From an uncultured bacterium (GTDB lineage Bacteria > Margulisbacteria > WOR-1 > JAKLHX01), in NCBI GenBank assembly GCA_964532225.1, contig CAZHHM010000005.1, positions 12,100 to 76,099 on the forward strand: a DNA stretch of 64,000 bases. Reading direction: 5' to 3'. Positions 1-64,000 of the stretch are shown here, piece by piece. Positions within the stretch are counted from its first letter, which is position 1; each line of letters begins with the position of its first letter. The notes beneath the pieces were generated by a model. That model searched no databases. It saw only the letters and a program-made list of their open reading frames with translations, and was not told the origin of the DNA. A program made the position numbers and the translations under genes.

Positions 1-68
1 TGCTTATGTAGGGTCATTTCCTGTACAAACACTCCCGACAAAGGGAACAACTCACTACATTTTTGTAA

Positions 69-413
69 CTATAGAGCTGACCTGCCCCTTTCACCCGTCC
101 TTACCCTTACGATCTCCTCGCAAGGATAGACGAATATCTTTCCGTCGCCTGCCTTGCCGGTCCTTGCGGCCTTTTCAAGTACCCCGATTATCTTTTCGGA
201 ATCCTTCTCATCGACCACGACCTCGATCTTGAGCTTTGAGAGGAACTCCACCCTGTATTCACCTGCGCGCCATTCAAGAAGTATGCCTTTCTGCGCGCCC
301 CGGCCCTTTACTTCGGTGACCGTCATGCCTACCACGCCGCTTTCTTCAAGGGCGACCCGTACGTCCTCGAGCTTTTCCTGCCTTATGACAGCTTCTATCT
401 TTTTAAATGCCAT
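69..413 (-). CDS. glnK: Nitrogen regulatory protein P-II (GlnB/GlnK family)
   Basis: 112-aa PII protein. Sits immediately downstream of the ammonium transporter, the typical amtB-glnK pairing. Confidence 0.9.
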   Translation of the reverse strand: MAFKKIEAVIRQEKLEDVRVALEESGVVGMTVTEVKGRGAQKGILLEWRAGEYRVEFLSKLKIEVVVDEKDSEKIIGVLEKAARTGKAGDGKIFVYPCEEIVRVRTGERGRSAL

Positions 414-430
414 TTTATTCCCCTCCTTTC

Positions 431-1651
431 CTATATTGAGTAGGCTGATTCGCCGTGCTGGCTGATATCAAGGCCTACCTCTTCTTCATCGCTGCTTGCT
501 CTGAGCGAATACATGGCATCAATGATCTTTGCCATTACAAAGCTTACTATGAAGGTGAACCCTGCAACGACAGCGACCGTGAACAACTGGATGAAGAACA
601 GATCAGGATTGCCAAGAAGCAGCCCGTTGGCGCCCGCTGAGTTCACTGCCTTATCGGCAAATACGCCCGTAAGCAGAGCTCCTGTTATCCCGCCCATCCC
701 GTGGCAGGCAAATACGTCCAGAGAATCGTCAAGATTGCTTTTCATCCTGATGAGGATAGCATAGTAGGATATCGCCGCTGCTATGCCGCCGATGAACACC
801 GCAGATATCGGGGTAACAAAACCCGAGGCCGGGGTTATCGCGACAAGTCCGACCACCGCTCCGGTAGCAAGACCGAGCACGCTGGGTCTTTTATGTATCC
901 AGCTAATGATCATCCAGACCATGGCCGCTGCAGCTGCAGCAGTATTGGTCACCACCAGGGCCGATGCCGCGAGCCCTCCGGCTGAAAGAGCGGAACCGCC
1001 GTTGAACCCGAACCATCCGAACCACAGAAGGGCCGCGCCCAGGACGACGAATGGGATGTTCGAGGGTTCCATCGGGAACTTCTTGTAGCCCTTTCTCTTT
1101 CCGATGACCATAGCCATTGCAAGAGCGGTAACTCCTGCAGTGATATGCACGACTGTGCCTCCCGCGAAATCAAGAGCACCTATGTTCCTGAGCCACCCGC
1201 CGATACCCCAGACCCAGTGAGCCACAGGGGCATATACGAATGTTGACCACATTAATATGAACATAAGGAAGCTGGGGAAGTTGATCCTCTCCACGAAAGC
1301 CCCTGTTATTAGGGCCGGAGTGATTATGGCAAAAGCCATCTGGAACGCCATGAAAGCAAGGTGCGGTATAGTTGCCGCATATCCTGCGTGAGGCTCCTGC
1401 CCCACACCCACAAGTCCGAACCAGCTCTTGCCGCCTAAAAGTCCTCCGTGATCAGGACCGAATGCCAGTGAATACCCGTAAAGCACCCACTGTATCGATA
1501 TCATCGCCAGTATTACCAGAGAAAGCATCAAAGTGGACAGTATGTTCTTTTTCCTGACCATCCCTCCGTAGAAGAAGGCCAGCGCCGGGGTCATCATTAT
1601 CACCAAAGCTGTTGAGATAAGGACCCATGCCGTATCGCCTGCGTTGATCAT
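431..1651 (-). CDS. amtB: Ammonium transporter Amt
   Basis: 406-aa polytopic membrane protein with Amt-family N-terminus (DTAWVL...TPALAFFYGGMVRKKN) and conserved Amt blocks. Confidence 0.9.
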   Translation of the reverse strand: MINAGDTAWVLISTALVIMMTPALAFFYGGMVRKKNILSTLMLSLVILAMISIQWVLYGYSLAFGPDHGGLLGGKSWFGLVGVGQEPHAGYAATIPHLAFMAFQMAFAIITPALITGAFVERINFPSFLMFILMWSTFVYAPVAHWVWGIGGWLRNIGALDFAGGTVVHITAGVTALAMAMVIGKRKGYKKFPMEPSNIPFVVLGAALLWFGWFGFNGGSALSAGGLAASALVVTNTAAAAAAMVWMIISWIHKRPSVLGLATGAVVGLVAITPASGFVTPISAVFIGGIAAAISYYAILIRMKSNLDDSLDVFACHGMGGITGALLTGVFADKAVNSAGANGLLLGNPDLFFIQLFTVAVVAGFTFIVSFVMAKIIDAMYSLRASSDEEEVGLDISQHGESAYSI

Positions 1652-1673
1652 TGTAGCTCTCCTTTCTTTAAGA

Positions 1674-2093
1674 TCAGATCTTTATAACGCTGTACAGTGA
1701 GAATGCTGAGAACATCGACACGGTCGTCGGTGAAGCTGTATTCACATTTATAATAGGGACACCGATGCCCAGTGCTATCTTGTCGGTCACAGGCTGCTCC
1801 ACCGCGAACTGAAGGCTGAGATCAAATACTGTATCTCCTGCAACGGGCTTGGTTGCCTGAAGCCCAACTCCCCAATAGCCGACAAATACGTCGCTATAAA
1901 GCACAGCTGATGTTCCGCCTGAATTCGACGTGAGAGACCCTGCCACATCGACAACTGTCCCAGGAGCAACATCGAACCTCAGCCCGCCCGCGGTGTTAGC
2001 CGCATTACCGTAAAGGTACATATCGGCCCCGGCAGTCGAAGCAAGCGCGATCATAAGCATGAACATCGATACTAACGACAGAATTTTCTTCAT
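1674..2093 (-). CDS. Small secreted Gly/Thr/Ala-rich beta-type protein, first gene of the amtB-glnK operon
   Basis: Real start is probably MKKILSLVSMFMLMIALAS (signal peptide) at the in-frame ATG 2091-2093. Mature protein about 115 aa. No recognisable family. Confidence 0.45.
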   Translation of the reverse strand: MKKILSLVSMFMLMIALASTAGADMYLYGNAANTAGGLRFDVAPGTVVDVAGSLTSNSGGTSAVLYSDVFVGYWGVGLQATKPVAGDTVFDLSLQFAVEQPVTDKIALGIGVPIINVNTASPTTVSMFSAFSLYSVIKI

Positions 2094-2125
2094 CTTGGTT
2101 CTCCTTTCGAGTATTTGCCGGAGAC

Positions 2126-2144
2126 ATAGCAATATGCCCGCCCG
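2126..2144 (-). promoter_or_regulatory. Candidate sigma-54 (-24/-12) promoter for the secreted-protein/amtB/glnK operon
   Basis: Minus-strand reading cgGGCgggcatatTGCTat has the GG-N10-GC spacing, about 35 nt upstream of the ATG at 2093. A sigma-54 activator is encoded directly upstream. Confidence 0.25.
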
Positions 2145-2239
2145 TATTATTATTGGCTTTGTTTAGGCATATATTAAAATTTACAAGCGCAACTATACTA
2201 CATTTTTGTATATAGTTATGTGTTATATTACGTTTTTGT

Positions 2240-3790
2240 CTATACTCTGAACTGCCGATAGCTGATCTTATGGGCGCGGACCTTGTAGCCGAGGATACGG
2301 ACCGTGGTTTTCAGCATCTTTGCGGCTTTTGATATATTCCCTTTTGTCGATTTCAAGGCATCAATGATGATATCCTTTTCGTAGCTGCCGACAAGGTCGT
2401 CAAGAGACTGCTCTATCTCGGTCTTCGTGTCTTTCGCGGTCTGAAGCGATGCGGGAAGATGATGCGCATATATCACCTCTCCTTCGCACATGAGCACAGC
2501 CCTCTCGATGCAGTTCTCAAGCTCCCTTACATTTCCGGGCCAATGATAAGACATTAACGCGTCTATTGCGGGAGTTGATATCCTCTTTATTATCTTTTTG
2601 TTCATCTTCGAGTACTTTTCAAGGAAATGCTCGGCAATAAGGAGAATATCGCCTTTCCTGTCTTTAAGCGGAGGAAGATAAAGAGGGAACACGTTAAGCC
2701 TGTAATAAAGGTCCTCCCTGAACTTGCCTTCCCTGACCAGCTCTTCAAGGTTCTTGTTGGTCGCCGTTATCAACCTGATATTGCTCTTTATCGTCTCGGT
2801 ACCGCCCAGTCTTTCGAATTCCCTCTCCTGTATCACACGCAGCAGCTTTACCTGAGTGGCGGGGCTGAGGTCCCCTATCTCATCAAGGAATATCGTTCCT
2901 CCCTCCGCGAGCTCAAAACGCCCTGCTTTTCTTTCGAAAGCACCGGTGAAAGCCCCTCTTTCATACCCGAACAGCTCCGACTCAACAAGGTTCTCAGGAA
3001 GGGCGGCCATATTAACCTTGATGAACGGACGCTTCGATCTGAAACTGTTGTAGTGTATCGCATGCGCCACAAGCTCTTTTCCCGTACCTGACTCGCCCCT
3101 TATGAGCACAGAAGCATCGCTCTTTGCCACTTTTGCGATCATTGAGAACACTTCGGTCATACTGTTGCTTCGGCCTATTATGTTCTTGAAACTGTATTTG
3201 TCGCGGAGCTCGTCAAGAAGGTCGGAATTTTCCTTGATAAGACTGTCCTTTTCTTCTTTGCGTATCTTGTATTGCTTTACCGCCTGCGAGATCAGGTGCG
3301 CGATTATCGTAAGGAAGCGGACGTCCTCTTCAAGAGGGAGGTCGGGCGTGAAAATCTTATCGACGGAGAAAGCCCCAATCACTTTTCTTTCAAGTTTGAT
3401 CGGCACGCATATGAAAGAGACATCTTTCTTTTCAAGGTTCTTCCTTGCCTTTGTCTTGTTAAGGAAAAGCGGGTCCTCCCCGATCTTAGGAACGACCATG
3501 GGCTGCCCCGTCTGGACCACCCTGCCGGTCACCCCCTCGCCAAGCCGGTACTTGCCCCTTTTTTTCTCCGGCTCCGACAATCCGTGAGCCACCTCGACTA
3601 TCAGCTCCCCGCTCTTAGGGTCCAGAAGCGTGACCGTGCCTCTCGTCATTCCCATCTTGTCGTCAAGGATCTCCATTACAGAGTACATCGAACGTTCGAT
3701 ATCACCGCTTACATTGAGCATCTGGCTGGCTTCGTACAGTGCGGTCAGTTCCTGGAGCTTTCTTTTCAGGAGGGTCTGGTCTTTTGTCAT
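2240..3790 (-). CDS. Sigma-54-dependent transcriptional activator (GAF - AAA+ - Fis-type HTH; NifA/NtrC-like, no receiver domain)
   Basis: N-terminal GAF-like region. Walker [15 protein letters not shown] motif ([10 protein letters not shown]), and a C-terminal HTH ([21 protein letters not shown]). Likely start MTKDQ at 3790. Confidence 0.85.
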
Positions 3791-3844
3791 GTGTATATTA
3801 TAACACATTTATGTATAACTATTGATTGTTATTACACTTTTGTA

Positions 3845-5404
3845 TTATTTAGATGAGGGCAGAACGATCTTGAACGTGGACCCTTTACCCGGCACACTTT
3901 CAGCTGTGATCTTGCCGTTGTTCTTCTCAATCAATAGCCCGCATTGACTTAGGGCAAGACCCGAACCCTTTTCCCCGTCGGTACCGGGATTACTGGTAAC
4001 ACCAGTATCCTTGAACAAGCCTGAGAGGACTTCAGGGGACATGCCGACACCGGTGTCCTTAACAATGATCTCTACCTTCCCCGCGTTCATCATGCTGTAG
4101 ATGAAGACCTTACCGCCTTTTGGAGTGAACTTCAAAGCATTGGAAAGCAGGTTCCTTATCACAAAAGATAGGATGTCAGCGTCAGCAAATACCTTATGGC
4201 CGTCCTGGGTCATATTGAATATCGAGACCTCTTTGTTCTTCGCGGAAGAATACTGCCGGTCAACTTCTAAGCCTACAAGGCCGGTAACACTTGTTTCTAC
4301 CGGATTAACAGTAACGCCGTTCAGCTGCATTTTTGCCCAATCAAGAAGACCTTCGTGCAGTGCATAGGCTGAATATATCGATGTCCTCAACGTCCCGAGC
4401 ATATGTTCCATCTCAGGCTTGTTCGATACTGACCACCTTTCGATTATCAGGTCTATCCACCCCATCATGACCCCCAAAGGCCCCCTAAGGTCATGTGAGA
4501 TCACCGTAAAGAACCCGAGAAGCTCCTTGTTCCTTTCTTTAAGCTCATTCTCTTTGATCTTGAGGGCTGTAATATCCCTGTTTATCCCGACTACGCCTTT
4601 AAGGTCTCCCACTTCATTGAAGTAAGGGACTTTGGTCACAAGAGACCATTTAGGATCGCCATTAGCATCCCTGCCCTCCTGCTCGATATTAATGATCGGG
4701 GACCTGTACTGGATGACCCTGTCCTCCACCTTTTTAAAGGCAGATGCGGCCTCGTTATCATAATAATCAAAATCCGTCCTTCCAACGATGTCCTTTTCAT
4801 GCCCTACGCCGAGAGACTGCCTGAGCGCACGGTTTGCCATGACGAACCGTCCCTTGCCGTCCTTAAGATATATCTTGTCCGGTATGAGATCGGCAATATC
4901 CTTGACGATATTCAGGTCCGACTCAAGCGATCCAAGGCTGACAGAGGCATCCTGAAGCTCTTTTTGCAGATGACCGATGACAGCATCCGAAGCAATTTTA
5001 TACTCTTCATACTGGCGTCTTATTTCCTCATATGCGTTCAGGGATTCACGTACCGAAGAGCCAAGATTGAAACCCTTGACCCGCTCATCGGCAAGTTCCA
5101 GCCTTAACACTGCGTTTTCCGCTCTTACGGATGAAAGAGCATTGTTGATAGGCTCAAGCTGCAGTGCGTTTATCCTCGAATCGATCTTGCCTATGGTCTT
5201 ATGGAACAGTCCTGTGCCGGACAGTTTTGATGCGGCCTCAAGAACGCGAGATCCTGTCGCCAGCCCGGCTATCTCGACCCTGTTAAGTCCTATAGTCCTG
5301 TCCCAGTGCTCAAGTGCACGGGGCACAAGACGGTCCCTTATTATAGGAAGGTTCCTGAAACGGGAGTTTGTATCTTTGATCTGTATCCTGCCGGGTGTGC
5401 CCAT
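3845..5404 (-). CDS. PAS-domain sensor histidine kinase
   Basis: H-box FFTVISHDLRGPL. HATPase_c motifs (DTGVGMSPEV, GSGLALSQ). Central PAS-like segment ending in a coiled coil. Confidence 0.8.
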   Translation of the reverse strand: MGTPGRIQIKDTNSRFRNLPIIRDRLVPRALEHWDRTIGLNRVEIAGLATGSRVLEAASKLSGTGLFHKTIGKIDSRINALQLEPINNALSSVRAENAVLRLELADERVKGFNLGSSVRESLNAYEEIRRQYEEYKIASDAVIGHLQKELQDASVSLGSLESDLNIVKDIADLIPDKIYLKDGKGRFVMANRALRQSLGVGHEKDIVGRTDFDYYDNEAASAFKKVEDRVIQYRSPIINIEQEGRDANGDPKWSLVTKVPYFNEVGDLKGVVGINRDITALKIKENELKERNKELLGFFTVISHDLRGPLGVMMGWIDLIIERWSVSNKPEMEHMLGTLRTSIYSAYALHEGLLDWAKMQLNGVTVNPVETSVTGLVGLEVDRQYSSAKNKEVSIFNMTQDGHKVFADADILSFVIRNLLSNALKFTPKGGKVFIYSMMNAGKVEIIVKDTGVGMSPEVLSGLFKDTGVTSNPGTDGEKGSGLALSQCGLLIEKNNGKITAESVPGKGSTFKIVLPSSK

Positions 5405-5446
5405 CTTGGTTATTTATCGTTATTTTTAAGCGGGGATTTCAGACAG

Positions 5447-7144
5447 TTATTGTTTTGTTATATCAATAAATTCTTCTATGGTCTTCGCGCCGAGGTCGCC
5501 GTTCTCGCGTGAACGGACAGCAACTTTACCGGCCTCAGCCTCCTTATCCCCCATGACCAGCATGAAAGGGACCTTTTGCATCTGGGCTTCCCTGATCTTA
5601 AAGCCCATCTTTTCACGCCTGTCGTCAAGCTCTACCCTGATCCCTTTTTGTTCGAGCTCAGCCCTGACCTTTGAAGCGTACTCAAGATGCTTGTCGGATA
5701 TCGGGATCAGCACTACCTGCACAGGAGCAAGCCAGTAAGGGAAAGCCCCTGCATAATGCTCTGTCAGAACGCCGATAAAGCGCTCCATGCTCCCCAGCAC
5801 CACCCTGTGTATCATGACAGGTCTCTTTTTGGAACCATCCTCTGCAATGTAGTTAAGGTCGAACCTCTCGGGAAGCGCAAAATCGACCTGTATGGTCGGC
5901 CCCTGCCATGCTCTGCCTATCGCGTCCTTGATCTTGACATCTATCTTTGGCCCGTAAAAAGCCCCGCCGCCAGGGTCAACGTCATATTTGATACCTTTGT
6001 TCTGCATCGCTTTTTCAAGCGCCTGGGTCGCGTGCTCCCAGCCTTTTTCTTCACCAACAAAGCTGTCCGGCCTGGTCGAAAGATATACTTCGTATTCTTT
6101 GAAACCAAAAGCCTTTAGCATGTCAAAAGCGAAATCTATGACATTGACTATCTCCTGCTCGAGTTTTTCCTCGGTGCAGAATATATGGGCGTCATCCTGG
6201 GTAAAGCCCCTTACTCTCATGAGACCGTGAAGGACACCTGACCTTTCGTGCCTGTATACCGTGCCCAGCTCGAAGAACTTGACAGGAAGGTCCCTGTAGC
6301 TTACCAGGCTCCTCTTGAATATCAGCATATGGCCCGGGCAGTTCATCGGCTTAAGGACATATTCCTGCTCGTCTATGTCCATGAAATACATGTTCTCTTT
6401 GTAATAGCTGCTGTGGCCCGAGGTGTTCCAAAGGTCTATCTTGGCAATATGAGGGGTAACGACCTGCTGATACCCTCTCTTCCTGTGCTCTTTTTTGAGG
6501 AACTGCTCTATAGTTTCACGCAGCACCGCTCCTTTTGGGTGATAGAACACAAGGCCGGCACCTGCTTCGTCATAGTAAATATTAAAGAGGTCAAGCTCTT
6601 TTCCTATCTTGCGGTGATCGCGCTTCACTGCCTCCTCAAGCCTCTTGAGGTATGCGTCAAGGTCTTCCTGCTTCTCAAAACAGGTGCCGTATATCCTCTG
6701 AAGCATCTGGTTCTTTTCGTCGCCTCTCCAGTAAGCCCCTGCTATCTTAAGCAGCTTGAACGCCTTTACCTGGCCTGTTGAATCGATATGAGGGCCTCTG
6801 CACAGGTCTATGAACTCACCGTTCTTGTAGAAAGAGACCTTGTCATCTTCAATGCCGTCCAGAAGCTCAAGCTTGAACTTCTCATTGTTATCCTTCATCA
6901 TCTTTACCGCTTCGGGCTTTTGAACTTCTACTCTTTCGAACTTTACGTTCTTCTTTATGATCTCGTTCATTTTCTTTTCAATGGCATCGAGGTCTTCGGG
7001 TGTCAGTGTGCGGCCAAGCTCAAAGTCATAATAGAATCCGTCATCGATAGACGGGCCTATGGCCAGTTTTGCTTCAGGGAACAGCTCTTTCACGGCCATT
7101 GCCATGACATGAGAGGTCGAGTGTCTTAATCTGTCGAGGTCCAT
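5447..7144 (-). CDS. thrS: Threonyl-tRNA synthetase (short form lacking the N-terminal TGS domain)
   Basis: 565 aa. Begins directly with the N2 editing-domain signature (RHSTSHVMAMAVKELFP). Class II core plus anticodon-binding domain with ThrRS motifs (GPKIDVKIKDAIGRAWQ). Confidence 0.9.
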   Translation of the reverse strand: MDLDRLRHSTSHVMAMAVKELFPEAKLAIGPSIDDGFYYDFELGRTLTPEDLDAIEKKMNEIIKKNVKFERVEVQKPEAVKMMKDNNEKFKLELLDGIEDDKVSFYKNGEFIDLCRGPHIDSTGQVKAFKLLKIAGAYWRGDEKNQMLQRIYGTCFEKQEDLDAYLKRLEEAVKRDHRKIGKELDLFNIYYDEAGAGLVFYHPKGAVLRETIEQFLKKEHRKRGYQQVVTPHIAKIDLWNTSGHSSYYKENMYFMDIDEQEYVLKPMNCPGHMLIFKRSLVSYRDLPVKFFELGTVYRHERSGVLHGLMRVRGFTQDDAHIFCTEEKLEQEIVNVIDFAFDMLKAFGFKEYEVYLSTRPDSFVGEEKGWEHATQALEKAMQNKGIKYDVDPGGGAFYGPKIDVKIKDAIGRAWQGPTIQVDFALPERFDLNYIAEDGSKKRPVMIHRVVLGSMERFIGVLTEHYAGAFPYWLAPVQVVLIPISDKHLEYASKVRAELEQKGIRVELDDRREKMGFKIREAQMQKVPFMLVMGDKEAEAGKVAVRSRENGDLGAKTIEEFIDITKQ

Positions 7145-7168
7145 GATGTTATTATAGCGCGTTTTTAA

Positions 7169-7299
7169 CCCTCACCCCGTCCCTCTCCCTTAACAGGGAG
7201 AGGGAGGATCTGGACCCTCACCCCGTCCCTCTCCCTTAACAGGGAGAGGGAGAATCTGGACCCTCACCCCGTCCCTCTCCCTTAACAGGGAGAGGGAGG
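7169..7299. repeat. Tandem array, 3 x 46 bp, each unit a palindromic element ccctcaccccgtccctctcccttaacagggagagggag plus atctgga
   Basis: Three near-identical units read directly. Each carries the inverted repeat ccctctccc/gggagaggg. The array lies between the thrS start codon (7144) and the DUF559 gene. It is followed by a T6 run on the plus strand. Confidence 0.85.
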
Positions 7300-7679
7300 A
7301 CTTTTTTGCGGTATTCAATTATTCTTTTGATGCGCTTTTTAACAAGCTCAAATCTGTTCATTACATCTTCATTGCTGATCCTGAAAACCATAATCCCAAG
7401 AGAATTCAGCACTTGAGTCCTCTGAAGATCATATTCTTTTCTGTGCTCATGGATCTTTCCGTCCACTTCGATCACAAGAAGCAGTTTCGAACAATAGAAA
7501 TCAGCTATAAAGAATGATAGAGGTTTTTGCCTGTTGAACTTGTATCCAGTATTTGCCTTGTCCCTTAAGAAGTATTTCCATAATTTCTCTTCTGTAAGTG
7601 TGGCAGCATTCCTTAGGGCCTTGGCTCTTTCTGTGAGCCTGACATCATAGCCAACATATCCTTTGGCAGGTCGTTGCAT
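7236..7679 (-). CDS. DUF559 (Vsr-like endonuclease fold) domain protein with a repeat-encoded C-terminal tail
   Basis: DUF559 signature ARxLRxxxTxxExxLWxxLR...KFxRQ...DFYC...LVIEVDG..H. The last ~21 aa (LPLPVKGEGRGEGPDSPSPC) are encoded by the 46-bp tandem repeats. Start taken at in-frame M14; the track ORF begins at a TTG at 7718. Confidence 0.6.
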   Translation of the reverse strand: MQRPAKGYVGYDVRLTERAKALRNAATLTEEKLWKYFLRDKANTGYKFNRQKPLSFFIADFYCSKLLLVIEVDGKIHEHRKEYDLQRTQVLNSLGIMVFRISNEDVMNRFELVKKRIKRIIEYRKKVLPLPVKGEGRGEGPDSPSPC

Positions 7680-7794
7680 ATTGCCGCATAGCCAGCAATT
7701 TTGCCGCCGGGCAAACAATTGAGGGCAAATACATTGAATACTAATGAGCCTGCCATATAATTAACGGGAATCAGCAGTTAACTTATCGATCATT

Positions 7795-7879
7795 GGATTG
7801 TCTCCCCTTGATAAATAGTAATCAGGGAACTTCTCTAAGCTTTAGAATATTGGACTGTCTCCCCTTGATAAAGGGGAGA
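7795..7879. repeat. Two direct copies of attgga(t/c)tgtctccccttgataaa; second copy forms hairpin tctcccc-ttgataa-aggggaga
   Basis: Read directly in the intergenic region between the DUF559 gene and dxr. Member of the C/T-rich palindromic repeat family. Confidence 0.6.
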
Positions 7880-7899
7880 TGGCCGAAGGCCAGAGGGGA

Positions 7900-9066
7900 T
7901 TACCCCCGCCCAGCCTCTTCCCTTGCCCATTTCTCGGCTTCAAGCACCTGCTGAAGGGAAGGTTTGCGGATGAGTTGGTGCCGTTTCATGACGGATGCAA
8001 CGATCTTCGGGATGTCGGTGAACCCTATCTTGCCCTTAAGGAAAAGCTCGACCGCGCTGTCGTTCGCGGCTGAAAGCACAGCAGGCATCGTGCCGCCGGT
8101 CTTTCCTGCCTTGTAAGCGAGCGCCAGACACGGGAATTTTTCCATATCAGGCTTAAAGAATTGCATAGACCCAAGCTTTGGGAAATCGACCGAGCCATGA
8201 ATGTTCTTTTTTCTTTCGGGATAGGTCAGAGCGTACTGTATGGGAGTCCTCATGTCCGGAACGCCAAGCTGTGCTATTACCGAGCCGTCGATGAACTCGA
8301 CCATGGAGTGCACTATGCTCTGCGGATGCACAACTACATCGATCTTTTCGTACGGCACGCCGAACAGATGATGCGCCTCGATCACCTCAAGCCCTTTGTT
8401 CATAAGAGAAGCGGAGTCTATCGTTATCTTCGGCCCCATGTTCCACGTCGGATGCTTGAGCGCGTCTTTTGCTTTGACCTTCTTCAGCTGAGCTTTCGAA
8501 AAGTTCCTGAACGGACCGCCTGAAGCAGTTAAAATGAGCCTTTTGATCTGCTCAACCCTGTACCCCGCACCCTGCGTCCTGCCTTCAAGGCTTTGGAATA
8601 TCGCACTATGCTCGCTGTCCAGAGGAAGCAGCTGAGCTTTGTGCTTTTTAACAAGCGGCATTACGATATCCCCGGCCGCGACCAGGACTTCCTTGCTCGC
8701 AAGAGCTATCGTTTTTCCTTTTTTTATGGCTTCGATAGTGGCCGAAAGGCCCGGAGTGCCTACTATGGACATCACGACGATATCCGTAGAAGTGTCCGTG
8801 GCCAGTTTTGAAAGCCCTTCCCTGCCCGCATACACCTTCATCCCAGACCTTTTATACTTTGAAAGGTCAACATCGTCGTCCGAGATGGAGACGGCTTTTG
8901 GTTTGAACTTCGCTATCTGCTTGTCAAAGAGGTCAAGATATCCTTTAGTGGCAAGGCCGATTATCTGAAAGTCAGATAAAAAGGCAGACACCACATCGAG
9001 CGTCTGCCTTCCTATAGAACCCGTTGAACCTAATACTGCGATCCGTTTCTTCATTTGCTTCTTCAT
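7900..9066 (-). CDS. dxr: 1-deoxy-D-xylulose 5-phosphate reductoisomerase
   Basis: N-terminal NADPH-binding motif IAVLGSTGSIGRQTLDV. Length and conserved Dxr blocks. Confidence 0.9.
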   Translation of the reverse strand: MKKQMKKRIAVLGSTGSIGRQTLDVVSAFLSDFQIIGLATKGYLDLFDKQIAKFKPKAVSISDDDVDLSKYKRSGMKVYAGREGLSKLATDTSTDIVVMSIVGTPGLSATIEAIKKGKTIALASKEVLVAAGDIVMPLVKKHKAQLLPLDSEHSAIFQSLEGRTQGAGYRVEQIKRLILTASGGPFRNFSKAQLKKVKAKDALKHPTWNMGPKITIDSASLMNKGLEVIEAHHLFGVPYEKIDVVVHPQSIVHSMVEFIDGSVIAQLGVPDMRTPIQYALTYPERKKNIHGSVDFPKLGSMQFFKPDMEKFPCLALAYKAGKTGGTMPAVLSAANDSAVELFLKGKIGFTDIPKIVASVMKRHQLIRKPSLQQVLEAEKWAREEAGRG

Positions 9067-9105
9067 CCCTCTCCCTTATTAAGGGAGAGGGACAGAGGGT
9101 GAGGG
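9067..9105. repeat. Palindromic repeat element ccctctccc-ttattaa-gggagaggg followed by cagagggtgaggg
   Basis: Inverted repeat read directly between dxr and ilvC. Its reverse complement resembles the 7169-7299 repeat unit (ccctcacc...tccctctccctta). Confidence 0.6.
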
Positions 9106-10098
9106 TTATTTCTTGAGCCAGCTCATCATCTTCCTGAGCTGTCCGCCTACTTTTTCGATAAGATGCTCATGGCCTTTTTTCTTAAGCGCCATGAAGACCG
9201 GCCTGCCCGCCTGGTTCTCGGTGATCCACTCCTTGGCGAATGACCCGTTCTGTATCCTTGACAGGACGTACTGCATCCTCTGTTTCACGCTCTCATCGAT
9301 GATGTAAGGCCCTACCGTGAGGTCTCCGTACTCGGCCGTGTTGCTGATGGCGTTCCTCATGCCAGCGATACCTTTTTCGTACATAAGGTCAACGATCAGC
9401 TTCAGTTCGTGCATGCATTCAAAATAGGCTATCTCCGGCTGGTATCCGGCGTTCACCAGGGTCTCGAATCCCGCCATTACCAGAGCCGTCGTCCCACCGC
9501 AAAGAACGGCCTGCTCTCCGAACAGGTCGGTCTCGGTCTCTTCTTTGAAGGTCGTTTCAAGCACTCCGGCCCTTGTGGCGCCGATGCCCTTTGCATGGGC
9601 AAGAGCTATCTGCTTTGCTTTTCCGGAAGCATCCTGATAAACGGCTATAAGAGCCGGCACAGCACTGCCTTCGGTGTAGAGTTTTCTCACTATCGGACCG
9701 GGACCTTTAGGCGCGATCATGATGACGTCGACATTTGCCGGCGGCATGATCTGATGGAAGTGTATGTTGAAGCCGTGAGAGAACACGAGCACTTTGCCCT
9801 TTTTGAGGTTCGGCTCGATAGCTTCTTTATAGACCTTTGGCTGAAGCTCATCCGGTACTAGTATCTGGATGATGTCCGCTTTCTTCGCTGCTTCATCTGC
9901 GGACATGACATCGAACCCGTCCTTCTTGGCCCTTTCGAAGTTGGGAGTACCCGGGACCTCGGCAACTATCACCTTCACTCCGCTGTCCTTAAGGTTGCTT
10001 CCCTGGGCGCCGCCCTGGCTCCCGTACCCAATTATCGCAACGGTCTTCCCCTTTAAAAGCTTGAGATCGGCATCCTTATCGTAATAGACTTTAGCCAT
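9106..10098 (-). CDS. ilvC: Ketol-acid reductoisomerase
   Basis: [12 protein letters not shown]...[26 protein letters not shown]-terminus. Start set at the ATG preceded by GGAGGAAGAA. Confidence 0.9.
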
Positions 10099-10148
10099 TT
10101 TTCTTCCTCCTTTATTTTGTGAGGCCATGCCAAGGCATGGCTCTGCGA

Positions 10149-10634
10149 TCATTTTTCTTCGCTCCTTGAAAGCGAGATCTTACCGGTCCTGACCATCTCC
10201 TTGATGCCGTATTTTTCCAGCATCTTTTCAAGCGCATCTATCTTGTCTGTATCCCCGGTGGCCTCTATGATAAGCGAATTATCGCTGAGGTTCACGATCT
10301 TAGCCCTGAAGATATCGACTATCTGGCTTATCTCGTGCCTTGTCCTTTCATTGGCAGAGACCTTCAGCAGCACTAGCTCCCTGTCAACGGACGGTATGTT
10401 CGAGAGCTCATACACCTTTATGACGTCTATGAGCTTGTAAAGCTGCTTTGTTATCTGCTCAAGGATATCGTCATCGCCGTCTACAACTATGGTCATCCTT
10501 GAAACGGACTCATCCTCGGTGGTCCCGACCGCCAGAGAATGTATGTTGAACCCGCGCCTGCTGAATAGCCCCGAGACCCTTGAAAGGACTCCGGGTTTAT
10601 TCTCCACTAAAACAGCTATAGTATGCTTTTTCAT
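10149..10634 (-). CDS. ilvH: Acetolactate synthase small (regulatory) subunit
   Basis: ACT-domain N-terminus [31 protein letters not shown]. Located between ilvB and ilvC. Confidence 0.85.
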
Positions 10635-10682
10635 CTGTCTGCTCTTTCTCACCCCTTCTGTCCTACGCTTCGCTCCGGACAT

Positions 10683-10708
10683 CTCCCCCTTACTAAGGGG
10701 GAGAATGA
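10683..10708. repeat. Palindromic repeat element tctccccc-ttactaa-gggggaga
   Basis: Perfect 8-bp-stem hairpin between ilvB stop and ilvH start. Same family as the 9067 and 7856 elements. Confidence 0.55.
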
Positions 10709-10715
10709 GAGGGGG

Positions 10716-12389
10716 TCAATCCACCAGCATTTCGTTGATCGCCTGCCCCGCAGGAACGAACGGGAAAACGTTCTCTTCTCTTGCTACGATAAAATCTATG
10801 ACCGTAGGCTTGTCCCTTGTCGCCATAGCCTTTTTCATGGCCTTTTCGACATCCTCGAATTTTTCCACTCTTATCGCCTGAGCACCGTAGGCCTCGGCTA
10901 TCTTGATGAAGTCCGGATTGTCGTCGAGATCTGTTGCAGAATACCTTTTACCGTGAAGTATTTCCTGCCACTGCCTGACCATCCCGAGATATCGGTTGTT
11001 CAGAATGGCAATGATGACAGGCATTTTATTGTTCACGGCCGTGTTCAGCTCCTGAATGTTCATCTGTATGCTTCCGTCCCCGGCGATATCGATGACCACC
11101 TTGTCCGGGCAGGCTACCTGAGCGCCGATCGCAGCCGGGAACCCGTACCCCATCGTCCCAAGACCTCCGGAAGAAATGAAGGTCCTCGGTTTGCTGTACT
11201 TATAGTACTGTGCGGCCCACATTTGATGCTGACCGACCTCGGTTACTATTATCGCGTCCCCGTTGGTCACCCTGTATATCTCTTCGAGCACGGCCTGAGG
11301 TTTAAGCCCTTCGCCGGCTTTGTAGCACAGCGGATGCTTCTGCTTCCAGGCCATTATCTGCTCCATCCATGGAGAATTGATATCTTTAGGTTTAACATGC
11401 GCTTCAAGAGCGTTAAGGACGTTCTTCACATCCCCTACTATCGGCACATCCACGCTGACGTTCTTGCCGATCTCGGCAGGATCGATGTCGATATGTATGA
11501 CCTTCGCATTGGGGGCAAAATGAGAGATCCTTCCGGTCACCCTGTCGTCGAACCTGGCCCCGACCGCTATAAGAAGGTCACATTCGGTAACTGCGTAATT
11601 CGCATAAACGGTCCCATGCATGCCAAGCATCCCCATTGACAGAGGATGTGTTTCGTCAAAAGCACCTTTGCCGAGAAGCGTTGTCGTTACGGGCGCGTTT
11701 ATCTTGACCGCAAGCTTCCTCAGCTCTTCAGAAGCACCAGAACTGATCACTCCGCCTCCGACATAGAGCATCGGTTTTGAAGACTTGTCGATAAGTTTTG
11801 CCGCGGCAGATATCTGCTTGGGATGCCCGTTGTATGTGGGTTTGTACGAAGGAAGACATACCTTTTCAGGCCATGAGAAATCTATCTTTTTCATCTGGAT
11901 ATCTTTGGGGATATCGACAAGGACAGGGCCCTGTCTGCCCGTGCTAGCAACATGGAAAGCTTCTTTTATCGTGCATGCTATCTGGTTGGCGTCCTTTATC
12001 AGATAATTGTGCTTGGTTATTGGCATGGTTATGCCCGTAATGTCAACTTCCTGGAAGGAATCCCTGCCAAGGAGCATGGTCGAGACCTGGCCGGTGATAG
12101 CGACCATAGGAACAGAGTCCATATGAGCGTTTGCTATGGCGGTTACCAGATTGGTCGCGCCGGGCCCTGATGTCGCGAAACAGACCCCTACTTTTCCCGA
12201 AGCCCTCGCGTATCCGTCGGCCATATGGCCTGCGCCCTGCTCATGTCTGACCAGTATGTGTTTCAGCCCTTTGAAGTTGTAAAGTGCGTCATAAAGAGGC
12301 AAAGACTGCCCTCCGGGAAGCCCGAAAACGACTTCTACGCCCTCCTTTTTGAGCGACTCGAGTATAGCTTGTGCGCCGGTTATTTCCAT
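10716..12389 (-). CDS. ilvB: Acetolactate synthase large subunit (TPP/FAD enzyme)
   Basis: 557 aa. TPP-enzyme N-terminal, central and C-terminal blocks ([14 protein letters not shown]..., GAQVA...IAGDGS). Confidence 0.9.
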
Positions 12390-12472
12390 TGTCGGTTTGT
12401 CCTGATTTTGTTATTTTAGCAAATTCTGAGCTCTGGCGCAATGCAAGTTGTTTATCACTTATTTCGATAAAT

Positions 12473-15040
12473 ATGCAGGAAATCATTAATATGAGGGGTC
12501 TTTTAGGACAGCTCGACACAATAAAGTCTGCTTCAATAATTTCGGAAAAGAACCCAATTCTTGACCAACTGATGGAATTGGCCAAAAATGCCGTAAAGAT
12601 GTTCAAGGCTTCAAGGCCCTTGTCAGGCCCGGACGGGCAAGAACCTCTCACCCTAAAGGTCTCGTACGGGATAAAGAACGACCAAACAGGCAATATCCGG
12701 AACACGGTACATCAGATCGCGAACAATATGCCCCCATCCGTGGATATTATGGCGGCTTCCCAAGCGTTCAAATTCCTTGGGATAGACTGCAATGACACGA
12801 CAGGGCTTTTCTCAGGCTATGATATCAGCGCCGCAAAGAACGGAAAGACCGCAGAAGAGACAGGAGCCCTGGCACTGCCCGACAGGGACGCCCAATTCTC
12901 CAGGTTCGGAAAAAATGCCGCAGAGATGTCCGCGTTATTTAACAACGCGATAGCCGGCACAGTTAGCGGGAACCCTTATTATTTCGGAAGAGCGGCTAAT
13001 GCACTTGGACAGATCACGGGGTTCGCATCTCTGACCCATGCGGCCAACGATCTGGCTGAAAGCCTCGCGGGAAGCAACGGGATCTTGAACGTATCCGCGG
13101 AAACCCAGCTGGGAACTTCAACAGCTCTATCGCTTAATCTCAACTTCAATCCTATGGGGAGCATCAACGACGGGGCGCTGCCCTTCTCCTGGAAGAACAC
13201 CTTCACCGGCTCTCTAGGTATCGGGGGCGGCACAAATTTTGCAAAATTCGGCAGCGGGTCCTCTACCTTCTCGGTGGACGGCGACTATTCGGCAAGGATA
13301 GGTCTGGGATATATCGGGAGTAACGGAGGGCTCAACATAGGGAACTTCTACAACAATTCTATCTTTATCCCTGTCAAAGAGTCCTTTTTCCCTCTGGCCA
13401 ACCTCAATGCTTCTGTGACAGCTTCCTATGTTAAAGACTCGTTCAGTGTCAGCGCGGGAATAAAAGCAGGCCCTCCCATTGCCGTTTATACAGCTGCGAT
13501 GTCGAACGTAAAGGGGCAGTCGGGCTTTTCTGAAGGGTTCGATCCGAACAACAGTTTCCTTCCTGATCTGACCGGCAACATATCCGCAGGTTTTCAGAAT
13601 GATGCACTCACGACTTTACTGAACATTAAAGGCAACCTTGGCGCGGGGACGGTCGACAGGCTTGAGCTGCTGTTCAAAATGGGCCCCCATTCCGTGATCA
13701 ACACTTTCGGCCTGCCGGTGGAGTTTTCCGGATCATTCGGTCTTGAAGGCGGATTGGGAGGCATCAATTTCTCAAGTTACCTCAATCATATGTTCGGAAA
13801 GGTAGGGTTCTCGATGAATCTGGGGGACCTTTTCGGCTCATCAAGAAATCCTGCGGCCAGCATCTCCGCAATGACCGCCTCCTCTTCTGCTTCGTTAACG
13901 ACAGCAGTGAACGCGTCTTTCTCCCACTCATTTGTATTGAAAGATCCGGTAACGGAAGCTGTCGAACTCACAGCACCTAAGTTAACTGAGCTGCCGCGGC
14001 CTGAATCACCGAACATCTCAAGCCAGATCATCACTTTACCGGAAGTGGAGGTGTTCCCTGAAACAGCACCTAAAGAGATATTGATAAAGAACGGGGACAC
14101 TCTTTGGGATATTGCCTCCTCAGAGCTGGGTAAAGGCGCACGTTGGAGAGAGCTTGAGGTCTATGACAGCAATGGCAGCAAGATCGAACTTATTGACCCA
14201 CGAAAGCTCAGACCCGGGATGAGGGTCAGGGTGCAAGGGAAAGTAAGCGAGGGAAATACTGCACTTGCAGCATCAGAAAGACCTCCAGTGCAAGAACAGT
14301 CAACGAACAGCCCTCTGCTGTCAAGGGAAATGCTGCTCAAGGCCTATACCGAGATTAGATCGGAGACGGGAGCGACAATATCTTTGCAGGCTTTTGAAAA
14401 AGCCTACACCGCCTACGCAGAAATGGTCTCCTCCGGAAAAGTAAGGCCCGGAAAGCTGTTGGTCTGCGATTTTACAATGCATAACAGCGAGAACCGTTTC
14501 TATGTTCTTGAGGTAGACCCGTCTGGAGGCATCACCATCAAAGACGCTATCAAGGTCGCGCACGGGTCAGGAACTGATAAGAACAACGATGGCTGGGCGG
14601 ATATTTTTTCGAACGTACAGGACACCCATGCAAGCAGTATGGGATCTTTCAGGATATCAGAAAGGACTTTCAGGCCCAACAGTCTGGGTTTTGTGTATTT
14701 TCTGGACGGCCTGGACAGCACTAACTATCTTGCCCGGCGAAGGAACATCTACATACATTCAACTAAAGACTTAAAAAAGCAGTATGTCCCGGAGAAGAAC
14801 GTTCCAAATGTTCGAACCGGCAACAGCTGGGGCTGCTTTACTCTGAACACCAATGATTCGGACAGGCTTGGATTCGGTCTTGGAGCATCAAAGACCGCAG
14901 ACAACGATATCTCCGGATACCTCCTTTTCGCTTTCTTTGACCCCGAAGAAAGGAAAGTAAGCATGGAGAACTTCGCGGCGTTCGGGACATCAAGGCCCAC
15001 TGGGACCTTCAGTTTTGAAAACGGCATCGAAGACCTTTGA
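12473..15040 (+). CDS. Large Gly/Ser/Asn-rich protein with a LysM domain and a C-terminal L,D-transpeptidase (YkuD)-like catalytic motif
   Basis: Start MQEIINMRGLL. LysM: ILIKNGDTLWDIASS...RPGMRVRV. C-terminal motif IHST-x20-SWGCFTLNTNDSDRL resembles the LDT signature H(G/S)T...S.GC..L.N.D. No signal peptide seen. Confidence 0.5.
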   Translation: MQEIINMRGLLGQLDTIKSASIISEKNPILDQLMELAKNAVKMFKASRPLSGPDGQEPLTLKVSYGIKNDQTGNIRNTVHQIANNMPPSVDIMAASQAFKFLGIDCNDTTGLFSGYDISAAKNGKTAEETGALALPDRDAQFSRFGKNAAEMSALFNNAIAGTVSGNPYYFGRAANALGQITGFASLTHAANDLAESLAGSNGILNVSAETQLGTSTALSLNLNFNPMGSINDGALPFSWKNTFTGSLGIGGGTNFAKFGSGSSTFSVDGDYSARIGLGYIGSNGGLNIGNFYNNSIFIPVKESFFPLANLNASVTASYVKDSFSVSAGIKAGPPIAVYTAAMSNVKGQSGFSEGFDPNNSFLPDLTGNISAGFQNDALTTLLNIKGNLGAGTVDRLELLFKMGPHSVINTFGLPVEFSGSFGLEGGLGGINFSSYLNHMFGKVGFSMNLGDLFGSSRNPAASISAMTASSSASLTTAVNASFSHSFVLKDPVTEAVELTAPKLTELPRPESPNISSQIITLPEVEVFPETAPKEILIKNGDTLWDIASSELGKGARWRELEVYDSNGSKIELIDPRKLRPGMRVRVQGKVSEGNTALAASERPPVQEQSTNSPLLSREMLLKAYTEIRSETGATISLQAFEKAYTAYAEMVSSGKVRPGKLLVCDFTMHNSENRFYVLEVDPSGGITIKDAIKVAHGSGTDKNNDGWADIFSNVQDTHASSMGSFRISERTFRPNSLGFVYFLDGLDSTNYLARRRNIYIHSTKDLKKQYVPEKNVPNVRTGNSWGCFTLNTNDSDRLGFGLGASKTADNDISGYLLFAFFDPEERKVSMENFAAFGTSRPTGTFSFENGIEDL

Positions 15041-15097
15041 TAGATGCAAGTTTTACGGCATCTCTACCGAATGATATACGAAACGGAGAAAAATAAT

Positions 15098-15331
15098 ATG
15101 AGCCCTAAAACAAGGATGGCACTAAGACTGGCGGACACGGCGGTAAATTCCTACGTTTCAAGAAAAGGCGACAACCTTGTCAGCATTGCAAAACGTATGC
15201 TTCCCGACGGGGCCGGCACGCGTGAACTCCTTTATCTGGCACAGAGACTTTACTACCTCAATGAAAAACAGATCGGACCTGATCCTGTCAATATACGTCC
15301 GGGGACCAAACTAAAGGCGTCCTCCAGATAA
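15098..15331 (+). CDS. Small LysM-domain protein
   Basis: Start MSPKTRM after SD GGAGA. LysM-like YVSRKGDNLVSIAKRML...IRPGTKLKA. Confidence 0.5.
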   Translation: MSPKTRMALRLADTAVNSYVSRKGDNLVSIAKRMLPDGAGTRELLYLAQRLYYLNEKQIGPDPVNIRPGTKLKASSR

Positions 15332-15349
15332 AAAAGCTATAATGTCTTC

Positions 15350-16195
15350 ATGTCCCTTCCAGAATGGCTGATCAAGCGCACTCCAAAATCCGAGAACATA
15401 CGCAAGATGCGTGAATTGATAGCTGATGAAGCTATCCATACCGTCTGCGAAAGCGCAAAATGCCCGAACATCGGCGAATGTTATTCTTCGCGCACGGCGA
15501 CATTCATGATACTCGGAGATATCTGCACAAGGAACTGCTCTTTCTGCGCTGTAGGCAGCGGGGCTCCTTCAGCCCCCGATGAAAGTGAACCGGCAAGAGT
15601 TGCCAAAGCTGCGCAAAAACTTGGAGCGGCGTACGTCGTGATCACCTCTGTGACAAGGGATGACCTGCCTGACGGCGGGGCCGGACATTTCGCCGCAACA
15701 GTGCATGCCGTCAGAAAAGAACTCCCCGGGGTAAGGATAGAACTATTGATCCCTGACCTCGCCGGGGACGAGTCCTCGATCAAAAAGATCGCAGATGCGG
15801 GCCCCGATGTCATAAACCACAACCTTGAGACCGTACCGAGGCTCTACCCCTCGGTCAGGCCGCAGGCCGTATACGAGAGGTCATTATCCGTTCTCGGATC
15901 GGTAAAAAGGCTGTCCCCCTCGCTTTACACTAAGAGCGGTATCATGGTAGGATTAGGGGAAACGAGGGACGAAGTGGTCTGTCTGATGGATGACCTAAGA
16001 GCAAATGGTTGCGACATCCTCACAATAGGCCAGTACCTTCGGCCTTCAAGCTCTCAGGTCCCTGAGACAGAATACATCGATCCGGACATTTTCAGGGAAT
16101 ACGAGCAGCTTGGTACGGAAAAAGGTTTTAAAAAAGTTTTCTCAGGCCCGTTCGTCAGAAGTTCTTATAAAGCTGGAGAAATAATACATGTTTGA
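15350..16195 (+). CDS. lipA: Lipoyl synthase
   Basis: CPNIGEC and CTRNCSFC radical-SAM/auxiliary cluster motifs. Confidence 0.9.
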
Positions 16196-17366
16196 AGAAG
16201 CTTCAAGATTAAAGGACCTGCCGACGTACGTCTTTGACACCATGGACAAGATCAAGGCCGATGAAAGGGCCAAGGGCAAAGACCTCATTGACCTCTCCAT
16301 GGGCTCCCCCGACCTTCCGACGCCGAAACCCATAGTCGACGCGATGAAAGAAGCCATAGAAGAAACTGCCAATCACAGGTACCCGAGCTTTGACGGTCTC
16401 CCTGAGTTCAGGCAGACAGTTGAAAAATGGTGCCATGACCAGTACAACATACACATCGACCACAGCAGAGAGGTCCTTCCTCTTATCGGTTCGAAAGAAG
16501 GGCTGGTACATCTTGCCTTCGCATTTGTTGACCCGGGAGATACGATCCTTGTGCCTCTTCCGGCCTACCCTGCCCATTTCAGGGGAACGCTTCTCGCGGG
16601 AGGCAATCCCGTAGTCATGCCGACCAGCGAAAAGACGGGATATCTTCCTGACTTCTCGACCATAGACCCTGCCATCGCCGAAAAGGCAAAAATGATGTTC
16701 CTAAGCTATCCGACCAATCCTACCGGCGCTGTCGCCAACAGGGAGTTCTTCGAAAAGGCAGTGCATTTCTGCAAAAAGTACAAGATAATGCTCGTTCATG
16801 ACTTTGCGTATGCGGAACTTTACTTCGACGGCGAAAAGCCGATGAGCATACTTGAGGTCCCAGGCGCAAAGGACATCTGCATCGAGTTCCACACCCTGTC
16901 AAAGACATTCAGCATGGCCGGGTGGAGGATAGGTTTTGTCGTCGGCAACCATGAGATCATCCAAAGCCTGCGCAAGATCAAGACAAACCTTGATTACGGA
17001 CTTTTTACCGCAACGCAAAGAGCGGGGATCGCGGCAATGTCCCTTCGTAACGGCTACCTCGAGGACATGAGAAAGACGTATCAGAAAAGAAGGGATATCC
17101 TCGTTGAAGGCCTCCGTTCCCTGGGATGGACCATCGAAAAGCCGAAAGCTTCGATGTATATCTGGCTCGAGGTCCCGCACGGATACAATTCCACGACATT
17201 CACCATGGAGCTCATCAAAAAAGCCGGGATTGTGGTCTCTCCGGGGACCGGTTTCGGCGACCTTGGCGAAGGATATGTTAGAATAGCATTGATCGATACC
17301 GAACCCAGGCTCAATGAAGCCATAGAAAGAATGAAAAAGGCAGGGATCAGGTATAATCTCTCTTAA
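16188..17366 (+). CDS. PLP-dependent class I/II aminotransferase (aspartate/alanine aminotransferase-like)
   Basis: [16 protein letters not shown]-lysine region. 392 aa with a typical fold-type I layout. Confidence 0.8.
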
Positions 17367-17403
17367 GGAAGAAAAGGACAAGAGGCCTCTAATTGCCGTC
17401 ACA

Positions 17404-18372
17404 ATGGGCGACCCGGCAGGGATCGGCCCTGAGATAATCGTAAAAGCACTGTCACTCACCGAAGTCAACCGCATCTGCAGGCCTGTTGCCATTGGTGATT
17501 CTTCGGTACTCAAGAACGCGATGAAAGTAGCAAAGTCCTCCCCCCTTATAATCAACGAGGTCAAGAAAGTCGATGCCGGCAATTATGCCCCCGGAGTCCT
17601 GAACGTAATGAACCTTGACAATGTCCAGGCATCCAAGCTCAAGGTCGGCAAGATCAGCACAGAAGCCGGAAGGGCCTCGATCGAATATGTGGAAAAAGCG
17701 ATAGATCTGGCCATGGACGAAAAAGTGGACGGCATAGTCACCGGACCGATAAACAAAGAAGCCATACAAAAGGCAGGGTTCAGGTTCTCGGGTCATACCG
17801 AACTTCTGGTCAAGAGAACTAAAGCAGCGAACCATGCAATGATGTTCCTTTCGGATTCGATCAGGGTAGTGCTTGTAACGGAACATCTGCCTCTAAGCCA
17901 GGTGTCCAAGGAACTGGACAAGAAGCGCATCGTCAATGTGATCAAGCTTGCCGATAAGGAGCTGACAAAACTGCTGGATAAGACCCCGAAAATTGGTGTC
18001 GCAGGGCTTAATCCTCATGCCGGGGAGAACGGGATATTCGGACCGGAAGAGGAAAAGATAATCAGGCCTGCCGTTGAAGAGGCCAAAAAGGCCGGGATAA
18101 ATGTCAAAGGGCCGATATCCGCCGACGCTATCTTCTATCTGGCCAATGTCGGCATGTTCGACTGCGTAGTGGCCATGTACCATGACCAGGGACTTATCCC
18201 TCTCAAGCTGCTGTCGTTCAACAGGTCGGTCAACATAACTATCGGCCTCCCGATCATAAGGACCTCTGTTGACCACGGCACAGGCTTTGATATCGCCGGC
18301 AAAGGCTGGGCCAATCCCGGAAGCCTGATACAGGCGATCAAGGCAGCGACCCTTATGGCGACAAAAAAGTAG
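17404..18372 (+). CDS. pdxA: 4-hydroxythreonine-4-phosphate dehydrogenase
   Basis: MGDPAGIGPEI, SGHTELL and HGTGFDIAGKG motifs. Followed by rsmA, the conserved pdxA-ksgA synteny. Confidence 0.85.
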   Translation: MGDPAGIGPEIIVKALSLTEVNRICRPVAIGDSSVLKNAMKVAKSSPLIINEVKKVDAGNYAPGVLNVMNLDNVQASKLKVGKISTEAGRASIEYVEKAIDLAMDEKVDGIVTGPINKEAIQKAGFRFSGHTELLVKRTKAANHAMMFLSDSIRVVLVTEHLPLSQVSKELDKKRIVNVIKLADKELTKLLDKTPKIGVAGLNPHAGENGIFGPEEEKIIRPAVEEAKKAGINVKGPISADAIFYLANVGMFDCVVAMYHDQGLIPLKLLSFNRSVNITIGLPIIRTSVDHGTGFDIAGKGWANPGSLIQAIKAATLMATKK

Positions 18373-19220
18373 TGAACGGCCCTTCTCTTTCCGAGGCCAC
18401 CAAAGACCTTCTAAAAAAGCACTCGTTCATTCCGCAAAAACGTTTCGGCCAGAATTTCCTGATAGACAAAGCCGCTCTCGACCGGGTAGTAAAGGCAGTG
18501 TCAATTTCAAAAGAAGACATCGTGCTGGAGATAGGTACGGGGACCGGGCTGCTTACAAAAGAGCTGGCCGCATTCGCAGGCAAAGTGGTCTCCTACGAGA
18601 TAGACACCAGAATATTCCCTATTGGAGAGGAGTATCTTAAAGGAACACCCAATATCGAGCTCAGGAACGAGGATTTCCTTAAAGAGCAAAAGCTTCTGCC
18701 CTGCACCTTTACAAAGTGCGTTGCCAACATCCCCTACTACATCTCTACCCCGATAATAGAAAAGCTTGTCGAGCTCAAGGTCCCTCTTATCGTTATCACT
18801 GTTCAGAGAGAGTTCGCCGAAAGGATGGCAGCTTTGCCGGGCAGCAAGGATCACGGGAGTTTTTCTGTGTTCGTTAATTATCATTTCACGTCAAGGATAG
18901 ATTCCCTGATCCCTAAGAGCTCATTTCTTCCCCAGCCCGACGTCGGTTCAGCTGTTGTTGTGCTTGAAAGAAGGGCCGCACCGGCAGTCAGAGTAAAAAA
19001 CGAGACGACTTTCTTTAAAACGGTAAGGGCATCGTTCGGACAGAGAAGAAAAATGCTGAGGAACGCTCTTCAGACTGTTTTTAGCAGTGAAGAGGTCGAT
19101 GCCGCGCTGTCTGCCGGCCGCATCGACGGCAAAAGGCGCGGAGAAACGTTATCGATGGAAGAGTTCGCTTTATTGTCCGACGCGTTGCCACAGATTGAAA
19201 ATACCCCGGTAAATTGGTAA
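18372..19220 (+). CDS. rsmA: 16S rRNA (adenine1518/1519-N6)-dimethyltransferase
   Basis: KsgA signature FGQNFLID...; SAM-binding EIGTGTG. Confidence 0.9.
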   Translation: MNGPSLSEATKDLLKKHSFIPQKRFGQNFLIDKAALDRVVKAVSISKEDIVLEIGTGTGLLTKELAAFAGKVVSYEIDTRIFPIGEEYLKGTPNIELRNEDFLKEQKLLPCTFTKCVANIPYYISTPIIEKLVELKVPLIVITVQREFAERMAALPGSKDHGSFSVFVNYHFTSRIDSLIPKSSFLPQPDVGSAVVVLERRAAPAVRVKNETTFFKTVRASFGQRRKMLRNALQTVFSSEEVDAALSAGRIDGKRRGETLSMEEFALLSDALPQIENTPVNW

Positions 19221-19233
19221 TCTGATAATTAGC

Positions 19234-19776
19234 ATGGGCGCATTCAAAGAATTCCTTAGGAATAATTTCTTCAGCAGGCTTTTAAAGCCGAAGAGGTATT
19301 TCTCTTCGGTCAACGACATAAACCTTGACGAACTCAAGAGAAAAGGGATTCGGTCTATCATCGTGGACCTCGACGACACCCTTCTCCCGAGAAGAGAGTA
19401 CAAGATCCCTCTTTCGACCTACACATGGATACAGCAGGCAAAGGAAAAGGGCTTTAAGATCTTCATCGCGTCGAACGGTTCCAGACTTTTAAGGATAGAG
19501 CACGTCGCAAGGACCCTTCAGGTCGACGGTCAGGGACTGGCCTTCAAACCGCTCCCGTTCGCCTTTATGAAATTCCTTTCAAAGTCCGGTTCAGACGTAA
19601 AAGAGACCGCAGTGATCGGGGATCAGCTCATCACCGATATTCTTGGCGGGAACCTCCTGAACATGCACACGATACTTATCGACCCGATGTCGGTGGAGAC
19701 CTCGGTGATAAGGGTCCCGTTCAGGGTAATGGAGGATTTCCTTATCAGGTTCTTCCGTATCAGAAAAGATTCTTGA
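19234..19776 (+). CDS. HAD-superfamily (YqeG-like, IIIA) phosphatase
   Basis: DxD motif IIVDLDDTLLP. Small HAD hydrolase. Confidence 0.7.
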   Translation: MGAFKEFLRNNFFSRLLKPKRYFSSVNDINLDELKRKGIRSIIVDLDDTLLPRREYKIPLSTYTWIQQAKEKGFKIFIASNGSRLLRIEHVARTLQVDGQGLAFKPLPFAFMKFLSKSGSDVKETAVIGDQLITDILGGNLLNMHTILIDPMSVETSVIRVPFRVMEDFLIRFFRIRKDS

Positions 19777-20356
19777 GAGAAGCCTTGATTATGGCCTCTA
19801 CGCCTGAAGTGCTGGCATCTACTCCGCTTGAAGATATTGCAGCTCTGGCCTCCTTCGCATTGTAGCCTAGCGCCATCAAGGCCGAGATAGCGTCCTTCAT
19901 AGCTTCATTATCGGCAGAGACACCGGGGAGCTGGTCCTCGGCAGCAACGGAATACGCTTTCGCCAGTTTCTCCTTCAGCTCGATTATCACCTTTTGGGCT
20001 GTTTTTCTGCCGATGCCCGGGACCGATGTTATCGTCTCGACATCGCCTTTAGTGATAGCTATGATGAGCTTTTTCACGTCAAATGCGGACACGATGCTCA
20101 TGGCGCCTTTCGGGCCTATACCGCTCACGGAAAGCAGCTGTTTAAAAAGCGACCTCTCTTCTTTTGAGTGGAACCCGAAAAGCTGCATCGAGTCCTCGCG
20201 CACTACCATGTAGGTCAGGACCTTGATCTTCTGCCCTTTTTTTGCGTTAAAGATGACCGTCCCTGTAGAGAGGACCTCATACCCTACTCCGCCGCAGTCG
20301 ACCACAAGCAGGTCCTTATCGACCGAATCGACCAGCCCTTCGATATGTCCTATCAT
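19760..20356 (-). CDS. ruvA: Holliday junction branch-migration protein RuvA
   Basis: MIGHIEGLV...VGYEV N-terminus. HhH motifs (GIGPKGAMSIV, GIGRKTAQK). Confidence 0.9.
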   Translation of the reverse strand: MIGHIEGLVDSVDKDLLVVDCGGVGYEVLSTGTVIFNAKKGQKIKVLTYMVVREDSMQLFGFHSKEERSLFKQLLSVSGIGPKGAMSIVSAFDVKKLIIAITKGDVETITSVPGIGRKTAQKVIIELKEKLAKAYSVAAEDQLPGVSADNEAMKDAISALMALGYNAKEARAAISSSGVDASTSGVEAIIKASLKNLF

Positions 20357-20838
20357 TTCATTCCGCCTATCCTGTAAGAGTTAAGATGACATATGGCTAT
20401 CGCAAGCGCGTCAGCCGCGTCATCCGGCTTGGGTATCTCATCCAATTTTAGCAGGTTCTTTACCATGAACTGTATCTGTTTCTTGTCAGCCGCCCCGTAA
20501 CCGGTCAGCGCCTGCTTTACCTGCAGAGGCGTGTATTCGGCGACCTTCCTGCCTGATACAGCTGCAGTATGCAGAATGACCCCTCTTGCCTCACCCACTT
20601 TAATCGCGGTCTTGGAGTTGGCGGCAAAAAAAAGCTTTTCAACTGCGACCACATCGGGAGCGTATTTGTTTATGATGCCGGAGAGCTCATTTGAGATTAT
20701 CTCAAGCCTTTGAGGCATTTCAAGGTCTTTTGAGGTCCTTATGCATCCGTAAGCCACCATCACGGGGACCCTTGCGGATTCCTTTACAAGGCCGTAACCT
20801 GTCGTTGCGGTCCCGGGATCGACACCCAGAACAAGCAT
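20353..20838 (-). CDS. ruvC: Crossover junction endodeoxyribonuclease RuvC
   Basis: MLVLGVDPGTATTGYGLV RNase-H fold N-terminus. Overlaps ruvA start by 4 nt. Confidence 0.9.
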   Translation of the reverse strand: MLVLGVDPGTATTGYGLVKESARVPVMVAYGCIRTSKDLEMPQRLEIISNELSGIINKYAPDVVAVEKLFFAANSKTAIKVGEARGVILHTAAVSGRKVAEYTPLQVKQALTGYGAADKKQIQFMVKNLLKLDEIPKPDDAADALAIAICHLNSYRIGGMK

Positions 20839-21618
20839 CTATCTGTCTTCTATGATGATGTACGGGGTCCCCAGACCGCTCTCAAGACCCTCGTACCTAA
20901 TGAACTGATGAGGGGCCGCGCTCTCAAGCCAGAAATACGTCTTGGGCACGAAAGCACCCAGCATGTTGACCAGCCCAAGGTCAGGCACCATTTCTATCTT
21001 GTTGCAAAGCATTTCTGTGCCTTTGACGGTTATCTTTTCTTTGCCAAGGTTCTTTCCCGTCATCTTATAGGAAGTGGGCTCATGCGTCAGAAGACTAAAG
21101 ATGAACTCTTTCTTTTCGAACGGGAAGTTCGACATGCTGATGCCCAGATTCTCTTTGTCGATCATGCCTTCGGTATACTTTATCTCTTTGGTCTTGCCGT
21201 TCTCCGTGAACAGGACCTTGCCTTCTTTAGGAAGGTAATCTTTTTGAAAAGAGCGCAGCACTTTGCCGCTCTTATCCTTGAACTCGCCCTTTACCTGATG
21301 CGGGACCAGCTTGTCCCCTTCGATCCTGAAGAAAGACCTCACGGCCCAAGTCTTGTATGTTCCGTCCTTGCCCCAGATGCCTTCCCCTTTGTCCTCGATA
21401 TAAAGGAAAGGCTTGCCCTGCACATCGACTTTCTTGGTCACAATAGTGTTCTGCCAGAGGCTCCTGCCTGAGGACTTTTCTACCGCCTTTGTCCCTCTCG
21501 CACCTATATGCAGATCGGACATCATAAAAGCCTCGGAGATCGCGGGTGCCGCAATCACCACGGCCAGGAGAAGAAGTGACGCAGATATCTTTTTTATCAT
21601 ATGTCCATCCTTTTTCAT
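20839..21618 (-). CDS. Hypothetical secreted protein
   Basis: Signal peptide MIKKISASLLLLAVVIAAPAISEA. Lys-rich mature part, no recognised family. Confidence 0.5.
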   Translation of the reverse strand: MKKDGHMIKKISASLLLLAVVIAAPAISEAFMMSDLHIGARGTKAVEKSSGRSLWQNTIVTKKVDVQGKPFLYIEDKGEGIWGKDGTYKTWAVRSFFRIEGDKLVPHQVKGEFKDKSGKVLRSFQKDYLPKEGKVLFTENGKTKEIKYTEGMIDKENLGISMSNFPFEKKEFIFSLLTHEPTSYKMTGKNLGKEKITVKGTEMLCNKIEMVPDLGLVNMLGAFVPKTYFWLESAAPHQFIRYEGLESGLGTPYIIIEDR

Positions 21619-21710
21619 TGATTTTGAGCCATTATAACACCGGTGAAGTCGCTCTTCAATTTAATCCGGAACAGTGAAATTGCAAGCTGGTTTTGAAGAT
21701 AAGGATATGT

Positions 21711-23003
21711 ATGAGCTCATTTTCAAGGACATCATTAGTGCGCCACCCAATATTGTCTACAAGGGCGCTAGTTGAAAAGATCAACAACATATACTACCCG
21801 AAGGTCCAGTTCAGGTACATAAACAATGACCATATCCAGCCTCTGAGCGTGTTCGACTCGCATACGATAATAAGCAGCATCAACGGGATAGGCGGACATC
21901 CGGGCACCATCAACTGGAAAAGCATGATCCCGTTCGTGGGAGCCGCCTATTCTGCAATCAAAGCCGTCGACAGGGCAACGGTATCTTCTGCTTTTATGAA
22001 CGGTAAAGACGTCCCTAACAATATCGAGATAACATACGATATCTCCGTAAAGAAACAGGCCTTCAAGGTTGGCGCCAGTCTGTACCTGATGATGGAGGGA
22101 TTCCCTCTTCTTAACCTGGGCATTCTCGGCGTACCGCTTGATTTTCTGGAGGCCTTCTCCTATCTGACACTTAACGCCGCAAGGAACGTTTTTGCCGATC
22201 TGGGGGCAAAGCACGGATGGAACATCAGGCAATGGAGAGCACATCCGGAGCACCTCAAGATCACAAAGCTGACGACCTCCCTTATCGTAACCTCGCTTTC
22301 GTACCCACTTCTATCTTTCATGAAGAACATGACATATTTCGAGTTCGGCGATTCTCCGTGGGTCTGGGTCGCGACACCTTTGACCCTCACAATGCTTGAC
22401 GGAGCGATACAGTATGTATCAAGAAAAATGAGAGGCTTCGACAATTCCATGGCCAAGTATGATTTCTTCCGGCCTGTCGTAGGGGACACGCTGTCAACAC
22501 TGTCCTTCTTCTTGTCAGGCATGGATATCGCGGGCAATTTTTCCTATCTTATCCTAAGAAAGGTCTTCTCTGAGCTCTGGACGGGACATTTTGAAAGCTC
22601 GACCAAACGCCGCGAAAAGATCATCGAAAGGCAGGAACAGTTCAAGGAGATCCTTGACATAAAAAGATATCTGGTACCCGACCCTATCGCGACATCCTCG
22701 ATCAATTTCGTGTACATGATGAACGTAAAATCTCTGGCTCAAAGGTCTTTCTCCGAACTGCTTTCCGATCAGGATTTTGTTTCAAACAACCGAAAAGTGC
22801 TACTCGACATACACAAATGCCTTACAGAGAACGGAGAACGCACCGATAAAGCGGTCGATTTTCTGTTCCCCGCCGGCAAGTTCAGGGTCTTCGGCGACGT
22901 AATGAAGGAACGTTTTTCCGAGAATAAGGCCGGCTATCTGGATTGGTACCGGGTGAATATCGGGCTTTTTGAAAGGTCCGTCGTGGAAGGGATAACGCGA
23001 TGA
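21711..23003 (+). CDS. Hypothetical protein with several hydrophobic segments (island ORF)
   Basis: Start moved to the ATG (MSSFSRT...) preceded by AAGGA; the track begins at a TTG. No recognisable motifs. Translationally coupled (ATGA) to the downstream LysM gene. Confidence 0.4.
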   Translation: MSSFSRTSLVRHPILSTRALVEKINNIYYPKVQFRYINNDHIQPLSVFDSHTIISSINGIGGHPGTINWKSMIPFVGAAYSAIKAVDRATVSSAFMNGKDVPNNIEITYDISVKKQAFKVGASLYLMMEGFPLLNLGILGVPLDFLEAFSYLTLNAARNVFADLGAKHGWNIRQWRAHPEHLKITKLTTSLIVTSLSYPLLSFMKNMTYFEFGDSPWVWVATPLTLTMLDGAIQYVSRKMRGFDNSMAKYDFFRPVVGDTLSTLSFFLSGMDIAGNFSYLILRKVFSELWTGHFESSTKRREKIIERQEQFKEILDIKRYLVPDPIATSSINFVYMMNVKSLAQRSFSELLSDQDFVSNNRKVLLDIHKCLTENGERTDKAVDFLFPAGKFRVFGDVMKERFSENKAGYLDWYRVNIGLFERSVVEGITR

Positions 23004-23434
23004 CGGCGCCTGCGAGAAAAACGCGCTACAGCAGTGCGTCCAGCATCGGCATCAGGCTTATAAAGAGCGGGCTCATGATTAACAGCGGCAAGGTGACACT
23101 TCTTATAAAAGAGAACGATACGCTTTGGAACATCGCTGTAGCGATAAGAAAGACCGCCCCTCTGTGTTCGATGGTATCGGTCAATAAGATAGTGAGCATG
23201 CTGATGATACAGAACGGGATAGCGCAAGAGAAGGACCTCCTTCCGGGAACGGTGATCACGTTCACCCTACATTTTCCGGAACTTGCCCCCTCGGTGCCAT
23301 CAGAGACCTTGCCTGTAAAAAAGCCTTTCTGGAAAGACCCCGCATCAAACCGCTTCTTCAGACCGGTAAAAAGGATAGAACCGGCCGATCTGCACGAGCT
23401 ACTGACCAAGATGTTCGGCTCTGACGGTAGATAG
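23000..23434 (+). CDS. LysM-domain protein
   Basis: LIKENDTLWNIAVAI...LLPGTVITF LysM-like motif, paralogous to the DTLWDIA LysM in the 12473-15040 protein. Confidence 0.5.
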   Translation: MTAPARKTRYSSASSIGIRLIKSGLMINSGKVTLLIKENDTLWNIAVAIRKTAPLCSMVSVNKIVSMLMIQNGIAQEKDLLPGTVITFTLHFPELAPSVPSETLPVKKPFWKDPASNRFFRPVKRIEPADLHELLTKMFGSDGR

Positions 23435-23512
23435 GTCTTTATCTTTTTTAAATTACTCGTCTTTAACTGAAATCACTTACTTATATGAACGATATATACT
23501 CAGAAAGACTAA

Positions 23513-25870
23513 ATGGGAACAAACATCGGTAGCAGAACGATCGCAACGGACCTTATCAGGTCGAGACGGCCTTTCATCGAAAGGTCTTTGTCGAACAGCG
23601 GTTTTGAAAGGATCTCCGGATCCAGACCTGCTGTCAACGCTTTAACAAAGCTAAGCCTTGGCATGATACTGAGGTCCGAGGCGGAATCCAGGCTCAAAAG
23701 ATCGGGCATAGAGATCACTCCTCCGCTAAGCGTTCATCTGGACTCATACTTCAGGACACCTCCGGCTGCCACAGCCGACCGAGGGACTCAGACCTCAGGA
23801 GAGCCGCTTCAGATGCTGAGAGGGACCCCGGGCGAGGTCCTTGATGCGATAAGTATGATAAGGGCAGGCCTATCCTCAGACGACCGCAGACAGTACCTTA
23901 AGCAGGACATATACGATTCTTTTATCGATATCCTCCTTGCCGGCGGAATAAACCCGTTCATTAAAAGTTCGATCACCGAACAGGTGCTGCCCAAATACAG
24001 CCACTCACGTTTCGGGACGGAACGCTCTCTTATCCTGCATATATCACTGCTAAAAGGTAAAAAAGACCATGAAGCAGCGGTCAAAGAGCTCTCTAATTTC
24101 GGAGCGAAATGCTTTTCAGAGAACGCACTGGGGACAGCCATTCCGGATATTCTCTCCCCAAAGCTGAAACATCCTCCTCAGTACGCAGACGGGCTTATAA
24201 CTTTGTTCCGCACAAAGAACAGGACAAGCTTCAGCGACAGGAACTTTGACCTGTGCATCGGGTTCGATACCAAGGCACACACCCCGGACATGACCAGGAC
24301 GTTCCTTGGTCTGCTTGATGCGTTCTTACTTTCCGGAAAGATCAGCAGGGAACGTATTTCGGACGCCTTCAACATAGCTTCCGGAATACTTTTGACCCAG
24401 GCATTCGACAAAAAGTCCGTGCTTCATGCCATGTCGGTGATCAGGAGCTCAGCCGCGAGTGTTCCCGAAGGCGCCGGAAATGCGCTCGCTTCAAGGATCA
24501 TTTACCTTTGCAGGGACCATGACAGCCAGGTCTCTTACGGAGCACTAAAAACCGCCGCCAGTCTCTTTGCTTCGGCAAAGATCCCTTCAACAGAAGAACT
24601 TAATGCTATTGCGTTTTCCAAGCTTAAGGACCACAACTTTGAATGCAGGGCCGGCGCCTGCTCACTGATATCTGCACTTTTCGACAAAGGCGCTATTTGC
24701 GGTATTTCCACACAGAGGAATGTCAGGTCGGCGATAAAACCTCTTGGCGCTTTGGGGCAAGAGCAGGCCCGTGACGTGCTGGCTTTTCTTGAACGGGCCC
24801 ATAAGGAAGACAAGTCCTCCTTTGACAGGGACAACCTCGAACATCTGCTCGACATCTGGTCCCGCGATGAAGCTCCCGGATCGAGCGGAATGCATCTTTG
24901 GATGGTGCCGGCTCTGGCATTCTTTGACTGCATGCCTCCCGAAGAAAGGACCTATTGCGCCCTGTCAGGCATACTGCAAAGCAAAGACTACACGCACCGG
25001 TCCGCAGACGCTTTCATGAGACTGGTCAATTCTATGCTGACAGCAGAGAATGTCGGCGCCGAGACAATATTCTCGACGATCTGGGAATTCTGCAGGAACG
25101 AAGGCCAGGCAGTCACTAAAGACCTGATCGGCATGATGCGCTCCATACCCGGATGGGAAAGGGATAACAACTTATCAGGCATTGAGGACATCATGCAGAT
25201 ATCCCTAAGACATATGGACCCGTCTTTCCCGGGAATGACATGGAAAGAGCTGCTGGCAAAAGAAGTAAAAATGCTTGTCAGGTATTTGCGGGACGTAAAG
25301 AATACCGGTTTTCCGGAAGACCTGATGAAAAAAGCGGCTTTTAAATATACTTATATCGTCAGGAACGGAGGCATAGAGAAAGCCGATCTTGAGGACCTTG
25401 ATAAGGACCGGCTCACTCTGGATGACATCGACAACATGTACGACCTGAGAAATGATATCAATCCGTACTTCCTTGCTCTTGAAGCGCAGTTGAGGATAGT
25501 GACAGAGTCCCTTACGAAAGCCAAGAAGGACAAAAGCTTAGGCAGGGACGCGGTCAAAAGGCTTGAAGAGCAAAAGGCGCTGCTGACCTCGGAAACAAGG
25601 CAAAAGAGGAAGAAGCTTATCACGCTTGCCGTCATGTTCAACAGCGTTCAGAGATACCCTTCGCAGCTCCTTTCAAAGCCGGAGATAAAAAGCTTCGTTG
25701 ATGAATTCAGGGCAACGCTCAACCTCAGGAATTCCATACCTCAGATAATGATAGAAAAATTAAAGATCATCCTTTGGGATAACTGGGAAGCGGTCGAGAC
25801 CATTGCGGAGAGGGTCAAAGCCGAGGTTAAGGGGCTGAAAGAAGAATTCCTAATATTCGAGGAAAAATAA
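23513..25870 (+). CDS. Large hypothetical alpha-helical protein (785 aa)
   Basis: Long ORF with no enzyme motifs recognised. C-terminal coiled-coil-like region. Ends 8 bp before tRNA-Leu. Confidence 0.4.
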   Translation: MGTNIGSRTIATDLIRSRRPFIERSLSNSGFERISGSRPAVNALTKLSLGMILRSEAESRLKRSGIEITPPLSVHLDSYFRTPPAATADRGTQTSGEPLQMLRGTPGEVLDAISMIRAGLSSDDRRQYLKQDIYDSFIDILLAGGINPFIKSSITEQVLPKYSHSRFGTERSLILHISLLKGKKDHEAAVKELSNFGAKCFSENALGTAIPDILSPKLKHPPQYADGLITLFRTKNRTSFSDRNFDLCIGFDTKAHTPDMTRTFLGLLDAFLLSGKISRERISDAFNIASGILLTQAFDKKSVLHAMSVIRSSAASVPEGAGNALASRIIYLCRDHDSQVSYGALKTAASLFASAKIPSTEELNAIAFSKLKDHNFECRAGACSLISALFDKGAICGISTQRNVRSAIKPLGALGQEQARDVLAFLERAHKEDKSSFDRDNLEHLLDIWSRDEAPGSSGMHLWMVPALAFFDCMPPEERTYCALSGILQSKDYTHRSADAFMRLVNSMLTAENVGAETIFSTIWEFCRNEGQAVTKDLIGMMRSIPGWERDNNLSGIEDIMQISLRHMDPSFPGMTWKELLAKEVKMLVRYLRDVKNTGFPEDLMKKAAFKYTYIVRNGGIEKADLEDLDKDRLTLDDIDNMYDLRNDINPYFLALEAQLRIVTESLTKAKKDKSLGRDAVKRLEEQKALLTSETRQKRKKLITLAVMFNSVQRYPSQLLSKPEIKSFVDEFRATLNLRNSIPQIMIEKLKIILWDNWEAVETIAERVKAEVKGLKEEFLIFEEK

Positions 25871-25878
25871 GCCCTATT

Positions 25879-25962
25879 TGCCGTTGGAGAGACTCGAACT
25901 CTCAAGAGTGTTACCTCACATGGTCCTAAGCCATGCGCGTATGCCAATTCCGCCACAACGGC
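25879..25962 (-). tRNA. tRNA-Leu (anticodon TAG), type II with long variable arm
   Basis: Folded by eye: acceptor gccgttg/caacggc, 3-bp D stem, anticodon stem catgg/ccatg with loop cttagga, T arm gagag-ttcgagt-ctctc, discriminator A. No encoded CCA. Confidence 0.8.
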
Positions 25963-26045
25963 ACGTAGTCCATTTTAACACGCACGGTATTGACATTTTA
26001 TCTCCAAGCTATATGATATCCCTGCCTAAAGAAAGGAGCCAACAG

Positions 26046-27215
26046 ATGAAACATTTCGCGATCATGGCGTTCCTGCTTGCAATGACATCACATTCCTTTG
26101 CTGCGCTGTATATCGGCGAGACGAAAGCGATACTTGAAAGCATATCAAATAAGAGAGCCGAGATAAATTTCGCCTACGATTCGTCCCCTGCCCCGAAGTT
26201 CGCGATGTGGCCTTCGGACAGCAAGTTCGAGGTCTATTACAGGATGTGGGACGACTCCAAGCTTGCGGGTTATTCTCTGAACGTTTGGCAGACATTAGAC
26301 ATGTACAACTTCAACACTTGGGCATGGACAATTGGCGGCACGGGTAATAGCGCTACAGGCACTGACACGATGCGGGGAAAATATGACAATTCAGGGATAT
26401 GGAACATATACCCCTTGAACCAGGGGAACGTGACAAAGTTCAAGCTGACATTGAGCGCGGACACCAAAAGCATACCAAGAAGGACAGAAAGCAGGGAGTT
26501 CTACGTACTTAAGAACATGCCTGACGGCTCGAGGACCGCAAAGAAACAGGCCGCGATGAAATGGATAGTCGGACGGCTTGAACGTGCAACAATGTTCAGG
26601 AACATGGCCGATACATGGAAGGCAAAAAGGACCTCCACGTCTTCTGTCAACTACAACCTTGAAATGGGAAAGATCATCATGAGCGCTGCGGGGCTTTTCG
26701 GTCCTACTGACGCAAAAGGATACGCAATAGACAGCGGCATTGAGTTCCTGGACCTCGCCTCCTCCGTCTTCGGGAATGTCGCGACAAGCAGCCTGGTCTC
26801 TGTAGGCGGGGCCGTCTATCAGGCTTATGACTGGGGAACATGGGCAAAAAGCACGCTGCAGTCATCCGCAAACCTTTGGAATTCCGCATTTAGCGATTTC
26901 AGGGCTTCCCAGACGGCAAATCTGGTAGGCACAGGCCTTGAGAATGATCTTTACAACCTTGCTAACGCCATGAGGGATGATGCCAACGAAGTTATCAGAA
27001 TAATGTACACTGCTCCCTACGACAGCACTGCGAATTGGAAGAGCCTGTTAAGCCTTGAAAAAAGCCGGGCCAACAGCGTCGGTGTATCTGCCGCATCGGC
27101 AAAGAGCAAAGCGGACCAGATCTGCGGCACCGGATCTAACCTTTCGAATTTCTTTGAGACGATAAACAAGCTTGCTAACGCGGAATGGATGGTGCTGAAT
27201 CAGATATCATTCTGA
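26046..27215 (+). CDS. Hypothetical secreted protein (389 aa)
   Basis: Start MKHFAIMAFLLAMTSHSFAA (signal peptide) after SD AAGGAG. The track ORF start upstream overlaps tRNA-Leu and is not credible. Confidence 0.45.
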   Translation: MKHFAIMAFLLAMTSHSFAALYIGETKAILESISNKRAEINFAYDSSPAPKFAMWPSDSKFEVYYRMWDDSKLAGYSLNVWQTLDMYNFNTWAWTIGGTGNSATGTDTMRGKYDNSGIWNIYPLNQGNVTKFKLTLSADTKSIPRRTESREFYVLKNMPDGSRTAKKQAAMKWIVGRLERATMFRNMADTWKAKRTSTSSVNYNLEMGKIIMSAAGLFGPTDAKGYAIDSGIEFLDLASSVFGNVATSSLVSVGGAVYQAYDWGTWAKSTLQSSANLWNSAFSDFRASQTANLVGTGLENDLYNLANAMRDDANEVIRIMYTAPYDSTANWKSLLSLEKSRANSVGVSAASAKSKADQICGTGSNLSNFFETINKLANAEWMVLNQISF

Positions 27216-27227
27216 CAACAGCAAAAA

Positions 27228-27260
27228 GGGGCCACGCTTTCGCGTGGCCTTTTCTATTTT
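27228..27260 (+). terminator. Rho-independent terminator
   Basis: ggccacgc-tttc-gcgtggcc hairpin followed by ttttctatttt, 13 nt after the stop at 27215. Confidence 0.6.
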
Positions 27261-27269
27261 TAAGTAATA

Positions 27270-27331
<62 letters not shown>

Positions 27332-27342
<11 letters not shown>

Positions 27343-27520
27343 ACAATGTCAAACAAGAAACGCTAACGATACTCCCTAGTCCCTCGCCCCAATGCCATCC
27401 AGGCGAGGGGCTAATGGCGCATTAAGCTGAACAAGTACCACAAAAGTAACTTCCTAGTCCCGAGCCCCAGTGCCATCCAGGCGAGGGGCTAATGGCGCAT
27501 AACGTCATACAAGAAACACC
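27332..27520. repeat. 78-bp tandem direct repeats (2 full + 1 partial) each beginning with a copy of the tRNA-Lys 5' end (gctaatggcgca)
   Basis: gctaatggcgca recurs at about 27332, 27410 and 27488. Each unit carries a hairpin ccctcgcc...ggcgaggg and the block acaagaaac. Confidence 0.7.
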
Positions 27521-27537
27521 AACTTATTGATTATAAC

Positions 27538-29025
27538 ATGATGGATTTTCTGTTTCCTCCCCTGCCTTTGTGTGAAATCCATGGAATAAACAACCGAGAT
27601 ATTGGCATGGGAACACCGACGGTCAGGAATTCATATGCAAGGCCTATCATGTATATCAAGGAAGCATGCAGGTCCTATTGGAATCTCCTGAAGCGGCCCG
27701 AGGCTTATTCAAAAATGCCCTTCCTTTACGGGATAAAAAGCATACTTGAGACCCCTAACTCAAAACTCATAGCAGATCTCAGAACAGAACTGGAAAACCT
27801 CTATTCCATAAACGGCGGTAAGCATCCAGTTAAGTACTACCTTCTTAATGAGAACATGAGGGAAGCACTGTTCAATACACAGGCGACAGCATGCAGGACG
27901 ATAATTGATAAGGTCAACGCAAGATATAATGTCGACCTTTACAGGTCCCCGCTCATCCATCAATTCGGCTGGCCGGAGTCTATGCTCACCGAGGTCAACA
28001 GATCGTCAAAATTGAGCCTGAGGATGGTGACCGTAGTATCCGATGAATGGGCCTATTCCGAAAAAGCCCTGAAATTAGCTTTCGAACTCGGGCAGGCCCT
28101 AGCGGAACATGACATTCTCCCTGTCATCGGCCAAGACAATCCGCTGATCAGGTCAATGCTTGACGGGCTGCATGGTAACGGGGGCAGTTCGGTCGGGATA
28201 CTTGAGAATTTCTTTGACATGCCCGATGTTACATTAAGGGTCCAGGCCAATGTCGGGGACCTGAGAGCAAGCATTCTTACCCGCAGCGGACGGGTAATGA
28301 TAAAGCTAGGCAGCGATGACCTTTTCAAAGGCATATTCAGAACGCATGGGCAAGAAAGGCCAAGTGACACTTTCGGTGCCCAGGTCACGGCCTTCGCACG
28401 GGAACAAGCAATAGATATCCATGCTCTTGATCCGGAGACCTCTCCTGATATCGTCGGGACCTCCGAATGGCTGCAGGACAAGCTTTGCTTTGCCAACGGC
28501 ATTAAGAAGTATTCCGAAGCATTAAAAGCCAGACCTTATCAGATAGCGATCATCGGCTCCATGAACACCAACATAGATTCCCCGATAAACCTTACCACTG
28601 TACCAAGAAGCATCGGGAAATGGTATGGAGAGAATAATTTCTCAACTAGCAACGGCGGAGGTCCGGGCACAATGGAGACGCTTGCAGAGGGAGTGGCGAT
28701 CTCAAGGGGAATCGCCATAGGCCTCTCCCCCGATATCTCCTATGTCGACTGTAACAAGGGCATCGACATTCCCATCCCGACCGGTGTAAGCTTTGGAAGG
28801 GATTGCATGGTGCCTACAAGCGGAGGCTTCGTCACGTCGTTCCCCGGGTTGACCGGTACCATTGATGAAATAATCTACGGAATGAAACATGACAGGCATG
28901 TAATTTCACTTTTCGGGCCCATTCCTGAAGATGCGTCGGGATACCACAAACTGCACAGGGTCTATTCTGAGGAAGAGCTGAAAACCACCACTTTAGAGCT
29001 TAGGGACAGACTGTCACTGAGATGA
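27538..29025 (+). CDS. Hypothetical protein with C-terminal LOG/SLOG-like (TIGR00730-type Rossmann) domain
   Basis: ELGQALAEHDILPVIGQDNPLIRSMLDGLHGNGGSSVGIL, NGGGPGTMETLAEGV and SFPGLTGTIDEIIYG resemble LOG-family blocks (GLVYGGG..GLMG..A; PGGFGTLEEL). N-terminal ~190 aa unrecognised. Start uncertain. Confidence 0.45.
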   Translation: MMDFLFPPLPLCEIHGINNRDIGMGTPTVRNSYARPIMYIKEACRSYWNLLKRPEAYSKMPFLYGIKSILETPNSKLIADLRTELENLYSINGGKHPVKYYLLNENMREALFNTQATACRTIIDKVNARYNVDLYRSPLIHQFGWPESMLTEVNRSSKLSLRMVTVVSDEWAYSEKALKLAFELGQALAEHDILPVIGQDNPLIRSMLDGLHGNGGSSVGILENFFDMPDVTLRVQANVGDLRASILTRSGRVMIKLGSDDLFKGIFRTHGQERPSDTFGAQVTAFAREQAIDIHALDPETSPDIVGTSEWLQDKLCFANGIKKYSEALKARPYQIAIIGSMNTNIDSPINLTTVPRSIGKWYGENNFSTSNGGGPGTMETLAEGVAISRGIAIGLSPDISYVDCNKGIDIPIPTGVSFGRDCMVPTSGGFVTSFPGLTGTIDEIIYGMKHDRHVISLFGPIPEDASGYHKLHRVYSEEELKTTTLELRDRLSLR

Positions 29026-29027
29026 TC

Positions 29028-29101
29028 TGCGCCTAGTGGGAGTCGAACCCACAACCTTCAGCTTCGGAGGCTGACACGCTATCCAATTGCGCTATAGGCG
29101 C
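29028..29101 (-). tRNA. tRNA-Arg (anticodon CCG)
   Basis: Reverse complement gcgcctatagcgcaattggatagcgtgtcagcctCCGaagctgaaggttgtgggttcgactcccactaggcgca. Begins 3 nt after the stop of the upstream ORF. Confidence 0.85.
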
Positions 29102-29112
29102 ATGAACTAAAA

Positions 29113-29186
29113 CGCGCCCAGAGGGATTCGAACCCACGACCTACTGGTTCGAAGCCAGCCGCTCTATCCAGCTGAGCTATGGGCGC
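29113..29186 (-). tRNA. tRNA-Arg (anticodon TCG)
   Basis: Reverse complement gcgcccatagctcagctggatagagcggctggctTCGaaccagtaggtcgtgggttcgaatccctctgggcgcg. One T-stem mismatch in my fold. Confidence 0.75.
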
Positions 29187-29244
29187 ATATGGAGATTTTA
29201 TCACAGGGGGACCTTTGATATACTATACGCAGGAGGTACCTACA

Positions 29245-29802
29245 ATGAAAAAACATCTATTGCTGTTCGTGTTGATCCTGGCGACCTTTTCTGCCGTTTG
29301 CAATGCCATGAGCCTCACCGAACTTAACAAATCGATAGAAAAACAACCGCTTAACAGCGACCTGTATTTCCAAAGAGGTAATGCGCTTTTCGCCAGAGCG
29401 CAATACGACAAAGCTATCCGTGACTATACAAGGTCAATTGAGCTGTACCCTAATAATTTCATCGGATATTTCAACAGGGGCAATGCTTTCATGAACCTCG
29501 GCATGTTCGATGCGGCCGCGGCAGACTACACCACCTCAATATTGCTTAAGCCGGACTATGCCGACGCATACTTTAACAGAGGCAACGTCCATTCCACTAC
29601 AGGTCAGCTTCAAAAAGCCCTTTCCGACTTCAGGCAGGCAACGATCTTTAACAACAGGGACGCAGAAGCGTTCTTCATGTGCGGGAGTATTTCTGCAGTG
29701 CTCGGCCTTAAAGAGACTGCCAGGCAGGATTACGAATCGGCCCTGAAGCTTGATCCCGGGATGAAAAAAGCAAAGGATGCTCTGAGCTCGCTGGGCAGAT
29801 AG
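29245..29802 (+). CDS. TPR-repeat protein with signal peptide
   Basis: Start MKKHLLLFVLILATFSAVCNA after SD AGGAGGT. 34-aa TPR units (YFQRGNALF..., YFNRGNAFM..., YFNRGNVHS...). Confidence 0.65.
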   Translation: MKKHLLLFVLILATFSAVCNAMSLTELNKSIEKQPLNSDLYFQRGNALFARAQYDKAIRDYTRSIELYPNNFIGYFNRGNAFMNLGMFDAAAADYTTSILLKPDYADAYFNRGNVHSTTGQLQKALSDFRQATIFNNRDAEAFFMCGSISAVLGLKETARQDYESALKLDPGMKKAKDALSSLGR

Positions 29803-29803
29803 A

Positions 29804-30349
29804 TCAGCCTTTTTTCTTGATGCTGAAGACACAGCCGCAGTAGGACTGGCAGAAGATATCGTTCTCTCTTGCATACTGGCGCGCCCGTTTGAAACCGTCC
29901 TTCTTCTTGAAGTCATACCTGATAAATGAAGCTCCGCCGGTCTCCTCGCCTATCTGATTTATGATCTTTGAGTCCTTGTGGGGACTGACCGTGAGGGTTG
30001 TCGTAAAAGCGCCGATACCCAGTTTTTTCGCCATTTGAGCAGTCTCGGCAAGTCTGCCCCTGAAACAGAAATCGCAGCGCTTACCGCCTTCTTTTTCGTT
30101 CTCGAGCCCGGGCACGCTCATGAGCCAGGAATCAGCATCATAAACACCTTCGATCATCTGCACTCCCAGGAGCTCGCACACTTTCCGGGCCGCTTCATAA
30201 CGCCTTAGGTATTCCGCTTTTGGGTGTATGTTGGGATTATAGAAGAACCCTATCGGCTCATACCCGTCCTCCCGCAGCTTCTGGATAGGCCAGGAAGCGC
30301 ATACTCCGCAGCACATATGGAGAAGTATCCTGTTGTCCTTTGTGTTCAT
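29804..30349 (-). CDS. queH: Epoxyqueuosine reductase QueH (DUF208)
   Basis: LLHMCCGVC N-terminal and CQSYCGC C-terminal cysteine motifs. Confidence 0.8.
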   Translation of the reverse strand: MNTKDNRILLHMCCGVCASWPIQKLREDGYEPIGFFYNPNIHPKAEYLRRYEAARKVCELLGVQMIEGVYDADSWLMSVPGLENEKEGGKRCDFCFRGRLAETAQMAKKLGIGAFTTTLTVSPHKDSKIINQIGEETGGASFIRYDFKKKDGFKRARQYARENDIFCQSYCGCVFSIKKKG

Positions 30350-30849
30350 TTTGTCCCCTGATATATCCCGTTGTAGCCTTGCTCTACCTCATTTATGGTA
30401 TGGAAGGTCAGCTGGAGCACCCGGGCGTTCTTTTTGATCTTGAATCCTTTTGGATTGGCGACAACGAGCATGAATTCGCTCCTTCCGGAAAAGCCGGCAT
30501 CCCATACTCCGTTCTGAACGAACACACCGCACCGAAGAAGCGTACTTCTGGTATAAGCCGTCCCTGCAAGGTCTTTCGGCATGTTGATGACCTCATTTGT
30601 CCTGACCTTGTAACAGCCCGCCGGAAGGTCCCACCATTCCGGCTCTCCGGCAATGAAGGGGACCTCTTTGCACTCAGGAAGCTTGCGCTCGGCATTTGTC
30701 AGATCAACGGACCCCTTGCCTTCGTAGCTGAACACCTGGGAAACAGTAAGGTCTATGCCGTTCTGCGTGACCTGGGCATCAAGGTCGATATAGCCTTCTA
30801 CAAGTTTCTTGTGCCGAATGAGCTCTTTTATCTGCGCTCCGTTAAGCAT
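30346..30849 (-). CDS. dCTP deaminase / dUTPase-family protein
   Basis: 167 aa, beta-rich, with GVWDAGFSGRSEFMLV resembling the dCTP deaminase/dUTPase fold signature. Confidence 0.6.
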   Translation of the reverse strand: MLNGAQIKELIRHKKLVEGYIDLDAQVTQNGIDLTVSQVFSYEGKGSVDLTNAERKLPECKEVPFIAGEPEWWDLPAGCYKVRTNEVINMPKDLAGTAYTRSTLLRCGVFVQNGVWDAGFSGRSEFMLVVANPKGFKIKKNARVLQLTFHTINEVEQGYNGIYQGTK

Positions 30850-30851
30850 TA

Positions 30852-31250
30852 CTATCCCTTATCGGCCATTTCTTTGAGAAATCTCTCTCTAATTTGTGAC
30901 GGAATGGGCTTTGTTTTTATGTCAGGCCCCACACAGACCATCACCGTCTTTGCCTTGACAAGCTCTGCCCCGCCCCTGCCCCTGACGCTGTAGCCGAAAG
31001 TAAGGCTCGCTCGTGAGATATCGACAGGGAAAGCCGTCACATCCAGCTCGTCCCCGTATCTTGCAGGAGACTTATAGTCGATCTCCTGCCTGGCGACAAC
31101 GAAAAGGACGTCCTCTTCCGCCATTCCGGCTACGTTCATCCCAAGTTTTTCGAAGAACTCAGTCCTTGCCTCCTCGAGGAACTTAAGATAATTGCCGTAA
31201 TAAACTATACCGCCGCAGTCAGTGTCATGGTAGTAGATGCGTATCTTCAT
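30852..31250 (-). CDS. Acyl-CoA thioesterase (4HBT/YbgC family)
   Basis: YYHDTDCGGIVYYGNYLKFLEEAR hotdog-fold signature. Confidence 0.7.
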   Translation of the reverse strand: MKIRIYYHDTDCGGIVYYGNYLKFLEEARTEFFEKLGMNVAGMAEEDVLFVVARQEIDYKSPARYGDELDVTAFPVDISRASLTFGYSVRGRGGAELVKAKTVMVCVGPDIKTKPIPSQIRERFLKEMADKG

Positions 31251-31284
31251 AGTGCCATTTTAGCAGTTATACGGGGCGAAAGGT

Positions 31285-31659
31285 TCAGTCCTGTTTTCTT
31301 GTAAGCTCGTTTATAGCGTTAATGATATCTGACTCCTCGAAAGGCTTTGTCAGGTACCTGTCGGCCTGGCAGAGGTTCATCGAGATCATCCTGTCCTTTT
31401 CGCGGTTCCTGGCGGTAAGCATTATGACGGGGATATCTTTTGAGACGTCCTCGGTCTTAAGCATCCTGCAGACCGTATTGCCGTCAAGGACAGGGAGCAT
31501 CACGTCAAGCAGCACGATGTCAGGCGTTTCTTCTTTCACCTTATCGAATGCTTCGAGGCCGTCATGCGCTTTTGTTACCTCATGCCCGTATGACCTGAGC
31601 ATTGCCTCAAGTATGTCGGCTATATCCTTTTCATCGTCCACTACGAGCACTTTTGCCAT
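31285..31659 (-). CDS. Single-domain response regulator (CheY-like receiver)
   Basis: VLVVDDE...D(58)...LTAR receiver motifs. 124 aa. Confidence 0.8.
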   Translation of the reverse strand: MAKVLVVDDEKDIADILEAMLRSYGHEVTKAHDGLEAFDKVKEETPDIVLLDVMLPVLDGNTVCRMLKTEDVSKDIPVIMLTARNREKDRMISMNLCQADRYLTKPFEESDIINAINELTRKQD

Positions 31660-31743
31660 TGATCAGTACCTTTACCGCCTTTAATTATACAGTACCCTCA
31701 ATTGTTTGACACTCTTTTACATGTATCGTATCATTAGAAAGTA

Positions 31744-32331
31744 ATGCAATTCACTCTGACCATCATACTCTCTTTCTTTTCCGGGTCAATACCTTTCGGA
31801 CTGCTTGCCGGGAAGCTAAAAGGGATAGACATCAGGAAGTCCGGGAGCGGGAATATCGGAGCGACCAACGCTCTTAGGGCCCTGGGGCCCGCCTTCGGCA
31901 TACCCGTGCTCGTTCTGGACATCTTAAAAGGCACACTGCCCGTAGTTGCCGCTCAGATGCTGTTCAATGATCCTCTGACAGCGCTTGCCTCGGGTCTGGC
32001 CGCGATCTTAGGCCATATGTACACACCTTTCTCAGGCTTCAAAGGAGGCAAAGGAGTAGCAACGACGCTGGGCGTACTGCTAGGCCTGACCCCGGACCTC
32101 TTTCTCATTACCGGGGCCGTCATGGTTGCGATAATCGCTGCTACAAGATATGTGTCCCTAGGCTCTGTGGCCGGGGCCATACTTTTGTCTTGCCTTATGT
32201 TCATCGCGGGTAAACCGCTCCCCTACTGCTGGGCATCAGTGTTTATCGCAGCGTTCATTATCTACAAACATGTTCCCAACATGAAAAGGCTTGCCGAAGG
32301 CAAAGAGAACAAGCTATGGGGCGGGAAATGA
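31744..32331 (+). CDS. plsY: Glycerol-3-phosphate acyltransferase PlsY
   Basis: GSIPFG...SGNIGATNALR motif. Confidence 0.9.
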   Translation: MQFTLTIILSFFSGSIPFGLLAGKLKGIDIRKSGSGNIGATNALRALGPAFGIPVLVLDILKGTLPVVAAQMLFNDPLTALASGLAAILGHMYTPFSGFKGGKGVATTLGVLLGLTPDLFLITGAVMVAIIAATRYVSLGSVAGAILLSCLMFIAGKPLPYCWASVFIAAFIIYKHVPNMKRLAEGKENKLWGGK

Positions 32332-33317
32332 AGATAGCCGTCATCGGGGCCGGAGCTTGGGGAACTACACTTGCCGACCTTTCCGGTAAAGCAGGCCATG
32401 ATGTGCTTTTATGGTGCCGCGAACCGGAGGTCATGGAGTCCGTATCCAAAGAAGCGGTGAACAGTGTTTTTCTTCCCGGGATAAAGCTCCATCCATCGGT
32501 CAAGGCAACAACAGACCTGCCCTCAGCTGTCCGTAAAGCAGAGATCATTATCTGCGTAGTCCCAACGCAATTCCTGAGAAATACTCTTACACAGGCGGAT
32601 AAAAGCGAATGGAACGGAAAGACCGTGGTCAGCGCCACTAAAGGCATCGAACAGGAAAGCCTTATGTTCCCGTCGGATATCATTTCCTCGGTCACGGGGA
32701 TTAATGATATCGCCGTGCTTTCAGGTCCCAATCTCTCAAAAGAGATAGCACAAGGCCTGCCTGCAGCTTCAGTCGCTGCCAGCCGCGACATCAGGACAGC
32801 AGGATCCGTGCAGAAAGCGATCTCGACCGACAAATTCAGGATATATACCGCGAAAGACGTTAAAGGCGTCGAGACCGGCGGCGCTCTAAAGAACGTCATC
32901 GCGATAGCCGCAGGAATTTGCGACGGAATGGGTTACGGGAACAACGCAAAATCGGCTGTGATCGTAAGAGGGATATCCGAGATAAGCAGGCTGGGCGTTG
33001 CGCTTGGGGCGTCCCCCGAAACATTTGCCGGCCTGAGCGGTATTGGGGACCTGATAACTACCTGCCAGAGCAGCCTCTCCAGGAACCATTATGTCGGAGA
33101 ACAGCTTGCCACAGGAAAAAAGCTTGACGGGATACTAAAGAACATGAGGGCTGTGGCGGAAGGCATAGATACTTCTGTTTCAGCAGTCAGACTGTCCGAA
33201 AAGACCGGGATCGAAATGCCTATATCAAAAGAAGTATATCTCGTCCTGCATAAAGGCAAATCGCCTTCTGAAGCGATGAAGGACCTGCTGTCGAGAAAGC
33301 TTAAGAAAGAGGACTAA
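32316..33317 (+). CDS. gpsA: NAD(P)H-dependent glycerol-3-phosphate dehydrogenase
   Basis: MKIAVIGAGAWGT Rossmann motif. GpsA blocks. plsY-gpsA synteny. Confidence 0.9.
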   Translation: MGREMKIAVIGAGAWGTTLADLSGKAGHDVLLWCREPEVMESVSKEAVNSVFLPGIKLHPSVKATTDLPSAVRKAEIIICVVPTQFLRNTLTQADKSEWNGKTVVSATKGIEQESLMFPSDIISSVTGINDIAVLSGPNLSKEIAQGLPAASVAASRDIRTAGSVQKAISTDKFRIYTAKDVKGVETGGALKNVIAIAAGICDGMGYGNNAKSAVIVRGISEISRLGVALGASPETFAGLSGIGDLITTCQSSLSRNHYVGEQLATGKKLDGILKNMRAVAEGIDTSVSAVRLSEKTGIEMPISKEVYLVLHKGKSPSEAMKDLLSRKLKKED

Positions 33318-33324
33318 TCCCCCA

Positions 33325-34413
33325 ATGCCCGCAGAAAAAGCCATATTGGTCGGAGTGGAACTGGAAAAAGAAGCGCTGCCTGTAGAGCATTCTCTCGAAG
33401 AGCTCGGCCGGCTTGCAGTTACGGCCGGCGCTTCCGTGGAAGGCCGGATAATTCAAAAAAGGCCCAGCCCTGACCCCAGGTATTTCATAGGTTCGGGAAA
33501 AGTCGAGGAGATAAAAAGGCTTGCAGACGAAAAGAAGGCCAACATCGTGATATTCGATTCGGCCATATCCCCTTCCCAGCAGAGGAATATCGAAGAAGCG
33601 CTGGACATCAAGGTCGTGGACAGGACACAGCTGATCCTTGATATCTTCGCCCTTCACGCGCATACTCACGAGGGCAAACTTCAGGTGGAGCTGGCCCAGG
33701 ACGAATACATGCTCACCAGGCTGACCGGCAAAGGCATAGATATGTCCAGACTGGGCGGAGGGATAAGGACCAGGGGCCCCGGAGAAACTAAGCTCGAAAC
33801 GGACCGCAGGAACATAAGGAAAAGGGTCTCTCTCCTGAAAAAAGAGATAGAAGCTTACCGCAGGTCAAGACAAACGAGGAGAAGCTCCAGGACTTCGGGC
33901 AATGTGCATAATGTCTCTCTCGTTGGTTATACGAACAGCGGCAAATCAACTCTGATGAATGCCCTTACCAAGTCCAACGTGCTTTCAAAAGACATGCTCT
34001 TTGCAACTCTTGATACCACGACCAGAAGGATGCATCTTGAGGGGTCGGGAACAGTTCTGCTCTCCGACACGGTGGGTTTCATATCAAAACTGCCGCACCA
34101 GCTTGTCGACGCTTTCAGGGCGACACTGGAGGAAGTGTGCGAGGCGGACCTTCTGCTGCATGTGGTCGACCTGAGCTCGGATTACATGCAGGCGCAGATA
34201 GATTCAGTGTATTCTATCCTTGAGGAGATCGGAGCCATAAAAAAACCGATGATAACCGTGTTCAACAAGTCGGACAAAAAGGTCCACCATGAAATTGACG
34301 AACTGCTTAAGAGATATCAGCCTGCCATTGAGGTCTCGGCCTTAAAGAACGAGGGCCTGAGCTCCCTGCGCGATCTTATATCTTCCTGCCTGCTGCAGCT
34401 GCAAAAGGCCTGA
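33325..34413 (+). CDS. hflX: GTPase HflX
   Basis: HflX N-domain followed by G-domain [17 protein letters not shown]. Confidence 0.9.
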
Positions 34414-35395
34414 GCTCCTTCATAAGCTTTTCGAAGTTATCGAAGTTCAGCGACTGCTCTCCGTCGGACATGGCCTCTTCCGGTCTTGGATAGACCTCTA
34501 TGATAAGCCCGTCAGCGCCTGCGGCCACTGCCGCTTTTGCCATCGGTGCGACCAGGTTCCACTTGCCCACCCCATGGCTCGGGTCAACAACGACAGGAAG
34601 ATGGCTCAGCTGTTTGATCACCGGCACAGCGCTCAGATCAAGCGTGTTCCTTGTGAACTTCTCGAACGTCCTGATGCCTCTTTCGCAAAGAATGACGTTC
34701 TTGTTGCCTTCGCTCATGACATACTCGGCAGACATGAGCAATTCTTCTATTGTCGCTGAAAGCCCTCTTTTAAGAAGGACCGGTTTGTTCGTTTTTCCCA
34801 CTTCTTTTAAAAGGACGAAGTTCTGCATGTTCCTTGCGCCTATCTGTATCATGTCGGTGTACCTGCAGATAAGCTCAACGTCCCTGGTATCCATTACTTC
34901 GGTGACCACCGGAAGTCCCGTCGCCTTTTTCGCGTCCACGAGGAGTTTAAGTCCTTCTTCTCCCAGGCCCTGGAATGAATAAGGGGATGTTCTCGGCTTG
35001 AACGCCCCGCCTCTCAGCATGTTCGCTCCGGATGCTTTGACCGCCTTGGCGATCTCCATAATCTGTTCGCGTTTTTCCACCGAGCACGGACCGGCCATAA
35101 CGGCGATCTGACAGCCTTCGCCGATCTTCACCCCGCCGCCGACATCCACTATAGTGTCAAGAGGATGGAATTCGCGGCTGACCAGCTTGTAGGGTTTGCT
35201 TACATGGATGATCTCGGAAACTCCGCTCATCATCTGGATAGTGTCCAGCTGGAGGGTCGACTTATCCCCTATCGCGCCTACTATGGTCTGGCTCACTCCT
35301 CTTGAGATGTGAGTGCCGAAACCTTTGTTCTTCAGCTTTTCTACTACCGCATTTATATCGCCATCGGAGGCCTGGGGCTTCATTACTATGATCAT
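34376..35395 (-). CDS. 3-deoxy-7-phosphoheptulonate (DAHP) synthase, class I-beta with N-terminal ferredoxin-like regulatory domain
   Basis: N-terminal ~70-aa ACT/FL domain, then the KDO8PS/DAHPS I-beta barrel (GPCSVE, LLKRG). Confidence 0.8.
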
Positions 35396-35407
35396 GGATA
35401 ACTCCTA

Positions 35408-35797
35408 TCAGCTTAAATAATAGATATCTTTGTCCTTTGAACTAAGGTCGGGGCGGAGCTTTTTGGCGTCTTCGAGATAGATATGCTTCATTTCGGCCTG
35501 TTTCTTGTCGGTATTGACCACGACAAGCACTCTTATGCACTTTTTCAGGCTGCCTTCCACCTCTATCTCATTCGTGCACATAAGCGGAGTATATAGCCAG
35601 CCAAGCTCTCTGGCCGCTATCGCAGGAAATTCCTTTGTAAGGTCGCCTGTTACCGAGAACAGGATAAAAGATATATCCTCCACTTTTACTTTGTTCACTG
35701 AAACTATCTTTTCAAGGAGCATCTCGGTAGCGAACACGATCGAGTCCTTTTCGTTGTTCTTTACCGTTATCGCGCCTCTTATACCTCTAGTAGCCAT
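35408..35797 (-). CDS. aroH: Chorismate mutase, AroH class
   Basis: RGIRGAITV N-terminus and LKKCIRVLVVVNTD...LRPDL, highly similar to B. subtilis AroH. Confidence 0.8.
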   Translation of the reverse strand: MATRGIRGAITVKNNEKDSIVFATEMLLEKIVSVNKVKVEDISFILFSVTGDLTKEFPAIAARELGWLYTPLMCTNEIEVEGSLKKCIRVLVVVNTDKKQAEMKHIYLEDAKKLRPDLSSKDKDIYYLS

Positions 35798-36506
35798 TTA
35801 TGACCTCTCCGCTGAATATTTCCTTAATTCTACCATCTGGCATTTCCATCTTCAATGAGCCGGAAAGCCCTAACCCGACAGCCCGGCCCCTTACCTCGGA
35901 ACCTTCTTCCTTCACCGTGACATCCCTGTCCCTTAGCGAGGACAGCTCCCATGCTCTTGAGAGAAGAGAAGCGGAGCCTTCAGGAAGCGTCCCGATCGAG
36001 CGGCCCAGATCGTCGAGCACCAGGGCAAGAAAAGAATCCCTGTCGGTCCGTTCTCCGGACAGGGCCTCAAGAGAGACGGCTTTCTCCTTTAGACCGTCCG
36101 GGATATCGGCTGAAGAACAGTTAAGGTTTACGCCTACCCCGACGACCAGAACATCCTTTTTCTGTTCTGCCAGGATACCGGCCAGTTTTTTCCGTCCGGC
36201 AACGATGTCATTCGGCCATTTTACATTCGCTCTGACACCCGCAGAGATCTCGATCGCGCGTACTACCGCAAGAGCGGCCGCAGTAGTGACGAGACCGCCC
36301 GGAAGACCGGCCCCTTTTTTGTTGAGTATCAACGAGAAAAAAAGATGCTGACCGGGGAAAGAGGTCCAGGTCCTTCCCATCCTTCCCTTCCCTGCTGTCT
36401 GTGTATCCGCAACGATGACAGTCCCGTCCTTGGCATCAGCTCCAAGGGATAGAGCAAGATCGTTAGTTGAAGAGACCTCTTCAAACCTTACGATATCAAA
36501 GCCCAT
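35787..36506 (-). CDS. birA: Biotin--[acetyl-CoA-carboxylase] ligase (no N-terminal HTH)
   Basis: GKGRMGRTW and KWPNDI motifs. Confidence 0.85.
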   Translation of the reverse strand: MGFDIVRFEEVSSTNDLALSLGADAKDGTVIVADTQTAGKGRMGRTWTSFPGQHLFFSLILNKKGAGLPGGLVTTAAALAVVRAIEISAGVRANVKWPNDIVAGRKKLAGILAEQKKDVLVVGVGVNLNCSSADIPDGLKEKAVSLEALSGERTDRDSFLALVLDDLGRSIGTLPEGSASLLSRAWELSSLRDRDVTVKEEGSEVRGRAVGLGLSGSLKMEMPDGRIKEIFSGEVINGY

Positions 36507-36515
36507 CGCTGACCT

Positions 36516-37994
36516 TTAGAATCTGGTCGTCATCCCCAAGATAAGAAGGTCATCCGTGGTCTCCGCGGCATTCGGATCGATCTCCAGCCTGTAAGCCGCT
36601 GTCGCTGTCGTTGACTGCGCCAGTGACATATCAAGCTGTACCTGCGAAGTAAGTTTTGAGCCTGCCTCTCCCCGTCCATACCTGTATGAGCTCGAAAGCG
36701 CCATATTGTTGATGAGGCTGAACGAGACCTGCTCCGACACCAGCTTTTTCAGCTTGATCTGTAATGACCGGCTACCGTTTGTCAAAGGCCTGTCGAAAGG
36801 ATCGAACCCGACCATGGTCCACTGGTCAAGAGGATCGCCTGCCGGGATGTATTCCGAGCCCGCGACCACGGCCTTAACGTCGAACATAAGCTGCATCCTG
36901 ACCTTATCCTCGAAAGTGAACCCGGACGAAACGACCATCTTGTGGTAGTCAAGGTTCCTGAAGGAACCTGCCTTGAGGTCGAGGAAGTATGACAGCACAT
37001 CGTTGGGCTGTGCCGAGATATTGAGCCCTGATTTAAAATTGGTACGCCTTGTCTGTCCTACGAGGACGTTCTCAGTGAAATAATCCCCGCGCAAAGTGAC
37101 CGTTCCCTTGCCCAGCATCGGAACACTGTCAAATGACCTGGTCAGTGCGGCTCCAGTCTGTGACACGCCGACAGAACCGGCACTTGCAGCAGAAGTGGCA
37201 ATGTCATGCGCTCTGAAATAACCGCTGACGGTATTGCCGAAAACGACCGTGGTCGCCTTTATGCCGGGATAGGGCCTCATATAAGTCCTGTTCACTTCGG
37301 ATGGGATCCCAGATAAATGGCGCTGAGGGCCGGGGCCTACCGTGGTCGATACAGTAAGGGGCAGTGAAGCGTCCGGTCTTATGACAAGCTCTGCGTCGAG
37401 CATCTTGAATATATCCTGAGAACCTCCGTACAGACCTCCGTCCATAGTGTCAAAATTCACCGAGAGTGATTCAACCCCTTCCATTGACGGGCTGAATGAC
37501 GCGGTCACTCTGTAATTCATGAAAAGGCCCTGCCTTGAAACCGAAGGCACGGTCTGTCCGGCGAGCATGTTCCCCGCCATCAACTGCACGCCGAAAGAAC
37601 CCGAGAACGGATCGTACTGCGCTTTCTTGAGATAAGTCCCGTTCTCGACTTCGTCCTTTATCGATTTGATCTCGGTTTTAAGCTCGGCCGCCAGCTTCTC
37701 CACCCCGGTAACTCCAAGGTATTCGATAAGCTTTGCCATCAGTCCAGCGGTCTCATACCTTGTAATATCCTTATTGCCCCTGAAGGTGCCGTCCTGGTAG
37801 CCTCCGGTAATGCCCAGGTTGACCAGCTTGTTCACCGCGCCTGCCGCCCAATGCGAGTTCGGCATATCTTTAAAGACGCCTGTAGATGTCTCTTCTGTTT
37901 TCTTGGTCGACTTTGGCTTGGCCAACGCCATCCCGGACATCACGAACACGATCAGCACAAGAACAGCCAGTCTTTTCATCGATATCTCCTTCAT
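36516..37994 (-). CDS. SLH-domain outer-membrane porin (Omp-alpha-like)
   Basis: Signal peptide. N-terminal SLH motif (FKDMPNSHWAAGAVNKLVNLGITGGY...TRYE). Coiled-coil linker. Beta-rich C-terminal region ending ...GMTTRF. Confidence 0.7.
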   Translation of the reverse strand: MKEISMKRLAVLVLIVFVMSGMALAKPKSTKKTEETSTGVFKDMPNSHWAAGAVNKLVNLGITGGYQDGTFRGNKDITRYETAGLMAKLIEYLGVTGVEKLAAELKTEIKSIKDEVENGTYLKKAQYDPFSGSFGVQLMAGNMLAGQTVPSVSRQGLFMNYRVTASFSPSMEGVESLSVNFDTMDGGLYGGSQDIFKMLDAELVIRPDASLPLTVSTTVGPGPQRHLSGIPSEVNRTYMRPYPGIKATTVVFGNTVSGYFRAHDIATSAASAGSVGVSQTGAALTRSFDSVPMLGKGTVTLRGDYFTENVLVGQTRRTNFKSGLNISAQPNDVLSYFLDLKAGSFRNLDYHKMVVSSGFTFEDKVRMQLMFDVKAVVAGSEYIPAGDPLDQWTMVGFDPFDRPLTNGSRSLQIKLKKLVSEQVSFSLINNMALSSSYRYGRGEAGSKLTSQVQLDMSLAQSTTATAAYRLEIDPNAAETTDDLLILGMTTRF

Positions 37995-37996
37995 GG

Positions 37997-39121
37997 TTAT
38001 TTAAGCGCCCCGAGAATTTCCTTTGCGATATCGAAAACCGCATGAGGATTATTTGCTTTTTTCATATTGGCCTTCACGCTCTTATATAGCTTTGTGCCCA
38101 TGAACTGCTTGATGACGAGAGGCATCTGCCTGTAGTCCTTGTTCACCACGCCCAGACCGTTCTTCACGACATGGTCCACATTGCCTTCCTCCTGTCCGGG
38201 AAGCCAGCTGGTGATCACCATTGGCAGCTCTTTTGCGAGCGCTTCAGCGATAGACCCGGGACCAGCCTTTGTTATGACAAGGTCCGAAGCGGTCATGATC
38301 TCCGGGACCTCATTGGTGAACCCGTACACCTTTATCGGGAAGGACAGTTTCGGCGACAGGCGTTCCAGCTTGTTTTGAAGAGATTTATTCCTGCCGGCGA
38401 TAATGATCATTTGAATATCCGGTCTTGCCCTGTCGAGCTCTTTGACTATGCGCATCATGTTCCCTCCGCCTTCTCCTCCACCCATGAGAAGAACGGTGAA
38501 AAGGTCCTTACGTATGCCCATTTCCTTTCTGATAGCGTCCTTGGTAGCAACAGGCCTTGTGAATTTCGGGTCTATAGGCAGGCCTATAAGCTTAAGCTGT
38601 GAAGGCGAAGCCCCGTATTCTATGCAGGCTTTCTTCGCGTCCTGTGTAGCGACTATGATCTTTGCCGCATCTTTGCAGACCCAAGAACGGTGAAGGCTGA
38701 CGGGGTCCGTTATTACGGTCATCAGAGGAACTACCCTTTTTGCTGTTTTCATTGCGGCTATTGTGATATGGTTCAGCAAAGGATGGACGGAAACAATGAG
38801 GTCGGGTTTGCGCCTTGCTATCAGCGACGCAAGCTCTTTTTCGATGAACGGCCTGGCTATCTTTTCCATCTGCTGGACCTTTTTCATGTCATTGAACCAG
38901 TAATAGAGCATACCCCACATGGCAGGAGAGTACTTAATTACCGGCGCGTAGAGCTTTGCGAAAATATTCAGGAATGCGCTGCATTCTGCAAAGACATCTA
39001 CCATCTCCTGGAGAGGGGCTTCCTTCTTCTTTATCTCGTCGACCGCCTTCATAAGTGAAGTGGCCGCGCTCCTGTGGCCTCCGCCGGTATCGGAGAACAG
39101 ATATAATATCTTTTTTTTCAT
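37997..39121 (-). CDS. GT28-family glycosyltransferase (monoglycosyldiacylglycerol synthase / MurG-like)
   Basis: MKKKILYLFSDTGGGHRSAA N-terminal motif typical of MGDG/DGDG synthases. Confidence 0.7.
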   Translation of the reverse strand: MKKKILYLFSDTGGGHRSAATSLMKAVDEIKKKEAPLQEMVDVFAECSAFLNIFAKLYAPVIKYSPAMWGMLYYWFNDMKKVQQMEKIARPFIEKELASLIARRKPDLIVSVHPLLNHITIAAMKTAKRVVPLMTVITDPVSLHRSWVCKDAAKIIVATQDAKKACIEYGASPSQLKLIGLPIDPKFTRPVATKDAIRKEMGIRKDLFTVLLMGGGEGGGNMMRIVKELDRARPDIQMIIIAGRNKSLQNKLERLSPKLSFPIKVYGFTNEVPEIMTASDLVITKAGPGSIAEALAKELPMVITSWLPGQEEGNVDHVVKNGLGVVNKDYRQMPLVIKQFMGTKLYKSVKANMKKANNPHAVFDIAKEILGALK

Positions 39122-39134
39122 TGCCTTTTGCTCC

Positions 39135-40124
39135 TTAGGCCTTTGAATAGCCGTGCGGATGTTTCCCCATCCATGCCCAGGTATCGCCGATGATCTTTTC
39201 GATACTTGAATGTTTTTGTGTCCAGCCGAGCTCTTTCTTTATCTTCGCCGAGCTGGCAATGAGCGACGGAGGGTCGCCCGGTCTCCTGGGCGCATCAACG
39301 GCATTGACCTTTTTTCCTGTGACCTTCTGGGCGGCCTCAACGACCTCCCTCACGGTGAACCCGTTCTCACTCCCCAGATTGAATATCGAGCTTTTGACGG
39401 TTTGTTTAAGGCTCTCGAGCGCGAGCACGTGGGCGGAAGCAAGGTCTTTGACATGGATATAATCCCTGACGCAGGTACCGTCCTTCGTGGGATAGTCACT
39501 GCCGAATATCTTGACCTGCGCGGTCTTGCCTGTCGCTCTAAGCACAAGCGGGATAAGATGCGTTTCTACTTCCCTGTCCTCACCGAGATCGTTATCAAGG
39601 TCAGCTCCCGCGGCATTAAAATACCGAAGGCTGACATGCTTTATGCCGTAAGCGATGTCGTACCATTTCATGTACTGCTCAACGATCAGCTTTGATTCAC
39701 CGTAAGGGTTGGTGGGCTTTGTCGCCGCCGCCTCAGTAACAGGAACAGCGGACGGCTCACCGTACACCGCGGCGGAGGATGAAAATATGAACCTTTTCAC
39801 TCCTGAAGCCGCCATTGCGTCAAGAAGATTGAAAGAAGCATAGATATTGTTCTCAAAATATTTCGAAGGGTCCTCCATGGACTCAGGCACTATCGTGAAC
39901 GCCGCAAAATGCAGGACCGCATCAAAGCCCTTACCGGCCAAGGCTTTTTTTATCTCGTCCTTTTTCCTGAGATCGCCGATGATCAGCTCAACTCCCGGAG
40001 GAAGGGTCTCTTTGTGCCCGCATGAAAGATTATCAAAGACCGCTACTTCATGGCCGTTTTTAAGGAGCTCCCGGACCGTGGCGCCGCCGATAAAACCGGC
40101 TCCGCCGGTAACCAGCGTTCTCAA
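39135..40124 (-). CDS. galE: UDP-glucose 4-epimerase
   Basis: MRTLVTGGAGFIG Rossmann motif. YxxxK and GalE blocks. Confidence 0.85.
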   Translation of the reverse strand: MRTLVTGGAGFIGGATVRELLKNGHEVAVFDNLSCGHKETLPPGVELIIGDLRKKDEIKKALAGKGFDAVLHFAAFTIVPESMEDPSKYFENNIYASFNLLDAMAASGVKRFIFSSSAAVYGEPSAVPVTEAAATKPTNPYGESKLIVEQYMKWYDIAYGIKHVSLRYFNAAGADLDNDLGEDREVETHLIPLVLRATGKTAQVKIFGSDYPTKDGTCVRDYIHVKDLASAHVLALESLKQTVKSSIFNLGSENGFTVREVVEAAQKVTGKKVNAVDAPRRPGDPPSLIASSAKIKKELGWTQKHSSIEKIIGDTWAWMGKHPHGYSKA

Positions 40125-41278
40125 AGTTTTTTCCTTTCAAGGACCAGTTTATAGACGTTCTCGATCTGCTCCCCTATCGTCTTCCAGTTGTATTTCGTTT
40201 CGACCAGCTCTCTTCCTCTCTGCCCCATTCTTTCCGCGAGGTTAGGGTCCTTGAGCACCTTTATGATGGCGTCCGCAAGGGCTTCCGAGTTCCTTGGCTC
40301 GACTAGAAGGCCGCTCTTCCCTTCATCCATGACGTTGTTCACTCCGGGGATATTTGAAGCAATGACAGGGGTCCGGCAGGCCATGGATTCAAGCTGTACA
40401 ATGCCGAAAGCCTCGAGCCTGTTGATCGACGGGAATACGAACATGGCGGATGTGGAATACAGCTCGACCATCTGGTCAAGGTTGACCTTTCCTTTGAACT
40501 CGATATGGTCCCTTACACCGATCTTGTCGATAAAAGCCTCTACATGAGGTTTTTCCTCTCCCTCGCCGCAGATCACGAACTTCGCGTCGGGGACGGCCTT
40601 AAGTACCATCGGAATGGCCTTCACAAGATAATCGATACCTTTATTGGCGGCAAGCCTTCCGAGAAAGAGCACTTTTTTCCTGTCCCTCTTAGCCTCGGTT
40701 ATCCCCTGTTTCTTTGCTGACGAATCAAAAAGCTCGTAATGTATGCCGATCGGTATGGCATAGTGCGGGAACTTGCTTACTACCGGAGAGGTCGATGCAT
40801 AGCTTTCGGTCGTAGTTATTATTGCGTCCACTTTCGGAAGGACCCAGCGGGCATAGGCGTTAGTGGCCGATTCGACCGCTTTGATGACCCATTTAGGCAT
40901 CTTCAGTCCGAGGAACTTCTCTGACATGGTCGTATCGCAGTGATAAGTGACCACATGAGGGACCTTGAGCCTGTTGCGCACCGCCCTGGCGAACCCGAAC
41001 GGAGGACAGTGTGAATGTACGACATCGAACCCGTCCAGCATCTTCAGGCTGAACTTGTTGGATATCGGAAGATAGATCAGGTTCATAGCATCAAGCCTTT
41101 TAACCTTTATCCCGTCCATGATCTCCTCGGAAGGTGCCCCGGCCTCTTTAGGGATGTTATTCGTGATGATCGTCACATCGTGGCCCCTTGACACGAGCTC
41201 GAGGGACACATCTTTCACATATTTCTCAGTGCCTCCGAAATGAGGGAAAAAATACGGGACAAGCATGGCGATCTTCAT
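40121..41278 (-). CDS. Glycosyltransferase family 4
   Basis: GT4 C-terminal EAFGIVQLESMA motif. Confidence 0.8.
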   Translation of the reverse strand: MKIAMLVPYFFPHFGGTEKYVKDVSLELVSRGHDVTIITNNIPKEAGAPSEEIMDGIKVKRLDAMNLIYLPISNKFSLKMLDGFDVVHSHCPPFGFARAVRNRLKVPHVVTYHCDTTMSEKFLGLKMPKWVIKAVESATNAYARWVLPKVDAIITTTESYASTSPVVSKFPHYAIPIGIHYELFDSSAKKQGITEAKRDRKKVLFLGRLAANKGIDYLVKAIPMVLKAVPDAKFVICGEGEEKPHVEAFIDKIGVRDHIEFKGKVNLDQMVELYSTSAMFVFPSINRLEAFGIVQLESMACRTPVIASNIPGVNNVMDEGKSGLLVEPRNSEALADAIIKVLKDPNLAERMGQRGRELVETKYNWKTIGEQIENVYKLVLERKKL

Positions 41279-41296
41279 CGTGGTCTCCTTTCTTAG

Positions 41297-43744
41297 TTAG
41301 ATCCAGAACAGCAGACGCCGTCTCGATTGCTCCGCCATCGGGTCAAGCGGCCCTATTTTCCGGTACAGGGACAGCGCTTCCTTCACTCTGCCTCTTTCCA
41401 TCTCAACATCACCGAGGTTGAGCAATGCCGGCGAAAAGTCCTTGTCGGTCTTGAGAGCTGACCGGAACTCGGACTCCGCCCTGTCGGCTTCCCCCGCCAT
41501 CTTGAGCATTACACCGTAATTATTATGATAGATACTGTTCCCCTTGTCACCCGAGACACATGACATGAAGAGGGTCCTTGCTTTTTCCGTCTCGCCGTTG
41601 TGCAGAAGCACGCATGCCAGATTGTTAACGGACGGCAGAAGCATTGAGTCCAGCTGAGAGGACAATGTAAAATCGTCCTCGGCTGCTTTGATCCTTGACT
41701 TCATGAACTGGTCGAAACCGCTGTTGTTCTGCCCCTGCCCGAAGGACATGAGCGTCAGGTCCTCATCTTCATTGGCCCTGGTCCTGCGGAAATCCCCTCC
41801 CCAGACGGCTCTAAGGGACCTTGTCGCCGAGTCGAAGGCAAGCGCTATCTTTTTGTTCCTTATGGAGTAGCTGCTCACCTTGGTAAGTCTGTCGACGCGT
41901 GAAGAGACCCCGCTGTGTCCGATATCCTCCTGGGACACCTTTTCATATTCCGAGAGCGCCTGCTCGATCATACCCTGAGCTTCCAGGCAGCTCGCATGTT
42001 CGGCCCTTGCGGTGCGCTCCCAGTCGTTCCCCTCTGTGGTCTTGAACTCGAGCACTTTTTCGAATTGCGCCTGTGCGAGGTCATACCGGCCCTGTTCTTT
42101 GAATATCTGTCCCAGAAGGATATGTGACTGCGGCGCTCTTGAAGCGTCCCTGATGGCCTTTTGCAGTGACCTTATAGCGGCATCGAGCTGGCCTCTTTTA
42201 TGCTGGAGCCTTGCAAGATCAAGGTTCAGCCCCGCCCTCCACGGGTCCTGCTCGATCTTGGACTTGAGCGTCTCCATCTCTTTGTCCAGCTCCTTCTCGG
42301 AGACTGCCTGGAAACGTTTTTGGATAGCTGTATCGTACGGCTGGGTCGCAAGCGCGCTGCGGTATGAATCCTTTGCCCTGTCTGTAAGGTCTATCTTGGC
42401 GAATGCCTGTCCCAGGATCTCGAAAGCAGGAGTGCAGTTCTTCTCTTTCGCAACAAGCTCTTCGGCAACCGATATCGCCTTCCTCGCCTCTCCGCTCGAA
42501 ATATATCCCTGTGCAAGGACCAGAAGGGCATCCGTCATCGAAGGGTCCGCCTTGAGTATCTCCCTGCATTTTCGCTCGATATGATCAAGCTGCGAAGGGT
42601 CCAGCTTGACGATGTGCCGGAACCCCGCAAGGGCTTCTTTGATGTTCCCGTCGCCCATATAGCAATCCGCTAGGCTCTGATGCGCGGCAAGCTGGTCAGG
42701 GAACGCGGAAATGATCTTGAGATATCCTTCCATGCTCTTCTTCCTGAGATCCGGAGCCTGCCGCATCAGATTGTCATACATCTCAACGGCCTCAGAGTAC
42801 TGCCCTTTGGCGGTAAGGCACTGCGCCAGGAGCTCGGTGGCGTCGATATTGTCAGGATAGGTCAGCAGAAGTTCTTTAAGAAAAGGCACAAGATACCCTT
42901 CCCTGTCGGAAGACAGTTCAGAGAGCTTCTTCGCGCATTGTACTGCTTTGTCCGGTTTCAGGCATTTGGCGTATGTCTCGGCAAGCTTTTCAAGGACCGT
43001 TGGGCTGTTCGGGGACAGTCTCAGCAGTTCTTCAAGCCTGTCAAGGGTCTCGCTGAGCACCTCAGGGTCATCCGAAAGCATCTGGCCGAGCTTTTCTGCA
43101 GCACTGTCAAAATTGTTCAGCCGCTTATACAGCTCCTGTAGAGTGCGGAGCACCCTCTTGCTCGAAGGGTCTATCTTCAAAAGGTCCTCATAGAGCATTA
43201 TCGCGTCTGCATGCCTGCCTTTTTCGATATAGGCACCTGCCAATGCTTCAAGAAGCGTCGGATCTCCTTTGCCCGACTCCATTGCCTTTTCCAAAAGTGA
43301 GATAGCGCCGTCAAGCCTTCCGAGCTTAAGATAGATGCGGCCAAGCATATTGTAGATCTCGGCCGTTTCAGGAGATATCTCTACCAGCTCTTCAAGATCG
43401 ATTATCGCCGCGTCAACATTCCCCTGGGACAGATGGTACTCCACAAGGGCAAGTCTGGACTGTACGTCCGAGAGGTTCGAGATGATGTATTCCTCAAAAT
43501 CGATGATGACCTTCGGGTATATCGAAGGCCTGAACATCGACGCTATCTTGTAATAGCGGAGAGCTTCTTTGGGGTTCCCCTGATAAAGATAAGCAGCGCC
43601 CATCAACCTGTTGGTCTCAGGGTCCTTGGGGTCCTTTCTGATCCTCTTTTTTATATCCTCTAAGTTTGTCAATGCTGTCAGCGGGAGCCTTCCCTCATTA
43701 TTAATAATATACCTAAACTTGATACTATCATAGGCGGGAACCAT
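41297..43744 (-). CDS. Large TPR-repeat protein
   Basis: 815 aa of tandem TPR-like helical repeats. Confidence 0.7.
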   Translation of the reverse strand: MVPAYDSIKFRYIINNEGRLPLTALTNLEDIKKRIRKDPKDPETNRLMGAAYLYQGNPKEALRYYKIASMFRPSIYPKVIIDFEEYIISNLSDVQSRLALVEYHLSQGNVDAAIIDLEELVEISPETAEIYNMLGRIYLKLGRLDGAISLLEKAMESGKGDPTLLEALAGAYIEKGRHADAIMLYEDLLKIDPSSKRVLRTLQELYKRLNNFDSAAEKLGQMLSDDPEVLSETLDRLEELLRLSPNSPTVLEKLAETYAKCLKPDKAVQCAKKLSELSSDREGYLVPFLKELLLTYPDNIDATELLAQCLTAKGQYSEAVEMYDNLMRQAPDLRKKSMEGYLKIISAFPDQLAAHQSLADCYMGDGNIKEALAGFRHIVKLDPSQLDHIERKCREILKADPSMTDALLVLAQGYISSGEARKAISVAEELVAKEKNCTPAFEILGQAFAKIDLTDRAKDSYRSALATQPYDTAIQKRFQAVSEKELDKEMETLKSKIEQDPWRAGLNLDLARLQHKRGQLDAAIRSLQKAIRDASRAPQSHILLGQIFKEQGRYDLAQAQFEKVLEFKTTEGNDWERTARAEHASCLEAQGMIEQALSEYEKVSQEDIGHSGVSSRVDRLTKVSSYSIRNKKIALAFDSATRSLRAVWGGDFRRTRANEDEDLTLMSFGQGQNNSGFDQFMKSRIKAAEDDFTLSSQLDSMLLPSVNNLACVLLHNGETEKARTLFMSCVSGDKGNSIYHNNYGVMLKMAGEADRAESEFRSALKTDKDFSPALLNLGDVEMERGRVKEALSLYRKIGPLDPMAEQSRRRLLFWI

Positions 43745-44751
43745 GCCGCTACGACCGGATCAACGATCCCCCCTCTTCCGAGGGACCTGAAGACCGAGGC
43801 AAGCACGTAATAAGTGAAGATCACGATAACGCTCAGCAGGAACCCCCAGGATTTCCCCGCTTTTAACGACGGGATGCTCAGAGGTATGGCAAGAAAAGCA
43901 AAAACGAATGTGGTCAGAGGCACTGAGAACTTCATATGAAAATCCGTGGCAAGGGATACTGTGTTCACCCCGGCTTTCTTAAGCTGTATTATGGTCTCGT
44001 CAAGCTCTCTGCTGGTCATATGTTCGGATGTCTTCTGCTGGGACAGGGTCATGACATCCTCGTTGAGGACAATATCCATGGCTGCAAAATCAGCGATATA
44101 CCCGAGTTTTCCGTCGTCATTGAAAGAATGCACTGCGCCTTTTGAGAGGACCCATTTATCCGGAAGTGCGTTCGCCGTTCTTGCCGTTATCACTCTCGGC
44201 ACCCTGCCTGAATTGATATCGTAGATCATGATATCGTCAAGCCGCTTGGTAGCGTAGTCGATCCTTCTGACGTAGAAGAAACGGCCTGCGCTGTCACGGA
44301 AGAAGACGTTCTCCTTCATTTCATCGACCGGCTGTTTGAACATGATGTGCCTGATTATCCCGTCCGACACCCGGTTGGCATGCGGAACGACCCTTTCGTT
44401 TATAAAAAATGCCGCTCCGCTTACAAAAAGCGAAAGGACCAGGACCGGCATGGCGATCCTGAAAAAGCTTACACCTGAGGTCCTGATGGCGGTCATCTCA
44501 CTTTCCCTTGCCATTCTTCCGAGGACTATGGCAGTAGCGAACAGGAAAGAGACAGGGAATGTAAGTACCATAATGGCAGGAAGCTTGTAAAGGATCAGCC
44601 GGATAATAAGAAGGGGCGCGATGCCCCTATTTATTATGAGATCTATGAACGTGAAGAGAAGGTCGGTCGTCATTATCAGCACGAAACCGATGATACCCAG
44701 AAGGAACGGAGAAAAGAGCTCGCTGATCACATAGCGGTCTATGATCTTCAT
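43678..44751 (-). CDS. LptF/LptG-family LPS export permease (YjgP/YjgQ)
   Basis: MKIIDRYVISELFSPFLLGIIGFVLI N-terminus. Six-TM layout with periplasmic beta-jellyroll. Confidence 0.8.
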   Translation of the reverse strand: MKIIDRYVISELFSPFLLGIIGFVLIMTTDLLFTFIDLIINRGIAPLLIIRLILYKLPAIMVLTFPVSFLFATAIVLGRMARESEMTAIRTSGVSFFRIAMPVLVLSLFVSGAAFFINERVVPHANRVSDGIIRHIMFKQPVDEMKENVFFRDSAGRFFYVRRIDYATKRLDDIMIYDINSGRVPRVITARTANALPDKWVLSKGAVHSFNDDGKLGYIADFAAMDIVLNEDVMTLSQQKTSEHMTSRELDETIIQLKKAGVNTVSLATDFHMKFSVPLTTFVFAFLAIPLSIPSLKAGKSWGFLLSVIVIFTYYVLASVFRSLGRGGIVDPVVAAWFPPMIVSSLGILLIMREGSR

Positions 44752-44951
44752 TATTGCATCTCTGCTTCTCTTTGTCTGCGCCTTTCCCTTTTAATGGCCT
44801 GGGCCAGCTCCCTCCTTTTTTTCTGAGAAGGTTTTTCGTAGAATTCCCTACGCTTCATCTCCTCGAGGATGCCTTCTTTCCTGATCTTGCTCTTGAATTT
44901 TTTAAGAGCCTTGTCAATGGATTCATCCTTCCTGATTTCGACCTTTGCCAA
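44751..44951 (-). CDS. rpsU: 30S ribosomal protein S21
   Basis: MAKVEIRKDESIDKALKKFKSK.... Confidence 0.9.
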   Translation of the reverse strand: MAKVEIRKDESIDKALKKFKSKIRKEGILEEMKRREFYEKPSQKKRRELAQAIKRERRRQREAEMQ

Positions 44952-44984
44952 GAAAATCCCTCCTTCTTCAGAATATTTTATTTC

Positions 44985-45323
44985 TCAACCCGGAGGCCAC
45001 TTCATCTGTCTTCCGCCAAGGACATGAAAATGTATATGATCTACTGTCTGTCCTCCGTCCCTGCCGGAATTGGCGACCACTCTGTAGCCGCCCTTATCAA
45101 GACCTGTCTTAGTAATAATAGCATTTATTGCGCCAAAAATCCCGGAAAAGATATCCCCCGACATGACATCCTCAAGACGGGCATAGTGCTCCCTAGGGAT
45201 CACCACGAAATGATGCGGTGCCTGAGGGGAAATATCCTTAAAAGCGATCACTTTATCGTCAGAATAGACCGTATCTGACTTGATCCTGCCCGAGGCTATG
45301 GAACAAAAAATGCAGTCATCCAT
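44985..45323 (-). CDS. HIT-family hydrolase
   Basis: Histidine triad HIHFHVLGG. Confidence 0.85.
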   Translation of the reverse strand: MDDCIFCSIASGRIKSDTVYSDDKVIAFKDISPQAPHHFVVIPREHYARLEDVMSGDIFSGIFGAINAIITKTGLDKGGYRVVANSGRDGGQTVDHIHFHVLGGRQMKWPPG

Positions 45324-46038
45324 TCTTTTGTTCCCTTACAGGCTGAGGTGCCGGACCTTGGTCCTTTTTGTCCTGCGGCTTGACCTTAGGCTGATATTCG
45401 TACTGGAGGCAGCAGAGAAGCTTTCCGCAAACTCCGCAGACCTTCGACTGGTTCATAGGTATCCCCTGCTCCTTGAGCATCTTTACCGTAACATGAGGGA
45501 ACTCGTCAAGGAACGTTGAGCAGCACAATCCTCTCCCGCAGATCCCGATACCCCCGATTATCCTGGCCTCATCCCGGGCGCTGACCGACTGCATCTCCAC
45601 CTTAAGCCCGACACGGGAAGAAACGTCCCTTACGAACTCTTTGCTCGAAAAATTGCCTTTCTGTGAAAGGTTCTTGAAATAGACGATAGCTTTGCTCTCG
45701 TCGAACAGTATCTCGGCATTGATCACTTTGATCTGCAGTCCGTACTCCTTGACCTTTGAGCAAGCTGCGCAGAACGCGTCCCGCTCTCTGGACAGAAAAG
45801 TCTTTTCCTTCTCGATATCCTTTTCATCCGCGTAGCGGACCAGCTTCCTCAGCTTTATCAGCGCGCCTTCACGATGTCCCCTGGGCGTATTTATCATCGT
45901 GATATTACCGAACTCCATTCCCCTGTCGGTCTCGACTATGACTGAGGCCCCCATTTTCAGGTCCTGCTCCTTATAACCCTTGAGAACTGACACATTATTG
46001 AACTTACGGAACCTTACACCTACATAACTTTCGTTCAT
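45316..46038 (-). CDS. PSP1/RicT-family protein
   Basis: PSP1 C-terminal domain with GICGRGLCC. Located downstream of holB as in many bacteria. Confidence 0.8.
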   Translation of the reverse strand: MNESYVGVRFRKFNNVSVLKGYKEQDLKMGASVIVETDRGMEFGNITMINTPRGHREGALIKLRKLVRYADEKDIEKEKTFLSRERDAFCAACSKVKEYGLQIKVINAEILFDESKAIVYFKNLSQKGNFSSKEFVRDVSSRVGLKVEMQSVSARDEARIIGGIGICGRGLCCSTFLDEFPHVTVKMLKEQGIPMNQSKVCGVCGKLLCCLQYEYQPKVKPQDKKDQGPAPQPVREQKNG

Positions 46039-46796
46039 TTCTTAAGCACCCCCGCTAGTCTCAGGAACGTCACATCGGAAAGCAGTCTCGGATTTGCCAT
46101 CTTCTTGAGCGAGACGACCGCCTCCAGTAGTATCCTGGCATTTTTGGCCCGGTCTTTTCCGGCATAATGGCCGGCCAACCTCACGAACTTGTCCTCGAGC
46201 TCATCCCTGGTCGTTTCGGCATCCCTCGGACAGAACCTCTCAGAGAATGCCAGCGCGTCTTCAGCCGATCTGCCGTCAAATATCTCCTCCGGGGCATCGA
46301 GCTGAGGCGATGAAGTAAAAACGACCTTCTGGCATCTTGACGCCACTGTCCTTGGCATAGCGGTCTCCCTGTCCGTCATCAAGATGAACAGGACTTTAGA
46401 AGGCGGCTCTTCCAGGATCTTCAGTATCGCATTGGCGGCTGCTGTCTCCATTTTGTCCGCGCCATGTACGAGCACTGCCATATACTTGCCTTCTGACGGT
46501 CCGTATTTGACCCTGTCACGGACCTCTCTGCTCTGGTCGATCTTCACTATCCCCTTTTTGCCCTGAGGCACGATCTCGATAATGTCCGGGTGTATGCCGC
46601 TGTCGATCTTAAGGCAATCCCTGCACGAACCGCAGGCACCGCAGTTGAGGTTCTTTACGAGAGCCCTTGCATAGGCCCCCGCTTTTCCCGTGTCAAAGCT
46701 GACAAAAAGGTAGGCTCCGGGGACCCTGTCCCTCATGACAGAGTTCATGAGCATCCTTTTTGCCCGGGGCTCGCCGTCAAGTATGCTGAGATCCAT
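46035..46796 (-). CDS. holB: DNA polymerase III delta-prime subunit (short)
   Basis: AYLF..., zinc-module CGACGSCRDC, SRCQ sensor. Confidence 0.75.
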   Translation of the reverse strand: MDLSILDGEPRAKRMLMNSVMRDRVPGAYLFVSFDTGKAGAYARALVKNLNCGACGSCRDCLKIDSGIHPDIIEIVPQGKKGIVKIDQSREVRDRVKYGPSEGKYMAVLVHGADKMETAAANAILKILEEPPSKVLFILMTDRETAMPRTVASRCQKVVFTSSPQLDAPEEIFDGRSAEDALAFSERFCPRDAETTRDELEDKFVRLAGHYAGKDRAKNARILLEAVVSLKKMANPRLLSDVTFLRLAGVLKK

Positions 46797-46827
46797 GTTG
46801 TATTGATTATATCAAATAGGCCTGCGC

Positions 46828-48993
46828 CTATTTAGCTATCGTCACCCTGTATACGTCATAGACGTCCGCGACCTTCCGGATGGCATCCATGACGTTCTTG
46901 AGGTGAGAAACGCTCTTAATATCAAGAACAAGGCCTATTAGTGCGGCGCTGCTCTTTTTGGTACGCAGCTCCACCGTCGCGATGTTCGTTTTTGTCTCGG
47001 ATATCTGGTTCACAACGTCCTTGAGCAGTCCGACCCTGTCAAATGCCTCAACTTCGATGTTGACGCGATAGCTCTGTTCAGCTGCACTGTTCCATTCTGC
47101 CGGGACAAGCTTCTGGTCAAGTCCGTTATCCGTAAGGATATTAGGGCAGTCCGCCCTGTGGACCGTAACACCGCGCCCTCTTGTGATAAAACCGACGATC
47201 TCGTCACCGGGAAGAGGGAAGCAGCATTTGGCATACCGCACAAGGAGGTTATCCATGCCGGACACCCTGACGGCCTGCGTTGAGTGCTTCGTGCCGTGCT
47301 CGAACTTTGGCTTTATAAGTTCCGTGTGCAGAGGTTCGATCACCTTCTTCTTTTCGAGGTAAAGTCTTATCTCCTTGGCGGCCGTTGCCGCATTGAGCTC
47401 TCCTCTGCCTATCATGGCAAGGATGTCCTCTCTGTCGTTGAGGCTGTGCTTTTGCAGCACCTCGGACATATCCGTTGACTCAAAGAGGGCAAAATCGACG
47501 GCCCCGATCTTATGGAGCTCTTCCTTCAGAAGTTCCCTGCCTGAGCTTATATGGTCCTCGCGTTTCTGCTTCTTGAACCAGGACTTTATCTTTGCCTTCG
47601 CTCCCGATGTCGCGGCAAATGACAGCCAGTCGAGCCTCGGGTTGTCCCTGTTGCAGGTAAGGACCTCGATAATGTCACCGCTTTTCAGTTTTGTGTCCAG
47701 CGGCATTATCTTGCCGTTGACCTTGGCGCCGATGCACCGGTGCCCTACCTGGGTATGGACGTGGTAGGCAAAGTCTATCGGTGTCGCGTCTATCGGCAGA
47801 GTGTAAACGTCGCCTTTAGGGGAATAAACGAAGACCTCGTCCATAAAGAGGTCGATCTTGAGGTTTTCAAGGAAGACCTTGGCATCTTTTATATCGCTCT
47901 GATTGTCGAGCAGCTGCCTGATCCAGGCCAGTTTTGAATCGAACTTCCTGTCGGTGTCCCCGCCCTCCTTGTACTTCCAGTGGGCTGCAATGCCGTACTC
48001 GGCGATCCTGTGCATTTCCTTGGTCCTGATCTGTATCTCAACAGGCCTTCCTTCCGGACCAATTATGGTTGTATGGAGGGTCTGATAACCGTTCGACTTA
48101 GGTACAGCGATAAAGTCGCGGAACCTGCCCGGGATCGGCTTCCACATAGAATGGACCACGCCCAGCACTGCATAGCACTCTTTGACCGATTCTACAATGA
48201 CACGGACAGCAACAAGATCGTATATGTCGTCGAACTCGATGTTCTTCTGGACTATCTTGTTGTAAATGCTGTAAAAATGCTTTGACCTGCCGGATATCTG
48301 GGCCATTATCCCTACCTTACCCAGAGCAGAACTGACCTGCCCGATGAAGTCGTCGATATATTTTTCTCTGTCGATCTTCTTTTGAGACACCAGGGCTTTT
48401 ATCTGGTCATATTTATCTCGTTCCAAATAGCTGAACGCCAGGTCCTCCAGCTCCCATTTCAGCTGCCACATCCCAAGCCTGTGAGCGAGAGGAGCGTATA
48501 TCTCCATGGTCTCGGTGGATATCTCCTTTTGCTTTTCCGGAGGTAGATGCTTCAGTGTCTGCATATTATGCAGCCTGTCAGCAAGTTTGATGATGATTAT
48601 CCTGAGGTCTTCGGCCATGGACACGAACATCTTGCGGAAGTTCTCCGCCTGTCGCTCCTCTTTTGAACCGAACGATATCTGACCCAGCTTCGTAACGCCC
48701 ATGACAAGCCTTGCCACGGTCTCCCCGAAATCATCCTTGATCTGCTGGGGCGTTATGTTCCCGTCCTCGACGGAATCATGCAGGAGCGAAGCGGTTATGG
48801 TAGGGACATCCTGTTCGAGCTCAGCGAGTATGAAGGCGACCTCTAATGGATGGGTGATGAAAGGATCTCCGGACAGTCTCATCTGCCCTTCGTGGGCCTT
48901 ATCGGCGAATTCGTAAGCTTTCCGGATAAGCTGTATCTCCGGAGATGACGCGTACCTTGATACGCGCTCTAAAAGCTTATCGATGTCGTGCAT
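46828..48993 (-). CDS. Bifunctional (p)ppGpp synthetase/hydrolase RelA/SpoT
   Basis: HD domain. RelA_SpoT synthetase domain (YQTLHT region). TGS and ACT C-terminal domains. 721 aa. Confidence 0.9.
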   Translation of the reverse strand: MHDIDKLLERVSRYASSPEIQLIRKAYEFADKAHEGQMRLSGDPFITHPLEVAFILAELEQDVPTITASLLHDSVEDGNITPQQIKDDFGETVARLVMGVTKLGQISFGSKEERQAENFRKMFVSMAEDLRIIIIKLADRLHNMQTLKHLPPEKQKEISTETMEIYAPLAHRLGMWQLKWELEDLAFSYLERDKYDQIKALVSQKKIDREKYIDDFIGQVSSALGKVGIMAQISGRSKHFYSIYNKIVQKNIEFDDIYDLVAVRVIVESVKECYAVLGVVHSMWKPIPGRFRDFIAVPKSNGYQTLHTTIIGPEGRPVEIQIRTKEMHRIAEYGIAAHWKYKEGGDTDRKFDSKLAWIRQLLDNQSDIKDAKVFLENLKIDLFMDEVFVYSPKGDVYTLPIDATPIDFAYHVHTQVGHRCIGAKVNGKIMPLDTKLKSGDIIEVLTCNRDNPRLDWLSFAATSGAKAKIKSWFKKQKREDHISSGRELLKEELHKIGAVDFALFESTDMSEVLQKHSLNDREDILAMIGRGELNAATAAKEIRLYLEKKKVIEPLHTELIKPKFEHGTKHSTQAVRVSGMDNLLVRYAKCCFPLPGDEIVGFITRGRGVTVHRADCPNILTDNGLDQKLVPAEWNSAAEQSYRVNIEVEAFDRVGLLKDVVNQISETKTNIATVELRTKKSSAALIGLVLDIKSVSHLKNVMDAIRKVADVYDVYRVTIAK

Positions 48994-48996
48994 TTG

Positions 48997-49671
48997 TCAG
49001 CGTTTCAGATCCCTTCTGTATGAGACTGTCCTTCTGTCCATGACACCGATGCTGGGAGGTATCGCGGACCTTTTCCTCTGCTCATAATGCTGGTGCTGGC
49101 TGGGCCTCTGTTCCGGTTTGTTGTTGATCAGCTTTGACTTAAGCCAAATGTCCGATGAAAGCTCAAGCGTGAATGCCAGGTCGAGCGCCTCTCTCAGGGA
49201 AGACGCATATGTGAATATCCCGTAACCCTTGACGACAACGGCCGACGGTGACGGGTTCATGTTAGACAGGATAGCCTTAGAAAGCTCATCCTTGTCCGAT
49301 ACCTGTCTCGGCTTTACGATGCTGAGGCCGAAAGGAAATGCCGACTGGCCCTTTGCATCCTGAGGCAGTATCTTGTTCTCGGTAAGTGAAAGCGCCATTG
49401 CGCTTTTAGGATGGCAGTGCACTATCGCTTTTGCCGCTGTATTGCCGTAGATGGCCCTGTGTATGATCAGGTCCCTGGATGCCCACTCATTGCCATCCCC
49501 TTCCTGGAGCTCGATGATGTCCTCGGCCTTGATATCATCGTTATAGAGGCCCTTGGAAGTTATGGTCATCTTCCCGCTGTCGAGAACACTGATGTTCCCC
49601 CCCGTAAGGTCGTTCATCCCGGACTGAAAAAGGACTGTCATTGCTTTCTTTATCGCTTCGGCTTGGCCCAT
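48997..49671 (-). CDS. Class II aldolase/adducin-family protein
   Basis: IVHCHPKSAMALS metal-binding histidine region. 224 aa. Confidence 0.7.
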   Translation of the reverse strand: MGQAEAIKKAMTVLFQSGMNDLTGGNISVLDSGKMTITSKGLYNDDIKAEDIIELQEGDGNEWASRDLIIHRAIYGNTAAKAIVHCHPKSAMALSLTENKILPQDAKGQSAFPFGLSIVKPRQVSDKDELSKAILSNMNPSPSAVVVKGYGIFTYASSLREALDLAFTLELSSDIWLKSKLINNKPEQRPSQHQHYEQRKRSAIPPSIGVMDRRTVSYRRDLKR

Positions 49672-49684
49672 TTTGTTTTCCTTT

Positions 49685-50611
49685 CTAGATATCGCCTTCT
49701 TTGAGAGGCATGAACTCGCAATAGTCTTTGATCGATCTGTACCTTGAAGTGATCTCCTGGTGTGTCAGATCGCGCATCCTGTCTAGCGAGAAACCTTCAA
49801 CGTTGTAGGAGGCCATTACCGTTCCGATCACAACGGCTTTCTTCATGTTCTCCACGGACCTGTCTCCCGTCTTTGCGAGGTATCCAGCGAACCCTCCCGC
49901 GAAACTGTCGCCTGCTCCTGTAGGATCGATAAGCATTTCTTGCGGGAACGAAGGTGCTGAGAATCTGGTCTTTTTTGTGAAGAAAAGCGCTCCGTGCTCT
50001 CCTTTTTTGATTATAACATGCTTGGCCCCCTCTGCCAGTATTCCGGATGCTGCTGAGATCAGGTTCGGCGTACCCATCAGCTCCCTAGCCTCCATCTCAT
50101 TAAGAAGCATGACATCTACGCTCCTTATTACCTGCATGAGCTTCTCTTTCTTTGTCTGGATCCAGTAATTCATTGAATCGGCGATCACAAGATCGGTGCC
50201 CTTCATCTGGCCTATGATCCTGAGCTGCAGTTCTGGGTCAAGGTTCGCGAGGAAAACGATCCGGCTGTCCAGATACTCTTCAGGCAGCTCCGGATCGAAC
50301 TGAGAGAGCACGTTAAGGTCCGTTTTAAGGGTATGCGCCTGGTTCATGTCGAACTCGTAGTAACCGCTCCAGCGGAAGGTCTTACCTTCGCGGTAGCGGA
50401 CACCTTTCAGGTCCACCTTTTTTGATGAAAGGAAATCAATGTGCTCTGCGGGAAAATCCTTGCCGATGACGCTTACCAGCCTCACGGGAGAGAAAAAGCT
50501 GGCAGCTACTGCTGAGTGGACCCCTGACCCGCCAAGACATGCCTTCCTTTCACCGAAAGGCGTTTTTACATCGTCAAGGGCCATGGAGCCTGCTATGAGG
50601 ACGGGTTTCAT
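49685..50611 (-). CDS. PfkB-family carbohydrate/nucleoside kinase
   Basis: N-terminal GG motif ([14 protein letters not shown]) and C-terminal [13 protein letters not shown]. Confidence 0.8.
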
Positions 50612-51879
50612 ATCTTCTTGCCCGCGGTTACCTTGTCAGAAGCATATCCGACAGCACTCTCTATGCTGATCAGCTCCTTTTTCCCGGCAGCTCTTTCGGA
50701 GAACTCTACCTTGCCCTCGGCAAGTGTCTTGCCGACAATTATCTTGAACGGAACACCGATAAGGTCCATATCTTTGAACTTGACGCCGGCCCTTTCGTCC
50801 CTGTCGTCAATAAGGGCATCAATGCCCGCTTTTATCAGGCCGGTATATATATCCTCGGCTGCGCGGCTCTGTGCCTGGTCCTGCACATTGACAGGAACAA
50901 CAGCGACCTCGAAAGGTGCGATAGGCAAAGGCCAGATCATTCCGTTCTGATCATGGTTCTGCTCGACCGCGGCCGCCGCGGTCCTTCCTATACCGATCCC
51001 GTAACAACCCATAATGAAAGGCTTCCGGCTGCCGTCCTCATCAAGATACACGGCTTGCATCTTTTCGGAATATTTGGTGCCGAGCTGGAATATATGCCCC
51101 ACTTCTATGCCTCGCTCGACCTTGAGGACCCCTGTACTGCATTTGGGGCAGGAATTGTCGGACTCGATCTTTGAAAGTTCCTTTGAGATCGCATACCTGC
51201 ATTCGGTACAATATACAAGCTCGTCCTCACCGGTCTGCGCAACGACCATGAACTCCTGGGAATATCCTCCGCCTATTGCGCCCGGGTCAGCTTCGGAGAC
51301 CCTGTATTTGAGCCCGCACCTGTCAAAGATCGAGCAGTAGGCCTTGTACATCCTGTCATAGCTTGCCGTAAGACCGGCCTCGTCGCGGTCAAAGCTGTAG
51401 CAGTCCTTCATGATGAATTCCCTTCCGCGCATGAGCCCGAACCTGGGACGTATCTCGTCCCTGAACTTGGTCTGGATCTGGTAAAGCGTTACCGGCAGGC
51501 TCTTGTATGAGGACACATTGTTCCTCACAAGGTCGGTGATCACCTCTTCATGCGTCGGGCCCAGGCAAAAATCCCTTTCATGCCTGTCCTTGATCCTCAT
51601 GAGCTCTTTTCCGTATATGTCCCACCTTCCGGTCTCGACCCAAAGCTCCGCAGGCTGTATCGCAGGAAGAAGCACCTCCTGTGCTCCGGCTGCGTTCATT
51701 TCCTGCCTTACTATCTCTTCGATCTTCCTTACGACCTTCCATCCCAGAGGAAGGAGATTATATACCCCGGCGGCCAGTTTTCTTATGAAGCCGCCTCTCA
51801 GCATCAGTTTGTGGCTGACGACCTCGGCTTCAGACGGATCGTCCCTCAATGTAGGGAATAGCAGTCTTGTGGTCCTCAT
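50608..51879 (-). CDS. proS: Prolyl-tRNA synthetase (short form without INS editing domain)
   Basis: Bacterial-type N-terminus [34 protein letters not shown]. Class II motifs. 423 aa. Confidence 0.85.
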
Positions 51880-51895
51880 GCTTTTTATCTCCGAT

Positions 51896-53950
51896 CTATA
51901 GGACTATTTTTGTAAGGTCAGCGACAGAAAGGAACAGGGAGTCTATCTTGCGAAGTAAAGCGATCCTGTTGCCTTTTATCGCTGGGTCCTTATGCATTAC
52001 CAGGACTTTCTCGAAGAACACTTCAAGCACAGGCGCAAGGCCCGACAGGGATCTCAGCGCCTGCGAGATATCGGCTTTTTCGAGAGAGGTCTCTACCTGC
52101 CCTGAAATCTTTGTGTAGTCGGAATACAGGTCTTTCTCCTCTTTGTCAGCCAGCAGCTTTTCGCTGAAGGCCGGGGCCTCGAGCTTGCCGATTATCCTGC
52201 GGACCCTGTCACTGGCCAGCACTACATCGCTCAGCTCTTTCGAGCCTGAAATATCCTTAAGTTTGAATGCCGTGCAGTAAGCCTTTACGACATCATCAGA
52301 TGCCGCCGAGACGGAATCCGAAATATCATACCTTATGCCCTCCGCCTCAAGCACGGCTTTAAGCCTCTGCATGACAAAATCCCTGACCTTGGCCTTGGTT
52401 TCCGCATTACCCCCGCCAAGCACTTCGAACGCTTTTTCTATCACACCTGAAAGTGAGATGGTCATGTTCGATCCAAGTACGACAGCCACTATACCCACGG
52501 CTGCCCTTCGAAGTCCGTACGGGTCTTCGGAACCGCTGGGGATGATCCCCGCCTTGAAACAGGAGCATACCGTATCGAGCTTGTCCGCTATAGAAACGAC
52601 AGCAGAGGCAGTTCCTTCCGGCAGACGGTCGCCCGAAAATCTCGGCAGATAGTGCTCAAAAATACCGTCAGCAACATCTTTATCTTTACCCTGACGCAAC
52701 GCGTATTCCCGTCCCATTATTCCGGACAGGACAGCGAATTCACCCACCATATGGGTCACAAGGTCTGCTTTTGCAAGGAGCGCTATCTTTGATATCACTG
52801 ACCTTTGCGTGTTATCAAGCCCAAGCAGTGATGCGATCTCCTGCGCCAGTTTCCCGTTACGCTCCGTCTTGTCCCACATGCTCCCGAGCTTTTCGTGGTA
52901 AACTATCTTCTTCATCTTCTCGAGACCTTCCTCAAGAGTGCGCTTCATGTCCTCGTCTAGGAAGAACTTGGCGTCCGAAAGTCTTGAGTTAACGACCTGT
53001 TCGTATCCCCTGGATATGACCTCATCGTTCCTTCCGTCCGCGACAATAAGGAAATCGGACGAGCCGTGGACAGGGAAGCATTTCTGCTGTTTCTTAACGA
53101 CCGTATCGATCACATCCTGCGGCAGATGTCCCGAGAATTCCTTCCTGAACGAACCGGTGAGCACGACAGGGTTCTCTACTATGTTCGCGACCTCATCGAG
53201 CAGATCAGGGTCCTTCACTACCGAGTTGCCTGTTTCATTTTCATATTTGCCTATCGCATCGCTGATCGATCCGAGCCTTTTTTCACGGTCAAGTACGACG
53301 CCTTTTTTGAGGATAAAGTCAGAGTAGGTCTTCAGATCTGCCCCTCCGTCATACTTGAACATTTCATTGCCTGCAAGGAACCTGTGACCGTCGACCTTAT
53401 CGGAAGATATCTTGCCTGCTAGCTCGATCTTAAGGGAGGCATCTCCCAAAAATGCCATTACATAGTGTACAGGACGGATAAAGACAGTATCTCCGTCACC
53501 CCATCTCATGGAGACAGGAAGATAAAGCGAGGAAAGCCATTGAGGAAGAAGATCTTTAAGAGCTTCCTCCAGATCCTTGCCCTTATCTTTTCTTAATACA
53601 TATATATACTCTTTCCCGCCGGCTTCCTTAACAAAGAGGTCCTTAACATCGGCTTTGTTCGCTGCCGCAAAACCTTTGGCAGCAACGGTCGGCCCCCCTG
53701 AAGCGTCAAATGCCGCAGCTTTTTGCGGTCCCCTCACCTCCTGCTCGAGGTCCTCCTGCTTTGCAGGAAGGCCCTGCGCGAAAAGGACGAGTCTCCTTCC
53801 TGTCCCGGATGCTGTGATCTTTTTGTGCGATATCCTTGAAGAGGTAAAGAGCGAGGAGGCTTTTTCTTCCATGTCCTTCAGAAGTCCGGCCATGAACCGG
53901 GCAGGTATCTCTTCAAGCCCTATTTCAAGCAAAAGGTCCTTTGTTGCCAT
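51896..53950 (-). CDS. glyS: Glycyl-tRNA synthetase beta subunit
   Basis: [20 protein letters not shown] GlyS N-terminus. 684 aa. Confidence 0.9.
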
Positions 53951-53978
53951 TTTTCTATCCGTTCCTATCTATTAATTA

Positions 53979-55301
53979 TCAGTAGAAGATCGCCAGGAGC
54001 TGGTCGAGCATATCCTCGAAAGAGACCTGATCGAACGTTCCCTGCTTGAGAAAATCGTTCACCGCGTCTATCTTGGAGATGGCGTCATCTATCTTGGGGT
54101 TGCTCCCTTTGACGTATGCCCCGATGTTGATCAGGTCCTCAGCTTCATTATACCTTGCCAGGACCTCTCGCAGCTTGCCCGCAGCCTCTCTGTGCTCGTC
54201 GCTCACCAGGGTGGACATTATCCTGCTAACACTGGGAAGAATATCGATGGCCGGATAATGGTTCTTGGCGGCCATGTTCCTTGAAAGGATGATGTGTCCG
54301 TCGAGTATGCTCCTTGACTGGTCGGCTATCGGCTCGTTGAAATCATCGCCCTCCACAAGTATCGTATAAAAAGCCGTTATGGACCCGACCTCGTTCGTGC
54401 CGGAACGCTCCATCAGCTTTGGAAGCATGGCGAACACTGAAGGCGTATAGCCTCTTGTGGTAGGAGGCTCCCCTGAAGCAAGCCCTACATCCCTTTGTGC
54501 ATAAGCGAACCTTGTGGTCGAATCCATCATGAATACCACCTTAAGGTCCTGATCCCTGAAATATTCGGCTATCGCAGTGGCAACGAACGACGCTTTCAGC
54601 CTTATGAGTGGAGGCTGGTCCGAAGTTGCAACAACAACCACGGATTTCTTGAGCCCCTCCTCCCCCAGGCTCTCCTCAATGAAATCCCTTACCTCCCTGC
54701 CTCGTTCTCCGACAAGGGCGATGACGTTCACATCGGCCTCCGCGTTCCTTGCTATCATGCCCATTAGCGTCGACTTGCCCACGCCTGAACCGGCAAAGAT
54801 GCCCATTCGCTGTCCCCTGCCGATTGTCAGCAGGCCATCGATGGCCCTTACACCTGTTCTGAGTATCTCAGTGACTCGCGGTCTTTTTACCGGGTCTGGA
54901 GGGTCGGCATCAAGCGACTTTTCATGGTCAACGAGAAGCGGACCTTTGTCATCGATAGGCTCGCCAAGACCGTTAAGCACCCTTCCCAGAAGTCCGTGCC
55001 CGACCTTGACCATAAGGGGGTGACCAGCTGCGAGGACCTCGCTCCCGGGAGATATCCCGGCAGTAGAACCGAGAGGCATAAGAAGCACTCGCCCTTCTTT
55101 GAACCCGACAACTTCTCCGTACCTTATCTCATCATCGCCGATGGTGATCACACAGAGATCGCCGATCGACACGCCCTGTACCTGAGCCTCAAGTATGAGA
55201 CCTACCACTTGGATGACCTTGCCGATAACTTTGACCGTATCGGCGCGTTCTACAAGTTTGTGATATTTTTCAAAGTCGATGACGAGGGGATTGTCGGTCA
55301 C
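53979..55301 (-). CDS. fliI: Flagellum-specific ATPase FliI
   Basis: Walker A GSGVGKSTLMGMI. F1-ATPase beta-like. Confidence 0.9.
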   Translation of the reverse strand: MTDNPLVIDFEKYHKLVERADTVKVIGKVIQVVGLILEAQVQGVSIGDLCVITIGDDEIRYGEVVGFKEGRVLLMPLGSTAGISPGSEVLAAGHPLMVKVGHGLLGRVLNGLGEPIDDKGPLLVDHEKSLDADPPDPVKRPRVTEILRTGVRAIDGLLTIGRGQRMGIFAGSGVGKSTLMGMIARNAEADVNVIALVGERGREVRDFIEESLGEEGLKKSVVVVATSDQPPLIRLKASFVATAIAEYFRDQDLKVVFMMDSTTRFAYAQRDVGLASGEPPTTRGYTPSVFAMLPKLMERSGTNEVGSITAFYTILVEGDDFNEPIADQSRSILDGHIILSRNMAAKNHYPAIDILPSVSRIMSTLVSDEHREAAGKLREVLARYNEAEDLINIGAYVKGSNPKIDDAISKIDAVNDFLKQGTFDQVSFEDMLDQLLAIFY

Positions 55302-55302
55302 A

Positions 55303-56076
55303 TTAACCTGCCTTTTTGAAAGCTTTCTCTATGAGCTCGAGCTTCGTGCCCAGCCTTGCGTCGACATAACCCAGATTGGTCTCGATGACACATCCGCCCT
55401 GCTCTACCTGGGAATCCTCCACTATTGAAAGGTTTTTGATCCCGTCCACGATGCCTGCGATCTTTTCCTTGTTCTTTTTTACATACTCAAGGTCTTCCCT
55501 GTTGACCTTGACGATGACGCTGTCGCGGTCGCTGACCCTGTTCACTGCATCAACGATCATGTTCATGATGGCATCTTTGTTGGTGGTCACCTCGGACCTG
55601 AGTATCTGCTCGGCGATCTTCAGGGACAGTCTGAGTATCTCCTGTTCGGAATCCTTAACTACCTTCTTTTTCTCCTCGATAGCGCTGTTGAGCGTCTCAA
55701 AAGCTTCGGTAACATATTCGGCGACTTTCTGCTCTCCTTCTTTCCGGCCCTCTGCCTCTGCTTCTTCCTTGGCTTTTGCCCGTATGGACTCTGCTTCGGC
55801 ATAGGCGGTCTCGATCACCTCCTGGGCCTTTGCCTCTGCCTCCGCCATTATGTTCCCCGCGGCTTCCTCCGCGCTCTGCTCGGCTTCCAGTCCTGAGAAC
55901 TGAGACTCTTGGTCTTCTTGTTCTTCCGTATGTGATCCTGTGGACATATGTGGCACAGGTGCTGCCATGCGGAGATTCGCGGAGTTCTGGTCGTCTGAGG
56001 GAACATCTCCTGCGGCCGCCTGTCTGAGATCGATGATCCCCTTTTCGACTATCCTGTCCTTTTTGATTATGGCCAT
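55303..56076 (-). CDS. fliH: Flagellar assembly protein FliH
   Basis: Glu/Ala-rich coiled coil then FliH C-domain. Position between the FliG-like gene and fliI. Confidence 0.75.
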   Translation of the reverse strand: MAIIKKDRIVEKGIIDLRQAAAGDVPSDDQNSANLRMAAPVPHMSTGSHTEEQEDQESQFSGLEAEQSAEEAAGNIMAEAEAKAQEVIETAYAEAESIRAKAKEEAEAEGRKEGEQKVAEYVTEAFETLNSAIEEKKKVVKDSEQEILRLSLKIAEQILRSEVTTNKDAIMNMIVDAVNRVSDRDSVIVKVNREDLEYVKKNKEKIAGIVDGIKNLSIVEDSQVEQGGCVIETNLGYVDARLGTKLELIEKAFKKAG

Positions 56077-56077
56077 A

Positions 56078-56590
56078 TCAGCCTAACCTCTGCAGTCTTT
56101 CTGCCAGTATCAGAATGAGCTTTTCCTTGAGGCTTTCCGATACAGGCGTCTGTTTCAGGCCTTTCATGAACTGATCTATCTCCTTCTTCCGCTCACCAAG
56201 GTACATAAGGACCTCTTTTGCGTTCACGGCCGGGAAGAATGACAATATGAATGCGACCACCGAATTGCGCTCGGCCGACAGCGCCGCAGCCGTCTTTCTC
56301 GGCTGTGAATAGAACACTATGTCATACGGGCTTCTCTGGACCTCGGCCATTCTCTGTTCTGCAGGCTCCTCAATAGCCTTTCTCTGTGCCGCAGACGGAA
56401 GCGTAAAGAACTGTGTAAATTCCTCAAGGACGCTTGTGATCGCATCTGCTGAAGGGTTCGGCAGATTATTGATACCTGCCGTTATCAGGTCAGCAAGATC
56501 ATCGGGCAGGAGCTTCAGTATCTGGGAGGAAATATCCGTCCCCAGTATCGAAAGGAGTATGGTCGCCTTTTCCCTGCCGGATAAGGCCAT
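56078..56590 (-). CDS. fliG: FliG-like protein, N-terminal and middle-domain homology only (170 aa)
   Basis: LSGREKATILLSILGTDISSQILKLL matches the FliG N-domain. IVFYSQPRKTAAALSAERNSVVAFILSFFPAVNAKEVLMYL matches the FliG ARM-M motif. No C-terminal torque domain. Occupies the canonical fliG slot. Confidence 0.55.
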   Translation of the reverse strand: MALSGREKATILLSILGTDISSQILKLLPDDLADLITAGINNLPNPSADAITSVLEEFTQFFTLPSAAQRKAIEEPAEQRMAEVQRSPYDIVFYSQPRKTAAALSAERNSVVAFILSFFPAVNAKEVLMYLGERKKEIDQFMKGLKQTPVSESLKEKLILILAERLQRLG

Positions 56591-58255
56591 TTACTTGTCC
56601 TCCTCGTTAAGCCATTTCTTGAGAAGCTCCGCTACTTTTTCAGGGGACTGGGAAACAGCCGATCTCATCTGCTCCACGGCAGCCGCGCTCCTGTCCTCTG
56701 CTCTCGGCTCTGCCGGTCTTGCAGGAGGCTCGTAGTACGGTGTCTCTTCCCTTCGCGAGAAGAAACGCCTGATCCATATGATAAGGAGGATCACGATAAA
56801 GCCGGCAATACCGTAGACCGCCATCCTGCCGTATTCCATGATCGTTTTTAGAGGGGAAAGACCGGAGACTTTCTCGACCGGTATCCCGGACGGGGTCGTT
56901 GCAGTTCCCATTGCCGTCGCATAGTGGAACGGCACCTGCCTGAGGATTATCCTGTCCCCTCTTTTAGAATCATACGGCAGTGCGTTCTTGATGGTTATGA
57001 ACGTTGTTTTCTTGAGAGCCTGCGTCATGTTGAACCTGTTATCGACCAGGACGATCACTGTCAGTTTGCGGATATTCCCGCCCTGTTTTGCCGCTGCAGC
57101 TTTGGGAGAAGCCTTCACTTTACCCGGTTTTACGGTCTTTTTATTCGGCTGTTTTGCCTGAGGCTTCTTTACATATTTGTTCGCGTCAACGAACTCAACA
57201 TTGACCTTGACCAGGATACTGTTCGGAGGATAGAACCTGTTGACCAGCATCTGCGCTTTTGAGGAAAGCCTGTTCTCGTATTCCTCTTTTGACTTTAATT
57301 TTTCAAGAAGCTTCTCTTCTCCGGATATTTCCTGGGCGACCGGCATTGTGACCGGGACCTCTTTTGGGGCCGAAGCCTCATTTCTTACGGGGACAGGCTC
57401 AACTATCCTCGGCTCAACGGACCTTTCAGGGGACTGGTCCTCAGGCATGGTCTCCTGCGGTTTAGTGACGACCGTCGGCTCGGGCATTTCGGCTGACGGA
57501 CTCTCCGCATCTTTAACTGCAGGAGGGATCCGTCCCGGGGCCGCCCCCTCGCCAAGCCCCGGTTCCGGAGTGGCGACAGCCGGCAGCGTCTGAAGGGAAC
57601 CGTTCTCTACGTTCGTGAGCATGTTCCCGAAAACATCTATGATGGTAACGTTCTCAGGCCTCAAATTCTCAACAGAGCTGGCGACAAGCCTTACGATGCC
57701 GTTGACCTGTTCCCTGGTAAGACTGCGTCCCGGTTTGAGCTGGAGAAGTACTGAAGCGGTCACCGGTACTTTGGTGACTTCGAACAGCTGTGTCTGAGGT
57801 ATCACTATCTGGACCCTGGCATCATCAATGGCCTCTATGCGTATGATCGTCCTTGCAAGCTCACCTGAGATCGCCCTGGCGAACTGCACTCTACGGTCAA
57901 AATCGGTAGTGCCCAGCTTTGATTCGTCAAATATCTCCCAGCCCACCGAGCCGCCGGCCGGAAGGTTCTTTTCGGCAAGTGAGAGCTTTGCTTCATCAGC
58001 TCTGTCCCTGGGAACGGCAAGCGATCTGCCTCCTTCTTTTATCTGGTACGGTATCTTTGCTCCTTTTAGGAAAGAAACGACATTGGCTGCGTCCCTCAGG
58101 TCAAGATTGGAGTAGATGACAACATAGTCGGAATACGGGTCCCTGGCCCCGCAGCTCCTTATCGAGAAGAAGAGCAGCGAAAAAACAACGATGAAAACGG
58201 CAACAAGCAGGATCCTTCTGTTGTTCAGCGAGAACAGACCTGAAGCTTCACCCAT
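56591..58255 (-). CDS. fliF: Flagellar M-ring protein FliF
   Basis: N-terminal TM, YVVIYSNLDLRDAANVVSFLKGAKIPYQI signature, Pro-rich linker, C-terminal TM. Confidence 0.85.
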   Translation of the reverse strand: MGEASGLFSLNNRRILLVAVFIVVFSLLFFSIRSCGARDPYSDYVVIYSNLDLRDAANVVSFLKGAKIPYQIKEGGRSLAVPRDRADEAKLSLAEKNLPAGGSVGWEIFDESKLGTTDFDRRVQFARAISGELARTIIRIEAIDDARVQIVIPQTQLFEVTKVPVTASVLLQLKPGRSLTREQVNGIVRLVASSVENLRPENVTIIDVFGNMLTNVENGSLQTLPAVATPEPGLGEGAAPGRIPPAVKDAESPSAEMPEPTVVTKPQETMPEDQSPERSVEPRIVEPVPVRNEASAPKEVPVTMPVAQEISGEEKLLEKLKSKEEYENRLSSKAQMLVNRFYPPNSILVKVNVEFVDANKYVKKPQAKQPNKKTVKPGKVKASPKAAAAKQGGNIRKLTVIVLVDNRFNMTQALKKTTFITIKNALPYDSKRGDRIILRQVPFHYATAMGTATTPSGIPVEKVSGLSPLKTIMEYGRMAVYGIAGFIVILLIIWIRRFFSRREETPYYEPPARPAEPRAEDRSAAAVEQMRSAVSQSPEKVAELLKKWLNEEDK

Positions 58256-58276
58256 TTACTGCTTTACCCCCTGTTA

Positions 58277-58618
58277 TCATATCTGCATCTGCGTCATTTC
58301 TTTAAAAGTGTTCACCGCCGATGTCACGGTGGTCACGGCCAGCTGGACGGCTATGTTCATTTTAGCCGTAGCGATCATGACGTCCGAAAGCTCTGCCTGC
58401 CCTGCCGCATACTTGTTCATCAGGTCATTGGCAGTAAACTCGGTCTTGCTTACCCCTTCGAGAGATTCGACCGCTCTGTTAAGGATAGTGTCGAACATGT
58501 TCTGTCCGGTCTGTACTGTATTGCCCGCAACGGCCGGCACCGGCGCCTGTGCGATCTCCTCAGGCCCCATTATCTGGGCCAGAAGGTTCGGGTCTATCCT
58601 GCTTATGCTTTCGACCAT
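58277..58618 (-). CDS. fliE: Flagellar hook-basal body protein FliE
   Basis: C-terminal VTSAVNTFKEMTQMQI. Confidence 0.75.
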   Translation of the reverse strand: MVESISRIDPNLLAQIMGPEEIAQAPVPAVAGNTVQTGQNMFDTILNRAVESLEGVSKTEFTANDLMNKYAAGQAELSDVMIATAKMNIAVQLAVTTVTSAVNTFKEMTQMQI

Positions 58619-58627
58619 CTATATCTC

Positions 58628-59065
58628 CTATTGTATCGTAAGGGCGTCCTGGTTCATCTTCCTTATGGTAGTGAACATGGTTATGTTCGCCTCATAAAGC
58701 TTGCTCGCGTAAACCAGATCGGTCATTTCGGTCGCCATGGATACGTTCGGCATGGTTACGTATCCGTTCTGGTCTGCGTCAGGATGACCGGGATTGTACA
58801 CCTTCTGCATCGGCGTTCTTGTGTCTTCGATGACATTTGCGGCCACTCCTCCCGACCTTGATTCCAGCCTGTTGGTCGCGCTCTCGAGCTCTTTTTCGAA
58901 CTCGACCGGCTTTTCAGAAAAAGAAACGGTCTTTCTGCGGTACGGACCTCCGTCAACGCTGTTGGTCGAGTTGATATTTGCCAGATTGCTGGCGATCATC
59001 TCGACATGCGTTTTTTCCGCGTTTATACCGGAGATCGCGATCGCAGAAGCGTTACGCAGCCCCAT
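58628..59065 (-). CDS. flgC: Flagellar basal-body rod protein FlgC
   Basis: SNLANINST...GGPYRRK motif. Confidence 0.85.
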   Translation of the reverse strand: MGLRNASAIAISGINAEKTHVEMIASNLANINSTNSVDGGPYRRKTVSFSEKPVEFEKELESATNRLESRSGGVAANVIEDTRTPMQKVYNPGHPDADQNGYVTMPNVSMATEMTDLVYASKLYEANITMFTTIRKMNQDALTIQ

Positions 59066-59068
59066 CGC

Positions 59069-59362
59069 TTATTTCCTCCCCTGAGTGACTATCGACCTCA
59101 GCACCGCAAGTTTCGCTGCAAGGAACTTGGTGTAAGCCGAATACTCTCCGCTGTTCTTCGCCATATCGGCCATCTCCTGCTCAAGGTTGAACTTCCTGTC
59201 GGTCTTGTCCACTGCCTTGTTGAGCACATCGTCGAACTTTTGAGGCACAAAACCTGGCACCTCGGCGTTGGCGATATTGTGCGCGCTGATCTCCTGCTTC
59301 ATTTCGGCGCGTATCATCGATCTTTCTATGTTGGCGAACGTCGAATCGAATATTTCAGCCAT
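59069..59362 (-). CDS. flgB: Flagellar basal-body rod protein FlgB
   Basis: HNIANAEVPGF rod N-terminal motif. Precedes flgC. Confidence 0.7.
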   Translation of the reverse strand: MAEIFDSTFANIERSMIRAEMKQEISAHNIANAEVPGFVPQKFDDVLNKAVDKTDRKFNLEQEMADMAKNSGEYSAYTKFLAAKLAVLRSIVTQGRK

Positions 59363-59364
59363 AA

Positions 59365-60108
59365 TTACCTCAGCTGCTTCCTTAACGATGTTATGGACCG
59401 TGATATCAGCCTATTGACCTTGCTTCTGGACAGTTTGAGCTGGGAAGCGATATCCTTCTGGTTCACGCCCTTCTTGAAGAACATCTCCAGCACTTTTTTC
59501 TCGAGCTTCGGCAGGTCCTCGATAGATCTTGACAGCCTTGACTGAAGGTCGTTGGTCTCCGCCAGGTCCGCCGGCGTGCGTTCGCCGGACACCTGCACCT
59601 CAGAGGTCTCGGTGAGCTGTTCAAGCGATACAAGGTACATGAGAGCGGACGCGGATACGATCTTCTGTATCTTGTTCACAGCGGACTTGAACTCGCTCTC
59701 GCTCAGCTGTTTCTTTTCGAGCAGCTTGAGGTCCTTGTCGGTAATTCCGTCGCCCTTGTTCACTCCTTTGAGAAGCGCCTTGTCGCCTTTTTTTGCAAGG
59801 TCCCTTATCATCACCTGTACCCTGTAGGGCACCGGGTTATATAGTTTGAGGCCGTCGAGTATCTCACCCCTGATCCTGTAGGAAGCGTAAGTCTCGAACT
59901 TCACTCCGCGCTTTGGGTCGAACCTCTCCCATGCTTTCATCAGGCCGACCATGCCGTCGCTTACAAGGTCGTTGTACTCAATGTTTGGAGGAAGCCCTTT
60001 TCCGGATATCATCGCTGCTATCGAATGCACCAGAGGCATGTACGCCTCAAGAGGCATCGCGCTTTTGATCATCTCTTTTTCAGAGTGCTTTTTTTCTTTT
60101 TTGTTCAC
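59365..60108 (-). CDS. fliA: Flagellar sigma factor FliA (sigma-28)
   Basis: Sigma-70 region 2 (FETYASYRIRGEILD) and region 4 HTH (KDIASQLKLSRSKVNRL). Confidence 0.8.
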   Translation of the reverse strand: MNKKEKKHSEKEMIKSAMPLEAYMPLVHSIAAMISGKGLPPNIEYNDLVSDGMVGLMKAWERFDPKRGVKFETYASYRIRGEILDGLKLYNPVPYRVQVMIRDLAKKGDKALLKGVNKGDGITDKDLKLLEKKQLSESEFKSAVNKIQKIVSASALMYLVSLEQLTETSEVQVSGERTPADLAETNDLQSRLSRSIEDLPKLEKKVLEMFFKKGVNQKDIASQLKLSRSKVNRLISRSITSLRKQLR

Positions 60109-60398
60109 TGGGCCTCTCTCCTGTCAAGTTCCGCGTCAACAAGCTTGTTAAATCCGAAAGCGTCATCCTGCGCCAGCTGCTCTATCATTTTATCGGATAC
60201 GGCATCCGAGAATAGCTGCCCGTAAGGACCGGAGGTGAATATCCCGTCCTCCGACTGCGTCTTGAACACCTCTTTCAGCATCTGCTTCATGAACATCGAC
60301 ACCAGCTCTTTTCCGGCATCGGAAGCGTTGCTGACATTGTCCGTCCTGTACATGTTGTTGTTGTCGACCATCCATACAGGAGGCAAGGAATAATCCAT
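60105..60398 (-). CDS. Flagellar rod-binding protein (FlgJ N-terminal-domain-like, no hydrolase domain)
   Basis: FMKQMLKEVFK...GPYGQLFSDAVSDKMIEQLAQ matches the rod-binding domain pattern. Confidence 0.6.
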   Translation of the reverse strand: MDYSLPPVWMVDNNNMYRTDNVSNASDAGKELVSMFMKQMLKEVFKTQSEDGIFTSGPYGQLFSDAVSDKMIEQLAQDDAFGFNKLVDAELDRREAQ

Positions 60399-61567
60399 CA
60401 GATCACCTCTATCTCTGCGTTAAGGGCTCCGGCAGCCCTTATCGCTTGCAGTATGGATATCATGTCCTTGGCATTGGCGCCGATAGCGTTCAATGCGCGG
60501 ACAAGGTCCCTGAGGCTTGCAGCGTCCCTGACAACGGTCAGGTCCTTGTTCTTCTCTCTTACCCTGACACTTGTCGAAAGGGACCCGTAAGCGCTCTGGT
60601 TCAGGTTCACATTGCCTATCGAAACCTCATAATTGCCGTAGGTCACGGCGACAGGAGCTATCCTTATGTTCTCGCCGATCACGACCGTCCCAGTCCTTTC
60701 GTTGATCACTATCTTGGCCTTTATATCGGGAACGACAGTAAGGTTCTCTATCCTTGAGACCGCCGATATCATGTCCTGCCCTGAAGGGATCACAACTACG
60801 ATCGACGCCGCGTCATCGGCTTTTGTGTCGTATCCCGCCTGAGCGATAGAGTAGGCCACTCTGGATGCTGTAGTAAAATCAGGTTCGTTAAGTTCGATAT
60901 AGAAAGCGCTGGCGTTCGAGGCGGTATCCTGCGTCCCTGCCGATGTAAGCTTCACCTGATAGCTGCTCGGGACTTCCTTTTCGACTATCGCGCCTCCCGG
61001 AAGCCTTCCTGATGTGGTCACCTCGCTGTTAAGTGGCATGAAGCTCGATCCAGAGACACCGCCAAGGGACACGCTGCCCTGCGCGACCGCATAGACCTGG
61101 CCGTCCAGGCCCTGCAGAGGCGTCGCAAGCAGGGTGCCTCCTCTGAGGCTGGTAGCGTCGCCCAAAGATGAAACGGTCACATCGATCTTTTGCCCCGGCT
61201 TGACGAATGCCGGCAGGTTGGCGGTTACCATTACGGCCGCCACGTTCTTTGACTTGAACTCTTTGTTTGTCGGGACGTTGGTAAGATTGTAGATCGGGTT
61301 CGTCACGGACCTGCTGGTAGGTGCAGGGGTGCTTATCCCCATCTGCGACAACAGGTTGGTCAGCGCTTGTTTAGTGAACTCGGTCTGCGTGCTGTCGCCC
61401 GTCTGCTTGAGGCCCACCACAAGACCGAAACCCATTATCTGGTTATCCCTGGCATCCCTGACCTGGGCTATGTCCTTTATCCTTACGGGCGGCGATGCGG
61501 CAAGACCTGCCTGTGCCAGTATGATCAAAGCCAGGACCCCGGCGATCGATCTCATTTTATTTCTCAA
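60398..61567 (-). CDS. flgI: Flagellar P-ring protein FlgI
   Basis: Signal peptide, then RIKDIAQVRDARDNQIMGFGLVVGLKQTGD. Confidence 0.9.
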   Translation of the reverse strand: MRNKMRSIAGVLALIILAQAGLAASPPVRIKDIAQVRDARDNQIMGFGLVVGLKQTGDSTQTEFTKQALTNLLSQMGISTPAPTSRSVTNPIYNLTNVPTNKEFKSKNVAAVMVTANLPAFVKPGQKIDVTVSSLGDATSLRGGTLLATPLQGLDGQVYAVAQGSVSLGGVSGSSFMPLNSEVTTSGRLPGGAIVEKEVPSSYQVKLTSAGTQDTASNASAFYIELNEPDFTTASRVAYSIAQAGYDTKADDAASIVVVIPSGQDMISAVSRIENLTVVPDIKAKIVINERTGTVVIGENIRIAPVAVTYGNYEVSIGNVNLNQSAYGSLSTSVRVREKNKDLTVVRDAASLRDLVRALNAIGANAKDMISILQAIRAAGALNAEIEVI

Positions 61568-61578
61568 ATCCGTTCTCC

Positions 61579-62172
61579 TTAGAACAGCCAGTTAAGGAAC
61601 CTTATGAACAGGCCCGGAGAAGATGCTTCTCCGACAGTTCCCTGCCCTTTTACCGCGACCGTAGAGTCAGCGACCTGATATGAATACACCGTATTGTAGC
61701 CTGTTATGTCATTGGGCCTTACAGAACCCTCGATACTGATCTCCTGTACCTCATCGTTGACAGAGACTTTGTGCGTCCCGGAAATGAAAAGGTTCTTGTT
61801 CGGAAGCACCTTTTTTACCGTGACCGCGATAATTGCAAGCACATTGCTCGTCCTTGTGGTCGAGCCTAGCCCCTTAAAAACGTTGGACCCTGAACCCTGG
61901 ACCGAATTGCTCGGGCCGATGACGCCGTTAAGCCTTTCGATCGTATGCGTAAGATTGACGCTGAGATTGTCCTGGTTCTGCGTGTCCGTTCCCGATTTCT
62001 GCACTGCTGACGTCGATTCGACCACCAGTACGTTGATGATATCCCCGATCTTGTAATTCCTCTGGACAGAATAAGGCGAAGTGGAGTTCTCGCTCCACAG
62101 TGAGTTCGAAACGGAAGGACCCGATAACGTGAACAGCAAAACCAACAGAAGGAGCATTTTGAGCTTGCTCAT
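61579..62172 (-). CDS. flgH: Flagellar L-ring protein FlgH
   Basis: Signal peptide. SLWSEN...YKIGDIINVLVVE signature. Confidence 0.85.
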   Translation of the reverse strand: MSKLKMLLLLVLLFTLSGPSVSNSLWSENSTSPYSVQRNYKIGDIINVLVVESTSAVQKSGTDTQNQDNLSVNLTHTIERLNGVIGPSNSVQGSGSNVFKGLGSTTRTSNVLAIIAVTVKKVLPNKNLFISGTHKVSVNDEVQEISIEGSVRPNDITGYNTVYSYQVADSTVAVKGQGTVGEASSPGLFIRFLNWLF

Positions 62173-62182
62173 TTTCCCTCCT

Positions 62183-62539
62183 CTATATCAGCTGCTTGAT
62201 CCTGTTCCTGTCGTCCACAAGGACGATCCTGGGCTTGAAACCCTTGAGCTGCGTCTCGTCAACGCAGCCGTATGATATGACGATAAGAAGGTCCCCGACA
62301 TTGCCCATCCTTGCGGCCCCGCCGTTCAGGCAGATGGTGCCTGTTCCGCTCTTGCCGGATATGACATATGTCTCGAACCGGTTGCCGTTGTTCACGTCGA
62401 CGACCTGCACCTTTTCGTACTCGGCTATGTCAGCCGCGTCCAGGAGGTCCTGGTCGATAGTGATGCTACCCTCATAGTCGAGGTTAGCTTCCGTGACTTT
62501 CGGCCTGTGTATCTTTGCCCTGCACATCTGGCGCATCAT
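62183..62539 (-). CDS. panD: Aspartate 1-decarboxylase
   Basis: MMRQMCRAKIHRPKVTEANLDYEGSITID (self-processing G-S site). Confidence 0.85.
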   Translation of the reverse strand: MMRQMCRAKIHRPKVTEANLDYEGSITIDQDLLDAADIAEYEKVQVVDVNNGNRFETYVISGKSGTGTICLNGGAARMGNVGDLLIVISYGCVDETQLKGFKPRIVLVDDRNRIKQLI

Positions 62540-63243
62540 TGGACTTCCACCTCGTTCTGTGTAATCACCTTACCAGTAATTATCTTACCAGAATCTTTAT
62601 TTATTAACTTGACTATTTTGCCCAAATACGCATCTTCCGAAAGTGCTCCTTTGGTCTTTATCCGTACGTCCTGCATGGAGATAGACACGTACATCATCTC
62701 CCCTTTTCTGGCCACCGGGATATCCCTTACCATCCACTCTAGGAGCACCGTACCTGCAGGAACAAATGTCGCGGATTCCTTTCCGACAGCCAGAGAAAGG
62801 TCGGAGATCACCGAGGACGGCAGCCTTGAAAGATCGCGCTTTTCCGTCCGGACGTCCTGAGCAGTTATCTTTTTGCCCTTTGCGAGCTTCACGGCAGCCA
62901 CTGCGACGCTCTTCCTGACAGCCGAATACACCTTCAGGTCCATCCTCCGGAGCAAGTCACCGGAAAGATAGAATTCCACGGGCACGTTGATCTTGCCGTG
63001 CATTCTCTTGTTCTGAGGAATCTCGACCTTGATATCCGCGTTCACCGGGATACCTTTGAGCGCGGCCTTATCGTAGCTTATGACCTTTACGTCAAAATCC
63101 TGGTCCAGCAATGAAGGGTCCGTTTCGAGCATTTCAGCGCTGATCGCCGACTCCACTTTTGACAGTTCAAGAGAAAAGACGGGGCAGCAGAAAAAGACGG
63201 CCAGCATTACCGCAGAGGCCAGTATTGCGGCCGGTCTTTTCAT
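62536..63243 (-). CDS. flgA: Flagellar basal-body P-ring formation protein FlgA
   Basis: Signal peptide. SAF-like C-terminal domain. Confidence 0.7.
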   Translation of the reverse strand: MKRPAAILASAVMLAVFFCCPVFSLELSKVESAISAEMLETDPSLLDQDFDVKVISYDKAALKGIPVNADIKVEIPQNKRMHGKINVPVEFYLSGDLLRRMDLKVYSAVRKSVAVAAVKLAKGKKITAQDVRTEKRDLSRLPSSVISDLSLAVGKESATFVPAGTVLLEWMVRDIPVARKGEMMYVSISMQDVRIKTKGALSEDAYLGKIVKLINKDSGKIITGKVITQNEVEVQ

Positions 63244-64000
63244 TTAGCTTTTCATCCTTTCAACAGAAGTGAGCATCCCCTCGTAAGACTGGACAGCTTT
63301 TGTCACTGTATCAAAGACCCTTTGTATCATGATCATCCGCATCATCTCCGATACAACATCGACATTGGACTGCTCAAGAGACGACTGCTGTATCGAACCG
63401 AAACCTTCATCCCCGGCGCTGCCGATGATAGGCTCTCCGGAAGAAGCGCTCGCTGCATATATGTTCTGCCCCAGAGCTTTAAGCCCTGAAGGGTTCGCGA
63501 ACTTTGCCAAAGATATCTGACCGACCTGGCTCATTGAGAGTGAGTTGTTCGTCGCGGCATACACGGTCCCGTCAGTCTTTATCAGAACGCTCGTTGTGCC
63601 CTGAGGGAGCACGATAGGCGGATCGAGCAGCCTTCCGTTGGGGTCGACTATGTTGCCTTCGTTGTCGGCATGGAAGTTCCCCGCCCTTGAATATACGTTC
63701 GTACCGTCGGCCATCTTAAGCTGGAAGAAACCTTCTCCCTCTATGGCGACATCAAGAGGGTTCCCTGTCGTCTCGATGGAGCCCTGAGTGAAGTCCTTGG
63801 GAGTCGACACGACACGGACGCCTGTACCGTACTCCGTGGCCTTTACCGCGTTCTGGTCCGTGATCGCGTCGCTCAGGTATTTGGAAAAATCCTTTTCCGT
63901 GTAGAACATGCTCTCTTTTTCGGTCCTTCCCTTCTTGAAGCCTACCGTCCTTGCGTTGGAAAGATTGTTCGTGATATCGGTCATCTCGTCCTGAAAAGCG
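63244..64000 (-). CDS. flgG: Flagellar basal-body rod protein FlgG (5' end beyond window)
   Basis: C-terminal SNVDVVSEMMRMIMIQRVFD rod signature. The ORF runs off the window edge, with the N-terminal rod motif upstream of 64000. Confidence 0.8.
   Translation of the reverse strand, partial: AFQDEMTDITNNLSNARTVGFKKGRTEKESMFYTEKDFSKYLSDAITDQNAVKATEYGTGVRVVSTPKDFTQGSIETTGNPLDVAIEGEGFFQLKMADGTNVYSRAGNFHADNEGNIVDPNGRLLDPPIVLPQGTTSVLIKTDGTVYAATNNSLSMSQVGQISLAKFANPSGLKALGQNIYAASASSGEPIIGSAGDEGFGSIQQSSLEQSNVDVVSEMMRMIMIQRVFDTVTKAVQSYEGMLTSVERMKS

Follow-up and report, generated by a model that had tools for sequence, protein, structure and literature searches.

A leaderless LysM protein with a divergent YkuD_2-type catalytic domain and an orphan N-terminal region

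Relation to described systems

The closest described relatives of the protein reported here form YkuD_2, the 'murein L,D-transpeptidase catalytic domain family', of which Legionella Lpg1697 is an example. The family is large (more than 1500 matches in one profile search), and the literature searched gave only the genetic phenotype of Lpg1697. When a profile of the YkuD_2 alignment was run against PDB sequences, no solved structure was detected at E ≤ 1. Typical members are 185-300 aa long, and most have a signal peptide or lipobox; Lpg1697 itself has 225 aa, a leader and no LysM. Our protein shares with them an above-cut-off HMM match, 11 invariant residues and a confident model, but it is 855 aa long, has no leader, and carries a LysM domain and an orphan 530-aa N-terminus. 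The enzyme is of a known kind, in an unusual form, and does not amount to a new system.

Canonical LysM-YkuD L,D-transpeptidases follow the same logic of a LysM beside a Cys/His domain. They include Bacillus subtilis YkuD, which also lacks a leader and unites LysM and catalytic domain in one protein, as well as LdtE and the other LysM-containing L,D-transpeptidases of E. coli. Their motif is [S/T]HGCh[R/N] with a His-Cys spacer of 14-17 residues, whereas our protein has GNSWGCFT and a spacer of 25, and its long N-terminus has no counterpart among them. LdtGo2 (LDT_Go) of Gluconobacter oxydans (8qzg) is the best, and the only convincing, solved-structure match, at 13% identity, a likeness that rests on fold and is silent on 1,3 specificity. 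Like our protein, LdtGo2 is 'YkuD-like' and barely detected by canonical YkuD models, although it is a lipoprotein.

Three further groups offer partial parallels. The Tlde1/Tae5 proteins are also distant relatives with the L,D-transpeptidase fold, a catalytic His and Cys, no Sec leader and a small neighbouring gene. However, Tlde1 has about 173 aa, sits in type VI secretion system (T6SS) loci and is paired with a Sec-exported immunity protein, whereas reading the ORF starts of the 64-kb window (the whole stretch of DNA analysed here) revealed no T6SS genes, and the neighbour of our gene is leaderless. ElsL (LdtK) of Acinetobacter baumannii shares the leaderless L,D-transpeptidase-fold domain, whereas our protein is multidomain, with a LysM and an amphipathic-β extension. 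Among the phage lytic proteins of the PhaLP database, a catalytic domain of YkuD type is rare. The parallel is that several of our protein's closest homologs are leaderless; others without a leader carry a second cell-wall-enzyme domain, as P0004 does with Amidase_2. Unlike the phage lytic proteins, our gene has no phage context, and its codon usage is host-like.

Gene and genomic setting

The open frame spans 12371 to 15040 on the + strand, the strand of all features described below. The ATG at 12473 yields an 855-aa protein (12473..15040) made up of an orphan N-terminal region, a linker, a LysM and a YkuD_2 domain. An NCBI-derived protein (P0001) has the same length as this product. An alternative GTG start at 12371 would overlap the divergent ilvB start (12389), and M7 at 12491, with AGGAAA upstream at an 8-nt spacer, is a possible alternative start. 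The stop is TGA, with TAG directly after. The probability of 855 stop-free codons arising by chance is ~1.5e-18, codon usage correlates with that of the rest of the window (RSCU correlation 0.90), and every sub-region has host-like codon usage and GC3. This is a genuine gene.

The gene lies between ilvBNC-dxr and lipA-aminotransferase-pdxA-rsmA, and a scan detected no terminator ahead of lipA. The housekeeping-operon setting and the lack of a scan-detected terminator before lipA point to the gene being resident rather than recently inserted by a mobile element. The window also encodes an SLH-type porin and a flagellar cluster (fliI, fliH, fliG, fliF, fliE, flgC, flgB, flgI, flgH, flgA and flgG). 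The host is a diderm and most resembles Margulisbacteria; its flagella span the peptidoglycan layer and its porin is of SLH type, so that a substrate for a peptidoglycan enzyme is present.

The catalytic domain

Residues 610-838 (14300..14986) form a catalytic domain of the L,D-transpeptidase family. The Pfam YkuD_2 (PF13645) match covers residues 635-797 and profile positions 4-154 of 169, with 88.1 bits against a 27-bit cut-off (E=5.6e-25). A YkuD_2 profile search returned 1549 homologs; the 120 best matches are all of 462 aa or less, and none of them is annotated with LysM in Pfam. The IHST-x20-SWGC motif noticed in the sequence-only reading is present, and we checked the codons of its predicted catalytic histidine, His762 in IHST (14756..14758), and predicted nucleophile, Cys788 in SWGC (14834..14836). 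The columns of both residues, and of H697, the histidine of AHG, are identical in 120 of 120 homologs, and all 11 family-invariant residues are kept, namely the catalytic His/Cys and nine others.

The LysM and YkuD_2 parts are modelled by AlphaFold with pLDDT ~70-97 over most of their length, and most of the catalytic domain exceeds 90, with lower values at 770-790 and 800-810. The model has an L,D-transpeptidase-like fold, and its best Foldseek match in the PDB is 8qzg, a 1,3-L,D-transpeptidase (probability 0.99, E=2.2e-3, 256 aligned columns). With an above-cut-off YkuD_2 match, a confident model and an L,D-transpeptidase as best solved match, the placement of the C-terminal domain in this superfamily by the sequence-only reading is borne out. 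The reading was open to challenge on two counts, fold and conservation of the His/Cys pair; the pair is conserved in every homolog examined and the model is L,D-transpeptidase-like, and so it stands on both.

Its finer assignments fared less well. We rejected membership of canonical YkuD (PF03734), whose signature the motif had been said to fit: the score is 14.3 bits, below the 23.4-bit cut-off (E=0.062), the nucleophile motif is SWGCFT and the spacer has 25 residues. Membership of Tlde1/Tae5 (DUF2778, PF10908) was likewise rejected, with no HMM match to DUF2778/Tlde1 at E ≤ 1, a longer spacer and no T6SS neighbours recognised in the window. The long spacer had been likened to that of Tlde1-type toxins, which has the comparison backwards because the His-Cys spacer of DUF2778 is the shorter of the two; the Tae5/Tlde1 paper calls it 'smaller' than that of YkuD and gives the residues as H121 and C131.

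Within YkuD_2, the spacing here is H-x25-C, against H-x17-C in the near homolog P0004 and a usual spacing of ~17, because residues 766-770 and 776-778 are insertions (8 residues relative to the family alignment). The region around the nucleophile reads G-N-S-W-G-C-F-T-L against a family consensus of G-R-S-W-G-C-P-A-L. Eleven near-invariant positions are changed (S701T, Y732T, G734R, S741V, R743F, S752Y, N753L, V760Y, A764T, R784N and A790T); R784N departs from an Arg found in 108 of 120 homologs and A790T from an Ala found in 115 of 120. Its identity to the homologs averages 36%, whereas the homologs average 51% among each other, and by these sequence comparisons the domain is the most divergent YkuD_2 member sampled. 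Given the eleven changes and the low mean identity, its activity could be altered or lost.

The LysM domain and the phage connection

Residues 531-590 (14063..14242) contain a LysM-type peptidoglycan-binding domain (GDTLWDIA...RPGMRVRV). The domain proposed from the sequence is supported by several independent weak-to-moderate matches and by a βααβ model. The matches are to phrog_380 (E=2e-9), NCBIfam LysM (E=0.0055) and Pfam LysM (PF01476; 13.4 bits, under the 20.9-bit cut-off). In the AlphaFold model a strand at 534-537 and a helix at 544-552 are followed by strands at 561-564 and 584-587, with pLDDT mostly 68-91.

The best profile match of this LysM is to an endolysin PHROG and its best PDB match to a LysM protein of a phage tail (9g8s_T, E=0.05), and both bring into play a phage lysin, or a virion-associated lysin module, that has been domesticated or is decaying, has lost the family reaction and is now a peptidoglycan-binding scaffold or functionless. 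The nearest YkuD_2 relatives by identity, P0014 (43%) and P0004 (36%), are leaderless, and P0014 and the leaderless P0006 lie on phage-like contigs with terminase and portal, or ERF and DnaB, genes. The substitution of many near-invariant positions would also fit such decay. Yet the ORF is intact over 855 codons and host-like in codon usage, all 11 invariant residues persist, the catalytic His/Cys among them, no phage genes flank the gene, and phage and viral collections give no match beyond the LysM. We regard this origin as quite unlikely.

A proposed mode of action

The explanation that we tentatively favour is a native, lineage-specific cell-wall enzyme that combines the LysM and a YkuD_2-type Cys/His L,D-peptidase with an orphan N-terminal module. 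One observation that weighs against it is that a related Margulisiibacteriota contig has pilT in place of this gene, so that the comparison gives no sign of conservation. By analogy with the L,D-transpeptidase superfamily, the LysM would dock the protein on glycan strands. Cys788, activated by His762, would attack the L-centre carbonyl of the third stem-peptide residue, releasing D-Ala4 and leaving a thioester acyl-enzyme. An acceptor amine could then take up the acyl group to give a 3-3 cross-link or amino-acid exchange; alternatively, water would resolve the acyl-enzyme, as in an L,D-carboxy- or endopeptidase. We lean towards a trimming or hydrolytic activity, or towards altered specificity, over classical 3-3 cross-linking, given the near-invariant substitutions, the 8-residue insertion in the His-Cys loop and the leaderless relatives of phage lysin type. 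Together with the loss of the family Arg (R784N), the loop insertion could reflect a change of substrate or reaction.

A leaderless, LysM-bearing, highly diverged member from a deep-branching diderm would widen the known range of L,D-transpeptidase-fold architectures. With a single sequence and no orthologs, its practical value is modest, and it is best seen as a candidate for biochemical characterisation.

Export and the N-terminal region

Signal peptide, lipobox, Tat motif and TM helix are all absent from the 855-aa protein. Kyte-Doolittle means peak at 0.96 over 19 residues along the protein, and at 0.94 over 10 residues within the first 40 aa; this check of secretion signals agrees with the sequence-only reading, which had detected no signal peptide, and adds the absence of a TM helix. 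A leader-like N-terminus is present in 77 of 121 scored sequences (YkuD_2 homologs and our protein, which is among those without), so that a leader is typical of the family and not defining. Since about two-thirds of YkuD_2 homologs have a leader and this protein does not, its access to peptidoglycan is unexplained, and this too counts against the native cell-wall enzyme that we favour.

A protein that stays in the cytoplasm would need no export signal. It could be a cell-wall-recycling L,D-carboxypeptidase like Acinetobacter ElsL, trimming imported tetrapeptide muropeptides to tripeptides while the LysM binds GlcNAc-MurNAc, and ElsL is a precedent for a YkuD-family domain that has no leader and works as an L,D-carboxypeptidase in the cytoplasm (PMC8649774). 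But our protein has 855 aa, with a LysM and a 530-aa amphipathic-β/helical extension that has no obvious cytoplasmic role, its domain is YkuD_2 and not canonical YkuD, and no recycling genes (ampG, ampD, mpl) came to light nearby when ORF starts were read. We find a recycling role very doubtful.

How, then, does a peptidoglycan enzyme with no Sec signal and an orphan amphipathic-β module reach the wall? The 530 residues ahead of the LysM fall into three parts. Residues 1-200 (12473..13072) are helix-like (α-amphipathicity z=3.3), without a signal peptide or family match (nothing in Pfam at E ≤ 10); AlphaFold places helices at 2-17 and 28-47 with pLDDT 58-80 and models the remainder at low confidence. 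Residues 201-480 (13073..13912) are rich in Gly, Ser, Asn, Leu and Phe (14, 14, 10, 10 and 8%) and charge-poor (10%). The ~450-aa Gly/Ser/Asn/Phe-rich region of the sequence-only reading is thus real as a bias but too long as drawn, the bias being concentrated in these 280 aa. Residues 481-530 (13913..14062) are an inter-domain linker rich in Pro, Glu, Ser and Val (P 14, E 14 and S 12%; pLDDT <50).

The middle part has strong period-2 hydrophobic amphipathicity, with a β-moment z of 4.9-5.3. The barrel part of the SLH-porin in the window reaches 3.1, and cytosolic enzymes range from -2.3 to +0.3. Such a pattern is suggestive of several amphipathic β-strands, outer-membrane-protein-like in character. 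Neither internal repeats nor paralogs within the window were detected for this part, AlphaFold run on the single sequence models no barrel (pLDDT ~32), and the N-terminal region matches no outer-membrane-protein family. A phmmer search of residues 1-520 returned zero homologs among 1.84 billion (1.84e9) representative proteins, and the whole protein is a singleton cluster, which also weighs against the native cell-wall enzyme that we favour.

The protein does not fit the OmpA-like layout of an outer-membrane β-barrel joined to a periplasmic peptidoglycan-binding domain: the β-amphipathicity is strong (z ~5), but the Sec signal is absent and no barrel is modelled. One long shot is that residues 201-480 insert into a membrane as a β-barrel-like module that needs no Sec leader, which would make the protein either a self-delivering peptidoglycan-editing bacteriocin or effector, or an outer-membrane-anchored L,D-peptidase. 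In the first version it could cross the outer membrane of a target and bring the LysM-L,D-peptidase into the periplasm. In the second it could take a non-classical export route, with the small LysM paralog encoded downstream as chaperone or antagonist. For the native cell-wall enzyme, the helical head, charge-poor amphipathic β region and Pro/Glu linker would most likely serve envelope or membrane association, or Sec-independent exit.

Flagellar export and the effector question

Substrates of flagellar export lack Sec leaders, and the flagellar cluster in the window raises the idea of a peptidoglycan remodeller exported by the flagellar type III system that replaces the missing enzymatic half of FlgJ. 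A 97-aa ORF just after flgI (60105-60398) resembles Rod-binding/FlgJ weakly, below the cut-off (E=0.029), and lacks a hydrolase domain. Against this, the gene lies ~40 kb from the flagellar cluster, within a housekeeping operon, the protein has no flagellar N-terminal domain match, and the rod channel is unlikely to accept a protein of 855 aa that has a folded β region. To our knowledge, no L,D-peptidase is among the FlgJ partners, which are glycosidases or lytic transglycosylases. Organisms with a single-domain FlgJ rely on a separate peptidoglycan lytic enzyme, according to one study (PMC8517470), which fits the idea in outline; we nevertheless judge it highly improbable.

So, is this an antibacterial effector or bacteriocin-like toxin? 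Its N-terminal module would then serve release, trafficking or crossing of the target outer membrane, the LysM-L,D-peptidase would damage the peptidoglycan of the target, and the small downstream protein would be a partner or immunity protein. With no leader, an N-terminal region of no known kind, a peptidoglycan-active domain at the C-terminus and a small co-directional gene downstream, the layout is like that of polymorphic toxins and colicin-like bacteriocins. The T6SS provides documented examples of L,D-peptidase toxin domains (Tae5/Tlde1), leaderless YkuD_2 lytic modules occur on phage contigs fused to Amidase_2, lysozyme or GH46, and orphan singletons are frequent among fast-evolving toxins. 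However, no PAAR, Rhs, LXG, MIX, RTX or similar trafficking domain was matched in Pfam, NCBIfam, PADLOC or PHROGs, and when the first residues of each ORF in the window were read, only flagellar secretion genes were recognised. The gene also lies inside housekeeping operons with host-like codon usage. The small protein lacks the signal peptide needed for immunity against a periplasm-acting toxin, and a LysM paralog is not a typical immunity fold. For the suggestion of the sequence-only reading that the two genes could form an effector/partner pair, we found neither a secretion-system or toxin-trafficking domain nor a signal peptide on the small protein, and we hold an effector to be unlikely.

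The small downstream protein

The gene at 15098..15331 encodes a leaderless, LysM-like protein of 77 aa, 19 nt upstream of lipA, with GGAG 9 nt before its start. The small LysM protein directly downstream that had been noticed in the sequence is real and weakly LysM-like, matching phrog_380 (E=2.9e-5) and, below the 20.9-bit cut-off, Pfam LysM (14.6 bits, E=0.032). Aligned with residues 530-590 of the 855-aa protein it has 32% identity (pairwise E=1.9e-6), and by this similarity it is a paralog of the large protein's LysM. Encoded in the same direction, it is probably a co-expressed partner of the native cell-wall enzyme that we favour. An identical 77-aa protein is called on a Logan contig as well.

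A divergent YkuD_2 enzyme with a LysM domain

The 855-aa protein encoded at 12473-15040 (+) is best interpreted as a native, LysM-targeted YkuD_2 L,D-peptidase with a lineage-specific N-terminal module and with Cys788 and His762 at its active site. It comprises a helix-like segment that matches no family (residues 1-200), an amphipathic β region rich in Gly, Ser, Asn, Leu and Phe (201-480), a Pro/Glu/Ser linker (481-530), the LysM (531-590) and the YkuD_2 catalytic domain (610-838). The Pfam match to YkuD_2 (PF13645) spans residues 635-797 and scores 88.1 bits against a cut-off of 27 bits (E=5.6e-25). A sequence-only reading had assigned the C-terminal domain a YkuD/L,D-transpeptidase signature, which holds for YkuD_2 but not for canonical YkuD (PF03734), whose score of 14.3 bits is under its Pfam cut-off. 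The same reading took the long His-Cys spacer as a likeness to Tlde1. According to the Tae5/Tlde1 paper, the His-Cys distance in DUF2778 (H121, C131) is shorter than in YkuD, so the analogy is wrong in both direction and family. Tlde1 membership is rejected, given that DUF2778 is unmatched in the Pfam search and that the spacer is longer, not shorter.

The LysM scores 13.4 bits in Pfam, under the cut-off, and is backed by an endolysin PHROG (E=2e-9), an NCBIfam LysM protein model (E=0.0055) and matches to LysM proteins in the PDB. In an AlphaFold model built on an alignment of 120 homologs, it adopts a βααβ arrangement (pLDDT 68-91), and most of the catalytic domain exceeds a pLDDT of 90, with lower values at residues 770-790 and 800-810. 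The only convincing match to a solved structure is 8qzg, a 1,3-L,D-transpeptidase of Gluconobacter oxydans (Foldseek probability 0.99); a profile of the YkuD_2 family matched no chain among PDB sequences.

Besides the protein itself, word-indexed searches with the full-length protein and its C-terminal part yielded a single homolog of 36% identity, and the family was reached only with a two-sequence profile (1549 proteins, essentially all annotated PF13645). YkuD_2 homologs are typically 185-300 aa long, and a signal peptide or lipobox is present in roughly two thirds of them. Among the best 120 of the 1549, the longest has 462 aa and none has a Pfam LysM annotation. All 11 invariant alignment columns are retained (H697, G698, G724, G746, N751, R757, H762, G783, S785, G787 and C788), and these include the His/Cys pair that had been expected to be conserved. 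Even so, the homologs are on average 36% identical to the protein, versus 51% among themselves, and the protein deviates at 11 near-invariant positions (S701T, Y732T, G734R, S741V, R743F, S752Y, N753L, V760Y, A764T, R784N and A790T). The His-Cys stretch has 5+3 additional residues, giving H-x25-C versus H-x17-C in the homolog P0004. On these grounds, the protein is the outlier among the aligned homologs.

If the chemistry follows that of the L,D-transpeptidase superfamily, Cys788 and His762 would carry out catalysis. Trimming, hydrolysis or an altered specificity would be no less likely than classical 3-3 cross-linking, because of the many deviations close to the active site and the phage-lysin-like neighbours of the protein within the family. 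The closest homologs by identity, P0014 (43%) and P0004 (36%), are both leaderless. P0004 is a fusion with Amidase_2, and the contig of P0014 is phage-like, carrying terminase and portal genes. Another leaderless homolog, P0006, is encoded on a phage-like contig with ERF and DnaB. A decayed phage lysin module is one rival explanation, less likely than the main reading; like each of the three other rivals below, it is weakened by specific observations. Ordinary leaders occur in other near neighbours, and a phage origin is thus only a hint. Neither genome contigs nor viral contigs contained a relative of the large protein, and a scan of the viral contigs with an alignment was also empty. In a tblastn search of the phage collection, the sole match was a LysM of Bacillus phage G.

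Comparison of family members suggests that YkuD_2 is also employed as a lytic module. Many of the homologs P0004, P0006, P0007, P0014, P0050, P0054, P0090 and P0108 lack a leader, and fusion partners in several of them are Amidase_2, PG_binding_1, phage lysozyme, GH46, GH108 with PG_binding_3, and DUF1906. On a 2-Mb chromosomal contig (L084, 6464-8768), a leaderless YkuD_2 protein of 255 aa (P0083; N-terminal sequence MAKKGEQ...ALEQV..LNA.NELL) is encoded directly after a GH46 (chitosanase-family) gene, and this pairing recurs as a fusion in P0054.

A native gene with an orphan N-terminal module

The + strand reading frame is open from 12371 to 15040, and the ATG at 12473 yields 855 aa, identical to the NCBI-derived protein P0001, which is encoded on a 79,459-bp contig. 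M7, at 12491, has a better Shine-Dalgarno sequence (AGGAAA, 8-nt spacer), and the true start may lie there, six codons downstream, which leaves the other conclusions unaffected. A GTG start at 12371 was rejected, as it overlaps the start of the divergent ilvB (acetolactate synthase) at 12389 and the added residues make no convincing leader. With a gap of only 83 nt to ilvB, the idea of a signal peptide from an upstream start is likewise rejected. The probability of 855 stop-free codons is ~1.5e-18, codon usage correlates with that of other window genes at r=0.90 (their range is 0.72-0.96), and GC3 is 0.51-0.61 in every sub-region. Because of this stop-free length and host-like composition, the entire ORF, its odd N-terminal part included, is a real coding sequence long resident in the genome. 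Recent horizontal acquisition is rejected on the same host-like codon usage.

The N-terminal region is an orphan. An exhaustive phmmer search with residues 1-520 against 1.84 billion (1.84e9) representative proteins found only the protein itself, residues 1-200 and 195-485 had no Pfam match at E<=10, and PDB sequences, PHROGs and PADLOC gave no match to the N-terminal part. Internal repeats, paralogs in the window and FG-motif enrichment were likewise absent from this region. Helical amphipathicity (z=3.3) marks residues 1-200, within which helices are predicted. Only 10% of residues 201-480 are charged, and their hydrophobicity alternates with period 2 (z=4.9-5.3 versus shuffles). By the same measure, cytosolic enzymes of the window range from -2.3 to +0.3, FlgI and FlgA reach 1.6-1.9, and the SLH porin of the window reaches 3.1 over its barrel part. 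Because the alternation exceeds that of every calibration protein, residues 201-480 look like stacked amphipathic β-strands with the character of an outer-membrane protein, unlike a disordered spacer. AlphaFold without homologs gave no confident fold for the region (pLDDT ~32).

The large protein has no export signal (highest mean hydropathy over 19 residues, 0.96), and access to peptidoglycan without a leader is the one step for which the best-supported reading does not account. A rival is an ElsL-like cytoplasmic L,D-carboxypeptidase; the missing leader speaks for it, and the LysM and the long N-terminal extension speak against it. The catalytic domain belongs to a known, scarcely characterised Pfam family, and the combination of LysM with an L,D-transpeptidase is classical. 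What is new is the 855-aa architecture without a leader, the orphan amphipathic-β module, the insertion in the His-Cys loop and the extent of divergence, in a single sequence without orthologs. The significance would rise if the N-terminal module turned out to serve membrane insertion or delivery independently of Sec.

A small LysM paralog downstream

The large gene ends in TGA with TAG directly after it. A second ORF follows in the same frame, with its best start at ATG 15098 (GGAG 9 nt upstream), and encodes 77 aa (15098-15331, +). The tandem stops (TGA TAG) and 54 nt separate the two ORFs (15038-15100). The identical 77-aa product was called on an independent 1.6-kb Logan contig (SRR10083292), retrieved via lipA, which starts 19 nt past the small ORF. 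The small protein shares 32% identity with the LysM of the large protein (E=1.9e-6), of which it is a paralog. The shared frame and LysM-LysM similarity may reflect local duplication.

A further rival makes the large protein an effector or a bacteriocin-like toxin that acts with a partner, a pairing that the sequence-only reading had also considered. Because the small protein lacks a leader and is a paralog of the large protein's LysM, a classical role in periplasmic immunity is disfavoured and a co-expressed partner is favoured. PADLOC gave no match for the large protein.

Genomic neighbourhood and host

Upstream of the large gene, ilvB, ilvN, ilvC and dxr are encoded on the opposite strand; downstream, the small LysM gene, lipA, an aminotransferase, pdxA and rsmA share its strand. 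A scan found no terminator between the gene pair and lipA. The closest LipA among GTDB species genomes (60% identity) is from a Candidatus Margulisiibacteriota MAG. On its contig JAQUOB010000050.1 (3146-7293), the closest relative available, the lipA-aminotransferase-pdxA order is retained, and upstream of lipA, where the LysM/YkuD_2 pair would stand, are pilT and a prepilin-peptidase-like gene.

A flagellar cluster at 53979-63984 (-) encodes fliI, fliH, fliG-like, fliF, fliE, flgC, flgB-like, a sigma-factor-like ORF, flgI, flgH, flgA and flgG, and so includes P- and L-ring genes; panD sits between flgH and flgA as an insertion. A 492-aa protein (36516-37994, -) combines a signal peptide with an SLH domain (E=5e-13) and a β-rich C-terminal part ending ...TTRF. 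OmpM-type outer-membrane tethers or porins are built in this way, and the protein marks the host as an SLH-anchored diderm. Given the ring genes and this porin, the host is a flagellated diderm. The remaining rival is a remodeller exported via flagellar type III secretion that compensates for a single-domain FlgJ. A 97-aa ORF after flgI (60105-60398, -) has no peptidoglycan hydrolase domain, and its Rod-binding (FlgJ-like) match is weak and below the cut-off (E=0.029).

A second lineage-specific block (21693-25870, +) repeats the pattern of a small LysM protein beside large orphan proteins. Its 436-aa ORF has no Pfam match and its 785-aa protein no significant family match. Its leaderless 144-aa ORF overlaps the preceding stop by 4 nt and has a weak LysM match, below the cut-off (E=0.0098), with the motif IKENDTLWNIA...LLPGTVITF. 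The 445-aa ORF that follows, mechanically listed at 25878-27215 (+), overlaps tRNA-Leu (25878-25963, -), and no family matches its product significantly. Translation probably starts internally, at the MKHFAIMAFLLAMTSHSFA signal peptide near 26040.

Follow-up and report, generated by a model that had tools for sequence, protein, structure and literature searches.

Tandem 78-bp units that copy the 5' end of tRNA-Lys lie in the predicted leader of its gene in an uncultured bacterium

Introduction

The closest known analogue of the repeats reported here lies beside the tyrT-tyrV genes of E. coli, where the repeat region is annotated as the small RNA RttR (rttR / rtT RNA, tpr) and where the rtT RNA has been described as being involved in the processing of the tyrT transcript (10.1101/2024.07.17.603846). 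We checked this locus here. The unit is 178 bp long and is present in 3.1 copies just downstream of tyrV; the last 19 nt of tRNA-Tyr recur every 178 bp.

The transcribed tRNA spacer 3'ETS-leuZ, also from E. coli, acts as an RNA that base-pairs with small RNAs and carries no copy of a tRNA end. Integrases that target tRNA genes normally duplicate the 3' end of the tRNA. The att duplications at tRNA genes comprise the part from the anticodon loop to the 3' end and flank a multi-kilobase element that bears an integrase; they include the short-core type of tRNA-dependent lysogeny (PMC10865867). Short copies of a tRNA end are usually read as the footprints of mobile elements. In the locus described here, the copy sits in a predicted hairpin of the tRNA's own leader and is apparently conserved.

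Results

The window, i.e. the whole 64-kb stretch of DNA that was analyzed, is ordinary bacterial chromosome with genes for ThrRS, Dxr, IlvBNC, LipA-like, PdxA, KsgA, RuvA, RuvC, QueH, PlsY, GpsA and HflX-like proteins. Four tRNA genes on the minus strand (Leu, Lys, Arg, Arg) are interleaved with orphan genes on the plus strand. The block of plus-strand orphan genes at 21693-29025 encodes proteins of 436, 144, 785, 389 and 472 aa with signal-peptide-like N-termini; Pfam matches occurred only in the 472-aa SLOG protein. The start of its gene, 27607, was taken from the 472-aa database version, and among 5.8 billion proteins this SLOG cluster4 protein found no homologue but itself. Exact look-ups of the window proteins returned two short Logan contigs only, both of which break at tRNAs. 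The samples SRR10083292 and SRR10083294 contain this organism.

Upstream of tRNA-Leu and of the tRNA-Arg pair (window 25963-26048 and 29187-29245), a TAAAAT hexamer stops 7 nt short of the mature 5' end in each case, and another sigma-70-like site lies farther from the gene. These promoters share sequence with the ribosome-binding sites of divergent plus-strand genes; the longest ORFs of these genes begin well ahead of the real starts (ATG 26046 and about 29243). None of the other tRNAs of the window has an upstream copy of its own 5' end.

Such copies exist upstream of tRNA-Lys. A 12-mer (GCTAATGGCGCA) occurs at exactly three sites in the window, 27332, 27410 and 27488, compared to 0.28 sites expected by chance, and none of 100 shuffled sequences reached three. 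On the plus strand this 12-mer is the reverse complement of tRNA-Lys nt -1 to +11 (UGCGCCAUUAGC), that is, of tRNA nt 1-11 (27342-27332) together with the preceding T (27343). Because the tRNA-Lys(CTT) gene is on the minus strand, the re-copied piece is its 5' end and both extra copies lie upstream (5') of the tRNA. Tandem Repeats Finder (TRF) reported a 78-bp period with 2.4 copies and 78% matches at 27332-27519, and a repeat search found two full 78-nt copies at 78% identity plus three copies of 36 nt. The first-pass annotation had reported that the 5' end of tRNA-Lys recurs at about these three positions with a period of 78 bp; the exact count, TRF and the repeat search all agree with this.

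Read in the orientation of the tRNA, a unit consists of the 12-mer, a part with the GC hairpin and CUAGGNAGU, and a U-rich leader. The order in the region is promoter, L3 (24 nt), 12-mer, X (42 nt), L2 (24 nt), 12-mer, X, L1 and tRNA (Table 1). The identity between unit A and unit B is uneven: the 12-mers match at 12/12 positions, the hairpin parts at 36/42 and the leader parts at 13/24 (Fisher p = 0.002), i.e. the core of 12-mer and hairpin is far better kept than the leader. A GC hairpin and a ACAAGAAAC block had been described for each unit, and both descriptions hold in part. The perfect hairpin CCCTCGCC/GGCGAGGG (27381-27409) is confined to the tRNA-proximal unit A, while the distal unit B has CCCGAGCC and with it two central mismatches. 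The ACAAGAAAC block is present in copies 1 and 3, but copy 2 has ACAAGTACC in its place.

Table 1. Positions of the features around the tRNA-Lys gene in the window.
Feature	Position	Strand	Remarks
Bidirectional intrinsic terminator	27226..27253	both	terminator-like sites on both strands; common to the tRNA (minus) and the convergent ORF 26046-27215 (plus)
tRNA-Lys(CTT) gene	27270..27342	-	Rfam tRNA 75.5 bits; ARAGORN 27269-27343
Unit A, adjoining the tRNA	27344..27421	-	12-mer 27421-27410; hairpin part X 27409-27368; leader L1 27367-27344
Unit B, distal	27422..27499	-	12-mer 27499-27488; hairpin part 27487-27446, two central mismatches; diverged leader L2 27445-27422
Leader copy L3, promoter-proximal, 24 nt	27500..27523	-	19/24 identical to L1
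Extended -10 promoter TGTTATAAT for tRNA-Lys	27530..27538	-	upstream of all three 12-mers
Divergent neighbor, orphan protein with C-terminal SLOG cluster4 domain	27607..29025 (ORF from 27538)	+	Pfam PF18306, E = 3e-25

Several simple origins of the unit were considered and rejected. It is not a decayed tRNA copy, a tRNA pseudogene or a tandem tRNA: the similarity to the tRNA ends at nt 11 in both units, and neither ARAGORN nor Rfam calls a tRNA there. The insert also shows no similarity to the sequence upstream of the promoter from which it might have been derived. With Rfam, no family of any kind was found in 27344-27537, even at E <= 5.

A 28-codon ORF (MTLCAISPSPGWHWGSGLGSYFCGTCSA) was read by eye on the minus strand (window 27448-27509). 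It starts in leader L3, spans unit B and ends at a TAA just before the second 12-mer. A small conserved leader ORF was rejected, since in the leader of a related locus (L016, see below; sequences also read by eye) the open frame is placed differently with respect to the 12-mer; because the frame is not conserved, the ORF in unit B is probably non-coding.

The promoter motif TGTTATAAT that precedes the array occurs at four sites in the window compared to 0.25 expected. Ahead of tRNA-Lys it is invariant in five related loci (L016, L010/L017, L027, L028 and L030), and it appears to be the strong extended -10 promoter consensus of this organism. All four sites (3797-3805, 21631-21639, 27530-27538 and 50010-50018) are on the minus strand, and one of them, for example, is directly upstream of the gene starting at 21618. 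The likeness of L3 to the rest of the array ends exactly at 27523, 24 nt upstream of the first 12-mer; the next 12 bases have no matches. Counted from the -10 hexamer, 27523 is the 7th base, where transcription is predicted to start. Because the promoter is upstream of the array and the likeness ends at the expected start, the repeats lie within a predicted 5' leader of ~180 nt. From the conserved promoter upstream of the array we infer that the repeats are co-transcribed with tRNA-Lys and released by processing.

We searched metagenomes for related loci. A first scan with the hairpin core of the window gave no match. A scan for two 12-mers 58-88 bp apart, the upstream one without the following T, resulted in 13 loci, 10 of which were chance matches in coding repeats without tRNAs; the other three were true counterparts (L016 and L010/L017). 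The same pattern gave only two chance matches, inside unrelated repeats, in a genome collection of species representatives that does not include the source genome. The three true counterparts share with the window the synteny of QueH, tRNA-Arg(tcg), tRNA-Arg(ccg) and tRNA-Lys(ctt). Upstream of tRNA-Lys they have TGTTATAAT, a short U/C-rich leader, one extra TGCGCCATTAGC, a 65-nt insert and then the intact tRNA. The breakpoint in the tRNA is the same as in the window, and the sequence of the GC hairpin is different. The idea of a small repeat family derived from a tRNA end, which the first-pass annotation had offered, thus comes close: a like unit with the same breakpoint precedes the orthologous tRNA-Lys in relatives. 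Within the 64-kb window the unit is not a dispersed repeat. The QueH proteins of the relatives are about 58-60% identical to that of the window and resemble proteins from Margulisiibacteriota and Omnitrophica MAGs. Since the nearest QueH relatives are only ~60% identical, the organism represents a deep, poorly sampled lineage. Other QueH-anchored loci (L005-L008 and L022-L026) were left out because they were too distant or because the contigs ended before tRNA-Lys.

Three further lineages (L027, L028 and L030) were reached via homologues of the upstream membrane-protein gene. Two of them have no unit: tRNA-Lys follows TGTTATAAT after 9 nt in L028 and after 11-12 nt in L030. The module is thus dispensable. 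Position 7 of tRNA-Lys is T in lineages with the unit and A in those without it.

Some of these loci have additional features at tRNA-Lys. In L027 (5575-5732) a GTCCCTCGAC...GCTCGGGAC hairpin stands directly before the tRNA-Lys start with no 12-mer ahead of it. Of the tRNA only nt 1-21 come next, and the ~85 nt beyond them are other sequence, in which GTTGATATAAT and another GATAATTTTATTT promoter/leader copy occur; no intact tRNA-Lys is reached before the end of the contig. A second TTCGACTCCCCYTCG, which is the start of the leader insert of that lineage, occurs immediately after the tRNA-Lys 3' end in L010 (3041-3055) and L017 (2104-2118), beside an IS3-like rve transposase gene. In L016 a 505-aa ORF of a large serine recombinase (6640-8157, plus strand) runs antisense through the whole tRNA-Lys (8096-8168, minus strand). 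Its stop codon TGA is the antisense of tRNA nt 12-14, i.e. it lies at the breakpoint of the 12-mer duplication, which may be a coincidence or a link to an att site.

Next we consider the predicted fold of the unit. In a predicted hairpin of ~21 bp, the base is formed by pairing of the 12-mer with CUAGGNAGU. Unit A folds with -30.3 kcal/mol (z = -2.4) and the unit of L016 takes the same form (-29.0 kcal/mol, z = -2.7); the fold of unit B has no advantage over shuffled sequence (z = 0.08). The partner of the 12-mer after the GC helix is CUAGGGAGU in the window and CUAGGCAGU in L016. On the level of primary sequence the similarity between the inserts of the window and L016 is not significant alone (p = 0.4 for unit A and 0.03 for unit B); they have in common, in the same order, CCCCTCGNC, GGGCTCGGG (unit B only) and CTAGGNAGT.

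A covariance model was built from the two window units alone. In the window it matched unit A (27370-27421, 82.9 bits) and unit B (27448-27499, 78.1 bits), and with filters off it found no further copy in the whole 64 kb. In 59 kb of related loci it matched only the units of L010/L016/L017, at full length and with 22 bits (E about 0.002-0.003). A generic intergenic repeat, widespread and with no relation to tRNA loci, was the alternative that the first-pass annotation had named; within the 64-kb window the unit is not of this kind, the matches of the model being the two units only. In the alignment from the model 86% of the cells are paired, compared to 33-50% in controls with slid partners. 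At two pairs both bases have changed, and several G-U pairs are kept. The observed covariation score was reached by 46 of 500 shuffles. Because there are only three distinct module sequences, the support from covariation is weak, and it is suggestive of a shared RNA structure.

When a truncated transcript is folded, the predicted acceptor stem contains the upstream copy, or decoy, in place of the true 5' strand. A riboswitch-like switch, in which the anti-12-mer strand would invade the true 5' end of the tRNA, was rejected; with the decoy blocked, the predicted cloverleaf is still intact.

The array could in principle serve the other strand, as operator or promoter elements of the divergent SLOG gene. 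The first-pass annotation had placed it in the promoter region of this LOG-like gene, and the array does lie in the divergent intergenic region that adjoins the gene, with its end 84 nt before the annotated start at 27607. However, the relatives with the unit have a different upstream gene, which is co-oriented and encodes an ECF-S-like membrane protein, and they have no SLOG gene; the link to the SLOG gene is therefore not conserved. No plus-strand promoter-like site was found in 27344-27606, and the conserved G-U pairs favor an RNA structure on the tRNA strand. A role on the plus strand is hardly credible on these data, and the SLOG gene is probably outside the element.

The comparison between L010 and L016 provides information on constraint. 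Overall identity of the two contigs is about 85-90%. Four-fold sites of the adjacent gene have diverged at 25 of 87 positions (29%), and such differences persist to 13 codons before the stop. No difference exists within the 150 nt made up of the 12-mer, the insert and the tRNA (100% identity); ahead of the 12-mer, the short leader is not the same in the two contigs and has a 9-nt indel among its differences. The chance that 65 neutral bases remain unchanged is ~3e-10. The finding of an identical unit and tRNA in spite of the 29% four-fold divergence suggests purifying selection on the unit. The block of identity is limited by the 12-mer on one side and by the tRNA 3' end on the other. At the latter, the synteny breaks next to the serine recombinase (L016) or the IS3-like transposase (L017) and the contigs diverge completely. 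Because the edge of the block coincides with a synteny break flanked by a recombinase or a transposase, it is possible that the identity of L010 and L016 results from a recent exchange of the block instead of selection.

These data also bear on a neutral explanation, in which slippage or unequal crossing-over created a duplication spanning the leader and tRNA nt 1-11 that has no function and persists since it is harmless. The 100% conservation of the unit between L010 and L016 against a four-fold divergence of 29% is difficult to reconcile with this, and so is the fact that the same tRNA breakpoint and hairpin architecture are found in lineages with a QueH that is only 58% identical. The head-to-tail tandem geometry with its 78-bp period would fit, and the E. 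coli tyrT locus is proof that tandem repeats copying a tRNA end do arise. The weakened hairpin and strongly diverged leader of unit B look like decay, and some related lineages are without any unit; the conservation within the window is uneven, however, with the core better kept than the leader. Together, this makes a purely neutral by-product rather unlikely.

We further examined the interpretation of the first-pass annotation that the stacked copies reflect serial integration and excision at this tRNA. The 12-mer would then serve as crossover core for a site-specific recombinase directed at the 5' part of tRNA-Lys, and the 66-nt segments would be remnants of elements which integrated serially and were later deleted; in a variant, the element brought an intact tRNA, as in tRNA-dependent lysogeny. 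The window does not agree with this reading. What is copied from the minus-strand tRNA is nt -1 to +11, i.e. the 5' end and not the 3' part. An element would not fit into the 66 nt from one copy to the next, and Pfam searches with the ORFs tested between 431 and 34413 revealed no integrase or transposase. A partial tRNA copy at a far boundary was also looked for: blastn-short with the tRNA against the whole 64-kb window returned two 11-nt copies only, and neither the window nor the 8 kb downstream in L016 contains a remnant of tRNA nt 12-73. The DNA downstream of the tRNA contains, past the 5.5-kb block of orphan ORFs (21693-27215), core housekeeping genes such as RuvA, RuvC, KsgA, PdxA, IlvBNC, Dxr and ThrRS.

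The relatives give the integration reading some substance. Their tRNA-Lys locus is a recombination hot spot, with a synteny between L010 and L016 that ends at the tRNA 3' end, the large serine recombinase ORF antisense through the tRNA in L016 and the IS3-like rve transposase in L017. The length of the partial tRNA copy varies by lineage (11 nt in the window and L016, 21 nt in L027), and position 7 of the tRNA differs with the presence of the unit. Short-core integration at tRNA-Lys with an element-borne replacement tRNA is known from mycobacteriophages (PMC10865867). However, the inserts keep one hairpin architecture across lineages, and the viral, phage and plasmid collections that were searched contain no sequence similar to the unit. 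We consider it quite unlikely that the repeats are integration scars.

The window contains a family of REP-like GC hairpins (CCCTCTCCC-N6-GGGAGAGGGAC plus GGGTGAGGG). The stretch 7168-7300, with the ThrRS gene on one side and a DUF559 gene on the other, has three perfect-looking tandem 46-bp units; a single copy in inverted orientation (9067-9105) fills the 39-bp gap between dxr and ilvC.

Hairpins of similar flavor in the same window raise the question of whether a REP-like or miniature mobile hairpin element was inserted at the tRNA leader and amplified locally, with the 12-mer either traveling along or marking a preferred target. The GGGCGAGGGAC of the unit resembles the GGGAGAGGGAC of those elements (p about 0.04), but this likeness is short and marginally significant, and the covariance model scores the REP-like elements at E = 6-7, which is noise. 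Also in favor of such an element are the CCCTCGAC...GCTCGGGAC hairpin of L027, which is directly upstream of the tRNA without a preceding 12-mer, and the second TTCGACTCCCCYTCG right after the tRNA 3' end in L010/L017. Against this, no RAYT or IS200-like transposase was seen with Pfam in the ORFs tested. The many dispersed copies typical of REP/BIME sequences are absent within the 64 kb, where the covariance model matches two units only, and in all sequence available the unit is found at tRNA-Lys only. A mobile hairpin of this type is an improbable source of the array.

Discussion

Our favored interpretation, to which we assign a probability of about one half, is that the repeats are a structured 5' leader module (external transcribed spacer) of the tRNA-Lys(CTT) precursor, which was born from a partial duplication and duplicated in tandem here, and that they are not integration scars. 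The unit is probably a working part of the tRNA precursor rather than such a scar, because related uncultivated bacteria keep one such unit unchanged. The interpretation builds on what the data show: how the array is organized, that its promoter is conserved, that orthologous modules exist and have kept their sequence, and that a hairpin is predicted.

According to the leader model, transcription probably starts near 27523 from the TGTTATAAT promoter (27538-27530), and the transcript would run ~180 nt through two 78-nt modules and then into the tRNA. Each module would open with a decoy copy of tRNA nt -1 to +11. This decoy would be locked in the 21-bp hairpin by pairing with the conserved CUAGGNAGU (helix P1), stacked under the GC-rich helix P2, and the P1 pairing would keep it from competing with the true 5' strand for the 3' acceptor strand of the tRNA. 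A cut by RNase P at the true 5' end of the tRNA would release the hairpin-bearing leader. If co-transcription and this processing step take place as we infer, the leader RNA may have a role in folding control, in stability or as a released small RNA. The module could have originated from a partial duplication of the leader and the tRNA 5' end and would have been retained in at least two deep lineages; the extra tandem duplication in this genome probably occurred via unequal recombination between the repeated leader and 12-mer segments.

Some observations speak against the leader model. The hairpin of unit B is weakened, and the module is missing from L028 and L030. The model also gives no reason for the decoy staying identical to the tRNA.

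A more far-reaching version is that selection maintains the unit in a candidate-phylum clade as a previously undescribed RNA element, namely a leader hairpin with a 5' strand that exactly mimics the 5' end of tRNA-Lys. It would either be cut by RNase P as an RNA of ~78 nt, in which case the array would be a multi-copy precursor, or control the maturation of tRNA-Lys(CUU). Alternatively, the unit could be a miniature cassette with site specificity for nt 11/12 of tRNA-Lys, the 5' end of which it would restore. We put these possibilities forward tentatively and consider them rather unlikely.

If the leader hairpin is functional, it would be a 5' counterpart of the E. coli tyrT/rtT repeats, and the tRNA precursor would contain an imitation of its own 5' end. 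This would bear on pre-tRNA folding, on the choice of the RNase P site and on small RNAs derived from spacers in bacterial phyla of which little is known. Should the hairpin have no function, the locus is still a warning against calling genomic islands from short tRNA-end repeats alone.

The array can be compared with four known systems. It resembles att-site duplications in that a short exact partial copy adjoins an intact tRNA gene and in that tRNA-Lys is concerned; it differs from them since the 5' end is copied, the spacing is 78 bp and there is no element. With REP/BIME sequences it shares GC-rich hairpins that are able to form short tandem arrays in intergenic DNA, but REP sequences are dispersed in many copies while the unit of the window occurs only at tRNA-Lys and includes a tRNA fragment. 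The likeness to spacers of the 3'ETS-leuZ type is that of a non-tRNA part of the precursor which appears to be under selection and may be released by tRNA processing. As in the tyrT/rtT system, the tandem units directly abut the tRNA gene and each has an exact copy of a tRNA terminus. In E. coli this is the 3' end, downstream of the gene and in a unit of 178 bp, whereas in the window it is the 5' end, upstream between promoter and tRNA and in a unit of 78 bp. No sequence or Rfam relationship to rtT RNA was found (E <= 5). Unlike in tyrT/rtT, the copied tRNA segment of the window is sequestered in a predicted hairpin.

Follow-up and report, generated by a model that had tools for sequence, protein, structure and literature searches.

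A Tandem SLOG Cluster-4 Protein with a Degenerate and an Intact Domain Encoded among tRNA Genes of an Uncultured Bacterium

The closest described counterparts of the protein analysed here belong to SLOG cluster 4, a sister family of LOG that comprises the Moco carrier proteins (MCPs) and TM1055 and corresponds to PF18306 (LDcluster4) and the TIGR00725 group, with RoMCP (6y01), CrMCP (2iz5) and TM1055 (1rcu) as members of known structure. These proteins are single-domain chains of approximately 150–220 residues which share a GG.G.ME loop, an arginine preceding strand β5 and a G.GT..E motif; a literature search on PF18306 and TIGR00725 returned nothing useful. The LOG enzymes (cytokinin riboside 5′-monophosphate phosphoribohydrolases; TIGR00730/PF03641, types I and II) belong to the same superfamily and have the same fold. 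Their residue roles have been described in detail, including the PGGxGTxxE motif with its catalytic Glu and essential Thr and, in CgLOGII, the catalytic Arg155 followed by the essential Lys156, as the K156A variant is inactive (PMC5379747). LOG proteins form dimers, while the MCPs form AB dimers within tetramers.

Two further systems offer looser parallels. The E. coli nucleotide 5′-monophosphate nucleosidase PpnN (YgdH) is a LOG-like protein of approximately 450 residues in which a SLOG-type core is set within regulatory domains, whereas ThsA of the Thoeris system belongs to the same superfamily and provides a precedent for a SLOG domain that binds nucleotide signals without catalysis. The protein described below, which is encoded in a window of 64,000 nucleotides (the whole stretch of DNA that was analysed), shares the three PF18306 hallmarks in one of its domains, but differs from the known members of the family in carrying two copies per chain, one of them degenerate, and in having an additional helical domain of approximately 130 residues without known relatives.

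The gene, its product and its relatives

An earlier note on this DNA, made from the sequence alone, had placed an open reading frame of 495 codons between tRNA-Lys and tRNA-Arg genes, and this is what ARAGORN and Rfam recover, with one tRNA-Lys and two tRNA-Arg genes, the nearer of which ends just 1 nt past the stop codon (Table 1). Translation likely starts at M24 (ATG 27607), giving a protein of 472 residues, since the NCBI-called product P0001 begins there and the alignments with the homologues P0002 and P0003 begin at residue 28; the numbering used here is that of the full reading frame, in which P0001 corresponds to residues 24–495. The highest 19-residue Kyte-Doolittle mean is 1.0, and no transmembrane segment is predicted.

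Table 1 Features of the locus. Positions are those of the window.
Feature	Position	Strand	Basis or remark
tRNA-Lys(ctt), divergent upstream neighbour	27269..27343	-	ARAGORN, Rfam
Maximal ORF, 495 codons + stop	27538..29025	+	ORF confirmed; first 23 codons probably untranslated
Most likely CDS, 472 aa, soluble	27607..29025	+	P0001 begins at M24
All-alpha N-terminal domain, aa 24-156, without known relative	27607..28005	+	AF2 helices only, no Pfam match
SLOG copy 1, aa ~164-294 (~160-295), degenerate	28027..28419	+	PF18306 stretch, hhalign to copy 2
SLOG copy 2, aa 334-462, intact SLOG cluster-4 domain	28537..28923	+	PF18306, AF2, Foldseek
Glycine-rich loop GGGPGTME, aa 373-380	28654..28677	+	Aligned to GGGPGAME of 5zi9
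R421, aligned with catalytic Arg of LOG enzymes	28798..28800	+	5zi9 alignment
PGLTGTIDE, aa 436-444, counterpart of the LOG PGGxGTxxE phosphate-binding/catalytic motif	28843..28869	+	Alignment, PMC5379747 definition
tRNA-Arg(ccg), convergent downstream neighbour	29027..29102	-	ARAGORN, Rfam
tRNA-Arg(tcg), convergent downstream neighbour	29112..29187	-	ARAGORN, Rfam

The protein had been called an orphan, which is nearly right. In a word-indexed search of 5.8 billion proteins the sole match is the protein itself, also when a seven-sequence profile is used, and at 90% identity it forms a single cluster. An exhaustive HMMER search of 1.8 billion cluster representatives, however, finds six full-length relatives among the best 150 of 346 matches, with E-values reaching 1.7e-59; of these, P0002 and P0003 are 33% identical to the protein and the other four approximately 20–26%. 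A scan of GTDB genomes yielded only the metagenome-assembled genome that encodes P0002 and one single-domain match, a metagenome scan added two further loci of the P0002 and P0003 types, and no relatives were found on viral contigs.

The single cluster, together with the weak ribosome-binding site (GAGAT) before ATG 27607, could be taken as signs of a spurious or decaying reading frame that resembles SLOG motifs by chance. This reading is effectively refuted by profile E-values of 1e-18 to 1e-25, by the significance of the full-length matches, by dN/dS values of 0.16 and 0.19 for orthologue pairs in the family and by a confident fold prediction for two of the domains. The gene is thus a genuine chromosomal gene that is kept by selection and encodes a soluble protein of three modules.

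The first of these modules accounts for most of what had been described as approximately 190 unrecognisable N-terminal residues. The description holds for residues 24–156, which have no match in Pfam, while the segment beyond them, from approximately residue 160 to 295, belongs to the degenerate SLOG copy. In the AF2 model residues 24–156 consist of helices only and are predicted confidently (pLDDT mostly 84–95), and two residues in this domain, E42 and R45, are invariant across the family. A check for sensor or effector folds had been proposed for this part of the protein, and none is recognised; a profile built from the N-terminal region of the family matched solely designed helical repeats in the PDB, which we treat as compositional.

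An intact and a degenerate SLOG copy

The second SLOG copy is clearly a cluster-4 domain. The whole protein scores 88.9 bits against PF18306 (E 3.4e-25, cutoff 26.3) and copy 2 alone 67.6 bits (E 1.2e-18), while the TIGR00725 score of 64.1 bits (E 9.8e-18) stays below the curated cutoff of 106.9. The AF2 model of copy 2 has a pLDDT of 88–98 and its fold matches Moco carrier, TM1055 and LOG structures, the top Foldseek matches being 6y01, 1rcu and 2iz5 (probability 1.00, target-normalised TM-score 0.79–0.84), onto which it superimposes with an rmsd of 2.4–2.9 Å over approximately 165 residues. In a phmmer search of the PDB the type-II LOG structure 5zi9 is matched with an E-value of 4.7e-10.

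The motifs of copy 2 can be aligned with those of the LOG enzymes. The two blocks singled out in the earlier note as resembling the LOG glycine-rich loop and the PGGFGTLEEL segment, NGGGPGTMETLAEGV (residues 372–386) and FPGLTGTIDEIIYG (residues 435–448), indeed contain GGGPGTME and PGLTGTIDE, respectively. First, G373, G375, G377 and M379 of the loop are invariant in all seven family members. Next, an arginine aligned with R421 is found in six of the seven. Finally, PGLTGTIDE retains the P, the first G and the G, T and E of PGGxGTxxE, and its G437, T441 and E444 are invariant across seven proteins that share only approximately 15–33% identity. R421, T441 and E444 align with Arg155, Thr175 and Glu178 of LOG, so the GGGPGxME loop, the positions of the catalytic Arg/Glu pair and the threonine are all preserved. 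Copy 2 nevertheless differs from LOG in the leucine that replaces the second glycine of the motif and in D422, which follows R421 where LOG requires a lysine, and it falls below the LOG thresholds, scoring 24.9 bits against 96.35 for TIGR00730 and 10.1 bits against 27 for PF03641 (E 0.96). Of the proposed LOG/SLOG-type Rossmann domain, the SLOG part is consequently borne out by profile and structure, whereas assignment to LOG proper is not.

The first SLOG copy resembles both PF18306 and the second copy. When scored alone, it contains a PF18306 stretch at residues 164–258 (E 5e-06, 26.6 bits), and profile-profile alignment of the two copies with hhalign gives a probability of 96.5% and an E-value of 8.8e-10 over 126 columns; the distant family members likewise score for PF18306 in both halves. 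The binding motifs are gone from this copy, with GQDNPLIRS (residues 198–206) in place of the glycine loop and LGSDDLF (residues 257–263) in place of PGxxGT..E. The copy is still conserved to the same degree as copy 2, and its identity to P0002 and P0003 is 38–43%. The block HGNGGSSVGIL, which had been grouped into one domain with the two peptide blocks of copy 2, is present at residues 212–222 and thus lies in the separate, degenerate copy.

Since the best structural matches are Moco carrier or binding proteins (6y01 and 2iz5/2iz7, target-normalised TM-score 0.80–0.84) and RoMCP, which has been studied experimentally, itself proves here to be a strong PF18306 member (E 2.8e-58), the protein might serve as a carrier or store for a labile cofactor (Moco, molybdopterin or a phosphorylated pterin resembling them) without any catalysis. 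The four anion-binding residues of RoMCP, R42, S67, R89 and T109, correspond in a hand alignment to G375, D399, R421 and T441, so that two of the four are kept and the other two are lost, and the D399 position varies among the three close relatives, being G in P0002 and E in P0003. The MCPs are, moreover, single-domain homotetramers of approximately 160-residue chains, as opposed to a 472-residue chain that holds two SLOG copies and a further domain, the annotated neighbours include no molybdenum-cofactor genes, and the Moco saturation of RoMCP itself is merely 0.43%. We consider such a carrier role rather unlikely.

A solitary gene in a core-gene neighbourhood

The placement of the gene among tRNA genes had led to the suggestion of a nucleotide-signalling or conflict component in a tRNA hotspot, in which the SLOG part would act as the sensor or signal-processing element of an anti-phage system and the helical domain as its effector. 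SLOG domains do act as nucleotide-signal sensors, with ThsA as an example, and have been predicted in conflict systems (PMC6459960). The surroundings of the gene also contain two further lineage-specific ORFs that adjoin it, of 785 and 389 residues and lacking Pfam matches, as well as a 78-nt repeat with a tRNA-Lys fragment immediately upstream.

The remaining evidence points the other way. PADLOC assigns no family to the protein and none to eight neighbours, save a weak, TPR-driven PrimPol match (4.8e-4), and the protein lacks the fused SIR2 or other known effector, the ThsB/TIR or cyclase partner and the defence-island context of ThsA and Thoeris. No signal-generating enzyme is encoded nearby. 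The flanks in the window consist of core genes, namely RuvA/C, KsgA, PdxA, QueH, Dcd, PlsY, GpsA and HflX, and both GC content and codon usage of the gene are host-like. Integrases target the 3′ end of tRNA genes, whereas the 78-nt repeat duplicates the 5′ end, and neither an integrase nor att repeats nor a duplicated tRNA 3′ end is found around the gene in the window; an island integrated at tRNA-Arg or tRNA-Lys was rejected because of the missing 3′-end repeats.

A survey of the homologues' neighbours, which had been proposed as a check, is in line with this. P0002 and P0003, the two closest relatives, are solitary genes in differing, unrelated housekeeping neighbourhoods with no linked enzyme or effector, none of the relatives whose loci were examined adjoins tRNA genes, and no conserved neighbour that would indicate a pathway is present across the window, P0002 and P0003 loci. 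A conflict or signalling role of the protein is therefore not supported, and we regard it as very improbable. Because neither the surroundings of the gene nor its few relatives reveal an immune or signalling system, we regard the protein as a slightly atypical representative of an established fold family and not as a new system.

The neighbourhoods of the more distant family members speak for a metabolic setting and not for one of defence. They include nucleotide-metabolism genes, with a guanylate-kinase fusion, PfkB, NUDIX/NUDT9_N and a GlgC-like nucleotidyltransferase, and the operons of the deeper branch also hold a second tandem-SLOG paralogue. The 785-residue neighbour was considered as a counterpart of the partners in these operons and rejected, as no ORF of the window has blastp similarity to the partner proteins L014–L016. 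The nearest single-domain relative adjoins a Vut_1/YhhQ-type transporter, and QueH, whose nearest relatives are at most 60% identical, lies approximately 780 nt from the gene in the window; a link to queuosine-precursor salvage based on these two adjacencies is speculative.

Putative function and significance

The second and third modules go back to an ancient event in which a SLOG cluster-4 domain was duplicated in tandem; copy 1 has lost its nucleotide- and phosphate-binding motifs yet remains conserved, and copy 2 retains both. LOG and MCP proteins function only as homodimers, and by analogy the two copies presumably associate within the chain into a pseudo-dimer, of which copy 2 would provide the one functional pocket. 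Such packing is not seen in the AF2 model because residues 222–329, and with them copy 1, are poorly modelled, the pTM being only 0.49; a model from the single sequence was unusable (pLDDT 33). The likeliest ligand of the pocket in copy 2 is a 5′-phosphorylated nucleotide-like small molecule, held by its phosphate and ribose-like portion, and N-glycosidic cleavage, akin to the phosphoribohydrolase chemistry of LOG, could take place there, since the Arg/Glu pair and the threonine of LOG are kept. RoMCP has the same Thr/Glu motif, and as the MCPs are binders and not enzymes, its retention is equally compatible with binding and with catalysis. With a catalytic pocket in copy 2, regulation or oligomerisation would fall to the helical module and the dead copy.

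PpnN offers an analogy for this arrangement and not a case of common membership, as it has one LOG domain and unrelated flanking domains, and appears among the Foldseek matches only at ranks 31–48, with the core alone covered and target-normalised TM-scores of 0.27–0.30. Taken as a whole, the model of a pseudo-dimeric protein composed of a helical domain, a dead and a live SLOG domain, with putative binding and possible hydrolysis of a 5′-phosphorylated nucleotide-like ligand, seems to us to have about an even chance of being correct. It is tempting, although improbable, to go further and see in the three-module proteins a family not yet described, which processes nucleotides under regulation. 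Its deeper branch might then produce or break down a metabolite or signal that derives from a nucleotide and has so far gone unrecognised, and the gene in the window would encode a stand-alone receptor or hydrolase for that molecule.

For genome scans, the locus illustrates that a SLOG domain beside tRNA genes is in itself no evidence for a defence or signalling system. SLOG cluster 4 is large and, to our knowledge, almost uncharacterised, experimental access being limited to the carriage of Moco in algae and in a single cyanobacterium. The pairing of an intact copy with a conserved but motif-less one represents a natural experiment on obligate dimers, with one live site per pseudo-dimer, and the operons of the distant relatives, with their nucleotide kinases, NUDIX protein and nucleotidyltransferase, provide a route to the ligand of the family.

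Assignment and domain architecture

The earlier note placed an ORF with a LOG/SLOG-type domain between tRNA-Lys and tRNA-Arg genes; the ORF is present as claimed and its occurrence in this tRNA setting is confirmed, with the quoted peptide blocks at aa 212-222, 372-386 and 435-448 (numbering from the 495-aa ORF). The gene start is taken as 27607, because the NCBI record P0001 (472 aa) begins at M24 (ATG 27607) and homologue alignments begin at aa 28. Profile searches against LOG and SLOG models bore out part of the domain claim: SLOG cluster 4 (Pfam PF18306, LDcluster4) matches the whole protein significantly in two stretches (E 3.4e-25, 88.9 bits, cutoff 26.3) and aa 322-495 alone (E 1.2e-18), whereas the LOG subfamily profile TIGR00730 reaches 24.9 bits, below its cutoff of 96.35, and PF03641 (Lysine_decarbox) gives E 0.96. 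NCBIfam TIGR00725 also stays below its cutoff (64.1 bits against 106.9). A sequence search of the PDB returns the type-II LOG structure 5zi9 first (4.7e-10); TM1055 (1rcu) and two Moco carrier proteins (MCPs), 2iz5 and 6y01, rank below it. The PF18306 and PDB matches therefore make the SLOG assignment sound, and the TIGR00730 and PF03641 results make membership of the LOG family proper unsound; the assignment is right for SLOG cluster 4, not for LOG proper.

The SLOG domain is present twice, since the family profiles of aa 151-300 and aa 325-495 align with each other in hhalign (probability 96.5%, E 8.8e-10, 126 columns), and PF18306 scores in both halves of distant relatives. The N-terminal ~190 aa had been described as unrecognisable, which holds for a helical domain that has no Pfam match and whose family profile, searched against the PDB, picks up nothing but designed helical repeats; it does not hold for the part within aa 152-331, a stretch that matches PF18306 on its own (E 5e-06, 26.6 bits). 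Copy 2, the C-terminal one, carries the motifs GGGPGTME (aa 373-380), R421 and PGLTGTIDE (aa 436-444), and at the equivalent sites copy 1 has GQDNPLIRS and LGSDDLF. Copy 1 is 38-43% identical to the two closest relatives and copy 2 36-39%; by these values, copy 1 has not decayed and is conserved like copy 2. The protein has no hydrophobic segment (maximum 19-residue hydropathy mean 1.0).

AlphaFold2 run on an 87-sequence alignment gave a mean pLDDT of 73.5 and a pTM of 0.49; a single-sequence model was unusable. A purely helical domain is predicted at aa ~29-156 (pLDDT mostly 84-95), and copy 2 is well modelled (aa 333-495, pLDDT 88-98). The pLDDT of aa 222-329 is below 50, and the model therefore does not show how the two copies are placed. 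In a structure search of the kind that the note had proposed, run with Foldseek against the PDB, Moco carrier/binding proteins come first (6y01: 9e-9, target-normalised TM-score 0.82, rmsd 2.6 Å), then TM1055 and CrMCP (2iz5), with type-I and type-II LOGs, DprA and PpnN further down.

Relatives and their neighbourhoods

The protein was called an orphan, and a word-indexed search of 5.8 billion proteins indeed returns only the protein itself, whose cluster has one member; however, when 1.84 billion representatives were scanned exhaustively with HMMER, 346 matched (E <= 1e-3), and the best 150 of these include six further full-length relatives. Two are close, P0002 (471 aa, E 1.7e-59) and P0003 (489 aa, E 4.6e-59), both 33% identical; the distant ones, ~20-26% identical, are P0004 (474 aa, E 4.6e-15), P0015 (439 aa, E 1.3e-09), P0085 (458 aa, E 1.5e-06) and P0103 (492 aa, E 4.2e-06). 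Most of the remaining matches among the best 150 have a single domain and measure about 125-270 aa; a few are longer or have two domains. P0002-type and P0003-type orthologue pairs have dN/dS of 0.16 and 0.19, so purifying selection acts on the family. Other, unrelated SLOG tandem fusions also occur, a 456-aa double type-II-LOG-like protein (P0024) and a 439-aa protein with two intact cluster-4 copies (P0033), and the dimer-forming fold has therefore been tandem-duplicated more than once.

The homologue neighbourhoods were surveyed as the note had suggested. P0002 has an RRM protein on one side and a convergent DUF4412 gene on the other, with a deoxyhypusine-synthase-like gene nearby, and the genes around P0003 encode Rrf2/ferredoxin or methyltransferase and glycosyltransferase proteins. 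The window, P0002 and P0003 loci have no neighbour in common and no tRNAs are involved at the latter two; in the close subfamily the gene stands alone. P0103 is found with NUDT9_N-NUDIX, a SPASM protein, a 741-aa protein, a guanylate-kinase fusion of 1000 aa and another tandem-SLOG paralogue; P0015 is accompanied by a guanylate-kinase protein, PfkB and likewise a tandem-SLOG paralogue; and P0085 (contig L015, 44-3764) has on one side a GlgC-like nucleotidyltransferase that carries a hexapeptide tail and on the other a glycosyltransferase of the GT5/GT4 (glycogen-synthase-like) kind. None of the distant subfamily's partner genes occurs in the window.

At the P0015 locus and on contig L016 (965-12732, Logan ERR15087788), distant tandem-SLOG relatives belong to a gene cluster centred on nucleotides, with guanylate-kinase fusions of 729-1000 aa that have a faint NDK-like N-terminus, the 741-aa protein without a Pfam or PDB relative, and very large uncharacterised proteins of 1075 and 1960 aa. 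The cluster may represent an undescribed nucleotide pathway. The nearest single-domain relative of copy 2, P0005 (on the short ENA contigs L018 and L019), has as its flanking genes a Vut_1 gene, of the YhhQ-type queuosine-precursor transporter family, and an HTH/Peptidase_S24 repressor. QueH and the SLOG gene of the window are about 780 nt apart; the two observations hint at, and do not prove, a queuosine link.

Genomic setting

Features around the SLOG gene (window coordinates)
Feature	Position	Strand	Remark
ORFs of 259, 436, 785 and 389 aa	20842-27215	-, +, +, +	consecutive, no Pfam match; the last with signal peptide
tRNA-Leu(tag)	25878-25963	-	separates the 785-aa and 389-aa ORFs
445-aa mechanical ORF	25878-27215		overlaps tRNA-Leu antisense
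tRNA-Lys(ctt)	27269-27343	-	follows the 389-aa ORF
78-nt direct tandem repeat	27332-27523		2.5 units
SLOG ORF	27538-29025	+	495 codons
Stop codon to tRNA 3' end	29023-29027		1-nt gap
tRNA-Arg(ccg)	29027-29102	-	convergent
tRNA-Arg(tcg)	29112-29187	-
QueH	29804-30349

The other window neighbours are a TPR protein, dCTP deaminase, thioesterase, response regulator, PlsY, GpsA, HflX and DAHP synthase, with RuvA, RuvC, KsgA and PdxA upstream. The window, which also encodes RelA/SpoT, GlyS, ThrS, IlvB, FliF and a NifA-like activator, belongs to the core chromosome of a flagellated diderm. QueH is at most 60% identical to any other protein, its nearest named matches are from Margulisiibacteriota and Omnitrophota MAGs, and the scanned GTDB representatives do not include the genome; the lineage is therefore very sparsely sampled. 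The antisense overlap with tRNA-Leu indicates that the real start of the 445-aa ORF is probably the Met at 26046. Given the gap between the SLOG stop codon and tRNA-Arg(ccg), transcription of each unit must terminate inside the other. Each 78-nt unit opens with nt 1-12 of tRNA-Lys in reverse complement (GCTAATGGCGCA) and contains a GC-rich 8-bp hairpin (CCCTCGCC...GGCGAGGG), so that two extra copies of a leader plus tRNA 5' end are present upstream of the tRNA itself. Outside the repeat, the window has no further copy of its 28-nt core; Rfam gives no match, and the fold z-score reaches just -2.05.

The note further proposed a conflict or nucleotide-signalling role in a tRNA hotspot, which is not supported. 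No PADLOC model matches the protein, and eight of its window neighbours give no defence match beyond a weak, TPR-driven PrimPol hit (4.8e-4); neither an integrase nor a repeat of a tRNA 3' end was found in the window; the gene's GC (0.495), GC3 and codon preference are within the values shown by housekeeping genes of the window; and a viral-contig scan found no relative. The surveyed loci of P0002 and P0003 offer no support either, and the sole positive argument is the reputation of the SLOG superfamily.

Putative ligand site and possible function

The sequence of RoMCP (6y01; PMC7470044) scores 2.8e-58 against PF18306, and the only biochemically studied proteins of the family are therefore Moco carriers. 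Compared with the RoMCP anion site of R42, S67, R89 and T109 (PMC7470044), the window protein has G375, D399, R421 and T441, thus two of the four are kept. In LOG enzymes Arg155 and Glu178 are catalytic, and Lys156 and Thr175 essential (PMC5379747); in the HMMER alignment to 5zi9 the places of Arg155, Glu178 and Thr175 are taken by R421, E444 and T441, whereas that of Lys156 is occupied by D422. G373, G375, G377, M379, G437, T441 and E444 are invariant or nearly so across the seven-protein family, which is only ~15-33% identical, and R421 is aligned in six of the seven members. Such conservation speaks for copy 2 having a functional ligand pocket. The same Thr/Glu motif is found in MCPs, so the motifs cannot separate binding from catalysis, and the putative ligand could be either cleaved, as in LOG, or merely held, as in MCPs or a sensor.

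LOG proteins are dimer-based, and MCPs form AB dimers inside tetramers (PMC7470044). The simplest reading of the conserved tandem of a dead and a live copy would be an internal pseudo-dimer with one pocket, which would bind a nucleotide-like ligand by its phosphate and ribose-like part; the nucleotide-metabolic operons of the distant relatives point in this direction too. The helical domain and the two SLOG copies constitute a new domain architecture inside a known, poorly studied family.
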